From the NCBI GenBank assembly GCA_965649825.1, contig OZ287717.1, positions 11,001 through 75,000 of the forward strand: a DNA stretch of 64,000 nt, given 5' to 3'. How positions within the stretch are numbered: the first letter of the stretch is position 1; each line of letters opens with the position of its first letter. The notes beneath the pieces were generated by a model that ran no database searches, had not been told where the DNA came from, and saw nothing but the letters and a program-made list of their open reading frames with translations. Shown here piece after piece: positions 1 through 64,000 of this stretch. The DNA comes from Penicillus capitatus. Taxonomy: Eukaryota; Plantae; Chlorophyta. The position numbers and the translations under genes are program-made.

Positions 1-3000
1 CCGTACATGATCTTCGAACCAAACTCGAAAGCGATCCAAACGTCATAACCTTCCCTTACAGTTTTGATTGGAAGAAAGATGGTATCGATATCAGTAGAGA
101 GGATGCAGCCATGAAACAGCTTTGTTCCCGTCTCTGCAAAGTGCGTGGATATCTCCTTGACAATCCATACATATATCTTCAGTGTGGATTTCTTACTAGG
201 ATGCTAAGAAGCTCATCAAGGAGGAATTTGATAAGAGACAAATCTTCAGCGAGGATGAACAGGAAATGGTACACCATGTAACATTTGTGAAGAAGCGTGC
301 GGAATCGTTCTTTGGACGTGAGTCTCTCATCCGATCAGCCATGGCCACTATTGCTGCCACTGATGGGAAGATTACTGTTCTACACGGCGTCTCTGGAGCA
401 GGCAAGACATCTCTATGTATGATTCCATGGATCTAGCTGCTTGTGTTTGTCAGGAAAGACATCGGTCATGTGCGTGTGTGCTATGAAAGCAAGACTCTAT
501 CTACCCGTCGATGCCGTTGTCATTGTCCGGCTTTGTGGCACGTCGCCCCAATCCTCATCAGCAAAGGGAATTCTGAAATCGCTCTGCCTTCAGATAAACA
601 AAGCCACACATGCAGAGGTCGTATCTGTCACGATCTTGTAAGAACTGACTTGATGCGAGTGCAGGATGCAACGATCCCAGATGCCTTTGACGAGTTGGTC
701 GAGCATTTCCATGAATTATTAGAGACCACTGCTGAGACAGTCCCACTTGCTATTTTCATCGACAGTCTCGATCAGCTGTCCGATGAAGATGCAGGTCGAA
801 GTCAGCCATGGAAATGGATTCCTAAAGAGCTGCCAAAGAATCTTTACTTTGTCATCTCTACTTTGCCTGACACAGAGTACGGAATCCTACAAGAACTCAA
901 TGAGATCCATCCACGCACATTGCTGGTGCCTTTGCTGCCGTCAGAAGACAGCATCTCTATTTTTGATGCGTGGATGAAACAGTATCGGCGAACGCTTTCA
1001 GAACAACAAAAACAAATGGCCTTGCAGTGTCCAACTGAACTCAAATCTGGAATCTCCATGTTGCATCTCCGCCTGATCTGTGACCGAGCTTCACAGTGGT
1101 CGAGCCAACATGTGCCAGATCCATTACCTCGGACTGTGCAGGGCTTGATTGATCAGATCTATACCGAACTGGAAAAGGAACATGGAGAGAAGCTCGTTCG
1201 TCGATTTCTCTCTCTTCTGGTCGCATCCAAAGACAGTCTCAGTTTCAACAACATTATCGACATCATCAGTGCCGATGAGGATGCTCTGGGTGGCAAAGGA
1301 AAAAAAGGGACTGTGCTTGAGAAGTATGAACCGCCGATTCGAAGGGCACCTCCAGTGCTGCTGGCTCGATTGATGCACGATCTTCGTGATTACATCGTCG
1401 AAAGAGGCGCCAACGGAATGAAAGTTATTGGTCTATACCATAGACAATTCATCGAAGTTGTGAAGAGGCGTTATCTCCAGTGCGTGCTGCATTTCTACTG
1501 ACAAGCAAGATCAAACCAATAAGAATTTGTGATGCAGGTCACCACATGATCTGAAGAAAGTAAGACAGCAATTGGTCGAGTACTTCAACGGCGAGAGCGC
1601 AAACAAATTCATGGAACGGAGAATTTCTCTCCAGCCGTTTTGGTTTTTCGCCGGCGGGGATAGCAGAGTTCCAAACAAGCAGAAATTGGTGGAATTGCCC
1701 AATGCCCTTCTCCTTCTAGGTCAATACGAAGAGCATGCAAATCTCATCATGGATTTCGACTATATCGAAGCCAAGTGTGCAGCTGGAGGTGTATACGCCT
1801 CTTCACTGATGGAAGATTACCTTGTCTCGATGGAGAAGCTCGGTCAAAGTGAAATGCTGAAGAACGTACGCAGTTTCTTCCGTTTTATCACCACCTGGTT
1901 TCACGTACTGAAGTTGAATCCGAGTTGTTTGACAAGCTTGTCACTCAATTACGTTCCAGACAGCTTGGTGACACAGAGAATGAAGACCAGATGGGATCAA
2001 AATCTCGGTTGTGATGAGGGTGGCTGGATCTGTTGGGAAAACGCGCCCAAAGCGATCGATCCTTGTGTCTTCACAAACGTCATCAACCGAGCAGAGTGCA
2101 TTACAGCCATCAAGTGCAGTCCTGATGCTCGGAGATGCATTGTGGCTGGCAATGCCTTTTGTGGCATTTATGATTTCCGCACAAATCAGCTTCAGTGTGA
2201 TTTCCGTGGACACAGCTCTTGGATCCGAAATGTCTGTTTCTCTCCAGATGGGAGATATGTTCTGTCTGTCTCGAATGATAACACTGGTAGAGTCTGGAAC
2301 AGTAACAGTGGAGAGCTGTGTTGTCTCCTCTCTGGTCATCTCAGTTGGGTCATGGACTGTGCATGGTCTCCCAAGGATCACATCGTCTTGACTGTATCTG
2401 AGGATACCACAGCACGATTGTGGAATCCGTACTTTGGTGATCTGCTTGGCATTCAAGAGCGACATGGAGCTGCACTGAAGTGTGGGACATTCATGAGTTC
2501 TGGCACCGAGGTGGTGACTGGGGATATCGAAGGGAAAATCTTGAAATGGTCGGTTCCTTCCTGCGATGTCAATGCGGTACTTGAGTTGGAAAAATCCGTC
2601 AACTGTGTTCAGTGGAATGAGAATTCGCAATGTATTGCGGCTGTAACGAATGGGGGTCGTGTTCTGGTGCTTTCAAACAAGCTGGAGATCTCACAGACAC
2701 TTGATGGTACGTATCTCTTCTTTCCAGGAGAAAGCATGATGGCTGAACTGCTATGCCGTGTCAGGCTTCGCTTTTGCTGTCAATCGATGTGTCTTCTCTC
2801 CCGATGGGACAGAGCTGCTGGCAGCTGGTGCTGAGAAATTTGGAATTGTCTACAAGATTGCTGATAGAAGTGTACTCGGTTATCTGGTTGGTCACAACAA
2901 GCAGATCACGAGCGTCGATTGGATCGTCACGTCCAGTGGTGATATCCTCCTCTTGACTGGATCCGAGGATCAGACCGTCAAACAATGGGCAAGAAATGAT

Positions 3001-4052
3001 GTCATTCCTGGAGACGTCTTCGAAACGTTCGCAGATGACTCATATAAACCAACAAGCGGATTTGCCATTGGTCTGACTGAAGAAGGAGATCTCTATGCGA
3101 TGGACAGAGACACGCGTTTAATCAAGTGCTCTGATATCTTTGGCAGTGGATGTTCCGCTCCCTTCGCGACACAGTACGGAGAAGGGATGAAGATGGGAGA
3201 CAAAACAGCTGGAATACTTTCGCCAGATGGACAGACTTGGGCACTTTGTGCATACAGTTCAACCATCTACTTGATTTCGGCAATAGATGGAAGCAAAGTG
3301 AACGAATTCAGTGTGGATGTTGCCCACAATACAGCTGTGTGGGATCCGACAGGCAAACCACGATTGTTCTCATCGGGCCATGGAGAAAACGCCGTTGTCT
3401 GGAACACAGAAACCGGCACAAAAGATTGCATTCCGAATCTGGGATTCTGGGTGTGGGATGGATCGTGGGCAAAGAAAGGACGTTATCTTGCCTTGGCCAA
3501 TGACGGAGGCACTGCGGTATGCCAAACCGACCTCTTCTTCTTCTTTACTCATGTCGATGTGGTTTCTGTTGTCAGGTCTTCGACATGATGCAGCCTTACC
3601 ATCCTGGTGATTCCATTGATCCCGTTTTCAGAGGAATGAATGCCATGCGATGTGCACTGAATTCGGATGGCACACGATTGGCCATTATGGCTAAGACTGG
3701 GCAATACTACGATTCTCAAATGTGTGCTGGATACCTTTACGATCTGTCAGATCTGGAAAATGTGCCAGAACCCATGGAACTGGAAGGCAATTTTCAACAG
3801 GAAGAGAAAGCGGGGCGCATCCTGTTTACCAGCGACGACAGATTTGTGCTCGCTTCCTTTGGATGTGAAGCATTTGGGACTTCTCCAAGCATCTGCGCCT
3901 ACGATGCAAAACTTGGCATACCAATAGCCTGGTTTGTGTCGCCACTGCACAACAAGTTTATCAGAATGTCCGTGCCGCCTGAATCCTGTGCCAAATTCGT
4001 CGCTGTTGATGACACTGGCAAGATCTACGTGTTTCACATCGAAGAAAACTAG
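1..4052 (+). CDS. NACHT/STAND-type P-loop NTPase with C-terminal WD40 repeats (NWD1/TEP1-like); 5' end lies upstream of the window
   Basis: Exon from 200 reads ...ITVLHGVSGAGKTS (Walker A). ORF 443-1501 has LAIFIDSLDQL (Walker B), WIPKELP and helical segments. ORFs 1572-4052 contain WD repeats (FRGHSSWIRNVCFSPDG, LSGHLSWVMDCAWSP, LVGHNKQITSVDW). Short GT-AG introns join the ORFs. Confidence 0.8.
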
Positions 4053-4229
4053 AATGGATCTTTTTATTTCCTTCCTGCTGCTTTCTCTAACTTACTGCTG
4101 TCATGTCAACCACGTCAATTTCCACCGTCCTATCAGATCCGTCACAGACGTCTATCACGTTTTCGTTATCTCACGCGTTTCAGCAAAGTTTGCCGCGTAT
4201 CGCGAGTTTTTCCAAGAGCTGTTATCAGA

Positions 4230-6679
4230 ATGGTGTTGGGTGCCATATTGGGTGCCGGAATTGGAGTGCTCACGGGCGTCACGGTAATCTTATTTCATCT
4301 GCACGACCGTGCACTTATCGCGGTGTAGGTCGGTTCCGTGATTTTCGGGTCGACCGATCCCAAATGCTTTGCTCATTTGGATCAGACTGCAGATACGAAC
4401 GGCTCAGATGGGCCTGTTCCGAAAAGCAGCGAAGTGCGTGAGATTTTGGAGTTGTCTCCTCATTGGACCAAATGGCCAGACTACGAAAGAGTATGTTATG
4501 GTGCTGCGACGACGATTTTTGGGATCTTATGTGCGTTCCTGTTTGACAGGTTGCTTGGATTAACCGCATGATTGCCACATTATGGCCATACTACAATGAA
4601 GCCGTTGCCGATATCGTCCACGAAACCGTGGCGCCCATTCTAGAAGAAACCTGTCGCAAAGTACTGCATGGCCGAAGTGGAAGCATGGATTGAGAGAGCC
4701 AATGGCGTTGTGTAGGTAAAAATGTTATCCTCCATCACCATCGAAAAAATGAACCTTGGTGATAAACCGATGAAACTCGGTGGCATCAAAACATACGAGA
4801 CACGCGAAGACGAAGTGATCGTAGAAGCGCCTGTTTTGTGGGGAAGCAATGCCGATGTATGCAGATGATGCATCTATCTTCTATTTTCCTCTCACGCATT
4901 CCTGTCGTGTGTTGGACAGATTCTCGTGCATGTGAGCATTCAGTTGGGGCCTCTCCGTATTTTTATTCCAGTCAACGTCAGGAATCTCCAGCTCCATGCC
5001 GTTGCTCGCATCACCATCCGCCCACTGGTGGAGACGCTTCCGTGTTTGGGAGCATTGCACATTTCATTGCTCACTCCGCCTCACATCGACATGACACTCA
5101 ATTTGATAAACGGCATGGATTTCATGGCACTCCCTGGTATCAAAGAAATTAGCTCCAACATCGTCCAGGTTTCGATGGCGCATAGATAATATTGGGATCG
5201 CCGTGAACGTTGTGCTGTAGGGTGTTCTGGGATCCATGATGCTGTATCCTAATCAATTCTCTGTGGACTTGATGGAAGGCGGTGGACAGCCACCTGCTCC
5301 AGTGGGTATGCTACGTGTGAAGCTGATCCGCATTGAGAATCTCAAGAAGTCCGATATCATTTCCAAATCGGATGCCTACTGTCTGTTGGAGGTATTCATC
5401 ACGCCATATATAGGCAGATCACCTTGCTCAACAAAGGACACGGTGCTGTCAGGTTCGCGAAGGAAGGCCACTTCGCAGCAAAACTGTTAAAAACTCACAA
5501 AACCCAATCTTCAATGATGAGTTCCATCTGATCGTTGATGACCCAGATGAACAGCGTCTGAAGATCACCGTCAAAGATGATGATTTTGGCTGGTCAGATC
5601 ATGTGTTCGGCGTCTTTAGTGTTAGTATCCTGCCTTAACACACATGAAAGGCCTTAAATGTTCGATCACTGTTTGCTGCAGGTTCGCCTTTCAGATTTGG
5701 AGTGCTTCTCTCGTCCTCGTGAGGGCTGTTTGGTAAACGGAGATTTAATCAAGCCAGATGCATCGGGTATCTTGGCAACTGGAACAAGGGTGAGCATCTC
5801 GGCCGTGAACCGCAGACAGGATGATACAATGATTGCGTGTGTGATCAGTCTGTCCGCCAACTGGCATCATTCATAAGTCCTAGTAAAAAGTCTCCCGAAC
5901 CGAGTAAGTCGATGGGTAAAGTGCATTTGGAAGTGACTATGGTTCCATTCTTTCGCCCTGGAGTCGATGATGCCAACGACTCTTCTGACAACGAGGTCTT
6001 ACCCAATGCCTTGATCTCATTTCAAAGTTCAACACTTTTCTGCAGCAGGCAGATCAGGCAGAGGCTGGAGGCAGACCGGTGCCGCCTCGATTTGGTACTG
6101 CGGCCCAGGATGGTGGTATGGGTATGGAATCGCAAATCCGTGGCGACATGAAGGTCATCCATCTCCTATTCTCAAAACCGTGTCTCCTGAATTGCTTGTG
6201 TGTCGTTTCAGGGTGTGTTGACCATCACATTGGCTCGTTGTTTGAATCTGGCTGGAAAAGACACCTACGTTTCGTTCTCTCTGTATGATAACATCACAAA
6301 GAAAACAGAAGTTCAGAAATCAAGCTATGTCTTGAATGATGACAGTCCACGTTGGGGAGACAAGTTTGATTTTGTGATGATCAATGCCAATTCCAATCTG
6401 ACGGTCCGGGTGATGGAGAAGCCAGGGTTCATGGAATCTATGATGTCCATGAAATTCGTCAAGGTACAAACATCCGAATCCAAGTTCTCAATGCCACGGT
6501 AGCATCACATCACGCCTGTTATGTTGTAGAGAGCTGAAGATAAACCGATAGGGGCTATTCGCATTCCTGTTACAGATTTGGTCAGAAACGGTCGTCTGAA
6601 AGACACGTGGCCACTCCAAGAGGTCCAACAGGGAGAGATCGAACTCACCCTCACCTGGACCACATGCGAATTTGCCTGA
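4230..6679 (+). CDS. Plant-type synaptotagmin (N-terminal TM, SMP domain, two C2 domains)
   Basis: MVLGAILGAGIGVLTGV anchor; PHWTKWPDYER and LGDKPMKLGGIK SMP motifs; PVGMLRVKLIRIENLKKSDIISKSDAY (C2A); LNDDSPRWGDKFDF and WPLQEVQQGEIELTLTW (C2B); about 10 short introns. Confidence 0.85.
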
Positions 6680-6841
6680 GACAAACGAAATGAGAGCGCA
6701 CAGTAATAACAACACAACAAGAACTCCGCCGCTGCTTGAGATAGCAAATCCCGGATAACCTGACGTCGTGTTGTTGTACGTTTTCTCTAAGATGGTTGCA
6801 TTCTTTTGTCTCATTGTCATATCGAATCCAAGTCTATCGCG

Positions 6842-8648
6842 ATGTCGAATCATCGAACGTCGTTCTATTCCAGACTGAAACCCGAAGACGAGCTCCCGCA
6901 ACATATTGGACCAGCGCGCGAGCCTCTGCAACACAATCTCGATGTCAGAAAACTGCGAAGGCGTTGTTGTTGCTGTATTTCGGCTGCACTGTTTATCGCC
7001 ATCGTTCTCTGGGCATACAATCCGCCAACTGGAAAAGAATCAAACCAAGGTCCCGAAGACGCAGACACGCAGCTGAAATTCGTTCTCGTTGTTCACCGTC
7101 ACGGTAGACCAGTGACACAAAATGTCCTCAATAGGAAACAACGCATTGGTTCAGGGGCACGAAGCGCCATACATCATTATGATTTTGAACAGGACGTCAA
7201 GTGGAGTGTTCCTCGCGGAAAGCTTCTGAATGTCGGCTTTCAAGGGGTATTGGCAAACCCATAGTAGACGGATGTCAGAGTGATCTCTGTGGATTAGGGA
7301 TTTCGACTGGGAAGGCTTCTGAGGAACAAATACTGGGACCAGTTTCCTTTCATATCCAACTCCTCTGTCGAGTGCATTTCATCAAACGTCGATCGCACGA
7401 TTGATACTGCACACAGTGTTCTGATCGGTGAGAAACTGCAAGAACAATATCGGGATGTGTGTTGTGACAAGTGTGATTTCGATAGGGCTGTTTACGGATA
7501 ATGTGACAGACCCATCTGGAGGAAATTGCTCGTGTCGGCCAAAAACAAAAGCGTTCTGTTCTGTAAACTGTGCTGCCGAGTGCATCGGAGTGAAGTTGCC
7601 AGACGTGCCACAGGTGAAGGTGTGGGATGAGAATTCTGGCAACGTAAGATGAAGGGATCACACAAACACACCATTCACTCAATATTGTGTTTATGACGAT
7701 AACAGGAATCAGTCCTTCGCCAGAACGACTTCTGCGACCACTACAAAGAGCTCGAGAAGGACTTCCTCGAATCTGAAGCCACAAAAAATACCGCCAAAAA
7801 ACTATTCTCGTCACAGTTTGAATACGTCAAGGAGGTATGAGATGGATTCATTTTCTTGAAGGATAAGATAAAGAAAGGGGTCTGTGTAGATCGTTGGTAA
7901 GGAGAAAGTGAGTGAGGTCCTCGAGAACGATACTACAACGGACCCTGAGAATCTGTCGGTAGTCACTCTGGGTAGAATTTGGGATACTGTCCAGTGTCTC
8001 GATGCCCAAAACGGAACAGAGAATGGTCCCTATGAGAATGTCACGGAGGTCAAAGAGAAACTGCTGCCTGTACAGGAATGGCTCTTCCACAACAAGTTCG
8101 CCGACATCCTGTCATGATGCATGTCTGATCTGCTGTGTGTTCTCTAGATTTTCTAATCAGTCAGGACTGTATGCAGGTGGCCAGCTGCTAAATCAGATCA
8201 TCATCAATCTCAGAGAGGCGGTTAAACTCAAACCAGCCGAAAGTGATCCACAAGGTTTGTTAGGAATCAAATGCCGTAGGTGCACTTTGTTATCTGTGAT
8301 GCAGGGAACCTGATGACGATCTATTCGGCTCACGATTCGACATTGGCAGGTTTGCTCGCAGCCATGAACGTTTCTGATTGGCGCTTCCCGAATTTCACAT
8401 CCCATATCATGTTTGAACTCCATGGACCCACAAAAGCATCCGAGAGTGCCTCATTGGACGAACACTATGTGCGCATCTCCTTCAACGATGAGTAAGAAGT
8501 AGAAACGCGTCTTCCTTGTGACAAAATGTGTTTCTCCAGTGTGTTGCAAGTGGGAGACTGCAACCAAACACTCTGCCAGTTGAATGCGTTTCTGGATTCC
8601 ATGAATGATAGAAGGCAGACAAAAGACGAGTGTAATCAGAATCCGTGA
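6842..8648 (+). CDS. Histidine acid phosphatase (branch 2), type II membrane-anchored
   Basis: Spliced VVHRHG|ARSA (RHGxRxP-like motif), SSNVDRT, and IYSAHDSTL (HD motif). N-terminal TM segment CISAALFIAIVLWAY. Confidence 0.85.
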
Positions 8649-8982
8649 TACTGCTACCTTTCTCCGTTTCTTTCCGTGAATCGTTTGCAGTTGTATTATT
8701 ATTCTTTGTGAAAACTGAAAAGACTTTGGTGTCTGTGAACCGTGCCAATAAAACCATCGATCCTGCTCTACAAGCAGCTGGACAGCATGTAAGCATCTTA
8801 AGCCTCTTTCTGTCAGACAAGGAATCTCTTGACAGGAATGTGCGATTAGGCATTTCTAAAGGGAGAAAAACAGACAAGTATACAAGGCATACAGACAAGG
8901 CATTGTCGTCCAGAAGGACCAGCTTGATGGACAGGTAACACTAAACAACAAGCGAAGCATCAGTGCGTCAGCATTTCTGTTA

Positions 8983-9524
8983 TCAAGCGGCCTCTTCTGA
9001 AGCTGGCGCTTCTTCTGAGGACGGAGCCTCCGCCACATCATATCCCCAACAGTAGTAAAGACCGTCGTCGGTCCATTCCACTTCTGGCTTGTGATAGAAA
9101 CTGCATGTGCCGTCTTCTGGCGTGTATGTCAATAAATCACAGTAGTCAGTGAACGTGCAACTGAGAAAGCACCCGGAATAAGTGCTCCCCTCTGCACTGA
9201 AGAAAGCATCCGTATGAACATTGCAGTGTTTATCGGTTAGGGGCTCTCGCATGGAATCGACGTGGTGCTCTTCCTCTAGGCCGGAAACCTCCTGAATCAA
9301 CTCCTTGGCCAGTTCAAAGGCCTGTTCAGATTCACTCATGAGCTGCCTCCCACGATTCTCGGCCTCTGCAGACAATGACCGAGCGTGCCGGAAACGAAAA
9401 AAAAAACAGACGGTTACGCACGCGTCTGTTTGCCTCCGAATAGACGGATGGCTTCTTCAGATTCTCCACGTCTGGCAGAAGCGAAGGCGACGAGGCAGGT
9501 GAGGACCACAACGAGCTTATCCAT
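8983..9524 (-). CDS. Small secreted protein with a PAN/Apple-like Cys domain and an acidic EEAPA tail
   Basis: Signal peptide MDKLVVVLTCLVAFASA, one GT-AG intron, then C..SC.....C....Y......C (GCFLSCTFTDYCDLLTYTPEDGTCSFY). Confidence 0.55.
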
Positions 9525-9671
9525 TTTGAAAGTGAGCAAAGATAGGAAGAGGCCGGTCAACAGCCGCCAGTCTCCAAGATGTTCGCACTAATGCAATTAA
9601 GTCTCGTTCAGCGACGCCCGAAAATTCGAATCGCCTAGCGCGCTTTACAGCTTCTCCTGTCATAGGACAGA

Positions 9672-10319
9672 ATGGAGAGTTTGTTTCCTGTTAGTGATAT
9701 CTTCGCTGATCTCAAAGAATCGATAAGGGAAGCTACTAAAGGAGTAGATGTCTTCACACATGTCCTCTCCTTCTTTCACTCTATCGACTGGAAGGTGTTG
9801 AAACAGAAATGAGCCTGTTGGGTAAACGGCGTGCATACCACTGGACGTTGACATGTGTAGGAACCGTTGATGGTGGGTCTTATATCCTCAGAAGCTTTGC
9901 TGTTTGTTCTGGTCTGGTACTTCAGTCGCCGGATGAAGTTTCAAGCTGTCATCTTTCTGGCTGCTGGTATGGTTTGTTCGATTAACTTATTCAGATGTCC
10001 CTCTCTTTTAGCGATTTGCATCTACAAAGCTGAGTCGTTGAATGCCTTCTGCGCGGAACACTGGCGTTCGTTTGCAAAACAGCCCTATTTTGATGAAAAC
10101 GGAGTGTTCTGGTCCGCGCTGATCTCCGGACCTTTGCTTGTCCTGCTTCTGTGCATCTTGGTGATAAATCGATCCCCGTAAGAAACTCAAGAATTGTGGA
10201 ACGTGTGATCTTCGCAGGTGAATTATCTACTTGAGATGATGCGGCTCATGATCAAGGTCAAGAGGAAGCAAATGATTGCCGAGGCACAAAAGCAACGAGA
10301 GAGCAAGAAAGAATCATAG
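9672..10319 (+). CDS. TMEM18: Transmembrane protein 18
   Basis: FFHSIDWK|EP... and AESLNAFCAEHWRSFAKQPYFDENGVFWSALISGPLL match the family signature; C-terminal MIKVKRKQ. Confidence 0.85.
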
Positions 10320-10381
10320 ATACAGACAGAACTACTGCCTTTCCGAAATTGGACGAGAATTCCTGTCGTACGACGCGATCT

Positions 10382-11055
10382 ATGACGATGTCGAATGCGC
10401 CTTCCGACTTAGACGTCGCCGACGATGAGCGCGACGGCCATGAGAAGGGTGCAAGTGTAGAGATCGGCGTCGCAATAGAAGAAAGCCAAAAGGAGTCTTC
10501 GGAGAGTACAGAAGACTGCAGTATCTTCCAGCTTTCTCTGGAGGAACTCAAAAAGCGTCTCCCCGACGAATTCTCTAGAGTACCTGAGTTCGCGGTTCCT
10601 TCCAGTGTCCAGGTGACTAGTTTATCTCTCTCTTCTTGTTTCGAGCTGTGTTTCAGGAGACTCTTGAGAGATTCTGCGCCATTCACTCAAAAGGGAGGAG
10701 ATTGAACGATGATATTCGCAAGAATAAGCGCATCAGCAATCCTTACTTCGTTGCCAATACGTTGCAGCGTTACGGAATCGAACAAGGAGCGTCAGACGTT
10801 CAATCTTCCAAGAGACAGAGAATGGTACAAAACGTTGAAACGGACGACATTCAAGCTTTCAGAATGTACAGAAAGCATCACAAGCAATCTGTCGCTCAAA
10901 TGGATGCCAGAGAAGAAGCAAGCAGAAAGCAGAGGTCAAATGAAGGAGGCCCCATCGCCTCCAGCCACATGACAGCAATGCAACAGGAAGCAATATCCCA
11001 GTTTGTCATGGAAGCGAAACAGAGACTACGACCACTTAAGGAATCAGGATTGTAG
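10382..11055 (+). CDS. SAP30-binding protein / HCNGP-like
   Basis: Acidic N-terminus, then LNDDIRKNKRISNPYFVANTLQRYGIEQGASD, resembling the HCNGP core (N..LR..K.F.NP..L..L.....I.E.GS). Confidence 0.6.
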
Positions 11056-11432
11056 CAGAGGCGTTTATTGTCGCTAAATCAGTAGATTTAAAATGACATG
11101 GAATTTCTCTCACCTTCGCCTTGGCAGATGTCCTTCTCTCATTGCCTGCGATCCATGTGGTCTTGTCAATTGGAGAACGGTATACTCCTCTTTCTTCTCA
11201 CACTTCGTTCAATATCCTTTGACAACGTCCAAAGCAGAAACGTATCTTACATCCAAGGGATGGGTGTCCATCATCGATGCATGCCATAAAAACACATCAT
11301 CTCGCTCGAGGGACATTCAGCAGCAGCAGCATAAATGGGATGTTTGCTTTTAATCCGTCGGAAAGAATATGGTTAAGTACGATGCGGCACTGGACAATCA
11401 GAAAAACGAAAGTTGATGGGACGAACGCCTCT

Positions 11433-13846
11433 TCACTCAGTGTCTTTTTTCTCTTTCTTTTTCTTCTTCTGGACAGAAGAACCGTCACGTCACATCATAA
11501 ATCGTGCATTGGAATATCACCTTTTTAGAGGACTCTTCCTTCTTTTGTTTCTTGGTCGTTTTTTCGGGTTCATTTAACAAACCTTCGTCTTTTCCCTTTC
11601 GCTTCTTCTTCGATTTTGTATATGGCGTATCTTCTTCTGCAACATGTCCATGTTCTGATTCCACAGCTCCATGCGAAACAGGAGCTGAGATCTCTGTTTC
11701 TTGCATCTCGGTGTCTCCTTGGTCTTTTTTCTTTTTCTTCTTATCTGTGTACAGATATCCAAGATGGGGTACAGAACGGGGGAGTGAGCGGTTGCCTTTT
11801 TTCATCTTCTTAGATGGTCGTCCCTCTTGATACTCGGACTCCGTCTTCATCTCCTCATCCTGAACCGACAAATCTTTTGTTTCAGTTTTCGATTCGTACA
11901 GTCTGACCTCGTCTTTGGTGGCAATGACATCTGCGGCCGGGTGGTAAGTGGATGGCGTTGTCGCAATGGCACTGTGTTCAAGCTTAAGGCTCTGCTCTTG
12001 CTTGACATCAGGTTTTGCCTTCAAGGTCGTCACAGTCTTTGGCAGAGAACGTTGTTCTAACCCAGCAATTCTGTTCTCCATCTGCATCACCATGACATTG
12101 GGAAATGAAAATGCGTCTTCATTCCGCTGATGCATACCTGTGCTCTGCAGGTGACCCCAATGGATTCGTTTTCTTCTTCGGCAAGTGCATCTACCCTCGA
12201 GACCAGCGCTGTCTTTGCTGCCAGTAGTCTGGCTATCTTTCCCTTGTTTTTACTGCTGCATCCTATTGAAGGAGTTTTCGATCGCAGCAAGGGTCGAGAG
12301 ATCAATCACCTCCAACAAAAGACGAGTGAAAGAGAATGCCATACTTCGGAGTGGCAGAATGCGTCTTGAGTGCACGAAACAGTGCTTTCTCTGCTCCCAG
12401 CATTTGAATCGATGCTCCTATTGCACAAATTGATGGACTTGAATCTGTAAACGAATGAGGTCTGGCAGAATCTACCCGAGTGTTTGGCAAGGTTCATCAA
12501 ACTGCCTGCGTGTGAGATGAGCTTGGCACCGACCAATTCCCCAACCAGCACTGTCAGATTTGGAGCAACAGCTTTCATCCTACAAGCAAACCACAAGCAT
12601 GTCTATCTGTGTGTTCGTACAGATTGCATGACAGGACACCTGTTAGAGAGATATTCAAAGAGCTGAGTACGATACTCAGATAGTTCGATCAACTGAGTGC
12701 ACAGATCGGTGATGTTGTTCATATCATCTTGACTGATCTCTGTTCCCATGGAGGTGATCGATGCTTGCTTCAAGTTCTCTTCCAAATCTTCACTCAGAAT
12801 GGATGACATGTCGACACTCTGAGCATTTTCGCGGAACTGGATCAATTTGATCTGATGAAGCAGAAGTGGATAGAACAAACATCTCCTCTCTCATTGCCAT
12901 CATACCGTCTGCGCGTACTTAATGTTGTCTTGGATAACTTTGCCCATCTCAGGGAAATGCCAACCATACCATTCTCGAACACGCATGGCATAGACATTAA
13001 TCTCTTTGTCCAGATCCTCCAACAGTGCAATCGCTTGAATGATCATGACATCTACCTAAGAATAGAGGAGAGCCCTGTCACGTGTGGCATCTTAGCCAGT
13101 CTCCCGAACAGACCTTATCTGGACTGAATTTCAACTTATATCTCGAGATACTGTGACTCAGACCGAGTGCCAAGTGTGAAGATGCCAGTCCCCTATCACC
13201 AAAGCAATCGAAATTGCATGAAAGAACCGCATGCTCGACTCTCACGGTATCAGGTTGTCCAATTGAGCCCGAACGCCACGAGACAATTCTGCCACAGCGG
13301 GACTGCATGTACACTCCGTTCACTCTATTGTCAAAGGGCTCCATCAGACATTGACCTGTGTATACACGGTATTCCAAGTTTCTCTTTGATGATGTTTCCC
13401 AGTTTCGAATCCTGAACTGCCAATTCCTCGCCTTTCACTTTCTTCTTCAGAAATTTCTTCAGTCCTGTTTGTCCAGATCGGTGGATTTCTCCATGTGTCG
13501 AATCACGTGTTGAATATACCTTTGCTGACGTTGCTGTCCAGAATGGCCGTTGCTGCTTCCAGTGCATCCAAGGTGCCTTCAAATTTGTCGAAAGCCTTCA
13601 GTTCCACCACCTGAGGTCGATCGGAAGTGAACAACTCTGTTCACATCGCCGCGTTCTTCGTCACCTTTTGCGCCTTCGACAGCGTTTCGAAGTCTTTCCA
13701 TAGATCCTGCTCCATCATCAAGGCTGCGATGCCAACAGATCGGGTCGGACAGAGTGCGTGCTTACCTTCGTTTCTTTCAGCTTTTTTTCTTTGAGTACTT
13801 TGAAAAGGGCAAAGCCTGCCGCTGTCTCAACAAGCAATAGCACCAT
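11433..13846 (-). CDS. NOP58: Nucleolar protein 58 (box C/D snoRNP core)
   Basis: [18 protein letters not shown]; DLWKDFE; VELKAFDKF; [32 protein letters not shown]; [29 protein letters not shown]-like Nop domain; [11 protein letters not shown]; KKE-rich tail. Confidence 0.92.
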
Positions 13847-14256
13847 CTTGCCGTTCTCTGTCCCGGCGGCCGAATCTGCTGTCTTTCGACAAATGCTTGA
13901 TTCTACACTTGATGTGACGTACTCTGACTCGCGTGCTGAGTCCATTCTGTCTATCCCGACTGTTTGACTTCAGTCGCACTTTCTTTCGATGTATTCCCCA
14001 GTCGGAAAACCGGAAGAGTTATTGGACTGGAATTACGGACAGTGGAGATGTCTATTTGGAAAGGTTCGGTCATCATGTTGTTCATTGCGCGAGCTTTCCC
14101 GCGGCGGCAGGCACTGACGAAAGGGAGTGAACACCTCTCCTGAGATGTCTGCCTCTCTCGGGCTAGCTTTGATCACCTCCTTTTGTTGCATACACCTCTA
14201 TTCTGCTCACTTTCGTTCTTGTGTCGCAAGAGCGGCCAGTTTCTTTTGGCTGTCGA

Positions 14257-15049
14257 ATGGTGCCTTTTCGCATCGCGTGGGCATTTGTGCTTCTGACGAC
14301 CTTCTTTGACTGTTATGTTCTGCAGACAAACAGAGAAACTGCTGCCGCTCTGACTTCTGCAGCGAGCGATGTTTCCGCTCTGTACCAAATAGAGCAGAAC
14401 TTCATAGATCCGTCAATGGCAACAGTGAGAATGCCTGTCATGGAAGGAAGATGCAGAGTGCCTCTGGTCGGGGAGCGTCAACCGACGACTGAGATGCATC
14501 CTGCTAGACTGACGCAGGTGTCTATCCGCTGAAAAACACTATCGTTATCGAATGTCTCCAGGAAAACCTGTCCATGGCCCTTTACGATCCCTTCTTCCCT
14601 CTTGTGACGGCATCGGCCTGTACACACAGCCTCAGCACGCCTTCGATAGGTATGCAACTGAAAGCGAAGCTTCTCGTTTGAAGCTTTATGTCTGGTCGAC
14701 AGGAACAAGTGCTTCGGATGAGGATGATCTCCATGCATCGATGGAACGGGACCCTTGTCTCTCGCAGCGCATTTTAACTGGCGCGCTGTATCCTCAGACG
14801 TTTGACAAATCTGCGTTTGAGGGCTCGAACAGATCTACGGCTTTCGTTGTCCAAGCACCGAAGCCGTCGGATCGCATAGGCGAGAACAAGACACTGCCAT
14901 CGATGATGGAGAAGAAGCAGGGCGCTTCCTACAAGTTATTCAGTCCTAATGTCTTGACAGACACAATAGAAAAGTGGTTAAAGAGTATACGCCAGAAAGG
15001 AGCAAATGCAGGCGCTGTCACTCATTGTTTGCCACATGAGAGATACTAA
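14257..15049 (+). CDS. Hypothetical protein with a possible signal peptide
   Basis: Two adjacent ORFs joinable by a ~50-nt GT-AG intron near 14518-14568; hydrophobic N-terminus MVPFRIAWAFVLLTTFF. No recognisable domain. Confidence 0.35.
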
Positions 15050-16078
15050 TCCCTTTCGTCGAGCCATTCACTTACCTCACACCCTATTCCGCATTCGCAC
15101 AATTTACCTAATTTCACCTATTCGCATTCTGGTAAGATTCACATGACAATAACCGAATAACAACGATAAATAAGATGGCAAAATGACCTTTGATTGGCCG
15201 TTTGACAACAGCTTTGTATGGGATTCGCTGTGGAAGTGCAGAGTGTTTACGAGACAAACTTGATTTGATATTGTGTTACGTCATTCTGCCGGTTCTAAAA
15301 ACTAAACTCAAGGAGTTCTTCGAACGCCGGCTGTTTCATGGAGTGTCTGTCGCGCGAAGGAGCGTAGAACAAAAAGGACATCTGTTGCTTTTTCACTAAA
15401 CGGCGTGACAAGCATGAAGCACTAAGACAGATGACTGTTGCGTTGGCCTTCGGCGACTGTTTGTCTTTCTGTACCTTGACTGATAATAATACATCTGTCA
15501 CATGTCATTCACTCTCTTTTTTGTCAATTTTTCATCTAACACAAGTCATCAGCAGGTGTGTGGATCAGGTCAGGCTTTGCAGAGTATCACCGTCCCGCAC
15601 GTCTACGTTGTGTGATAACCAACCACTTTGAATTTCTTGACGAACGCGTTTCCGTAAGTTGTTATCTTTTCGCTGTTTTTCTGCACTCGTCGGAGAAACG
15701 TTCCAAAGTTCTTGGCTATTTACAGATAAAGGGGAGATTCCGTTGAATAGAAGGTTGGCATTTTGGATGCGTCTAACGTTTCTACTGAATGAACGGACGT
15801 TCCTTGTTCGCCTGTGTCTCCACTATGCACAGAACGGTCGTTGAAAGCAGTTTGAACTGACAGCTTGTGTCGCCTCGTTTCATCTTACCGTCGCTGCGAT
15901 GCGTACCCACTTCCTGGATCGCATTCCACTGCGTTCCTCTTTCTTGCCTGTGTGAATGGACACTTACATACCTTCATTTGAAGCGTCGCCCGCTTCTCCG
16001 TCGCCAACGACTCTCCTTGGTTAAACGCAAAACGAAAGTATGAGAAGGAAACAAACACTTGTTGTGACTGCTGGCTGG

Positions 16079-16302
16079 TTTCATGGTGATGAAGGGCAGA
16101 AGAGGAATGGTTCAAGAAACGTCTCATCATCACAAGAGGCATGATGACCAACAGCGTTAATGGCCATGTCACATCAAAACCTCCAACACGTCACATCAAA
16201 ACCCTAACCATAAATAGCCATATAAAAGAGGGTAGAGAAAGCATTAACGTCTTTTGTGAAAAAAACTCTTTCGTTTCTGCTTTTACGTGCTGGCCCATAT
16301 CA
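16079..16302 (+). repeat. 5' LTR of the old gypsy copy
   Basis: TTTCATGGTGATGA...GCCCATATCA; aligns with 18438-18657 and with the 238-bp LTRs at 56860 and 61157; contains TATAAAA. Confidence 0.8.
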
Positions 16303-18437
16303 AAATGGTTTCGGAGCCGCGAATCTCGAAAATGGACTGTGACGAGGTTACGTCCCTTCTCAACTCCGCAGCCTTTGTCGAAGACGATTACCGCCCTCGT
16401 GTCAAGTACGTGGTGCAAAGACCGGAGCCCAGATCGCGAGCATTTGACCTAACACGGCAAATGCGCAAAGGAGTCGAAGTCGAACCACATTATCGTTCGC
16501 AACCTGCCTTCAATGAGGCTGGACCCGCGGCTACAATGCATGCCTTCTACGGTGACGCGTTCGGATGCCTCACGACAAAAAACAAAAGACATGTCGTAAA
16601 AGGGCTAGAGATTGACGCATGCCCCACGCCATCTCTATCTCCGGAAGAGCAACTAGACAGAATGACGAAGACGAAGAGAGAGACGTGGTTGGGTTTTGTG
16701 GATCGCTATTGCGCCACATGTGTGACGACGACGGCATCACGAAAGACTCAAGTGAAAACGCTCTACAGGAAGCTTCCAATCAATCTCCGGAAACTGATGC
16801 TCCCCCTACCTTCGACGGCTACGTTAGCAGACATGAGCTCTGTCCTCAGGAATGCAAGCTTTTGGGAATCAAGTACACAATCCCGAACGGAAACGGATGA
16901 AGATGCCACGGACCCTGACATGGCGACGACACAAGTGAACGTTGGGATTGACGGGAGGGTAATAGGCAGTGACGGATCGATCAATTTTTCGGCGATCACA
17001 AATGCAGGCCGAGTCATGATCGGAGCCAGAGAGATATGCAAGACCTCCAAACGAGAAGCACTCAAAATGCTAAGGTTCCTGGAGAGGATTTGTAACGGCA
17101 ACGACGGACCAACAGGCTCGCGAAGGCCTAGAGGCCAACCAAGGAGACGCACTCTGAAGTACCCACGAAGATCGAAGTTCCCATGCTTGCGGCTACCACG
17201 CACCTCAACTCTTGGCTAGCGTGGCACTTGTAGATGGAAGAATATCTGAGGACATGCAGATATCCTGATAACGCCACACCACAGCAACGGGCGCGTCTCA
17301 AGTACCGCGCTAATTCTTTCCGCTTGCGCTATGACCGTCTGGAGTATTCTGTCGATGGACTCTTGTGGACACCCTGCTATGTAACATGCAGGTCATTCCT
17401 CAGTGGATGGGCAAAGAGCACGAACAGAGTGGACACTGCGGCATCCAGACCACCACTCAGAAGTTACATCAAATGTTCTACTTCCCTGACGCCCCCCTCC
17501 CATGTGAAATATTGGGTACGCAGCTGTCCCTAGTGCCAACATTTCGCCCGCCACGATCCACCCATCACTCAATCATTCAACACATGAATGAGTTCGTAGG
17601 TCTAGAGGTCAGCGGACCCATGACATCGGACTCACAACGCCTGACAGGCCCTTCGACATTCATCCTCGCCGCGGTAGATCTTTGCACACGCTTTTGTCTC
17701 GTCTCAGCATCCTCTCAAGGCAACGCGACCCCCATTGTCAACTTCTCGAGCGCTGGATAGCACTCTTCGGCAACACTGCTTGTCTACAGACAGAAAACGC
17801 ACCAGCGTTTGTAGGCAATTAGTTATCCAATAGGATGCCGGCTCGAGGAATCCAACGCCGCACCATCCCTGTATATCGGCCACAATGCAAAGGGACCGTC
17901 GAACGTTCAACCAAGTAATCATCCGCCTTCTACAATACCTCCAAACTCAAGAAAAATGGACATCCTCTCTCCCTCAGATCCAGGCGATACTGAATGCGCA
18001 TCCGATTTCGGTGACCAAGATCAGCGCCACGCAAACCGTCTTCGGCTATCAACCCCGCCTGCATTCCGTTCCCGCATCGCCAGCTTCAACCGTGACACCC
18101 CGCTCTGACGATCCTCATCCGACAAGACACCACGATCTTGTCGCAACTCGCTGGACCACAATCGATGACCAGATGCGGCACCAACAACAACACCAACTGT
18201 ACCAGTCTTACTGCCGATCCGACCTCTCAGTCGGATCTCAAATGCTGATCTTTGACAATCAACGCGCACAAGCACACACGGCAACAAACTCGCCCCGCAA
18301 TAGCAAGGACCATACACCATCCAAGACGAATTTTCTCCACAACTTTACCATCTTGTGTCTTCTTCGTCTAAAACCCTTTCTCGCGCATCGCGATCATTTA
18401 TGTCGTTTTTTGTCGGGGTCAAGCGCAGGGAAGCGAT

Positions 18438-18657
18438 TGTCATGGTGATGAGGGCAGAAGAGGAATGGTTCAAGAAACGTCCCATCATCACAAGAGGCAT
18501 GATGATTAGCAGCATTATAAATAGCCATGTCACATCAAACCTCCAGCACATCAAACCCCTAACCCATAAATGGCATATAAAAGAGAATTGAGAAAACAAT
18601 AAACGTTTTGTAAAAAAACATGTTTCGTTACTACTTTCACGTACTAGCCCATTGTCG
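18438..18657 (+). repeat. 3' LTR of the old gypsy copy
   Basis: Starts TGTCATGGTGATGA directly after the PPT; ends GCCCATTGTCG (degenerate ...CATGTCA). Confidence 0.8.
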
Positions 18658-19126
18658 CTGCCCCGCGGGTGGTGCCTCGCGCACGTCTGCCTCCTCGTGT
18701 GATCTTTCTGAAAAGAGGCCCACGTCCGCCGGTCCTACGGCCACCGAGTCCTCAGAGGCGTCGTCGACTTCGGTTGCGTCGGGTCGTGGGTGTACGGCTC
18801 TGTCTGGGTCTTCGCGTCCCGCGTTGCGAAAGAACTCTAGCGCGGACAAGAATGGCGTGTGCTGGTACAGCGGTGGGTAAGGGATAGTGGCGCGCGAAAC
18901 GTGTCGCTCGTCGTCGTCAGCCAGGGCGAACGCACTGGAATGAACACTCGAGAACGCACAAAACAAAAGTTACAAAGGTTCTGCGCCCCGGGTTTTAACC
19001 CTTTCACATGATGGACAGGTGAGTCATCCACCATTCTCCACCATGGACTAAAGACCCCTTCGGTCCCCCGCCTTCCGTGACACGACTCCTGAGTACCCCT
19101 TCCAGACCTGACCCCCTCTCCAACGA

Positions 19127-19198
19127 GCCCTCGTGGTGTAATGGTTGGCACACTTGAGGTTTTCTCAAGAGGCGTGGGTTCGAATCCCGCCGAGGCGC
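19127..19198 (+). tRNA. tRNA-like Pol III element (pseudo-tRNA or SINE head), not a credible decoder
   Basis: A box TGGTGTAATGG, B box GGTTCGAATCC; D, anticodon and T stems pair. However, loop GGTTTTC lacks U33 and purine 37, acceptor pairs 1:72 and 2:71 mismatch, and no T-run terminator follows. Confidence 0.55.
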
Positions 19199-19784
19199 CC
19201 CGTGAGTCACTCGGGTGATAGTGACTGGCCGGAGGGTGAAGCGGCGACTCATCATGATCAAGAAAATCGGAAGATTGGGCAATTAAAAAGACGCGGGTCA
19301 AGTCCAGACCGGAGCATGCGGTTAGACGTGAGGTGGACGACGAATCGTCGCAGACGCTGTGAGACATGTGAAGCGACGGATGGAAGCACGAGTCACCTAA
19401 TTGAACGATTGAACGGTGAATTGACAATGGGCGTCGGGTGGTAAATGTGAATGCCACTGTAAGTAAATGCACAGAACCATGGAACATGCTCTAAGAGCGC
19501 ACCATGTAAAAGAGGAATTCTCCTCCTCCCCTCTCCAACGAGGCAGTCCCATCACCGTGGCGGGGCGGTCCCATCGCCAGACCCAGCTCTTGGCGACACC
19601 CATATCACTGGTCTTCAACGTTGCATCACAACGAGGGTATTTAATGGGACAATCCGAACCATGTTTACCTTGCTCCAAACAGTTTGTAAAGTCTTCCGCT
19701 GTGGTAATCTTTCGTCCGGCCCGATCGCCGACAGTGATTGCAAACCCCTGCTTGCAGAATTTGTTTCGATGGATGGATTAACAG

Positions 19785-19919
19785 GTTCTTCTGGAAGCCG
19801 GCGCTAATGTCAATGCTCAGCGGACCGACGGAAAAAGGCCACAAGAAGTCATTTGTCAGGCGGTATCTTCTTGTACAGCAGAGACTCGGGCAGCCCTCAA
19901 GGATCTGCTGAAACCCTGA
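19785..19919 (+). pseudogene. Orphan terminal exon with an ankyrin-repeat half
   Basis: After acceptor TTAACAG: VLLEAGANVNAQRTDGKRPQEVIC...LLKP*. No clean upstream exons found. Confidence 0.4.
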
Positions 19920-21030
19920 TTCATTCTTTCTGCTGTCTCTCCATTCGATTTCCACTTCTGTTTGTGGCTGTTTGTCTAAACATTACGTACGACGTCATTT
20001 GCACATTTGTGGTTCAGACAATACGAGGTTGAGTATAATACCTCCATGAAAAGATGCCTTCTACAAGGCTTTTATCTATCCGATCGATTTGTACTGATTT
20101 CGCTGGTAGGGTCGTCGTTTGAATCGCCGCTATAGGTTTTCGTGTGCCAGAACTTGTCGCAGCGCCTAGAGTCGACAGGAACTAAGTGTCGCAGCGCCTA
20201 ACCCATCCTATTGACAATTCTAGTCAACCGAAGACAGGATTCCAGGATCGTGCAATCGACATTCTCTGCCGACTCGGCCTTCGGACTCAGACATCTGCCA
20301 AAAAACGCTCAGGATTACATACGCGTTACACTTTCACACAGATTGCCCGCATATGCTGTCGCCATCTTATGTATGGGTTCATCTCGCCGTCGACTTCTTT
20401 TTTTCGGAGTCGGACCCAGACGTACATGTGACATTCGTGCTTTTCTGGATGTCAACATTGCCGCGAGCTGTGATATTTTTTTATTCTTTTTTGAATATTA
20501 AGATTTATGGCTCTGGCAATTCCCTATCAGACGATATCCTTGCTTAGTCCGTCTATGTGTCTTTGGTTGAGCTCTCCAACCGGCGAGTAACTGTGACACG
20601 ATGGTCTTGGTGGCTGTTTGTTTTAAGTATCCGGCATCATTAGTCTCTTAAAGGCAGTCCATCTGAAGATGACAGTCTATCACCTGCTGTACTTTAAATT
20701 CTATACGAACAAGTAACATGAAGGAAAGTAACATCGATTACCATATGGCGGCAACGAATCGGCACAGGCTTAGCATTTGTGAAAAAACGCACTTGTACCG
20801 GCTGCTATCGTCAAGGACTTACCTCCATCCGTTTCGAGAACCCGTAAAACGAGATCTCGGAGACAGTTGAATCTCCACAGCGTCATCGCACAGTAGAGGC
20901 TCTAAATCATATCTCTCGTGCATCAAGTCTTGGACAGAGACAGAACTGAATCGTCATCATACAAGACGGCGTGCATGTATGTCCGAAGCAGGATTTGACA
21001 GAGGACGGACGCATCACTCAGTCCTCAGCG

Positions 21031-23617
21031 ATGGCTCAGTCCGACGAAGCATTCGAAGCAGTTCGCGTTTGTGTCCGAGTGTGTCTTCTGCTTTCAGAAT
21101 AATGCGGCTATACTCCTCCCACCATAGATGCGCCCCCTTTCTCGAAAACAGGCCAAGAATGGACGAAAAGAATGCGTTTGCTACGACGAACAGAACAGAC
21201 AGGTCTTTGTCAAGGTAAAACGCTGGATGCGTTCGACAGTCGAGTGGACCTCTTTCAAGAATTCTTGCAACATTTCCTTCCAGAATGAATGAACCTCTTC
21301 TCTTATAATAGGCGGTCAACAAAAAAGCACTTCATTATCTGTCAGGCCAACGCGTAAGAGCTTTTGGAATCAAGGACCTTTTCCATGGAAGAAACTCTAC
21401 TGAAGTCATCTACGAAATGTTCATTGCAGACATCGTGAATCGGTTTATTCAAGTAAAGTATTGTAAAGGAAAACTGTCGGATCGCTCTCATTCCATTTTA
21501 CCCAGGGATACAACGGTTCGGTGATAGCATATGGTCAAACAGGCAGTGGAAAAACATACACGATGTTTGGAGGGACAAGCGAAGACGGCAGTGTCGACAA
21601 AGGTGATGCTGAACACTGTCGACGCTGCGACGTCAGAAGGCCGAACGTTTTATTCGACAGGCATCATTCGTCGTGTGTGTGATGAAGTCTTCCACGGACT
21701 TCTTCGCTCTCCAGAGAAGGAAAGCAAACTGTTGGTTTCGGCTTTGGAAATATACAATGAGCAGTTGCTGGATCTATCGCGCGAGGAAAGAGGCAGACCA
21801 TTGTCCATGGCACAGCGACATTGGCAAGGCTCTGGCGGCCGACCAGAGACAGCGACAAACGTATTGGGTCTGCAAGAGCTCGAAATGAAATCGAGTGAAG
21901 AACTCCTTGCTTTCCTCGAAGAGTGTACGCATCGCAGAAAGACATCGGAGACTCAGATGAATGGCAGGCGAGAGCGTACACAAGCGCAGAGATGTCAGTA
22001 TATGTTGCCTGTTATAGATCATCAAGGTCACACGTTGTCTTGAATCTGGTACTGAAAAGAGTCATTGATGACGCCTCTGATCTCGGAGACCATCGCACAG
22101 TCGATGCGCATGTCAAACGTTTGGCAGTCTCGAAACTCAGACTCGTTGATTTGGCGGGTTCTGAACGTGTTAAGCGAAGTGGGGCGACAGGTAGAAGCTT
22201 CAGAGAAGCTACACACATCAACAGTGGACTCCTTGCGTTGGGAAACGTAATACAATCCTTGTCCCGCAAAACCGGCAAGGAGAAACAACCTACGGCATCG
22301 TTCATTCCCTATAGGTCATGCGTGGACTGTGCCCGTCCGTCTGTTTGTCGGACGAGATTTCTTTGTATGTAGAGGCTCGAAGCTCACACGCGTTCTTCAG
22401 GACTCCCTTGGAGGAAACAGCTTAACAGTGTTCATAGCCTGCGTTCATGCATCCGACACATACTTCGAAGAAACAGCAAACACATTGAAGTATGCCAGCC
22501 GGACGCGGAAGGTGAAGAACATGGTTGAGCCGATGATCATTGAAGAAGCAGAGGCGACTGCCCAAGAGAAGAGTTCGTCGAGATGTGATTTCAGCATTTT
22601 ATGAAATCATGTGTAGAGGCATTGTCACGAAAGAATGCTGTCAGTCGTGACAGATCACCGGGCAATAGAAGAGCAGAGGACGCTAGAATGAGCCTTGCAA
22701 CGACCCGGGCATATCTCAGTTCAAGGAGACAAAGAGGTCTTGATTACGATCGTCTAAGAAGATCACTGGGAACGCGTGATAAAAAGACGGAGGATAGAAG
22801 TACTCTATCAAGCAATGAGAGAGCAGGTTTGTGTTACGATTCTGAAATGTGTTGCATACATGCCTCAGGAGAAAGATCTGGAAAACGTACCGAAAGTGCG
22901 ACATCAAGATCCTCTTTTCCATCTCGGGACGGTAGATCGGAGAGATACGTCTCCTCTGTCAAGAAGAAGATAATAGACGTGATAACGACAGAAATCTGAA
23001 CTCTGGATATGTGTGTGTCTTGTTCACAGGATGCAAAGCTGCAAGATGATACAGTGGAGCATGGAATGCATGAACAGCGTCAGACAGAATCTGAATGGCT
23101 GTCCGATGTAAGAAAGAATGGAAACGTGCGGCGTTTGAATGTTATCCAACTGAATGGTCTGCTATGACAGAATGAAGACGAGGAAGAGATTCTTTTCTGC
23201 GAAGAATTGTCCATCTCGGACTGGAATTCAGATTCCTCTACATGCAGCGATTGTCTTGACTGTGATTTCGTGTCTACTACAGATTCTGAACGCGAGGATG
23301 ACCGTGTACACTGCGACGGTGCAGAGATGATGCGTTTCTGCCCGGTCACATCGGCAGAGGATCGTATGAACGTGTCTCGCATCGAAAAACAGGTGAGAGC
23401 ACGTCTGGTCGACTATCAGCCACACATTCTTTCCATCAAGGGATGCCACAGTGGTTGCCCGACGCTGGGTGACGAGAGCAGTTCGGCGGAGGATTGCAGG
23501 AGTGTGTCTTTTGAAATGCCTGAAGATCCAATGGCGGATGAAGGCGGCTCTCAATCATTGGCTTCTTTGTCAAGCACCGAGTGCGAGCCGTTAACCATCG
23601 ACATTTACATTCGCTAA
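21031..23617 (+). CDS. Kinesin motor protein (kinesin-4-like)
   Basis: AVRVCVR|[24 protein letters not shown] (P-loop), [17 protein letters not shown] (switch I), LVDLAGSER (switch II), IPYR|[28 protein letters not shown]. Confidence 0.92.
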
Positions 23618-23982
23618 ACAGACAAAGGAAGTCCTGCTAAATTCCGCCTTTGGGTCAGATGGCGCAACGATCCAGGCACGAACGAGTACACGACACATTC
23701 GCGAATCCTTGTTCCAGATTCACAAAATAGCCTGGCCGCGTTTTATTAACAACAAATCCTGTCGTGTGAAAGGCATAGATGAATCTACCGTTGCAGGAAT
23801 ACATCCTCGCTGTGGTTTGTGGCATTATCAAAAGTACTTCAAGCCTGATCAAACTGCCGAAGAATACGTGAGTAGTGAAAAGCGAGCGAATACCAGATCA
23901 TAGCTTCATCTGCATGTGATCGATTGACTCTTTTGATTGCTGATGCGTGCGAGAGCACTCTACATTTGAAGATTTGACGTCT

Positions 23983-25407
23983 TCATGGGCGAATATTATC
24001 CACCAATGCCCAGAGTTTGTCTCCAAATGAGATCCGTACAACTCCGGGCGTTCTGCAAGACACTGCAGGGTAGACTTTGTTGGGCAACTGGGTGAATGCA
24101 ACACCAAAATCAGTACCATTGACACTGAATCCGAGTTCTCTCTTGTTCATATCCAGCTTGGCTTTCAGTATTGCATTTTCCCTGAAAGATACGCCATAAC
24201 GAGTTGAATAAGGACCGTTATCTTGTTGGGTATCATGGCAGAGCGTGCCGTTTGATCCAAACATCCAACCTGCTGTCTGTTTTCCCAGCCAGTCATTCAT
24301 ATCTGCATCCTCTCCCACAACGCCGACCCATACCAGATCACAGTACTTCTCAATGATGATTTCCCAGGAATGGACTCCGGATACAAATGGTGTTTGCACT
24401 CGCACACCTTGGTGATTCTTACACTGAAAGTCACAGAGGTCCTGTTCGATGCGCACTTCTGTGCCTCTGCATGTTGGATCCCATAGACTGGATTTCAGGG
24501 CGACATTTGCGAATCGCAGTGCCTGATTGCAATAGACTCTCATCAAAATTTCAGTCGGTACCAATCCTAGAGGTTCGATCTTATCCCTTATCAAATTTGT
24601 TGGGATATTCTCAAAACGCACGCCTTGCAGGACAGACATCCATTCATTGAATTCAACAGTCGAGTACGGCTGGAAAACACTCTGCAGATTGGCCACATCA
24701 GATGAAGCCAGTTCCCAATGCTCATCGACTTCCCACGACATCGTTGATAGATTGCCATGGAGTGATTGGGAGGCATATCGTGACACTGCCCAGTGCAAGA
24801 CCGATTTTAGAATATCGATCTCATATGGCCATCCGCTGCGAAGACTCGGATGTGTGAGGCTGAAGACAAGGGCCTCCACAGAGAATCCGTCGAACAGTGC
24901 TGTCCTGCCTTCTTCCAAAGCAGACGAGACAACAGGAAGAATGGTCTCAGCGATATCGGTGGCTTGAAGCTTAAGTGCCGTTGAGATGATTGGTCCAATG
25001 CATGCATGTTCGCGAGCATGGCGGACAAGGTAGTTCACAATCAGTTTCTGCAATCCTGGTAGGCTATACTGACGTGCCAGGTCGTAACATTCGACAGCCA
25101 TGGTTCCAGCTTCGATGCTGCGAACGTGACATGTGTGGAGATACTCGAAAACGAGTTCGAGTGGGGCAGAGGAGACATGTCTGAAATCGATGACGGACTG
25201 TCCAGCTTCCATCATATCTCCAAAGAGTAAACGGTCAAAGAACTCGCAGCGACAGGCAAGGAAAGCTCTGTTGGCGCGCACAGCCACACCATCCTTGCAA
25301 TTAAAAGTGACGTCGTGGAATTCGGAACGCTCCCGAAGACATGCGACGTTTTCGAGCACGCGACGCTCTTCAGAGGCATCGAGCAAATTTCGTCTGTCGG
25401 CCGACAT
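23983..25407 (-). CDS. BTB/POZ-BACK-SPRY domain protein (single exon, 474 aa)
   Basis: FHDVTFNCKDGVAVRANRAFLACRCEFFDRLLFG (BTB); GVHSWEIII...WVGVV...WMFGSNG...LDMNKRELGFSVNGTDFGVAFTQL..KVYPAVS (SPRY). Confidence 0.85.
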   Translation of the reverse strand: MSADRRNLLDASEERRVLENVACLRERSEFHDVTFNCKDGVAVRANRAFLACRCEFFDRLLFGDMMEAGQSVIDFRHVSSAPLELVFEYLHTCHVRSIEAGTMAVECYDLARQYSLPGLQKLIVNYLVRHAREHACIGPIISTALKLQATDIAETILPVVSSALEEGRTALFDGFSVEALVFSLTHPSLRSGWPYEIDILKSVLHWAVSRYASQSLHGNLSTMSWEVDEHWELASSDVANLQSVFQPYSTVEFNEWMSVLQGVRFENIPTNLIRDKIEPLGLVPTEILMRVYCNQALRFANVALKSSLWDPTCRGTEVRIEQDLCDFQCKNHQGVRVQTPFVSGVHSWEIIIEKYCDLVWVGVVGEDADMNDWLGKQTAGWMFGSNGTLCHDTQQDNGPYSTRYGVSFRENAILKAKLDMNKRELGFSVNGTDFGVAFTQLPNKVYPAVSCRTPGVVRISFGDKLWALVDNIRP

Positions 25408-25601
25408 ATGGAAGAAGAGGTTGATGTCTTTCTTTTCGCTTGTTGCTGAAATCAGAATCCCGAACGGCTTCTTTCGGCAACTCTATGGGAAATTCTCGAA
25501 CAATCAATCACGTCTGCCGAGAACAGGTTGTAATTCTTGATGACGGTAAAAAGCGACACGATGTCGAATCGGTCGATTCAAGACCTTTATTCTCCACATT
25601 C

Positions 25602-26122
25602 ATGGTACGACAGGAATGGTCGACACGGATCCGTTAATGCTGTTGTGGCTTTCAGGCGTCTCGAATATTGGCTCAGTTGCTGGTGGCTGGTGGGGCCATG
25701 GTCGCAAGGGCGGCAATACAAGCTTATCGACAGGCTGTTATAAGTATCCTACTTGTTGGCAGAGCCATGGGATCGGTAAAGGGCGTTTTGTGGTTGTGCT
25801 TCCAGATGGTCAACGATCGGGAGTGACAGCAGAGACCTTAAAGAATATAGCGAGTCGACAGATGCAAATACAGGAAGCTCGAAAGATCTTGGGAATTGAA
25901 GACAATCTCCCATGGCCAGACATTGTGAAAGTAAAGACTTGAGGGAATCATGTTCTGCAGTATGCGATCAGATATGGCTGGCTGTAGAAATACGAACATC
26001 TCATGGAGGCAAACAGGAAGAACGGATCGTTCTATCTACAATCGAAAATCTATAGGGCCATGGAACGGCTTGAACAAGAAAAGGGGGATTCCACCGGCTC
26101 TCAACAAGGCATTCCAAAATAA
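25602..26122 (+). CDS. PAM16: Mitochondrial import J-like protein PAM16/TIM16
   Basis: M|ASRILAQLLVAGGAMVARAAIQAYRQA; MQIQEARKILGI...WPDIVK; GSFYLQSKIYRAMERLEQE. Confidence 0.9.
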
Positions 26123-26261
26123 GCAGCATGTATGTGTGCATGCTTGAAGACGACAACAGACCGTACGGCCAGTCAGACAGTTCCTGAGAGAAAACAATGT
26201 AGAAAAAACGTTGTCAGTTATTGTGCCTTTGCTTTTGTCTGTCATTAGAGAAATGTGCCTC

Positions 26262-26290
26262 GCATTGCATTGCATTGCATTGCATTGCAT
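26262..26290. repeat. (GCATT)n microsatellite, ~6 units
   Basis: gcattgcattgcattgcattgcattgcat. Confidence 0.9.
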
Positions 26291-27208
26291 GTCTTACACG
26301 CGATCCGTTGCGTGCTGCTGAGACGCGCTCGCTTTACATGAGTACGCGATGTCCCACAACAAGAATGGTGAAGGAGCACATCAAGTCAAGCAAGAGGCCG
26401 ACAGACGATTCAAGTGCAGTATAGTAGTAGTAGTGTCTACCAACCATGTTTATGATGTCACGGCCGAGATGGCCAGTGTCACTTCTGAAACTTGTCCTTT
26501 ACATGGGAATCCACTGGCACGTTGGAAATCAGGATTTGTCTTCTGGTCCAAAAGAGCATGTGTCTGTGAACAGAGTACACACTTATGGAAAATAAGACAA
26601 GCTAACGACGCCATAGACCAAAGACACGACATGATTGAAACACTGCTTTAATCACGACAAGACATAAACTCCAAGCAGACAGGCCAAGCTCAGAGTGCCC
26701 CGGGCAAAGGACTGCCTCAAGAGAACATAGCTGTCCCGCACTAGAACCCCATTTACGTTGTTTCATTGGCTCAGACTTCTCCCTCGTTCCTACTGATCGC
26801 AGAACATGTACCCACTTTATTCTGCAAAAAAAGACACTGAACTTATGATTGGCGTTGCTAGGGACAGACACGTGGAAGCATGGTCTCCAACAACAACAAC
26901 AACTCCAACTACGCCTGTCTCATCATGTTTTATAGTTACGATTGTCTTATCACAAAGTGATTGCACGCAGGAAAACATGACTCTCTGGGAGTTCCATGAA
27001 CTTGAGTGTTGTCTCGTGTATCGTCTGGTGTGCGTGGAGTTGTATTAGATAAGTCTGGAATACGAGCCATGTCTTTCTTGTGCTTAAGCAATTGGAGGAG
27101 ATAGGGAAAGAAAAAGCCATGTGTGAACTCTACCCCTACGTAATCGCTGCACTGAACGACAAGCGCAAAGCAAAGAACTTTTTTTCACTGAAACCTGCCT
27201 TTCGTCAC

Positions 27209-30200
27209 TTATCGATTTTCAGTTCTTCCAAGCAAAAAGATAGAAATCACAGAACGGTATATGTTTCGTGCAAGATTCCGTATGACAACAGATCGAGGCA
27301 ATTCGGATGAGCTGAGTCGACGATTGTACAGGCCTCTGTGTAAGGCCCTGATCATCCACCGATCAAAATACTTGTGTTCCAGATAGTGTGGCATGTATGT
27401 CCAGATGACGTGGTCCACGACCTGAAAAAGGGCAAACAAACAACAACAATACAGAGTAGTGGTGGATGATGAGGCACAGACAGACAGCACTTACTTTGGA
27501 GAACTTTGTTGCCGTCCTTTGGTGATGGAAAGCAACACAAGTAATCGTGACATACATCGTTGCGAATGCATATCTGACAATCAAGAGTCCGAGTGCTGTG
27601 CATTGAACGACTATCATGAACACTCCAACCTACAGCAGAAGACAGATCTTATGGATCATCATCCAAAGGCAGGGGGAGCGTATCAGCAGCAGACAATACA
27701 ACACCTTTTCGGCAAAAATGCATTGGTCATTCCTTGTGATGATGAAAAGGGAAACGTAGACCAAAAAGTCAGCGAGTTCCACCAGTAAAGCAACGGCCAT
27801 ATCGAAACGGTTCAGAAATGGTTTGCTCGTTCGGATCAAAGTGAGTAGCAGCAATGAAAGAGTGAAGAGACATATCATCACGGCAGAGCTATCGCGATCA
27901 TTCCCAACGGACCCAACAAGACATGCCAGGACGACCAGTTTGATGAGCTCGAGCATTTTCATGAAGAGGTGAAAGTGAAATAGAAACAGCTGACATCTAC
28001 GCTTGCTGATGCAAGGCAGTTTGACAGAATGAATGTCATCTGCCAGAACCAGCACTCCTCGATTAACGACGCCAGCGATGGGATCAAAGAGGTATGATGC
28101 TTCCCTATAAGAAGAGAGATGATCAACTGCTGAGTGCTGAAAGACAGAGAGGAAGATCGCACTCACTCTCGAATAACTGGAGGTCCTCGGTAGTCTTCAA
28201 AGAGATATCCAAATCTGGACACGAAATCTGTCCCCTCTGAACGTATGCCGACCCAATGCGCACTATTTCGCCTACGGCCGAGTAGTATATTGAGGAATGG
28301 TACGGCGAAGAATCCAGAAACGCATTGAAAGCAGTTGGAAAATGCTTCTAACGATGATGAGATCACAGAGCTCGTTGGAGAGACAGTGTGGGGTCTCGTA
28401 TACGAAGTCGTTGTTGTTGTGGTCTCGCTTTCATCGTCATCGTCTCCTTCTTCGCCCAAGTTGTTTCTTATTCCGACCAGAGATAATGGGTCCGCTGGTG
28501 GGACATTTGTGCCGGATGGACCTGGTGCAAAAGTAGCCATTTCTATCTGACAGCACAGACAAATGATGCTCGAGAAAAACAGACCAACGCACCTCCGGCG
28601 GCGGTGGTCCTTGAGGTAAATCAGCCTGTGGCGCGTCTGGCAATCGTCCTCTGCGCAATCTTGCGAGAAAGGCGGACGCTCTTCTGTAGTAGCTGGAGTC
28701 ATGTCGATAATATTCGCCAATTTCGATGAACATCTGGGCCTTCATCTCCGACAGGGGTAGATTCACAAAGTTGTCCCAAATGACCGACACATTCCAACAA
28801 AGGAAGGATGCCGGTAACGCGATCAACATCCAAGTTGCAATCAATGCCTCCCCTGCTGGATATGCATTCCTCAAATTGGATGGAACGCATCAAGGTTGAT
28901 CGATACTTACGTCTAGTTGCTTCGTAGAGGCCCGTGCTTGACATGACAATGGCTGGCACACAAAAGTAACCAAACATGATTTCCAGTCTGGGGACTGTAA
29001 AGAATACAGGGATGTCCCTTTTCCAACCAAAGAATATCAGAAGAGCAATAGCATGACCAAGCAGCAAGATCACAAACATGAGCGGCACCCAGAAGACGAC
29101 TCGATTGAAGTGTTCGACTTTCGCTGAGTCAATGCTCTCGTTTTCGTCGAGAAAATCTATTCCGCCCTCAAACTGACAAGCCCATCCATTTGATGTTTGT
29201 TTGTTTGTGTGTTTAAGAATTAAACTACCTGTAACAATCTTCTGATCGAGCTGCTTTCTTCTCCGTTTTCGGATTCCTGAAATGGCGCAGAACACACAGT
29301 TCAAGAGAACCCCTGTCGTCGGAGACTGACTCACTGCCGTTGTCTCTCTCGTATCAAACATTGACCAATTGAACTGCTCAGTGAAGTCTCTGTAGGTCAA
29401 CGGCACATTGGCCACTGCAAGTTTTCCTGTCATGTAAAGTTTTTGAGAGTATCCCAGCAACTTCATCGCCCCTGGATTGGTTGTACTCCCAAGGGACGAA
29501 CTGACTAAGAAGAACACAAGGATAGGGCATTGTGAACAGTGTGTGGCTAAGTGTTCAGTGCTTACTCATGGAGGCTGTAAGCGACATGACAATACTGCTT
29601 GCTGTCATTATCGAAAGCAGCTCTCCGATCGGTTTTGCGCGCTTGTACTTCTTTGAGCATAATTCATTGGTTTCTGAGGATGCGTCGTCAACTTCGATAT
29701 CAGCTGACGTGACTGGAGAGATTCCCATACTCTCGAGTGGTGGGCTCGGAGAGACAACACGGTCTATTCCATCACACGAGATCATTCCCATTTAGTTGCA
29801 TACATGACTCCGGTATCCCTCACCTTCTCGTGTACAAGTTGCACTTGATATGTTGATAGAATCCACAAGGATGTTTCCAGCTTTGTCCATCAAGCTTCCT
29901 TCGGGGACAATGAGCGTGACATTTGCATTTGTCCTTGCCGTTAGATATACGTCAACGTTCATGTGGAAGAGTCGCAAACTGAAGGTGGGACCTATCTCCA
30001 CGATCACTTCAGGATTCGTATCTGTGCCTTCTCCTTCTACTTTAAACACATCGGCCAACTCCTCTGTGCGCACATCAGTGAAGCATGCCCGTGAATCATT
30101 TGACAGATTAACTGAACACAACACAGGTACGTTGAAACAGTCATCCAAAGGACGACGGTGTGGGACGCACCTGCATTATACTGGGGACCGAGATGATTCA

Positions 30201-31200
30201 GACTAGTAGGGCATGTCGCATTCACAACCACGTAAATCCTCTCACTGAACTCCATATGAAATTGAATGCGACTAGTTTCCCCTTCCTCATCTTCTTCGGT
30301 GGATTCAGAAATAGAACAGTAGTGGCTGTTCATTCGTGGAGGAATCGTATCTCTCCTGATCTTGACCTCTTGCCTCCAGTTCGGCGTGGATGCACTGATG
30401 TTAAGAATACCGTCAGATGACAGGCCCTCCTCGATCGGTACAACGAGAACGTTTCCCCTATCCGTGCCAGTAATGTTCAACTCTCCTCCTGGTATTTCAT
30501 ACAATGTGCTGTGTCCACCAATCTACACAAATGCATGGTATAAAAAGTTCGAAGGGAGAGATACTGTACAGTCAAATTGGGTATCTGATCGAAGGGGACA
30601 GGCTCTCCTGTGTCTGTCAGATTTGCGATGTTCAATTTGAGCGTTCGCTGTCTTGTATGGATCACGACTGACGTTTCGTCAGGACAATCGTTTCCCGGCA
30701 ATGCAGAGATTAAGCTCTGACAAAGGAACCACGAATAAGATCCCCCCACGGGAGTCAAAGGACCAGTTTCCTGGCCGCTTTCCTTCAGACAAACCGCATA
30801 TGAGACTAAGGAAGAGGCACAAGTACGATACCCTGTACTCAACGAATTCATCGACCTGTCGTATATCCGGAAAAAGCACTGGGCCACCATCTGCTCCGAC
30901 AAAGACCCCCGGCGAATAAAAAAACTGAAGCTACATGACACAGTGGGTCAGAAAGCCTTCTTGCAGCGCCTTGAGTCTTGGCTGACCTGCACGAAGATTG
31001 TGAGAGCCTTTCTAAGCCATCTTTTTGGTCGAAAAGGGGATCTGCACAACACAACACCTCTCAGTAAACTGAGCAGCAAACAATTGCCAGTCCAGCAGAG
31101 TCCAAGCACCCCAAAGACAATGATGGCGCTAAACTCCTTCTCATTGACACGGCATTCATCGTAAACCTTCTCTTGCTGAGAAAACGATATGAAGACGGTT
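27209..31200 (-). CDS. Large membrane protein: Cys-rich and bacterial-Ig-like (Big_13-type) ectodomain plus a multi-pass TM region; 5' end uncertain
   Basis: RRDTIPPR...FHMEFSERI and VTLIVPEGSLMDKAGN are Ig-like motifs; several hydrophobic helices in ORFs 28699-29517, 28437-28874, 27630-28166 and 27363-27623; FVSRFGYLFEDY loop. Confidence 0.65.
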
Positions 31201-31608
31201 GCTTAACTATAACAAAACGAGAAGTGCTCGCTGATCCACTGGGCTTTGCGCTCGGCGTGTAACGAAAGCACCTCGTTCTCCTCGTGAGAGCTCACGACTT
31301 TCTGCTACACTGCTTTGGTATAATGCACTACCTCATGACAACAGAGCGACGAGCACTGGGCGAATCTTCTGCACTTTCATCACCGACGAGTCACTCCACT
31401 TGTTCTAGAGAGCAGCGTGTCAGGACAGCGTGCCAATACGCGAAAAGCGTTAGCAGACAAGGAAATGCAACGGCGGTTGACTGATATAAAGCGACATTAC
31501 GACATGAGCCGCGGAAACGCACTCCACGACACAATCGGCCTGTGGATGCTGGTGTGAGAGGGTATTATGGAATGGGCTGAGTGAGCTCTTACCACTCCAG
31601 GCGCGTCT

Positions 31609-32638
31609 TTACAGGAACAGTTCGTCCAAAAAACCGGCGACAGCATCGGATTCATCATCTTTATCACAAGTGGCCTTGTCTTGTTTCTGTTTCACCTCTT
31701 CATCTTGATCCGTTTTGGACGTCTTTTTCTTCTTGGAGTTCTTCTGCGCCTCCTTTCCGTGTTCTTTTTTCCGTTTACTGCCACTGCCCTTCTGTAATGT
31801 CGAGCAGATCTTCTCTTTGAGGACGGTGCGTCTGTAGTTCATCTTCTTGACGCATTTGGGACACAATCGGACTTTGACCAATACTTGTTTCTTGATCCCT
31901 TCCTCAGAGTAAGAGAAATTGATCTCATACGTACCCAACTCCTCTGTCAGTGCACAACGAGTGGATGCACAGATGAACTGTCCTTTTCCACGTTCCACCT
32001 CGTCTTTCGTTCTCCAGCGCGTTCCCAGACATCCATACTCGTATCTGGACAGCATACCAGTCGTGCAGCAGTATACATGCCATAATAACAATGATGGTGG
32101 TTTACAATGACAGATCGACGATACAGTACTCCTTGAACAGCCTCTCATAGTACTCCTTGGCAAGGCGATTTGCCCAAGCATCACATGAATGCTCACTCTC
32201 CTCGTCTGGCCAAATAAATCTGCGACGCAAAAGACTCAGAGAGAATTGAATGGGGGGTATCCTGACCAGTAAAGGTCACCCACCTCGTTACCTGTGCTGC
32301 CTTCGAATCTCTTCCTCTTCTTCTCGAGAGAAGAACCCGACGACTTCGTTGCTGCTGGCGGCAGGGACTGAGGCATGTGCTTTTTTCTTCTTTTCACTCA
32401 AGTGCCGTGCAATGAGGCGCCGATGTTTTTCAGAGGCGGACAAATCTCGAAAAGCACTGCGTTGCTCTTCCGTCATATCGAGTTGTCTGATCAGAGCTGG
32501 GATGACGCAATACGGTTCAATCGAACAGCATTGTTGACAATTCCTCCCTTGCAAGGCGAAAAGACGTGCGCACCCCGCGGGCTGTCCGATGCTTGTCGTG
32601 TCCAAATGTGTACGACATAGCCGACGACTGAAAGCCAT
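31609..32638 (-). CDS. FRA10AC1: Folate-sensitive fragile site protein FRA10AC1 homolog
   Basis: RLAKEYYERLFKEYCIVDLS, LGTRWRTKDEVERGKGQFICAS..C, TYEINFSYSEEGIKKQVLVKVRLCPKC..KMNY. Confidence 0.9.
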
Positions 32639-32921
32639 GGTTCTGGCTGTAACGACTGGAATGTCTCTTGTGCACGATCAGAAATGCAGAAGAGCTATTA
32701 TGTGCATACATAACATGGATGGATACCCATTGCTTATAAAAGCTCGAGTCACGCCCAAGACATCCAACTTGCAAGAAACATGGTCACAAAGAGATCGATT
32801 GTATCATGGTCGGGGCTGCTTCTATCAAATATGCACCAAAGAAATCTGCTGCTGTAATTCCCAACTGACCAAAGCATCCCAAAATCCATCGCCGTTGCTC
32901 AGAAACAACAACAACAACACA

Positions 32922-33742
32922 TTAGTAATCTTCATCCACCTAGAATAACAATCACATATCCATGTGTAATGAAACCATGCTGTTCTAGAAACAGACCATA
33001 AGTCTCAGCGTATCTCTCAAGTCAGCGTGCTCGTCAGAAGACCGAAAATCAGCGATGGTGTAGGGTTCGTGCACGAACACCTGGTGGTGTCCCAAAACAC
33101 ACACACACATGATTGGCTGACTGATTCTCGTCGGTGTTGGATTCTACACCTTGCTGTCAACGTTAATGGTTCTTCCTTGCCACGTACAGTGATATGATTC
33201 GGACAGTTTTGTGAACAGTTTTTGTCCAGCTTCGATCACTTCAACCCTCGGCGCATGTCTCAATTCTATCTCCTATCGATCACTTGGTGGTTATTGCGGT
33301 AACTCAGAGAAGTGAAGCTCCATACTCGCACAGCTTCTTGCTCTCTTCTCATGCAATCCTCCAACCTCACGAATTCCAGAGCATTCTTCTTCATCTCACT
33401 CGGAGGGTCGACAGTTACGATTTCCTACAGAGAGATGCGAAAGGTGATCGTATTGAGCCAAATGGTGATGCCGGTGGCACTTCGATACAATCTGTCCTTA
33501 AAAATCTGTAAGATACAGATCCAGAATGCGAACCCTCTTCTGAGATGACGAGGAGACTTGTCAGACGATCGAATGTGAAGATAGTTCCGGACACCTCCTG
33601 TCATGTGAACGAAGGAGGATAACTCCAAAATAAAGAAGAGCTTCTGGCTCAAGGTACCTACCTCCCCAAGAGATGTCTTTATTGTAACATGACAGCCAAG
33701 GACCCAATCTTCATCGCTTGGCAAACCGCCGTTGGCTTGCAT
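32922..33742 (-). CDS. LSM12: LSM12-like protein (Sm fold plus anticodon-binding domain)
   Basis: WVLGCHVTIKTSLGE|VSGTIFTFDRLTSLLVI (Sm fold); GQKLFTKLSESYHCTWQGRTINVDSKV|VFVHEPY (AD domain). Confidence 0.75.
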
Positions 33743-34662
33743 GGTGGTCCCACACACTTGGCAATCTTAGAATGCGTACAGAGTCCGGATAAGAAAGCGA
33801 TAGCGTCGACAGTTGAACAGAATGTTGACGACCGAGCTTTTCCAGACTTTGTCTAGCCGCTTGAGTGGGATGGTCGCTTTGACTAGACGATGTCACATCG
33901 TGCATCGGACTGACAGCAAGGCACTGGTGTCCATACCGACATTCATGCCTGCTAGGAGTCGCCTGCCACGGAAATCTCAATGGAATTTTCGTCGATTGCT
34001 CATCTGTCGGACGAACTGGTTTCCTGTAAATTCCCTGTGCAACGAACAGAACAACAAAGCCGATTTCTTTAACCGCAGTGGCATTGAACGAGATGCTTGA
34101 GCGTTTGGATTCGCCAGAAACGAAAGAAAAGCTGAAGACATCCAAAATCTCTGCCAAAGATGGTACATAGAATAAATCAAGCAGGGATATGCGGCACACT
34201 GACTGTATTTTGTTGACATAGACCTCATGGCAGTGATGACGGAAGTGATCCCTGTTGCTATCGAGTCCATCAAAGATGTTCTGCTGAAGTTAGATTTGCC
34301 ACCAGACACAGATGGTCCGTTCTTCTGATCTCTTATCTCCTCGGTCAACCGAATTTTGTGATCGAACGGAAGGACTGTTGTCCGTTCTGTACTATGTCCG
34401 ACGACATGGAGGCATGGAAGACACAGAAATCAAATTGACTGGCATCTGCGAAGTCCTTCTGCCCAAAGAGGTACGCATTCCCATTTGATGCACCGTGTTT
34501 CACGAAGGTCGAATATGTGTTGGCCCAAAGGTGCTGGAGATGGTTACTGGACTCATTGCCTTCGATTGAAGAGCATTCATGCTCAAAATGGAAAGAATCT
34601 GAGATTTCTATCTATTCAAAAAAGAAGAGCAGAATTCCAAAAATGGTCCACTGTCTCTTTGT

Positions 34663-35088
34663 TCATAATCCACTTCTGCCCCAAACAACGATGGCAATGG
34701 ACATTGTGAAGGACACTGCTAGAGCAGCCCATCCTGCTTGAACAACTAGTGGCTCTCCCTAAATCCAAATCAGTGACGCGATGAAATGCATTCTCCTGAG
34801 CGACCTCTGCAAGAACCAGCACTTCCTGTGCCGCGGAAGCGACCTGTGGTAGAGTGCAGGCGACTGCTGTCAGACCAACAGTGGTAGCCGCGACCTTTTC
34901 TGCACTAGCGATCTGGAATATTAAAATGCTTGAGGGTGGCGAGACACTCTTAGGAAGATGAACCCTACCTTCTCTGATGCCTGTACAATGACGGCCCTTC
35001 GTGACAGAGATGGCCTTATGGCAGGAGAAGCCAGTGAGATCTTGGGGCCGGATAAGTTAGAAAACGTTGTTTTGGTCGACAACGACAT
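34663..35088 (-). CDS. petN: Nucleus-encoded cytochrome b6f subunit VIII precursor with chloroplast transit peptide
   Basis: Ser/Thr/Arg-rich transit peptide (MSLSTKTTFSNLSGPK...RRAVIVQA), two short introns, mature AEGEPLVVQAGWAALAVSFTMSIAIVVWGRSGL*. Confidence 0.92.
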
Positions 35089-35255
35089 TTCCTCGGCGAA
35101 CACGCAAATCTCAACGTTTCCCGACCGATAAGGTGCACGTACAAAGATTGTAACAGCTAAAAGATCGATCGATCTTTAGATGCGTCGTCATTTGGGACTC
35201 CGCACAGCACACCTTTGGTGGAATCCATTGTCTGTCACTCGGTCGACGTCGAACG

Positions 35256-38046
35256 ATGGAAGAGGTGGTACGTCTGTATTTGTTCATCTCGTACATGTTC
35301 CAACCTTTCGAGTGGTGATGATCACAGGAATTGGGCCAAGACGGCTACGGTCCTGAGTATTATGTTATCGACGACACGGGAACAAAACACTTGTTTGGAA
35401 AGAACATGTCGAGGAAGAAGCTTTACAACCAAGTTCGTTATCCATTGAGGGAGGGATCCATCTCGGTGACATCTCTATTTCAGTCGGGGCAGCAAATAAC
35501 AAAGTCGTGCCATGTGTGCCAAGATCAACATATTCAATACAAGTGTCGCGCATCAGAAAAGTGTTCCTACTCTTTCTGCGACAGGTAGGCAGAGTGGACA
35601 GTCAGTCGTCTGTCCTTAAGTGTTGGATCTCTTGCTTTTCTTGGCGTCTTCGTTAAGGACAAGATCTCTGATCTGTGGTGTGTGTGCTAAGATGTGTGAC
35701 CAAGTATCATGCATCTCTGTCACTCGAAGAACTGGTTGAGAAGTGTCCTGTCTGTCGCGGCGTCTGTTCTTGTCGACAGTGTCTGCGAAAGATGTTCGAA
35801 CCCAAACTGGAACTTGAACAGAATCTCGATGACAACCTGGAGCATGCAGAATGGATTCTTTGCTGTGGAGGTCCATTTGTTTCTCAAATTCTCAGGCACT
35901 ATGATCAAGCTGTAAGGAATACAATTGAACGGATTTCAAGGAGTCTGTCGACATTCTTGTGATATAGGCTCGCAAGTTTGGCAAGAGCTTGGAGGATGTA
36001 GAGGTTCGGAGATGTCTGGATGCATTCATTACGTGCGATAACTGTTCAACATCAATTCCAGACCTGCACATGTTAGAGAATCTGCTTCGGGGGTACTTGT
36101 TTGTTAACCATGTTCATCTACAGGTGCTGTTGGAATTGCGCGAGCAACGGCGGTGAGGGCAAAGAGGTTTGTATGGAGTGCGTGTTGGAAAGTGAAGTTC
36201 TGGGGCAGCATGCGTTTAATGATATGGTTACATGCACGACGTGTGGAGGATTGCTCACTCTCACCAGAATGCTTTCGGATGCCATGTTGGAGTCGCTGAA
36301 GTGTATTGCACAGGTGACGGTTATCCCTGCGCTCGTGGTTAACCATCATGATGTGGAACTGTCAGAAGTACGGTGGTCGGAGAGATTACTCAGTCGTTCC
36401 TGTATTCTCCTATCCGTTTACAAGAGAAGGCGGTGCTGAGGTGGAATTGGATTTCGAGTATGCACCACATGACACTGTCAAGATTCAGTGTATTGTCAAG
36501 AAGCCTCGTGACATGCATTTGTTGTTGAGAGAGCTAACCAAAAGATCACAGAGGATTGTTAACAGGTTGGAAAAGGAAGTAAAAAAATTGGCCCATGCGC
36601 TGGAGTGGAGAGATGCTGGACACGGACATCGTGTACGCTGCATCGATGCTCTGCACTGTACAAGGAAAGAAGCGAATGCTGTTCTTCGCTTGTGTATCTG
36701 GAAAGGAGAACCACTCATTGTGAAGAATTGCAGAGGACTCATGGATTGGAGACCACAGGTCTGTCAGCCTCTCCGTTTGCTCATCATCCCTGAAGGCACA
36801 TACAACTCAGACAATGTCTCGATGCTTCGTTGATCGACGGAACCGCTACAAGCATTCTAAGAAACGAAGACATTCGCGAATGGACAATTCATCTGATGAC
36901 GATATGTCGGAAAAAGAGGACGACAGAGTTGGGCCCGACGATGTGTGTGTTGTGCAATGTACTCCAGCTTCCCCAATGGAGTATTGGCGACAGTGTGAGT
37001 TCTTCAACGTCTACGAAAAAGGTTCATTCTTGTTTGTTCTGTTATACTGTGTTGTGATGTCTGAAAGGCATGATGCAGGACAAGACAGTGACATGTACAG
37101 AATCAAGGATTGGCCGCCGGATGCGACGTTTCAAGAGAAGCTCACACGGCACTATCAGGTTCGCTCATGCCTGTCTTATTATGAAATTAGCCAGTCTCGT
37201 CGGCTGGGTGTCATCTGCAGGACTTTGTTGAAATGCTTCCATTTCAGGAATACACAAATCCTGTCTCTGGCATGCTGAACATGACAACTGCATTGCCAGA
37301 GTATCGATGTCGTCCAGATATTGGGCCAAAGACCTATCTAGGGACTGGCCGAATGGAGGAAAAGAACGATGGTACAGACAGCGTCACCCATCTGCATCTG
37401 GATATGACAGATGCATTTAATATCCTGCTTCATGCACAGGAGAAAAATCCAGAGGAATCAAAGTTGAGGATTCTGCACCACAGTTGCTCTCTCTCTTGAC
37501 AGAATGTCACCTGCCATTCAGAAACTGTGCAGCTGTGTGGAGTGTTGTCGCAAGAAAGGATGTGGCAATGGTGGCTGAATACTGCCGGAATCCAAATGTC
37601 ATATCCGAGAGGAAAACTTACCTCAGAGCCACTGATCGAGAAAAACTGGCGCACCAACACGATGCACAGATATGGACATTTGCTCAGTACGAGAATGATG
37701 CCGTCTACGTTCCGTCTGGATGTCCACACCAGGTTCGAAACACAAGATCCTGCCTCAAGGTCATTCCACTGCTGAATGAGAATACCCACGCAATCTGTTT
37801 GTCTGTTGAACTGCCAAGGTCGCTATTGACTTCTTTCCACCGGAGTCATCAGCCGTTGTCATGGAACTCGTTCAATATAGAAGGCAGTTTGCAAAGAGGG
37901 TCAAGAATGACGAGGAGAAGGATGTTGTAGATGGCTTGCAGGCACGTGCCACATTGATGTATGCATGCAGCGAAGCATATAAAATTACGAAGCGACAGCT
38001 CGATCAGTTTTCTGTGGTGAATGAGAAAAAAGCGAGGTTCGGTTGA
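35256..38046 (+). CDS. KDM3/JMJ24-29-type JmjC histone H3K9 demethylase with zf-4CXXC-like fingers
   Basis: SCHVCQ, CPVCRGVCSCRQCLR, KDWPP, LN.TTALP...PDIGPKTY, THLHLDMTDA (HxD), VPSGCPHQVRN (distal His). The Fe-binding triad is intact. Start position approximate. Confidence 0.88.
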
Positions 38047-38700
38047 AGTGGAACTTCGTCGTGGAAGTATTCTTTTGTTATGGAGGAAGTGGAAACATGT
38101 TGAGCAAGATCGTGCTTCCGGCAAGGACCTCATGGAGCTGGACTGACATGAGGACATGAATGGATGCGCCAAGCAGTGAACGAGCAATGAGAAAAGAGTG
38201 GGCGAGAGCTGTATGCTTTTGTGTGACAGACAGCCTAGCCAGTGTTACGGAACGGGTTCAATATCCACAATGAGTGAGTGACAGACCAGTTGTGGTTGCC
38301 GAGAGAAAAACAGGTGCCGATGAGGCAATCTGCCAATGGGACATAGTAGATACAGAAGCTCAAGAGCATTCCTAAATGCCCCCTGATCCATGCAGATGGT
38401 CGTGAAATCTCATCACTATCTTAACCAATTCGGTTAGATAGACCTCGGAACGGTCTCAAGGCTTTGTGCATGGTGAACAAGAAGATTCCGAAGTCGTTTT
38501 TATCTAGAAAACTTCTGCGCGAGACAGCACTGTTAGAGTGTTCGAATTTCACCTGGATGCCACCCACGTGTAACGATGTCTCTATTTCCAAACGGAAAGC
38601 CCTAACCGACGGTTTTGACAGCACAGCACACAAATTGCGGCGCCGCAAACGTGCTGCATTCGTTGTTTCTTTGCGAGTGGACTGACTTTCCAGACCGAAC

Positions 38701-40266
38701 ATGAAGACAGCACTTGTTCTCCTTCTCACTGTGAGTTTGCCGAATTGTCGCTGAGCTTACCCACACTACTTGCATCACACGCATCCCTCACGACGGTGTT
38801 TTTGAAGTGTTGTATCGCTAGAAGCTGTGGTGCAACAGAACAACGCCAATTCTCGCGAAAAACGCTTTCGTGGTCGTGGCCATGCTCGTCTCCTTCTCCA
38901 TCGCCGACCCCGACCCCATCTCCCCATTCTTCTCCTTCAACAAAAGGCAGAGTTGCGACTGTCGCCACAGCAAGGTCAACTGGCGGCACTTCAGAGGCCC
39001 TGGCCACTGCAACGTCAGAGGTTACGTACTTCTTTAAATGGAGACACGCCCGAATGAATTTTGAGTCTTTTAGGCATTCACAAAAGTCAGTAACAAACTC
39101 GTGGACTACTTCGAATACGCCTTCAACAACTTGGATGAAGACCAAGGAGACCAGACCACAGACGAATATTGCACAAACGCCTTGTCCATTCTGGAAAAGG
39201 AGCTCGAAGCCATTGGAGAGGTCACAGCATCTGCTTATTCTGAGGCCATCGCCACCGTCGAGATCTCTGGTGTGACTGCACTCACCAATCCACATACCCG
39301 AAAATGAACAAACTCATAGGCACCGGAGACGCCTGTGCCTCCGCAGAAGCAGCCGCAGGGTCACAGGCATCCGGTTTCGCAAAGATTGTTGCGAAGGCCG
39401 TTGTCGAAGCGTCTAACACCATTTCAGAAGCTAGAGCTGAAGGAGCGGTCGATGTCGTCATTGACGTCATTGCAGAGGTAGGAAGGGCCAAGTTCGTTTA
39501 CGCGATCGGCCAGTCACTTCGTTTCGATCATGTCTATTCAGAGAGATCTGTGCTACATTCCGTTGTGCTTAGGTGTTCACAAGGGCTTTCAGTGAAGCAT
39601 GCTTGGAGGGAGAGGGATCTGCCTCGGTCACGCAAAGCTCCTTTGCTGAAGCCATTATCAAACCTCTTGCATCCGTTGCCGTGATGGCAGTCGCTGAAGT
39701 TGATTGCGATGAAGGTCACACATATATCTAGAAAGAAAGAGCTTATGGAGAATGTGTGTGGTCATTTAGTCGAAGGGTATTCACTAGCAGAGGCAGAGAC
39801 AGGTGCCAGAGCTGAGGAAGATGTCAAAACAGAGACCGAAGGCGATGCCTCTGTTACAGGTAAAGGAGAAGATCCCTTCTCGGACATGTGCTACTTATTC
39901 TATATGTGTGTTTACGTTACAGGTAAAGGAGAAACGACAGGAGAAACGACTGCTGAAGCTGCTACTTCGGTCCTCGAACCCTGCATTGGGATATATCAGA
40001 TTTGCTGCGACGAAGTGGGCGACCTCTGTACTTGCAGTGAAGATGAAAGGTACGAGTGAAAGGATCTTCAGTTTGGCTACAATTTGATCGATAGAATGAT
40101 CGATAAATTCCACTTGGCTGTGTGATTGCCTGTTTTTGTGCTCACCTCTCTTTCTGTGTTTTGTAGCAAAAAGTGTAATGCTGTGCGTTTGAAGTATGAG
40201 AAAGGAACTTTTTGGAGAGATGAGGATGCAGAGGTGGACTGTCTGTGTCCCGAAAGGCAGACATAA
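38701..40266 (+). CDS. Secreted Ala/Ser/Glu-rich protein with a C-terminal Cys-rich domain (paralog A)
   Basis: MKTALVLLLT| signal exon; SPSPSPTPTPSP linker; alternating A-x-A-x segments; C-terminus C..CC......C.C...KCNAVRLKYEKGTFWRDEDAEVDCLCP. Confidence 0.75.
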
Positions 40267-41687
40267 GAGGAGTTCCTTCCGATACCTGATTTTCCAGACT
40301 CTGCACACGATTGAGTGTCCAATACAGAAGTTCAGCGTTGTTCTTCAATCTTCAAGCCGACTCTACTCATCTCTTTCCTTATCCGCCTCTCCTTTGAATG
40401 TTGAAAGGTTGGATGTGTCCTTGGAACGATTCCTGTTTGTAATGTTGGAAATTCGAACTCTGTCCATGTTGAGATTGCTGATTCTCGGATGGAGTGGAAC
40501 GAACTAAGAGACACAATGGAGTGTCTTTGAATGGCACTTCGCTCCGTAGAAAGGTGTCGGAAGAGAAACAACCAGGAGATACGTCCGCGAACGTTCTCTG
40601 AGTAAAAGCGATTGCTGTGCTGCTGACTGTCTAACTGCACAAAGTACTGACAACCAGTAAGTGGTAAGTCATATCTGCGTGCTTCGTGTTCCAATCGATG
40701 ATGTTGGAATCGTGCTGAATCCCTTGATCGTAACGCCTCTACTGAGCTTTGGAATAAGGACAAATGCATCCATTTGAGTCATAACGACATAAACACATGC
40801 ATGTCTTTAACTGGTTTCGATGCACATGATGTCATTCATCTGTTTACTCAATCAGGCGTTCTAAAGAGGATGGAAATGATCCGTTCCACGGAACTTTTGA
40901 GATGTACAATGTCATGGACGAGATTCCAATTTACTTGTTGATGTCGACCTTCACAGCGGGAAGATGATCATCGTCGTTCATTGACTGCCATTCCAGTACA
41001 TAGCAGTAGGCAGTTTCTTGTGGTGCTCACAGAGTGAACGATTCCCAGTTCATCGAATGAAACACAGTCAAAAACTATGCGTGTGATGTACTCAGAAGCA
41101 AGATTAGACATCATGGGTAGAATGCAGCACTGGATATAACACATGTGCACAGATCCTTGAAGCAATTGCGATTTTTTGATTGCTCATTGCTTATTACGAG
41201 AGATGGGTGGAGTAAGCGAGCGACACATTCCACCCAATCTACGGAGCATGGCATGAAGTGCATGTCCTTGGGCACATACAGAAGTGACTTTTCACATCCC
41301 CTTTGTGTAATCATTCAGCCGATATCTAAACATCCTGGCAATGTCATGCTGATCGTCAACTGTGTTAGACCCAAACAGAAAATAAAACTGTTAAGAGATG
41401 ATGGTGAATCCTGGTGCATTTGATTGGTAGTGCAACACCGCGATTTGTTTGATGTCTTAAATCTCTCTGTATGCACACTCCTGTAGCAGACTGTTTTATG
41501 TGCGATAGAAACAGCCGCATCTAAGAAAATGACCTTATTGCAATTTTCAGGCAGGAATCACAACGTGAGTCGGGTAAATCGAAAATGATGTGTTTATTCC
41601 ACTTTGACGGTTAGGAGGGTTAAATTGCGGCGCCCGCCTTGAATTCCGCCCATCTTTGTTTTCTCTTTCGCGTTGGTCGGAACAAAA

Positions 41688-43274
41688 ATGAAACTCGTTG
41701 CGGTCCTTCTTATCACAGTAAGTCTCCGAGAAGCATTCGTGGTTCCTTTCTATGTAACATTCGCCTTATTATGAGAGTTTGTTTAGTGTTGCCTCACCGG
41801 AGGTTACTGTAAGACCGCCGAATTCCACACACAGAGACAGTTGTTGAAGAGAGCAAAGGCATCAACAAGCACGAGTGCCAAAAGTAGCAGTTCGGAAGGT
41901 CGAGCTTCAACCGCCGCTTCAGCAAAGTCGACTGGGGGAGAAGCGGAAGCTGTGGCCACGGCAACATCGGAGGTCACGTGTTTGTGCAAAAGATGCCTCG
42001 GACGAATCTCTCGAGTCTTTTAGGCATTCACAAAAGTCAGTAACGAACTCGTGGACTACTTCGAATACGCCTTCAACAACTTGGATGAAGACCAAGGAGA
42101 CCAAACCACAGACGAGTATTGCACAAACGCCATGTCCATTCTGGAAAAGGAGCTCGAAGCAGCCGGAGAGGTCACAGCATCTGCTTATTCTGAGGCCATC
42201 GCCACCGTCGAAGTCTCAGGTATGCATCATAAAGACCAGATATGAACTTGGTGATTAAGACAGACATTTGACAGGGGAAGGAGAGGCGTGTGCCTCTGGA
42301 GATGCTTCTGCTGAAAGCCAGGCGTCTGGTTACGCAAAGGTCGTCGCTGAAGCCATAGCAGAAGCGTCCAACAAGGTTACGAAAGCTGAAGCTGAGGCGG
42401 CGGTAGAAGCAGTTGTCGAAGTCATCGCCGCAGTAAGAAAACTGCTAGTCATGCATACATTACTGAGGCTTAATGATCCCTGACCTAATATTCGACAATG
42501 TTTCGTCAATCATCAAAATCGAGATCGTGTGAATGACTGTAGGCATTTACAACTGCATTTGCAGCGGCATGTTTGTCAGGGGAGGGATCAGCTTTGGCCA
42601 TGCAGACTTCGCTTGCTCAAGCAATCAGCAGACCTCTTGCATCTGCCACTGTTTTGGTCATTGCTGAAGTCGACTGTTCCAAAAGTCCATCCATCACACA
42701 TTCTTCGTGAAATCTTGCTGATTTTGTGTCCTACAGCTGCTGGGTTTTCTGAAGTGGATGCAGCAGCCGAAGGCAGTGCTGATGAAACCATAGTTGCGGA
42801 GTCGGAAGGCACAACCGAGATCACAGGTAATAACAGAACGTCGTGGGACGAACGGCACTTGGAGATCACACGGTTCCTGTTGCATCGATGTTTTTTTGTT
42901 ACAGGTAAGGGCTCAGCAGAATCCGGGGGAGAGGCTGAAGCCTTTACTGCAACACTTGAACGCTGTTCTGGCAAATATTATCTGTGCTGTCGAGAGCGAA
43001 ACGATACTTGCACGTGCAGTTTGACAAGGTAAGCTGTATAGACTGTCAGCTGAGAGGGTCCTGTTGAGATGTTGCTGACCAACTGTCTTGCTCTCTCTAA
43101 CGACAGGCTATCTCCAACATCCAGATAACTGTGTTCTTCTTTAGCCGTTCCAAGAGATGCGATGCGGTGAGAGTGAAGTACGACGAAGGCGAGTACTGGA
43201 GTGATGATCACAACGAAGTCTATTGCAAATGCCCCACAAGACGTGCACACACAACGCATCTCCCGGTTGTTTAA
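41688..43274 (+). CDS. Secreted Ala/Ser/Glu-rich protein with a C-terminal Cys-rich domain (paralog B)
   Basis: MKLVAVLLIT| signal exon; same exon structure as 38701-40266; ends KRCDAVRVKYDEGEYWSDDHNEVYCKCP...*. Confidence 0.75.
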
Positions 43275-43846
43275 TCATGTGAACATTTTTGAATCAGATG
43301 AATTCAAAACCCACACACACTTTGGCGGACCAGGACGGTTCGTTCTCTAGTCGTTGCCATGTCTTTCTTGTTTGTGACGTTGTTGATGTTTCTAAAGCAA
43401 GCCGTTTGGCACTAAAAACCTAATGACAACTTGCAATGTTCATTTTAAGAGTGTCTGTTAGAATCGTGTGTTTACAACAATCGCCCTTCATCAAAGCTCG
43501 GCGGAATGATGCGACTTTTAAACGGCTACCACATACACAACGTTTCGCCTTGTCAGCTGGAAATCGTGACGTCAGCTTGAAAAAGGACAAAGGACGTGAA
43601 TTCCATGAGGAAGTCTTGGCACTGTGAGATCAAAATAACTTCCAACACGCCGCCTCACTCTGGTTATTCGCAACGCAGCCATTGTGTATAATGAGCCATG
43701 GCTGAGCGACATTTATCGCAGATGTTTCAACCAGACGTACAATACATTTCTGCAGCCAGACTGTATCTGCGAATTTGATTACCTCCATCGTCGAACACTC
43801 ACGTTTCCTCCTCGGCTGTTCTCTCCGAAGAGACGTTCGAATAGAA

Positions 43847-45266
43847 ATGAACGCGGAAAGCGCTCCTATTGACACCGAAACGCAAGTGGGGGCAATGCAG
43901 ATGTTGGAATAGCCGTTCTAGTTTTCTTTGCGAAAAGGGAGCTTGGCTGAAACAAGTGTCCGAAGCGGTCGAAAAGAAATCCTTCGTCAAGAGGAACGCA
44001 ACCAAACAATCCTTCAAAGTTTATGATGTGGCAGAGACAGCACCGAGGGAATACATCTGTCCCATTTCGCTGGAGCTGATGAGAGATCCTGTGCTTCTGG
44101 TCGAGACTGGACAGGTTTACGACCGTTCCTCCATAGAAGGCTGGTTTAAAGCAGGGAAAAGCAGCTGTCCGGTTTCCGGGGCAAAAGTGAAACAAATGCG
44201 ACTGAGCTCAATTTTTCCTCTACGTTCTGCTATACAAACTTATGCAAAAGAACATCAAATTGATCTGGATTATGCAGAGAGTGCATCTGAGATGGATGAG
44301 TCTCCGACAGCTGAACCTACCTTGTCTGGGAGGTTATTTGACGGGATATCTGTGTATGATATCCGCGGATTATGTCAGATGATGGACGACTCAGACTCCG
44401 GACAGAAGGCAACTGCTCTGAAATTGCTTGCTGACATGTCACGGTACAGTCGGTGTATTTGATGATCACATTGTATTGTTACGTGCATGTCGATTTGCTC
44501 TCAGATTCGGTGATACCTGTCAAAGGATGAAGATCAATCGAATCTTGGCCAAAGACAGACTCATTTCTATCTTTCAGGATTCCGAGACGGAGATGATAAA
44601 AATCCACTCCGCAAGATTGCTTCTTCACTTACCTGGTCACTACTTTGACTTGAAACAGCAGCTGAAGCTTCTAACATATAACGACTTGGTATTACGGGAG
44701 GAAGTCCTTGTGCGGTTGTGGAAACATGCTTACCGACATCGATCCAGAATGTTTGAACTTGCAACGTTCATGGAGAAGAACGGAGCTGAGGAGATCATTT
44801 CGATCTGCCGAAGACTTGCAGATCCCACTGGGAACACAGAGATTCCAGATGAAGTCTGTCAATGCACAGATGACGGTACCTTACTTAGCACTTGGGTCGT
44901 TCTGTTGTGCAGATTAGGATGTACGCGACATTTGTTCTCGCATGTGCTGCCTTCAAGAGATCGACTAGAAACACAGCAATTGACCAAGAAACCATACCAT
45001 TGTTGGTGAATCTTCTGCATTCAACGTCGAATCTTGGCTTCAGATTTTGTCTCATGAAAGCACTGCAATACTTGTCTGAAGATAGCGAGGGACGAAACCA
45101 AGTTATTCGTGCGGGTGAGTGTCAAATGTCGCATGATGTATTTCTTGCAAGAGTGCTGATTGCGCGTTATCAGGTGGCGTTCGCATCTTTGTCACACATC
45201 TGCCTCCAAGAAACAAGAATATTCACTACTCCACGCGAATCTACCTGGATTGGTTCGCATGGGTGA
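43847..45266 (+). CDS. U-box / ARM-repeat E3 ubiquitin ligase (PUB-like); start uncertain
   Basis: PREYICPISLELMRDPVLLVETGQVYDRSSIEGWF..GKSSCPVS (U-box); TIPLLVNLLHS, ALQYLSED..GRNQVIRAGG (ARM-like). Confidence 0.85.
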
Positions 45267-45520
45267 CAGTGGCCGAGACAGCAGTGAAGGCACTCTACTA
45301 TCTAGCCTTCGAGAGTCAAGGTCGGGCAGAAATGCGGACGACCGCGACGATGAAAGCCCTTCGCTTAATGGTCAATCACAGCTCATTTCCAGACACTTGC
45401 CGCTCGAGGTAAGAACTCTCAGTGACCTCCTACCCATTCCATGACCTCTTCACTGTTGGGCCCTGAACTTCTGCTATGCCTAATCGAGAATTGTGTTATT
45501 CAGGTATCTGATGCCGTTGC

Positions 45521-45961
45521 TCAGCAGGCTCTCGGCGCACGCATCATCGTAATTGTAAAAATCAACATTGATGTTGTCATGTTGACGAGTTTGATTGTAC
45601 AATGTTGCTGTTTATCACAGCCTTGATTCCTACAGTATTGGTGGCTGGATTGTCCGTCTGCAACTCGAATTAGTGCTTGCGCCCGAGACCAGTTCCTGAC
45701 ATAGTCGGTTCTTCGTCCAGTTCGGGTCGCGTGGGGGGAGCTTGGTATCGCTGCGTCAAACACGCATTTCCGTACGATGGTCGATAACGAGGGAAGTCGG
45801 TGTTTCTTTTCTCTTAGCAATTCCCAGAAATCGGCGGTCGGCGCTGCGCTGGAGTACAGGAGTTGCTCGAAGGCCGCGTCGTCGAATGTTTCTCCCGGTT
45901 CGGGTGGGAGCTGCGTAGGTTCGCCGGATGGGTTGGCTCCATACAATGACTCGGGTTCCAT
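45521..45961 (-). mobile_element. Possible hAT transposase C-terminal dimerisation-domain remnant
   Basis: EQLLY...ADFWELLREKKHRLPSLSTIVRK...AIPSS resembles the hATC pattern (WW....YP.L..LAR..L.IPASS). No catalytic core or TIRs seen. Confidence 0.35.
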
Positions 45962-46621
45962 AAGGAAGAATCAATTCCACATGTATCCTATACAGACTTA
46001 AAGGGTTTCAGTCATCTGTGGATCATCTACGTCTTCCATGAGAATACAAATTTGCACAAACGGCTTGGAGGGAAGGGATTCAAAGCAAAGATTCGAATGT
46101 CCCAATAAACGGAAGGGGAAATAGCAATTAGCATATTCGCTACAAGGACACCTCGCCGTTTCAACATATTGGCCTGAGCATAGCCAGAATTCTTCATATA
46201 AGTGTTTTCTACAATGAAGAGAAGAAATCTAAGCTGACTTACCTTTCTCGTGATAGACTGGAGTCGGATGCGTTTACTTTGCCGAGATTGAGATGACTGA
46301 TTGTCAGAGGAAAGCTTTGCGTTCTTACAGAGCTAAAGGTAAACATGCGTTCGCATCCATGTTTTCATATGCTACAGGTGACATGACACGCCATGTAAGC
46401 GCCCCTTCGGAGATGGAACCCTTGGATTCCAAGACAGTCACGATGTGACAGTCTTGTCATTCCGACACTGATGATACTCCAATTTTGGTCATCAATCCCT
46501 AAATTCCAAGCTACGATTCGGTGTTAAATGCCCAACTACCAGACAGGTCCGCTCAAGAAGAAGCCTCAAAACAAGCTACTGCACCTCGAAAGTCGCCGTT
46601 CGTCCTCCCCGGAGAGAAGAC

Positions 46622-47215
46622 ATGCATCATGATATTATGCGAAATCTCACACGACATACAGCAGGGGAAGGTGTTATGCGACTGCGTTGCAGCAAAGGCA
46701 TAGATCTGTTCACTCTTTGTTGCGCATTAAGCAATGACTTAGGACTGAACATCACCTCTTTCTGCGGACACTTCTTCGTCCGTTCTTCGGATCTGCTGTC
46801 TTTGCCGATGTGCGATCCAGACAAGGCATTTTCTGTTGCGATAAAGCACGACGAGATGGTTTTGGACGGCAACGTAGCCGGTCTGCAGTGTGCCTTGCGC
46901 GATACATCTTCCTCGGGCGAACGGCTCATCAGGTTTGCACCTCCATACGATGCATCACCCAGAGACAGATTTTCTTACAGGGTTCACACTCTGCAATCTC
47001 CTGTAAAGCATGATCTCCCAGATCTATATCGCGGAGCTGATGCTGCTGCAATCATCTCGTTGATGTCAAACTTCGAGGTAGATAGGTCATACAGTTCGAG
47101 AATCTGCTCTGCACAAAAATCGATTGAGGGAAGTCTGATTGCCGGATTGTGTGAATACACGCACTCGACCCATTCTCGCCTTCTCCTTGTACAAGAGCTC
47201 TATCAATCGGTCGTA
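46622..47215 (+). pseudogene. Sec24 fragment (beta-sandwich plus start of the helical domain), degenerate
   Basis: RNLTRHTAGEGVMRLRCSK|GLNITSFCGHFFVRSSDLLSLP, GERLIR|VHTL, LYRGADAAAI. Conserved LLYT reads LRDT; one intron has a GC donor; no zinc finger, trunk or gelsolin domain. Confidence 0.7.
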
Positions 47216-47255
47216 ATCTGCGAATTCGGCGTCGACTCGTCGAAAGCCGTACGAA

Positions 47256-47908
47256 ATGTCGAGCACGGGTCATGGGCAGCAACCGTCATCATTCAGACGG
47301 CTAGATGTACCTCTCCACGTCCGCCAAGGTTCTTTTGAGATTGAGCGCATTAAATTAAATTGTTCTTCGTCTTGGAGACTGCGTTCGTCTGTTTGGAAAT
47401 TGCGTTCATCGTTTACGTACGATGTTGTGGTCGTTTGGCAGAGGTCGCGCAATGGGTGGAGAATACGAAATTCAACAAACGGTTGCGGCTTCAGCTTGAA
47501 AGTAAGCGTACGAACGCAACTCTTTTCTGTCGTGACGGTGGCGTGTAGAAGCAGAAGAAGACAGCGAAAGCCACGGAGAGTGGTTTTATGGAATCGTCAG
47601 TGATGGCGTCCATAAAATCCCGGCATTCCTGAGGGGTATGGCCACGAATGAGGTGATGCAGTCGGGGTCGAACTTCTCTGATTTGCTCGGCATAGTGGTC
47701 GAGGTCACCGACTGCAGCATCTCCAACGCCGATTGCCAGAAGTGTGCATCTGACTCAAAAAAAACGGCGTTAGTCTCTTCTTCCTAGGGTACTTGTCATT
47801 GATGTCTGCCGTGTCCTTCGCAACCGTGCGACAGTCGGAAGTCCGATGTTCTCCGACACGGAGTACATCGGCGATCATGACATCTGTGAACGTCGACCTG
47901 TCAGCTGA
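47256..47908 (+). CDS. Small spliced OB-fold protein (TPP1/Est3- or RPA70N-like); first exon tentative
   Basis: Exons 47442-47501, 47549-47741 and 47788-47908, joined by 47- and 46-nt GT-AG introns, give AQWVEN...RLRLQLE...WFYGIVSDGVHKIPAFL...LLGIVVEVTDCSI...KVLVIDVCRVL...TVGSP in one frame. Confidence 0.6.
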
Positions 47909-47979
47909 GTCCGGGCCGGATGGCGAATCGCCCGTCCGAACACCTCGGCGTCTTGGTTCGCCTAAGTGCTGGAGCCCAG

Positions 47980-50900
47980 CGTCACATCAGGTGTAACGCG
48001 TGCTCTCAGTGACTCGCTGAAGTGCACGATGCTGCCGGCGACACGGTCGAGCGAGGGTGGGGATGGGTCAGCGGGGACGAGTGGATGCTAACGGACCCTT
48101 GGTTGGAGCCCGACGGCGGCGTTCTCGGGCTGTGGCGCGACCTTTCCGGATTCGACATTTCGGCACACTACGGCCGACGGAGGGCCCACCGTCGGCAGAC
48201 TACAACGCAGACGGGTGCGGGACGTCTCGGGACACACCGCGGATGCCGATCGGTGCAAGCTCGTTTGGCTTTGGGCGGTGTCGTACTTGGTTGAAATCGA
48301 GGCCGTTACGTCGCATCAGGTGTAACCTGGCCTGTCAGTACGATCTGGAAGTGCACGATGACGCCGGCGACACGGTCGAGCGAGGGTGGGAATGTGTCGG
48401 CGGGGTCGAGTGGATGCCGACGGACCCTTGGTTGGAGCCCGACGGCGGCGTTCTCGGGCTGTGGCGCGGCCTTTCCGGATTCGACATTTCGGCACACTGC
48501 GGCCGACGGAGGGCCCACCGTCGGCAATCTTCGACGCAGACGGGTGCGGGACGTCTCGGGACACGTCGCGGATGCCAATCGGTGCAAGCTCGTTTGGCTT
48601 TGGGCGGTGTCGTACTTGGTTGAAATCGTGGCGGTTACGTCGCATCAGGTGTAACCTGGCCTGTCAGTACGATCTGGAAGTGCACGATGACGCCGGCGAC
48701 ACGGTCCAGCGAGGGTGGGAATGTGTCGGCGGGGTCGAGTGGATGCCGACGGACCCTTGGTTGGAGCCCGACGGCGGCGTTCTCGGGCTGTGGCGCGACC
48801 TTTCCGGATTCGGCATTTCGGCACACTACGGCCGACGGAGGGCCCACCGTCGGCAGACTACAACGCAGACGGGTGCGGGACGCCTCGGGACACACCGCGG
48901 ATGCCGATCACCGGAGGTTCGTTTTGCTTTGGGCGGTGTCGTACGGAGTTGAAATCGAGGCCGTTACGTCGCATCAGGTGTAACCTGGCCTGTCAGTACG
49001 ATCTGGAAGTGCACGATGACGCCGGCGACACGGTCGAGCGAGGGTGGGAATGTGTCGGCGGGGTCGAGTGGATGCCGACGGACCCTTGGTTGGAGCCCGA
49101 CGGAGGCGTGCTCGGGCTGTGTCGCGGCCTTTCCGGATTCGACATTTCGGCAGATTGCGGCCGACGGAGGGCCCACCGTCGGCAATCTTCGACGCAGACG
49201 GGTGCGGGACGTCTCGGGACACGTCGCGGATGCCAATCGGTGCAAGCTCGTTTGGCTTTGGGCGGTGTCGTACTTGGTTGAAATCGTGGCGGTTACGTCG
49301 CATCAGGTGTAACCTGGCCTGTCAGTACGATCTGGAAGTGCACGATGACGCCGGCGACACGGTCCAGCGAGGGTGGGAATGTGTCGGAGGGGTCGAGTGG
49401 ATGCCGACGGACCCTTGGTTGGAGCCCGACGGCGGCGTTCTCGGGCTGTGGCGCGGCCTTTCCGGATTCGACATTTCGGCACACTGCGGCCGACGGAGGG
49501 CCCACCGTCGGCAATCTTCGACGCAGACGGGTGCGGGACGCCTCGGGACACACCGCGGATGCCGATCGGTGCAAGCTCGTTTGGCTTTGGGCGGTGTCGT
49601 ACGGAGTTGAAATCGAGGCCGTTACGTCGCATCAGGTGTAACCTGGCCTGTCAGTACGATCTGGAAGTGCACGATGACGCCGGCGACACGGTCGAGCGAG
49701 GGTGGGAATGTGTCGGCGGGGTCGAGTGGATGCCGACGGACCCTTGGTTGGAGCCCGACGGAGGCGTGCTCGGGCTGTGGCGCGGCCTTTCCGGATTCGA
49801 CATTTCGGCACACTGCGGCCGACGGAGGGCCCACCGTCGGCAATCTTCGACGCAGACGGGTGCGGGACGTCTCGGGACACACCGCGGATGCCGATCGGTG
49901 CAAGCTCGTTTGGCTTTGGGCGGTGTCGTACGGAGTTGAAATCGAGGCCGTTACGTCGCATCAGGTGTAACCTGGCCTGTCAGTACGATCTGGAAGTGCA
50001 CGATGACGCCGGCGACACGGTCGAGCGAGGGTGGGAATGTGTCGGCGGGGTCGAGTGGATGCCGACGGACCCTTGGTTGGAGCCCGACGGAGGCGTGCTC
50101 GGGCTGTGGCGCGGCCTTTCCGGATTCGACATTTCGGCACACTGCGGCCGACGGAGGGCCCACCGTCGGCAATCTTCGACGCAGACGGGTGCGGGACGTC
50201 TCGGGACACGTCGCGGATGCCGATCGGTGCAAGCTCGTTTGGCTTTGGGCGGTGTCGTACTTGGTTGAAATCGTGGCCGTTACGTCGCATCAGGTGTAAC
50301 CTGGCCTGTCAGTACGATCTGGAAGTGCACGATGACGCCGGCGACACGGTCGAGCGAGGGTGGGAATGTGTCGGCGGGGTCGAGTGGATGCCGACGGACC
50401 CTTGGTTGGAGCCCGACGGCGGCGTTCTCGGGCTGTGGCGCGGCCTTTCCGGATTCGACATTTCGGCACACTGCGGCCGACGGAGGGCCCACCGTCGGCA
50501 GACTACAACGCAGACGGGTGCGGGACGCCTCGGGACACACCGCGGATGCCGATCGGTGCAAGCTCGTTTGGCTTTGGGCGGTGTCGTACTTGGTTGAAAT
50601 CGAGGCCGTTACGTCGCATCAGGTGTAACCTGGCCTGTCAGTACGATCTGGAAGTGCACGATGACGCCGGCGACACGGTCCAGCGAGGGTGGGAATGTGT
50701 CGGAGGGGTCGAGTGGATGCCGACGGACCCTTGGTTGGAGCCCGACGGCGGCGTTCTCGGGCTGTGGCGCGGCCTTTCCGGATTCGACATTTCGGCACAC
50801 TGCGGCCGACGGAGGGCCCACCGTCGGCAGACTACAACGCAGACGGGTGCGGGACGCCTCGGGACACACCGCGGATGCCGATCGGTGCAAGCTCGTTTGG

Positions 50901-53900
50901 CTTTGGGCGGTGTCGTACGGAGTTGAAATCGAGGCCGTTACGTCGCATCAGGTGTAACCTGGCCTGTCAGTACGATCTGGAAGTGCACGATGACGCCGGC
51001 GACACGGTCGAGCGAGGGTGGGAATGTGTCGGCGGGGTCGAGTGGATGCCGACGGACCCTTGGTTGGAGCCCGACGGAGGCGTGCTCGGGCTGTGGCGCG
51101 GCCTTTCCGGATTCGACATTTCGGCACACTGCGGCCGACGGAGGGCCCACCGTCGGCAATCTTCGACGCAGACGGGTGCGGGACGTCTCGGGACACACCG
51201 CGGATGCCAATCGGTGCAAGCTCGTTTGGCTTTGGGCGGTGTCGTACTTGGTTGAAATCGTGGCGGTTACGTCGCATCAGGTGTAACCTGGCCTGTCAGT
51301 ACGATCTGGAAGTGCACGATGACGCCGGCGACACGGTCCAGCGAGGGTGGGAATGTGTCGGCGGGGTCGAGTGGATGCCGACGGACCCTTGGTTGGAGCC
51401 CGACGGCGGCGTTCTCGGGCTGTGGCGCGGCCTTTCCGGATTCGACATTTCGGCACACTGCGGCCGACAAAGGGCCCACCGTCGGCAGACTACAACGCAG
51501 ACGGGTGCGGGACGTCTCGGGACACACCGCGGATGCCGATCGGTGCAAGCTCGTTTGGCTTTGGGCGGTGTCGTACTTGGTTGAAATCGAGGCCGTTACG
51601 TCGCATCAGGTGTAACCTGGCCTGTCAGTACGATCTGGAAGTGCACGATGACGCCGGCAACACGGTCCAGCGAGGGTGGGAATGTGTCGGCGGGGTCGAG
51701 TGGATGCCGACGGACCCTTGGTTGGAGCCCGACGGCGGCGTTCTCGGGCTGTGGCGCGGCCTTTCCGGATTCGACATTTCGGCACACTGCGGCCGACGGA
51801 GGGCCCACCGTCGGCAGACTACAACGCAGACGGGTGCGGGACGCCTCGGGACACACCGCGGATGCCGATCACCGGAGGTTCGTTTAGCTCTGGGCGGTGT
51901 CGTACGGAGTTGAAATCGTGGCGGTTACGTCGCATCAGGTGTAACCTGGCCTGTCAGTACGATCTGGAAGTGCACGATGACGCCGGCGACACGGTCCAGC
52001 GAGGGTGGGAATGTGTCGGCGGGGTCGAGTGGATGCGGACGGACCCTTGGTTGGAGCCCGACGGAGGCGTGCTCGGGCTGTGGGGCGACCTTTCCGGATT
52101 CGACATTTCGGCACACTGCGGCCGACGGAGGGCCCACCGTCGGCAGACTACAACGCAGACGGGTGCGGGACGCCTCGGGACACACCGCGGATGCCGATCA
52201 CCGGAGGTTCGTTTGGCTTTGGGCGGTGTCGTACTTGGTTGAAATCGAGGCCGTTACGTCGCATCAGGTGTAACCTGGCCTGTCAGTACGATCTGGAAGT
52301 GCACGATGACGCCGGCGACACGGTCCAGCGAGGGTGGGAATGTGTCGGCGGGGTCGAGTGGATGCCGACGGACCCTTGGTTGGAGCCCGACGGCGGCGTT
52401 CTCGGGATGTGGCGCGACCTTTCCGGATTCGACATTTCGGCACACTACGGCCGACGGAGGGCCCACCGTCGGCAATCTTCGACGCAGACGGGTGCGGGAC
52501 GCCTCGGGACACACCGCGGATGCCGATCACCGGAGGTTCGTTTTGCTTTGGGCGGTGTCGTACGGAGTTGAAATCGTGGCCGTTACGTCGCATCAGGTGT
52601 AACCTGGCCTGTCAGTACGATCTGGAAGTGCACGATGCCGCCGGCGACACGGTCCAGCGAGGGTGGGAATGTGTCGGCGGGGTCGAGTGGATGCCGACGG
52701 ACCCTTGGTTGGAGCCCGACGGCGGCGTTCTCGGGCTGTGGCGCGACCTTTCCGGATTCGACATTTCGGCACACTGCGGCCGACGGAGGGCCCACCGTCG
52801 GCAGACTACAACGCAGACGGGTGCGGGACGCCTCGGGACACACCGCGGATGCCGATCACCGGAGGTTCGTTTTGCTTTGGGCGGTGTCGTACGGAGTTGA
52901 AATCGAGGCCGTTACGTCGCATCAGGTGTAACCTGGCCTGTCAGTACGATCTGGAAGTGCACGATGACGCCGGCAACACGGTCCAGCGAGGGTGGGAATG
53001 TGTCGGCGGGGTCGAGTGGATGCCGACGGACCCTTGGTTGGAGCCCGACGGCGGCGTTCTCGGGCTGTGGCGCGACCTTTCCGGATTCGACATTTCGGCA
53101 CACTACGGCCGACGGAGGGCCCACCGTCGGCAGACTACAACGCAGACGGGTGCGGGACGTCTCGGGACACACCGCGGATGCCGATCGGTGCAAGCTCGTT
53201 TGGCTTTGGGCGGTGTCGTACTTGGTTGAAATCGTGGCGGTTACGTCGCATCAGGTGTAACCTGGCCTGTCAGTACGATCTGGAAGTGCACGATGACGCC
53301 GGCAACACGGTCCAGCGAGGGTGGGAATGTGTCGGCGGGGTCGAGTGGATGCCGACGGACCCTTGGTTGGAGCCCGACGGCGGCGTTCTCGGGCTGTGGC
53401 GCGGCCTTTCCGGATTCGACATTTCGGCACACTGCGGCCGACAAAGGGCCCACCGTCGGCAGACTACAACGCAGACGGGTGCGGGACGTCTCGGGACACG
53501 TCGCGGATGCCGATCGGTGCAAGCTCGTTTGGCTTTGGGCGGTGTCGTACTTGGTTGAAATCGTGGCGGTTACGTCGCATCAGGTGTAACCTGGCCTGTC
53601 AGTACGATCTGGAAGTGCACGATGACGCCGGCAACACGGTCCAGCGAGGGTGGGAATGTGTCGGCGGGGTCGAGTGGATGCCGACGGACCCTTGGTTGGA
53701 GCCCGACGGCGGCGTTCTCGGGCTGTGGCGCGGCCTTTCCGGATTCGACATTTCGGCACACTGCGGCCGACGGAGGGCCCACCGTCGGCAGACTACAACG
53801 CAGACGGGTGCGGGACGTCTCGGGACACACCGCGGATGCCGATCGGTGCAAGCTCGTTTGGCTTTGGGCGGTGTCGTACTTGGTTGAAATCGAGGCCGTT

Positions 53901-56859
53901 ACGTCGCATCAGGTGTAACCTGGCCTGTCAGTACGATCTGGAAGTGCACGATGACGCCGGCGACACGGTCCAGCGAGGGTGGGAATGTGTCGGCGGGGTC
54001 GAGTGGATGCCGACGGACCCTTGGTTGGAGCCCGACGGCGGCGTTCTCGGGATGTGGCGCGGCCTTTCCGGATTCGACATTTCGGCAGATTGCGGCCGAC
54101 GGAGGGCCCACCGTCGGCAGACTACAACGCAGACGGGTGCGGGACGCCTCGGGACACACCGCGGATGCCGATCACCGGAGGTTCGTTTTGCTTTGGGCGG
54201 TGTCGTACGGAGTTGAAATCGAGGCCGTTACGTCGCATCAGGTGTAACCTGGCCTGTCAGTACGATCTGGAAGTGCACGATGACGCCGGCAACACGGTCC
54301 AGCGAGGGTGGGAATGTGTCGGCGGGGTCGAGTGGATGCCGACGGACCCTTGGTTGGAGCCCGACGGCGGCGTTCTCGGGCTGTGGCGCGGCCTTTCCGG
54401 ATTCGACATTTCGGCACACTGCGGCCGACAAAGGGCCCACCGTCGGCAGACTACAACGCAGACGGGTGCGGGACGTCTCGGGACACACCGCGGATGCCGA
54501 TCGGTGCAAGCTCGTTTGGCTTTGGGCGGTGTCGTACTTGGTTGAAATCGAGGCCGTTACGTCGCATCAGGTGTAACCTGGCCTGTCAGTACGATCTGGA
54601 AGTGCACGATGACGCCGGCGACACGGTCGAGCGAGGGTGGGAATGTGTCGGCGGGGTCGAGTGGATGCCGACGGACCCTTGGTTGGAGCCCGACGGAGGC
54701 GTGCTCGGGCTGTGGCGCGGCCTTTCCGGATTCGACATTTCGGCACACTGCGGCCGACGGAGGGCCCACCGTCGGCAATCTTCGACGCAGACGGGTGCGG
54801 GACGTCTCGGGACACACCGCGGATGCCGATCGGTGCAAGCTCGTTTGGCTTTGGGCGGTGTCGTACTTGGTTGAAATCGTGGCGGTTACGTCGCATCAGG
54901 TGTAACCTGGCCTGTCAGTACGATCTGGAAGTGCACGATGACGCCGGCGACACGGTCCAGCGAGGGTGGGAATGTGTCGGCGGGGTCGAGTGGATGCCGA
55001 CGGACCCTTGGTTGGAGCCCGACGGCGGCGTTCTCGGGCTGTGGCGCGGCCTTTCCGGATTCGACATTTCGGCACACTGCGGCCGACAAAGGGCCCACCG
55101 TCGGCAGACTACAACGCAGACGGGTGCGGGACGTCTCGGGACACGTCGCGGATGCCGATCGGTGCAAGCTCGTTTGGCTTTGGGCGGTGTCGTACTTGGT
55201 TGAAATCGTGGCGGTTACGTCGCATCAGGTGTAACCTGGCCTGTCAGTACGATCTGGAAGTGCACGATGACGCCGGCAACACGGTCCAGCGAGGGTGGGA
55301 ATGTGTCGGCGGGGTCGAGTGGATGCCGACGGACCCTTGGTTGGAGCCCGACGGCGGCGTTCTCGGGCTGTGGCGCGGCCTTTCCGGATTCGACATTTCG
55401 GCACACTGCGGCCGACGGAGGGCCCACCGTCGGCAGACTACAACGCAGACGGGTGCGGGACGTCTCGGGACACACCGCGGATGCCGATCGGTGCAAGCTC
55501 GTTTGGCTTTGGGCGGTGTCGTACTTGGTTGAAATCGAGGCCGTTACGTCGCATCAGGTGTAACCTGGCCTGTCAGTACGATCTGGAAGTGCACGATGAC
55601 GCCGGCGACACGGTCCAGCGAGGGTGGGAATGTGTCGGCGGGGTCGAGTGGATGCCGACGGACCCTTGGTTGGAGCCCGACGGCGGCGTTCTCGGGATGT
55701 GGCGCGGCCTTTCCGGATTCGACATTTCGGCAGATTGCGGCCGACGGAGGGCCCACCGTCGGCAGACTACAACGCAGACGGGTGCGGGACGCCTCGGGAC
55801 ACACCGCGGATGCCGATCACCGGAGGTTCGTTTTGCTTTGGGCGGTGTCGTACGGAGTTGAAATCGAGGCCGTTACGTCGCATCAGGTGTAACCTGGCCT
55901 GTCAGTACGATCTGGAAGTGCACGATGACGCCGGCAACACGGTCCAGCGAGGGTGGGAATGTGTCGGCGGGGTCGAGTGGATGCCGACGGACCCTTGGTT
56001 GGAGCCCGACGGCGGCGTTCTCGGGCTGTGGCGCGGCCTTTCCGGATTCGACATTTCGGCACACTGCGGCCGACAAAGGGCCCACCGTCGGCAGACTACA
56101 ACGCAGACGGGTGCGGGACGTCTCGGGACACACCGCGGATGCCGATCGGTGCAAGCTCGTTTGGCTTTGGGCGGTGTCGTACTTGGTTGAAATCGAGGCC
56201 GTTACGTCGCATCAGGTGTAACCTGGCCTGTCAGTACGATCTGGAAGTGCACGATGACGCCGGCGACACGGTCGAGCGAGGGTGGGAATGTGTCGGCGGG
56301 GTCGAGTGGATGCCGACGGACCCTTGGTTGGAGCCCGACGGAGGCGTGCTCGGGCTGTGGCGCGGCCTTTCCGGATTCGACATTTCGGCACACTGCGGCC
56401 GACAAAGGGCCCACCGTCGGCAGACTACAACGCAGACGGGTGCGGGACGTCTCGGGACACGTCGCGGATGCCGATCGGTGCAAGCTCGTTTGGCTTTGGG
56501 CGGTGTCGTACTTGGTTGAAATCGAGGCCGTTACGTCGCATCAGGTGTAACCTGGCCTGTCAGTACGATCTGGAAGTGCACGATGACGCCGGCGACACGG
56601 TCCAGCGAGGGTGGGAATGTGTCGGCGGGGTCGAGTGGATGCCGACGGACCCTTGGTTGGAGCCCGACGGCGGCGTTCTCGGGCTGTGGCGCGGCCTTTC
56701 CGGATTCGACATTTCGGCACACTGCGGCCGACAAAGGGCCCACCGTCGGCAGACTACAACGCAGACGGGTGCGGGACGCCTCGGGACACACCGCGGATGC
56801 CGATCACCGGAGGTTCGTTTGGCTCTGGGCGGTGTCGTACGGAGTTGAAATCGTGGCGG
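47980..56859. repeat. 329-bp GC/CpG-rich tandem satellite, left block (27 monomers)
   Basis: CAGGTGTAAC recurs at 47988, 48317 and onward every 329 bp; ORF-track starts are spaced by exactly 329; the first monomer is more diverged. Confidence 0.98.
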
Positions 56860-57097
56860 TGACATGGGCAAGTACGTGACGGTGGTAGACGCAACAAAGT
56901 TTCTTACAAAGATAATCAATGTGACAATAATCCTCCTTTTATAGTGTTGGGTTTCATAGGTGCTGAGTAGGTGCTGCGTAGGTTCTGGGTAGGTTCTGAT
57001 GTGACGTGGCCATTAAGAGCTGTTTGGCCATCAGTGCCTCTTACGATGATGAGGCATTTATTGGACCATCATCCTTCAGCTCTTCATCATCATGACA
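56860..57097 (-). repeat. 3' LTR (238 bp)
   Basis: Minus strand TGTCATGATG...GCCCATGTCA; by eye identical to 61157-61394; TATAAAA inside. Confidence 0.95.
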
Positions 57098-57113
57098 ATC
57101 GCTTCCCTGCGCT
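57098..57113 (-). other. Polypurine tract
   Basis: Minus-strand AGCGCAGGGAAGCGAT abutting the 3' LTR; the same sequence precedes the 3' LTR of the old copy (18422-18437). Confidence 0.85.
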
Positions 57114-57149
57114 GAACTCCGATTGAAAAAAACGTCGTGGATGATCGCG

Positions 57150-58030
57150 ATGTGCGAGAAAGGGTTTCGTGGAAGAAGAAGAAGAAACGAAACGGTAAAG
57201 TTAGGAAGAAAATGTATCGTGAATCGTCTACGGTCCGAGCCACTGCGGAGGAAGCTGGTTGCCGTGCGTCTGCGCGTGTTGATTGTCAAAGAGCAGCACC
57301 AGGGAGCCGACTAGGATGTCGGAGCAACGGTGAGAGTGGGGCAGTTGTTGGTGTGGTTGCTGGTGCTGCATCTGGTGATCGATGGCGGTCCAACGAGTTG
57401 CAAGAAGGGCGCGGTGAAAGTGAGTGGCGCGGGAATGAAGTGCGGGAGAGGTTGAGAACCGAAAGCGGTCTGTGCGGCGCTGAGTTTGGTCACCGAGTTC
57501 GGAAGCGCGTTTAGCAGTGCCTGAATCTGGGGAAGAGCTGATGTCCATTTGCCATGAGATTTGAAGGCGTTGTGGACGGCGGATGACGTCTCGGCTGAGA
57601 CGCTCGGAGGTCCCTATGCATTGGTGCGATCACGGGATGGTGCGATCACGGGATGGTGCGATCACGGGATGGTGCGGCGTTGAATTCCTCGGGCCGACAT
57701 CCAATTGGATAACTGATTGCCTACGAGCGCTGAATCGTTGTCTGTCTGCAGACACTCGGGGTTGCCGAAGAGGGCTGTCCAGCGCTCGAGCAGTTTGATG
57801 ATGGATGTCGCTTTGGCTTGCGAGGATGCCGAGAGAAGACAAAATCGTGTGCAGAGGTTCACTGCGGCGATGATATAGTTTGAGGAGCCGTCAGGCTTCA
57901 TGGGGTCGATGACGTCCATGCCTACGCACTGCCTCATAGGTTGCCACGTATTCAATGACTGCGCGACGGGCGAATCGTGGCGGGCAAAGTGTTGGCACTG
58001 GGGTTGGCGTCATCGGGACATCGACCTGTC
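57150..58030 (-). pseudogene. Integrase remnant (CxxC half of HHCC, DDE core, GPY module; no chromodomain)
   Basis: PQCQHFARHDS, CVGMDVI, LQTDND, RTIP, WLGP*TI. Contains frameshifts, stops and a 16-bp triplication before the catalytic Glu. Confidence 0.85.
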
Positions 58031-58189
58031 TTCAGATAGTTTTCCATCTGCAGGTACCACACTGGCCAGCAGTTGTGGTGTGCGGTGGCCGCAAGCGCGG
58101 GAGCTTCGGTCGTCGTTGGTCCTTTCCTGCAGAGAGGTTGAGGGTGTCTAGATGACACTGCACGAGGAAGCTCTGCTCGCTGCTTCGAC

Positions 58190-59340
58190 TCGCTTGTTTG
58201 ACAACGGTGGCGTCAGTGAAGATGGTGAGATGTTTGCCCATGAGCAGGTGCCTGTTTCTTCAGCGCCTCTTTCATTCCGAGTAGCTCAGCGTTGCCACTG
58301 GATCGGAACGGTTCACGTTGGAATCCGCCAGCTCGAAGGCGGAGGAGACGTTTAGAGTCACTGTCGAACAACGCGTACCCAAAGCCATCCTAGCGTCGAC
58401 ATACAGGTCGACATTACGGCCAGCTGCGTCAGACCGGTGATACCAGATGCGGTTGAGAGAGCGGAGGAGGGTGGCCCAGCGGTTGGGATCCTCCGCCCAG
58501 TATCGTTGGATGACTTTGGTATTGGCGTTCGTGAGTTTCGACAGGGCCGCTAAGCTGCGGCGGTCGCACTTGCAAGAGTTCAGCAACGTGCGAAAGAGTC
58601 CCGAAAACGAACGGACTGGGGTCTTCGTTTGAGGCTGCGCTGCATTGAGCGACTGCTGCAGCGGGGCCGCTAAGCTGCGGCGGAGGTCGCACTTGCAATA
58701 GTCCAGCAAGGTACGAAGGAGTCCTGAAAACGATCGGATTGCGGTCTTCGTTGATGCGGCGCTGCAGGGGGCAACTGCTGCAGCGTGCTTTGGAGGGCAA
58801 AACGCCTTCGGGCGTGAAGAGGTGTCCGAGGAGCTCGACCTCGTTAACACCGTCCTGGCACTTCTTCGGAGATGCCGTCCACCGGTATTTGTCATAGACC
58901 GTCAGCAGTTGGAGAACTGCTCTCTCGAGATCTTCTTGTGTCCGTGCTCCTACGCAGACGTCGTCGGCATAGCTCTCGATTGCCGTTCGAGTCTTCTGCT
59001 GCTTCAACTGGTCTCGTGCTTCCGCTATGGTTTCTTGAACATCTTGGTCGAAGAAAGCCATTGAGTTGATCCAACCCATCGGAAGCCGTGTGAAGGCGTA
59101 GGGCTTTCGGTCGGACACGGTGACGAAATACGGCTGGAGGCCATGTGCCAGAGGTATCTGCGAGAATCCGTGTCGGAAATCAAACTGCGCATAGTGGCGC
59201 ATCCCGGACAGGTTCTGAACTGCGCCTTCTCGATGCATGGGCAGCGCGGGACTCCTTGTGGTCAGCGTGTTGAGTCCGCGAAAGTCTAGCACTACTCGCC
59301 GCTCGAGCGAGTTCTTCTTCGGAACAGTAAACCAGGGGAT
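58190..59340 (-). pseudogene. Reverse transcriptase plus RNase H remnant
   Basis: LDFRGLN, FDFRHGFSQI, RLPMGWINS, YADD, SPKKC, LLGH; thumb-like IRSFSGL; RNase H VDLYVDA and GKHLTIFTD. Frameshifted. Confidence 0.9.
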
Positions 59341-59913
59341 GATGTGCTTCGGTTTTCCGTGAAATCGGCTAACGACTCCGGCTTCGATGAGTGCGTCGAT
59401 CTCGTTTCTGCATGCCGTCGTTTCAGCAGCGAACGTGTAGGGAACTTTGGTAAAGACCGAATGTAGTTGCCCTTGTACGTCGCGGATGCCGACCTCCCAT
59501 CCCGAAGAACGTCCAATTTTTCACAAAGTACGTCTGGGAATCGGGCCAGCAGCTGTTCGAGACTGCAGCAGCCAATTTTTAGGCTTCTGCGACAGTATGC
59601 CTGACTGCAAGCGTACTGCCGTTTGGGAAAAGGTGGTCTGTTGCTTCTCAACGGATGTGGGTTTCCGTTGCAATCGCACGCGGTATACTCGACGTCTTGT
59701 CTTGTGGGCACGTCCAAGATCGTCGTTCTTCCAGTTATCTTCACTGGTTCCGCGGCATGGTTGGCGAGCGTTGAGAACGTGTGGTACTGCACACCGAGGT
59801 GTACCGAGTATCGCGGTGCCACGGTCGGAACCCTCTTGTACACGAGTGCGCCGGGGAGCACGTTCGGCGTCTGAGCATCCTGCTCTCTCGTGGTCCGAGC
59901 ACGATTGACCGGT

Positions 59914-60450
59914 TCAACGGCACCTGCAGCCGTTCTTCGGTGATTCTCGGTAGATGATCGACTTTTTCGGTGCAGCGGCATATCTTCTCATGCGCGATCT
60001 CATTGGCCGCCCTTTTGTCGGCTTTCGGTCCTGTGAAGTGGCATTTGACCTGTCGCCTCTGATGCTGATAGATCTGTCGTGGGGATGCGCGGAGATCTTA
60101 CTGTCGATCATCGCGCGCATGCACAGTAGTAGATCGTAGCCGTGCCTCGGTAGTACGAGGCAACTCATGGAGAATTGTTGGTCGGAGGATTGCGCCAGGG
60201 CTGCCTGGAAGTCGCATCGTCCGGTGACCTTCGCGGTCTCTCCATGGGCCAACAGCAGACGGGTCTCGTCTGGCCTGACCTTCACTCCCAGTTCTTTCGC
60301 TCGTGCCGGGGATACAATGGAGGACTCGGCGCCAAAATCAACTAAAGCGTTAATATGGCGTGGATATCCCAAATGGCTCGGGGAGAGGAGACCAAGTTTT
60401 AAAACTCTCCTGGTCTTGGTGACCGCTCTAACGGTGTGTGCGAACTGCAC
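59914..60450 (-). pseudogene. Retropepsin (aspartic protease) domain
   Basis: INALVDFGAESSIVS...AKELG...LLAHG...YDLLL. The catalytic motif reads DFG instead of D(S/T)G. Confidence 0.8.
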
Positions 60451-61150
60451 ATCCTGTTCCGTTGGGTCTTCTTCTGTCTCGCTGATGGTCTCGCAGACGT
60501 GTGCTTCGTTTCCTTTCGGCAGAGACTTCTCTGCGGCGAAGGCACGACGCCCATTCCATTCCTCGACTGGCCTGCTGCTCTTCGTGGCCTTGTCGATGCA
60601 TTGCTCGAATTGTTGATCTTTTGTAAGAACTTCAGCATGTTGAGCGCCTCTCGTCTGGAGGTTCTGCAGATGTCCCTGGCTCCGATCATGATTCTTCCAG
60701 CGTTAGAGATCGCTGAAAAGTTGATCGAGCCGTCGTCGCCGATCACTCTTCCGTCGGCGGCAACGTTGACCAATGGCGTCGTCGCCACATCGGGGTCAAT
60801 AGGATCATGATCTGCGTCCGTTCGCGTCAACATGCTCGACTCCCAGAAGCTAGCGTTCCTGAGGACAGTGGTCATGTCCTCAGTTTTGAGGCGCAGAACC
60901 TCGTCGGCAAAAATAGTGCAAACTATGGCCGCGGGTCCGGCAAAAGGCCTCATTGAATGCTGCCTGCGTTCGAAAGCGCGGTCCGACTCGGTCGAGGACC
61001 CGCTGTATCAGATCGAAGGCAGGCGATCTGGGCTCCACCCTCTGAACCACGTACTTGATGCGAGGGCGGTAATCGTCCTCGACGAAGGCTGCCGAGTTGA
61101 GAAGGGACGTGAACTCCTCACAGTCCATCTTCGAAAGTCGCCGCTCCGAA
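60399..61150 (-). pseudogene. gag-like region, frameshifted and internally deleted
   Basis: MDCEEFTSLLNSAAFVEDDYRPR and VLRNASFWES...GRVIGDDGSINFSAI..AGR.MIGAR are shared with ORF 16287-17219, which has ~85 extra codons between them. Confidence 0.75.
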
Positions 61151-61154
61151 ACCA
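61141..61154 (-). other. Primer-binding site
   Basis: Minus-strand TGGTTTCGGAGCGG, 2 nt after the 5' LTR; the old copy has TGGTTTCGGAGCC. Confidence 0.8.
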
Positions 61155-61156
61155 AT

Positions 61157-61394
61157 TGACATGGGCAAGTACGTGACGGTGGTAGACGCAACAAAGTTTC
61201 TTACAAAGATAATCAATGTGACAATAATCCTCCTTTTATAGTGTTGGGTTTCATAGGTGCTGAGTAGGTGCTGCGTAGGTTCTGGGTAGGTTCTGATGTG
61301 ACGTGGCCATTAAGAGCTGTTTGGCCATCAGTGCCTCTTACGATGATGAGGCATTTATTGGACCATCATCCTTCAGCTCTTCATCATCATGACA
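61157..61394 (-). repeat. 5' LTR (238 bp)
   Basis: Identical by eye to 56860-57097; followed on the minus strand by AT and the PBS. Confidence 0.95.
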
Positions 61395-64000
61395 GCGGTT
61401 ACGTCGCATCAGGTGTAACCTGGCCTGTCAGTACGATCTGGAAGTGCACGATGACGCCGGCGACACGGTCGAGCGAGGGTGGGAATTTGTCGGCGGGGTC
61501 GAGTGGATGCCGACGGACCCTTGGTTGGAGCCCGACGGCGGCGTTCTCGGGCTGTGGCGCGACCTTTCCGGATTCGACATTTCGGCACACTGCGGCCGAC
61601 GGAGGGCCCACCGTCGGCCGTCTTCGACGCAGACGGGTGCGGGACGCCTCGGGACACGTCGCGGATGCCGATCGGTGGAGGCTCGTTTTGCTTTGGGCGG
61701 TGTCGTACGGAGTTGAAATCGTGGCCGTTACGTCGCATCAGGTGTAACCTGGCCTGTCAGTACGATCTGGAAGTGCACGATGCCGCCGGCGACACGGTCC
61801 AGCGAGGGCGGGAATGGGTCGGCGGGGTCGAGTGGATGCCGACGGACCCTTGGTTGGAGCCCGACGGCGGCGTTCTCGGGCTGTGGCGCGGCCTTTCCGG
61901 ATTCGACATTTCGGCACACTACGGCCGACGGAGGGCCCACCGTCGGCAGACTACAACGCAGACGGGTGCGGGACGCCTCGGGACACACCGCGGATGCCGA
62001 TCACCGGAGGTTCGTTTTGCTTTGGGCGGTGTCGTACGGAGTTGAAATCGAGGCCGTTACGTCGCATCAGGTGTAACCTGGCCTGTCAGTACGATCTGGA
62101 AGTGCACGATGACGCCGGCAACACGGTCCAGCGAGGGTGGGAATGTGTCGGCGGGGTCGAGTGGATGCCGACGGACCCTTGGTTGGAGCCCGACGGCGGC
62201 GTTCTCGGGCTGTGGCGCGGCCTTTCCGGATTCGACATTTCGGCAGATTGCGGCCCACGGAGGGCCCACCGTCGGCAATCTTCGACGCAGACGGGTGCGG
62301 GACGCCTCGGGACACACCGCGGATGCCGATCGGTGCAAGCTCGTTTGGCTTTGGGCGGTGTCGTACTTGGTTGAAATCGAGGCGGTTACGTCGCATCAGG
62401 TGTAACCTGGCCTGTCAGTACGATCTGGAAGTGCACGATGACGCCGGCGACACGGTCCAGCGAGGGTGGGAATGTGTCGGCGGGGTCGAGTGGATGCCGA
62501 CGGACCCTTGGTTGGAGCCCGACGGCGGCGTTCTCGGGCTGTGGCGCGGCCTTTCCGGATTCGACATTTCGGCACACTGCGGCCGACGGAGGGCCCACCG
62601 TCGGCAATCTTCGACGCAGACGGGTGCGGGACGCCTCGGGACACACCGCGGATGCCGATCACCGGAGGTTCGTTTGGCTCTGGGCGGTGTCGTACGGAGT
62701 TGAAATCGTGGCGGTTACGTCGCATCAGGTGTAACCTGGCCTGTCAGTACGATCTGGAAGTGCACGATGACGCCGGCAACACGGTCCAGCGAGGGTGGGA
62801 ATGTGTCGGCGGGGTCGAGTGGATGCCGACGGACCCTTGGTTGGAGCCCGACGGCGGCGTTCTCGGGCTGTGGCGCGGCCTTTCCGGATTCGACATTTCG
62901 GCACACTGCGGCCGACGGAGGGCCCACCGTCGGCAGACTACAACGCAGACGGGTGCGGGACGCCTCGGGACACACCGCGGATGCCGATCGGTGCAAGCTC
63001 GTTTGGCTTTGGGCGGTGTCGTACTTGGTTGAAATCGAGGCGGTTACGTCGCATCAGGTGTAACCTGGCCTGTCAGTACGATCTGGAAGTGCACGATGAC
63101 GCCGGCGACACGGTCGAGCGAGGGTGGGAATGTGTCGGCGGGGTCGAGTGGATGCGGACGGACCCTTGGTTGGAGCCCGACGGAGGCGTGCTCGGGCTGT
63201 GGCGCGGCCTTTCCGGATTCGACATTTCGGCACACTGCGGCCGACGGAGGGCCCACCGTCGGCAGACTACAACGCAGACGGGTGCGGGACGCCTCGGGAC
63301 ACACCGCGGATGCCGATCACCGGAGGTTCGTTTTGCTTTGGGCGGTGTCGTACGGAGTTGAAATCGAGGCCGTTACGTCGCATCAGGTGTAACCTGGCCT
63401 GTCAGTACGATCTGGAAGTGCACGATGACGCCGGCGACACGGTCCAGCGAGGGTGGGAATGTGTCGGCGGGGTCGAGTGGATGCCGACGGACCCTTGGTT
63501 GGAGCCCGACGGCGGCGTTCTCGGGCTGTGGCGCGGCCTTTCCGGATTCGACATTTCGGCACACTGCGGCCGACGGAGGGCCCACCGTCGGCAGACTACA
63601 ACGCAGACGGGTGCGGGACGCCTCGGGACACACCGCGGATGCCGATCACCGGAGGTTCGTTTGGCTCTGGGCGGTGTCGTACGGAGTTGAAATCGTGGCG
63701 GTTACGTCGCATCAGGTGTAACCTGGCCTGTCAGTACGATCTGGAAGTGCACGATGACGCCGGCAACACGGTCCAGCGAGGGTGGGAATGTGTCGGCGGG
63801 GTCGAGTGGATGCCGACGGACCCTTGGTTGGAGCCCGACGGCGGCGTTCTCGGGCTGTGGCGCGGCCTTTCCGGATTCGACATTTCGGCACACTGCGGCC
63901 GACGGAGGGCCCACCGTCGGCAGACTACAACGCAGACGGGTGCGGGACGCCTCGGGACACACCGCGGATGCCGATCGGTGCAAGCTCGTTTGGCTTTGGG
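61395..64000. repeat. 329-bp satellite, right block (~8 monomers, continues past the window)
   Basis: Same monomer and 329-bp spacing resume immediately after the TSD. Confidence 0.98.

Follow-up and report, generated by a model that had tools for sequence, protein, structure and literature searches.

A recently integrated, non-autonomous Ty3/gypsy-type retrotransposon, probably moved in trans, within a satellite array of Penicillus capitatus

The window analysed here, 64,000 bp of Penicillus capitatus DNA (positions 11,001 to 75,000 of contig OZ287717.1), contains a 4,535-bp LTR retrotransposon (about 4.5 kb, with minus-strand coding) lodged inside one monomer of a 329-bp satellite. We consider it likely that this locus represents the recent integration of a non-autonomous Ty3/gypsy-type element, which was already disabled at that time and was moved in trans. 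The anatomy of the element, the sharing of its lesions by independent insertions and the conservation of its cis elements are direct observations, from which we infer trans-complementation and the identity of a possible donor.

Results

Structure of the insertion

The element and the arrays on both sides of it are delimited as follows.

48019..56859, plus strand: left satellite array, 329-bp unit, 64% GC (TRF: 26.9 copies, 96% matches, 0% indels); its last 4 bp are the left copy of the target site duplication (TSD).
56860..57097, minus strand: 3' LTR, 238 bp, reading TGTCA...TGTCA in the element orientation, with a TATAAAAGG box; 100% identical to 61157-61394 and aligned with the LTRs of six other copies.
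61157..61394, minus strand: 5' LTR, 238 bp, 100% identical to the 3' LTR.
61395..64000, plus strand: right satellite array (TRF: 95-96% matches, 0% indels), in phase and running to the window end; its first 4 bp (61395-61398) are the right copy of the TSD.

Both LTRs show TG...CA ends whichever orientation is read, and a TATA box is present in the LTRs of the lineage. The junctions, read directly, define a 4-bp TSD, GCGG, at 56856-56859 and 61395-61398, and the monomer spacing over the insertion is 4868 bp, that is 329 + 4535 + 4, so that the phase of the array is kept. In fact, the interrupted monomer, once rejoined (...ATCGTGGCGG followed by TTAC), is identical to the uninterrupted monomer at 62671. 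The identity of the LTRs is explained by reverse transcription having made both of them, and the 4-bp duplication by integration having made it. The preliminary description had pointed to recent mobilisation, with an identical LTR pair, an intact GCGG duplication and a preserved array phase; a recent and genuine insertion is supported, and all three features are borne out by the assembly, where the 238-bp pair is 100% identical, the duplication perfect and the satellite in phase. That the coding strand is the minus strand was a point absent from that description.

Coding remnants and cis-acting parts

From the 5' to the 3' LTR, the interior of the element comprises the following features.

61143..61154, minus strand: PBS-like motif TGGTTTCGGAGC, separated from the 5' LTR by 2 nt; every family copy carries the same 12-mer, and so do the sister families L001 and L012 and, at 16306, the in-window relative.
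60555..61128, minus strand: gag remnant whose ORF starts at the ATG 61128-61126 and runs for 82 codons before a stop (tblastn with the gag-PR of L001, L005 and L012).
59616..60558, minus strand: protease region, split over three frames (Pfam Asp_protease_2, E=4.5e-7).
58786..59517, minus strand: RT fingers and palm, open frame with YADD kept (Pfam RVT_1, E=4e-16; tblastn).
58554..58799, minus strand: 123-bp tandem duplication of the RT thumb, units 58554-58676 and 58677-58799, 84-86% alike, motif ..RSFSGL.RTLL..CKCD.RSLAA..
58000..58553, minus strand: RT connection and RNase H remnant, interrupted by a 79-bp deletion (~58125) and by stops at 58274, 58262 and 58215, with the frame changing twice (tblastn with L001, P0011 and P0017).
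58004..58006, minus strand: junction of a 250-bp deletion; integrase aa 17-98 are gone, with HH and the first C of H2C2 (alignments against L006 and other copies; tblastn).
57113..58047, minus strand: integrase remnant, first 16 aa fused to aa 99 onward (Pfam rve, E=4.6e-8; tblastn with the L006 integrase).
57622..57676, minus strand: perfect 16-bp tandem repeat, x3.4 (TGGTGCGATCACGGGA; TRF 100% matches), within the integrase core, shifting the frame and carrying stops.
57098..57112, minus strand: polypurine tract (PPT) GCGCAGGGAAGCGAT, adjoining the 3' LTR; every family copy keeps it, as do E2 (the in-window relative) and the sister families L001 and L012.

The Pfam domains follow one another on the minus strand as Asp_protease_2, RVT_1 and rve, which gives a PR-RT-RH-IN order where the integrase comes after RT, unlike in Ty1/copia; RT_RNaseH and Integrase_H2C2 domains were found in L006, L012 and P0011. 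Among solved structures, the sister pol is matched best by Ty3 Gag-Pol (7q5b, E=6e-35), with spumaviral Pol (E ~1e-17) far behind and caulimovirus and retroviral RTs lower still. In addition, the 4-bp TSDs of the window copy (GCGG), of L006 (GTGT) and of the sister element L001 (GTAG) are within the 4-6 bp range of the class. Judged from its domain order and from this best solved match, the window element is probably a Ty3/gypsy-type LTR retrotransposon.

The damage extends over the whole coding region. Compared with the sister gag, about 95-105 aa are missing at 60934-60878 and the remainder lies in another frame. The protease motif is VDFGAES, with DFG at the catalytic position (D 60339-60337, F 60336-60334, G 60333-60331), a form which, from what is known of retropepsin catalytic triads, is presumably inactive. 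The RT fingers and palm show 73% amino acid identity to the sister-family RT. The rve core of the integrase (57665-58009) retains D and D, the region of the catalytic E is out of frame, and the remnant is stopped at 57664, 57632, 57616, 57230 and 57203. The homology-guided frames of the window copy contain at least 8 stops and at least 7 frame changes, and this copy is predicted to be incapable of encoding its own Gag, PR, RT-RH and IN. The lesions reported beforehand were thus all recovered, namely the gag deletion with its ORF ending after 82 codons, the DFG protease, the 123-bp thumb duplication, the loss of the integrase HH with the zinc finger taken by the 250-bp deletion, the perfect 16-bp repeat (in 3.4 copies) and the stops with their accompanying frame changes. 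Chance is not an issue for these lesions, nor for the TSD, the LTR identity or the array phase. As regards the cis parts, the PBS-like 12-mer starts with TGG and its position is right, as is that of the purine tract; no tRNA matching the 12-mer was found, and the only tRNA-like sequence of the window does not match it.

Related copies and the inheritance of lesions

Related copies were drawn from the ENA metagenome assembly of the same organism (ERZ25074695). The proposed search for other copies with the same lesions was positive, involving L006, L007/L008 and L002/L009. L006 is a second complete copy, with identical LTRs, its own TSD, the same 82-codon gag, the same gag frame changes and DFG. 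The 82-codon ORF is identical in the window copy, L006 and L008; the protease motif is DFG in these same three copies and DTG in L004, L001, L005 and L012. Three further loci bear both the thumb duplication and the zinc-finger deletion, the duplication being present in L002, L004, L007, L008 and L009 and absent in L006 and the sister families, while deletions of 79, 250 and 40 bp are common to the window copy, L007, L008, L002 and L009. The expanded 16-bp repeat region matches the window in length to within 3-bp indels in L007/L008, and is 29 bp shorter in L006 and 35 bp shorter in L002/L009. The lesion-sharing copies stop at the exact LTR terminus, each against a different flank; TSDs are readable for the window copy, L006 and L001, the copies L007, L008 and L002/L009 being truncated or cut by contig ends.

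The related copies thus show nearly all lesions to be inherited and not private to the window copy. Moreover, several of the apparent wrecks are old family traits and not recent damage: the two units of the duplication have diverged to 84% identity, and the older copy L004 has the duplication too. The sharing of lesions by independent insertions means that the lesions predate transposition and that genomes already defective were integrated again and again, from which mobilisation in trans follows by implication. The substitutions private to the window copy (~27 in ~3,950 internal columns, 0.68%) are to be compared with none between its LTRs, so that most private changes must predate integration. 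The private 1-bp changes include a deletion in the C run at 58004 and insertions at 60084 and 59580; the five private 1-bp indels all fall in or beside short homopolymers and may be errors of the assembly, a view countered by the satellite, which has 0% indels in both arrays, as had been stated beforehand, and by the unique flank, which is indel-free against an independent contig.

The internal part of the window copy is 97-99% identical to L007/L008. In the case of L006, the identity is 97-100% over LTR, gag, PR and RT palm, but drops to 81-91% between the thumb and the PPT, the pattern that should arise when RNAs of two lineages are packaged together and the polymerase switches template between them.

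Discussion

Mobilisation in trans and candidate helpers

According to the reading that we favour, the lineage would have been disabled before the event (82-codon gag, DTG to DFG, doubled RT thumb, integrase without zinc finger, damaged RNase H), retaining all the cis parts that copying requires, namely intact LTRs (TG..CA ends, TATA box), the 12-nt PBS and the PPT. With these parts kept and its own proteins disabled, its RNA would have to be handled by the proteins of other elements, being packaged, reverse-transcribed and integrated by the Gag, protease, RT and integrase that its superfamily relatives encode in that genome. The donor of these proteins may be a near-intact sister family, or else a lineage outside the sample which gave L006 its intact RH-IN segment. 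The satellite site seems to be simply one of several at which the family has inserted, and any targeting would be putative.

The sister families have exactly the same PBS TGGTTTCGGAGC, PPT GCGCAGGGAAGCGAT and TGTCA termini. L012, sharing all of these, has a 602-aa gag-PR ORF with DTG, an intact RH-IN ORF and one frameshift in RT, and the sister element L001 has identical LTRs and the TSD GTAG. All the sister copies examined are broken in one place or more, the protein collection yielded no related pol ORF of at least 900 aa, and a fully intact helper did not turn up. The best helper candidates are the L012 sister family and the lineage outside the sample that donated the intact RH-IN of L006. 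An autonomous helper elsewhere in the genome had been proposed in the preliminary description; copying in trans is upheld by the lesions shared among independent insertions, and the intact helper itself was not found.

A dedicated helper could be dispensed with if mobility came from mutual complementation among differently broken copies of the family and of its sister families, each giving one working protein, a possibility which deserves attention even if we hold it to be rather less likely. Pieces that look functional are scattered over different copies: gag-PR ORFs of 602-645 aa occur in L012, L001 and L005, RT ORFs without the break in L001, P0016 and P0017, and an intact RH-IN in P0011-P0013, no single copy being complete. 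Nevertheless, the sample consisted of one metagenome assembly and a word-seeded protein search, in which an intact master copy is easily missed, and Gag packaging would have to be compatible across families.

Returning to mobilisation by a helper, a wider scenario may be put forward as speculation and is doubtful as a whole. The disabled lineage, with no Gag, a predicted dead protease and no zinc finger, might have been an obligate parasite since before L004 diverged (~7% nucleotide divergence), persisting through a 12-nt PBS, a PPT and LTR termini common to several sister families and swapping stretches of sequence with its helper through switches of template, of which the mosaic L006 would be an instance, while the multi-locus 329-bp arrays might act as a tolerated landing zone, possibly as centromeres.

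The satellite and the centromere

It appears improbable that the element targets centromeres as the parasite of a centromeric helper, with the 329-bp satellite as the centromere repeat. The insertion does lie within a long homogeneous satellite, a multi-locus family with members on at least 9 contigs, a second array is directly adjoined by another retroelement of an unrelated kind, and the arrays are under-assembled, so that insertions inside them are under-sampled. Against this, of the 5 independent sites at which the family has inserted, only one is in the satellite and the other 4 have non-satellite flanks, in a sample that is small and biased against repeats. Moreover, no recognised targeting module, chromodomain included, is present in the C-terminus of the sister-family integrase: Pfam detected no chromodomain in the P0011 pol, whose C-terminal integrase tail gave only Integrase_p58_C (E=9e-4) and SH3_Tf2-1 (E=0.05), and the L006 integrase gave a faint Integrase_p58_C match only. 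Both arrays examined reach contig ends and share a boundary monomer, and subtelomeric repeats would fit equally well. The centromere association formerly suggested is therefore not supported by one site in five and by arrays on at least 9 contigs that run to contig ends in 2 of 2 cases, and the tabulation of sites inside and outside the satellite, proposed as its check, revealed no concentration in the satellite. Nothing found ties the element specifically to a centromere, a subtelomeric array being an equally possible example.

Least probable is an old insertion whose LTR identity came from LTR-LTR gene conversion or assembler collapse, and whose lesions accrued in place after the insertion of an autonomous element: the window does differ from the public contig of the locus, which breaks off within the array, at window position 53642, once it has passed through 1.5 kb of satellite in inverted orientation, and thereby indicates an array that is hard to assemble, but all large lesions are common to copies at other loci, which excludes an origin in place, the internal part is almost that of L007/L008 (97-99%), L006 and L001 likewise have identical LTRs and intact TSDs, so that the superfamily must have been recently active, and a collapse would not yield a perfect 4-bp TSD together with a kept array phase.

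Comparison with known systems

In barley and rice, respectively, BARE-2 with BARE-1 and Dasheng with RIRE2 are cases of defective or non-coding LTR elements which parasitise a related autonomous family. Like BARE-2 and Dasheng, the window lineage spreads despite a defective gag, has PBS, PPT and LTR ends in common with its putative helper family and includes many copies with young LTRs. It differs from Dasheng in keeping recognisable remnants of all pol domains, and from BARE-2, which is mainly without Gag, in being damaged in gag, PR, RH and IN together. LARD and TRIM elements are non-autonomous LTR elements with no recognisable coding domains; the window copy resembles them in relying on proteins in trans with only its cis elements in working order, but it is decayed yet domain-bearing and is strictly neither a LARD nor a TRIM.

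Among centromeric elements, CRR and noaCRR form an autonomous/non-autonomous pair in rice. RLG_Cereba and RLG_Quinta form such a pair in wheat relatives (PMC12477314). The likeness to these two pairs is that of a Ty3/gypsy-type element lacking functional genes, with intact LTRs, PBS and PPT, freshly inserted in tandem repeats and presumed to be moved by the proteins of a relative; the differences are that the partner is here only a candidate, that the family shows no enrichment in the satellite among the sites sampled (one of five), that the centromeric role of the array is putative and that the host is not a grass. ATHILA insertions interrupt the CEN180 satellite arrays of Arabidopsis (PMC12477314), where, as in the window, a young LTR copy breaks a homogeneous array with the phase kept around a short TSD; nevertheless, some ATHILA invaders are intact and their association with centromeres is demonstrable, whereas the window element is neither intact nor demonstrably tied to a centromere.

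Concluding remarks

The element is a "parasite of a parasite" of a familiar type and a well-documented example of a well-known phenomenon. It shows that a Ty3/gypsy-type superfamily is active in this genome, or was until recently, and that it includes a clear non-autonomous lineage; the insertion provides a dated marker within the satellite array. As it stands, its main use is in annotating the transposable elements of this genome; if the arrays prove to be centromeres, the locus would become a handle on centromere turnover in a lineage without centromere data.

Structure of the insertion

A satellite array with 64% GC, in a window whose remaining part has about 47%, is interrupted by a single element carrying GCGG on either side. 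Its two terminal repeats, of 238 bp each, are 100% identical. Monomers on either side of the element are spaced by 4868 = 329 + 4535 + 4, and therefore the array continues in phase past it.

Features of the satellite and its insertion, and of an older relative (coordinates in the window, strand, description)
48019-64000: satellite, 329-bp monomer, 64% GC, 95-96% matches, no indels
56860-61394, minus strand: element of 4,535 bp, interrupting the satellite array
61157-61394, minus strand: 5' long terminal repeat (LTR), followed after 2 nt by the motif TGGTTTCGGAGC, like a primer-binding site (PBS)
56860-57097, minus strand: 3' LTR, directly preceded by the motif GCGCAGGGAAGCGAT, like a polypurine tract (PPT)
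16079-18657, plus strand: older relative of the same superfamily, 2.6 kb

The long reading frames of the element lie on the minus strand, where Pfam gives the order aspartic protease, reverse transcriptase (RT; RVT_1) and integrase core, while RT_RNaseH and Integrase_H2C2 are found at the expected places in more intact relatives. Among solved structures, the Ty3 Gag-Pol polyprotein (7q5b, E=6e-35) is the best relative of a sister-family pol; the element would therefore, judged by its sequence, be a small LTR retrotransposon of the Ty3/gypsy type.

Lesions of the window copy

The gag frame starts with an ATG at 61128 and stops after 82 codons; in comparison with the gag-protease (gag-PR) ORFs of sister elements (602-646 aa), about 95-105 aa are absent at 60934-60878, and the remainder downstream shows three additional frame changes. 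The protease motif reads VDFGAES. The RT fingers and palm are in open frame, with YADD kept, and are followed by a 123-bp tandem duplication in the thumb (58554-58799), while a 79-bp deletion and three stops disrupt RNase H. Integrase aa 17-98, that is, the HH and the first C of the zinc finger, were lost through a 250-bp deletion. The integrase core keeps both aspartates, and a perfect 16-bp repeat of 3.4 units (57622-57676) shifts the frame ahead of the catalytic glutamate and introduces stops. The preliminary description had listed a gag deletion, DFG, the thumb duplication, the lost HH, the 16-bp repeat and stops, all of which proved real, item by item, just as the identical LTRs, the GCGG target-site duplication (TSD) and the preserved array phase lie exactly where it had placed them.

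Private changes and the public contig of the locus

Two window ORFs are also present on ctg340429_39x_l, a contig of the ENA metagenome assembly ERZ25074695, whose positions 1-17021 correspond to window 36622-53642, with 99.06% identity over the shared 15.5 kb. This contig breaks off inside the array, at window position 53642, and so stops 3.2 kb before the insertion site; its last 1.5 kb is satellite in inverted orientation. Since the unique part differs by three clustered SNPs (45632, 45657 and 45666) and the array by about 1%, the window represents a different assembly, or a different haplotype, of one and the same organism.

Of about 3,950 aligned internal columns compared with the other copies, about 27 hold a substitution private to the window copy. 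If every one of these changes had post-dated integration, about 3 differences between its own LTRs would be expected, whereas there are 0; therefore, most of them derive from an unsampled source copy. The private 1-bp indels (60084, 59580, 58794, 58004 and 57132), in or beside short homopolymer runs, may be due to mutation by slippage or to errors of assembly. The indel-free satellite had been put forward against sequencing error, and it does favour real mutations, together with the unique flank, which has no indels against the independent contig; for the indels beside homopolymers, assembly error keeps some likelihood. The conclusion on mobilisation in trans is independent of these indels.

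Related copies and probable mobilisation in trans

Protein searches with the RT and an integrase as queries retrieved relatives from the same assembly (ERZ25074695) only, and nine loci were fetched and compared piece by piece. The JGI metagenome collection, scanned for an invariant LTR 34-mer, gave 0 hits. Within the element's own family, L006 is a complete copy, whose LTRs are identical to each other and 97.9% identical to that of the window, with its own 4-bp TSD, GTGT; L007 and L008 match the window copy at 97-100% identity; L002 and L009 represent one locus in two versions; and L004 is an older, truncated copy. Sister families, with about 70% nucleotide identity, are represented by L001, L003, L005 and L012. 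Non-satellite DNA, different each time, adjoins the exact LTR end in L006, L007, L002/L009 and L004.

The L002/L009 locus has identical flanks in its two versions, with the element 5'-truncated at internal position ~1298 and extra segments of about 341 and 230 bp which occur in no other copy (L002:5092-5427 and 7761-7987; L009:6092-6427 and 8765-8991). They resemble two alleles of a single rearranged locus, or duplicates of it.

The gag ORF is of equal length, 82 codons, in the window, L006 and L008, which also have the DFG protease in common, while the older L004 and all the sister families have DTG. The window copy shares the 79-, 250- and 40-bp deletions with L007, L008, L002 and L009, and the expanded 16-bp repeat region, within 3-bp indels, with L007 and L008. 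The 123-bp thumb duplication is also found in L002, L004, L007, L008 and L009. Its two units share only 84% identity with one another, and 83-85% each with the one unit of L006, and the duplication is therefore old. Its interpretation as a chimeric junction of two lineages was discarded, both units being about equally distant from L006 and the duplication being present already in the older L004.

In short, the same dead gag and protease are carried by two complete insertions (window and L006), each with its own TSD and identical LTRs, and the same pol damage by three more loci. Independent insertions with the same lesions imply that these genomes were already defective when they integrated, which would require that proteins be supplied in trans. 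The proposal of a defective derivative copied in trans, for which lesion-sharing copies elsewhere had been named as the check, is thereby borne out: the window element is real, recent, trans-mobilised and defective.

Source of the proteins

The preliminary description went further, to a helper/parasite pair; the mobilisation in trans stands, but a fully intact autonomous helper was not found among the relatives' loci and the protein collection. In fact, this collection holds no related pol ORF of at least 900 aa, its longest reach 711-730 aa, each with its break at another position, and mutual complementation among broken copies, instead of one intact helper, is a live alternative.

The sister families offer candidates. 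L012 (L012:3484-8287) is a nearly intact element of 4.8 kb, with 142-bp LTRs 99% identical; its gag-PR of 602 aa has DTG, its RT is interrupted by a single frameshift, and its RNase H-integrase part is intact. L001 (L001:3925-8440) has 203-bp LTRs 100% identical and GTAG as its TSD; its gag-PR and RT-RNase H ORFs are open, and an integrase ORF was not called. Since the 12-nt PBS, the PPT and the TGTCA termini are common to L001/L012 and the window's family, cross-mobilisation by sister families is mechanistically plausible. In L001, L005 and L012 the RT lies in the -1 frame with respect to gag-PR, an arrangement suggestive of a frameshift or overlap native to the protease-RT boundary of the superfamily.

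Indirect evidence may point to a closer helper. L006 (L006:4689-9437) is a mosaic: its identity to the window copy is 97-100% from the 5' LTR through the RT palm, falls to 81-91% over the thumb and as far as the PPT, and reaches 97.9% again in the LTR. In its divergent segment the thumb is unduplicated and the zinc finger intact. A second copy of the L006-type integrase (91%) is found in the protein entry P0015. In the simplest reading, L006 probably arose by template switching between co-packaged RNAs, one of the defective lineage and the other of a more intact, unsampled lineage. L006 itself is discarded as the intact helper, having the same 82-codon gag and DFG as well as two in-frame stops in pol.

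Satellite distribution and the centromere

The GC-rich satellite contains stretches free of stops (window 48057-48623 and throughout the satellite), which gene callers have entered as spurious 186-aa 'proteins' (P0020-P0036), usable as a proxy. Through this satellite-borne ORF the satellite was located on at least nine contigs of ERZ25074695. A second array (L013) likewise extends to the contig end; it shares the degenerate boundary monomer at its start, and has an unrelated retroelement beside it. No telomere-type repeats were found beside the arrays, and a 26-mer of the satellite gave 0 hits in the JGI metagenome collection. This distribution fits any multi-locus satellite, centromeric or subtelomeric.

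The association of the retroelement pair with a putative centromere, as first proposed, is unsupported. One of five insertion sites of the family lies inside the satellite, a count biased by the under-assembly of arrays, and Pfam recognised neither a chromodomain nor any other targeting module in the sister-family integrase tail. On insertion sites and on the integrase tail, the window family fails as a centromere-specific one.

Other repeats and neighbouring genes

The older relative at 16079-18657 has LTRs of about 220-224 bp, whose similarity is only about 79-93% in the repeat blocks detected. Its PBS (TGGTTTCGGAGC at 16306) and PPT (GCGCAGGGAAGCGAT at 18423-18437) are those of the main element, and its likely 4-bp TSD is CTGG/CTGC. 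Its interior comprises gag-like and integrase C-terminal parts, 70-87% identical to the main element; since protease, RT and RNase H are missing, it is an internally deleted non-autonomous derivative.

The sole Rfam tRNA match in the window (19127-19197), with an odd anticodon loop and uncalled by ARAGORN, was rejected as the PBS partner, as its 3' end mismatches the PBS and it forms the head of a dispersed 408-bp repeat; a tRNA search of 11 related loci found none. This repeat (19127-19533, plus strand), flanked by the 14-bp direct repeat CCCCTCTCCAACGA (19113-19126 and 19528-19541), has other copies, 99.3% identical, at L007:5656-6063 and L013:2893-3300, and looks like a young tRNA-derived SINE.

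Domains in the window include NACHT/WD40, BTB-SPRY and Sec23, and the genes beside the relatives on related contigs include CFAP298 and a lycopene cyclase. The host was taken to be a microbial eukaryote with flagella, possibly photosynthetic. Three adjacent ORFs at 443-3588 (plus strand), which encode an NWD1-like winged helix and, after it, WD40 repeats, are an NLR-like NACHT/WD40 gene, intron-split or frameshifted.

Relation to known systems

It is well established that defective LTR retrotransposons with retained cis signals spread by means of proteins from relatives, as in BARE-2/BARE-1, Dasheng/RIRE2 and noaCRR, and young insertions in satellite arrays are likewise well known. Cereba mobilises Quinta in the centromeres of wheat relatives, and ATHILA insertions occur in Arabidopsis centromere satellites (PMC12477314). 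The window element resembles Cereba/Quinta, BARE-2/BARE-1, Dasheng/RIRE2 and noaCRR in its mode, being defective and moved by relatives' proteins, but falls outside LARD and TRIM elements in the strict sense, because remnants of its domains persist. The phenomenon is thus already known, and the window element adds one more case.
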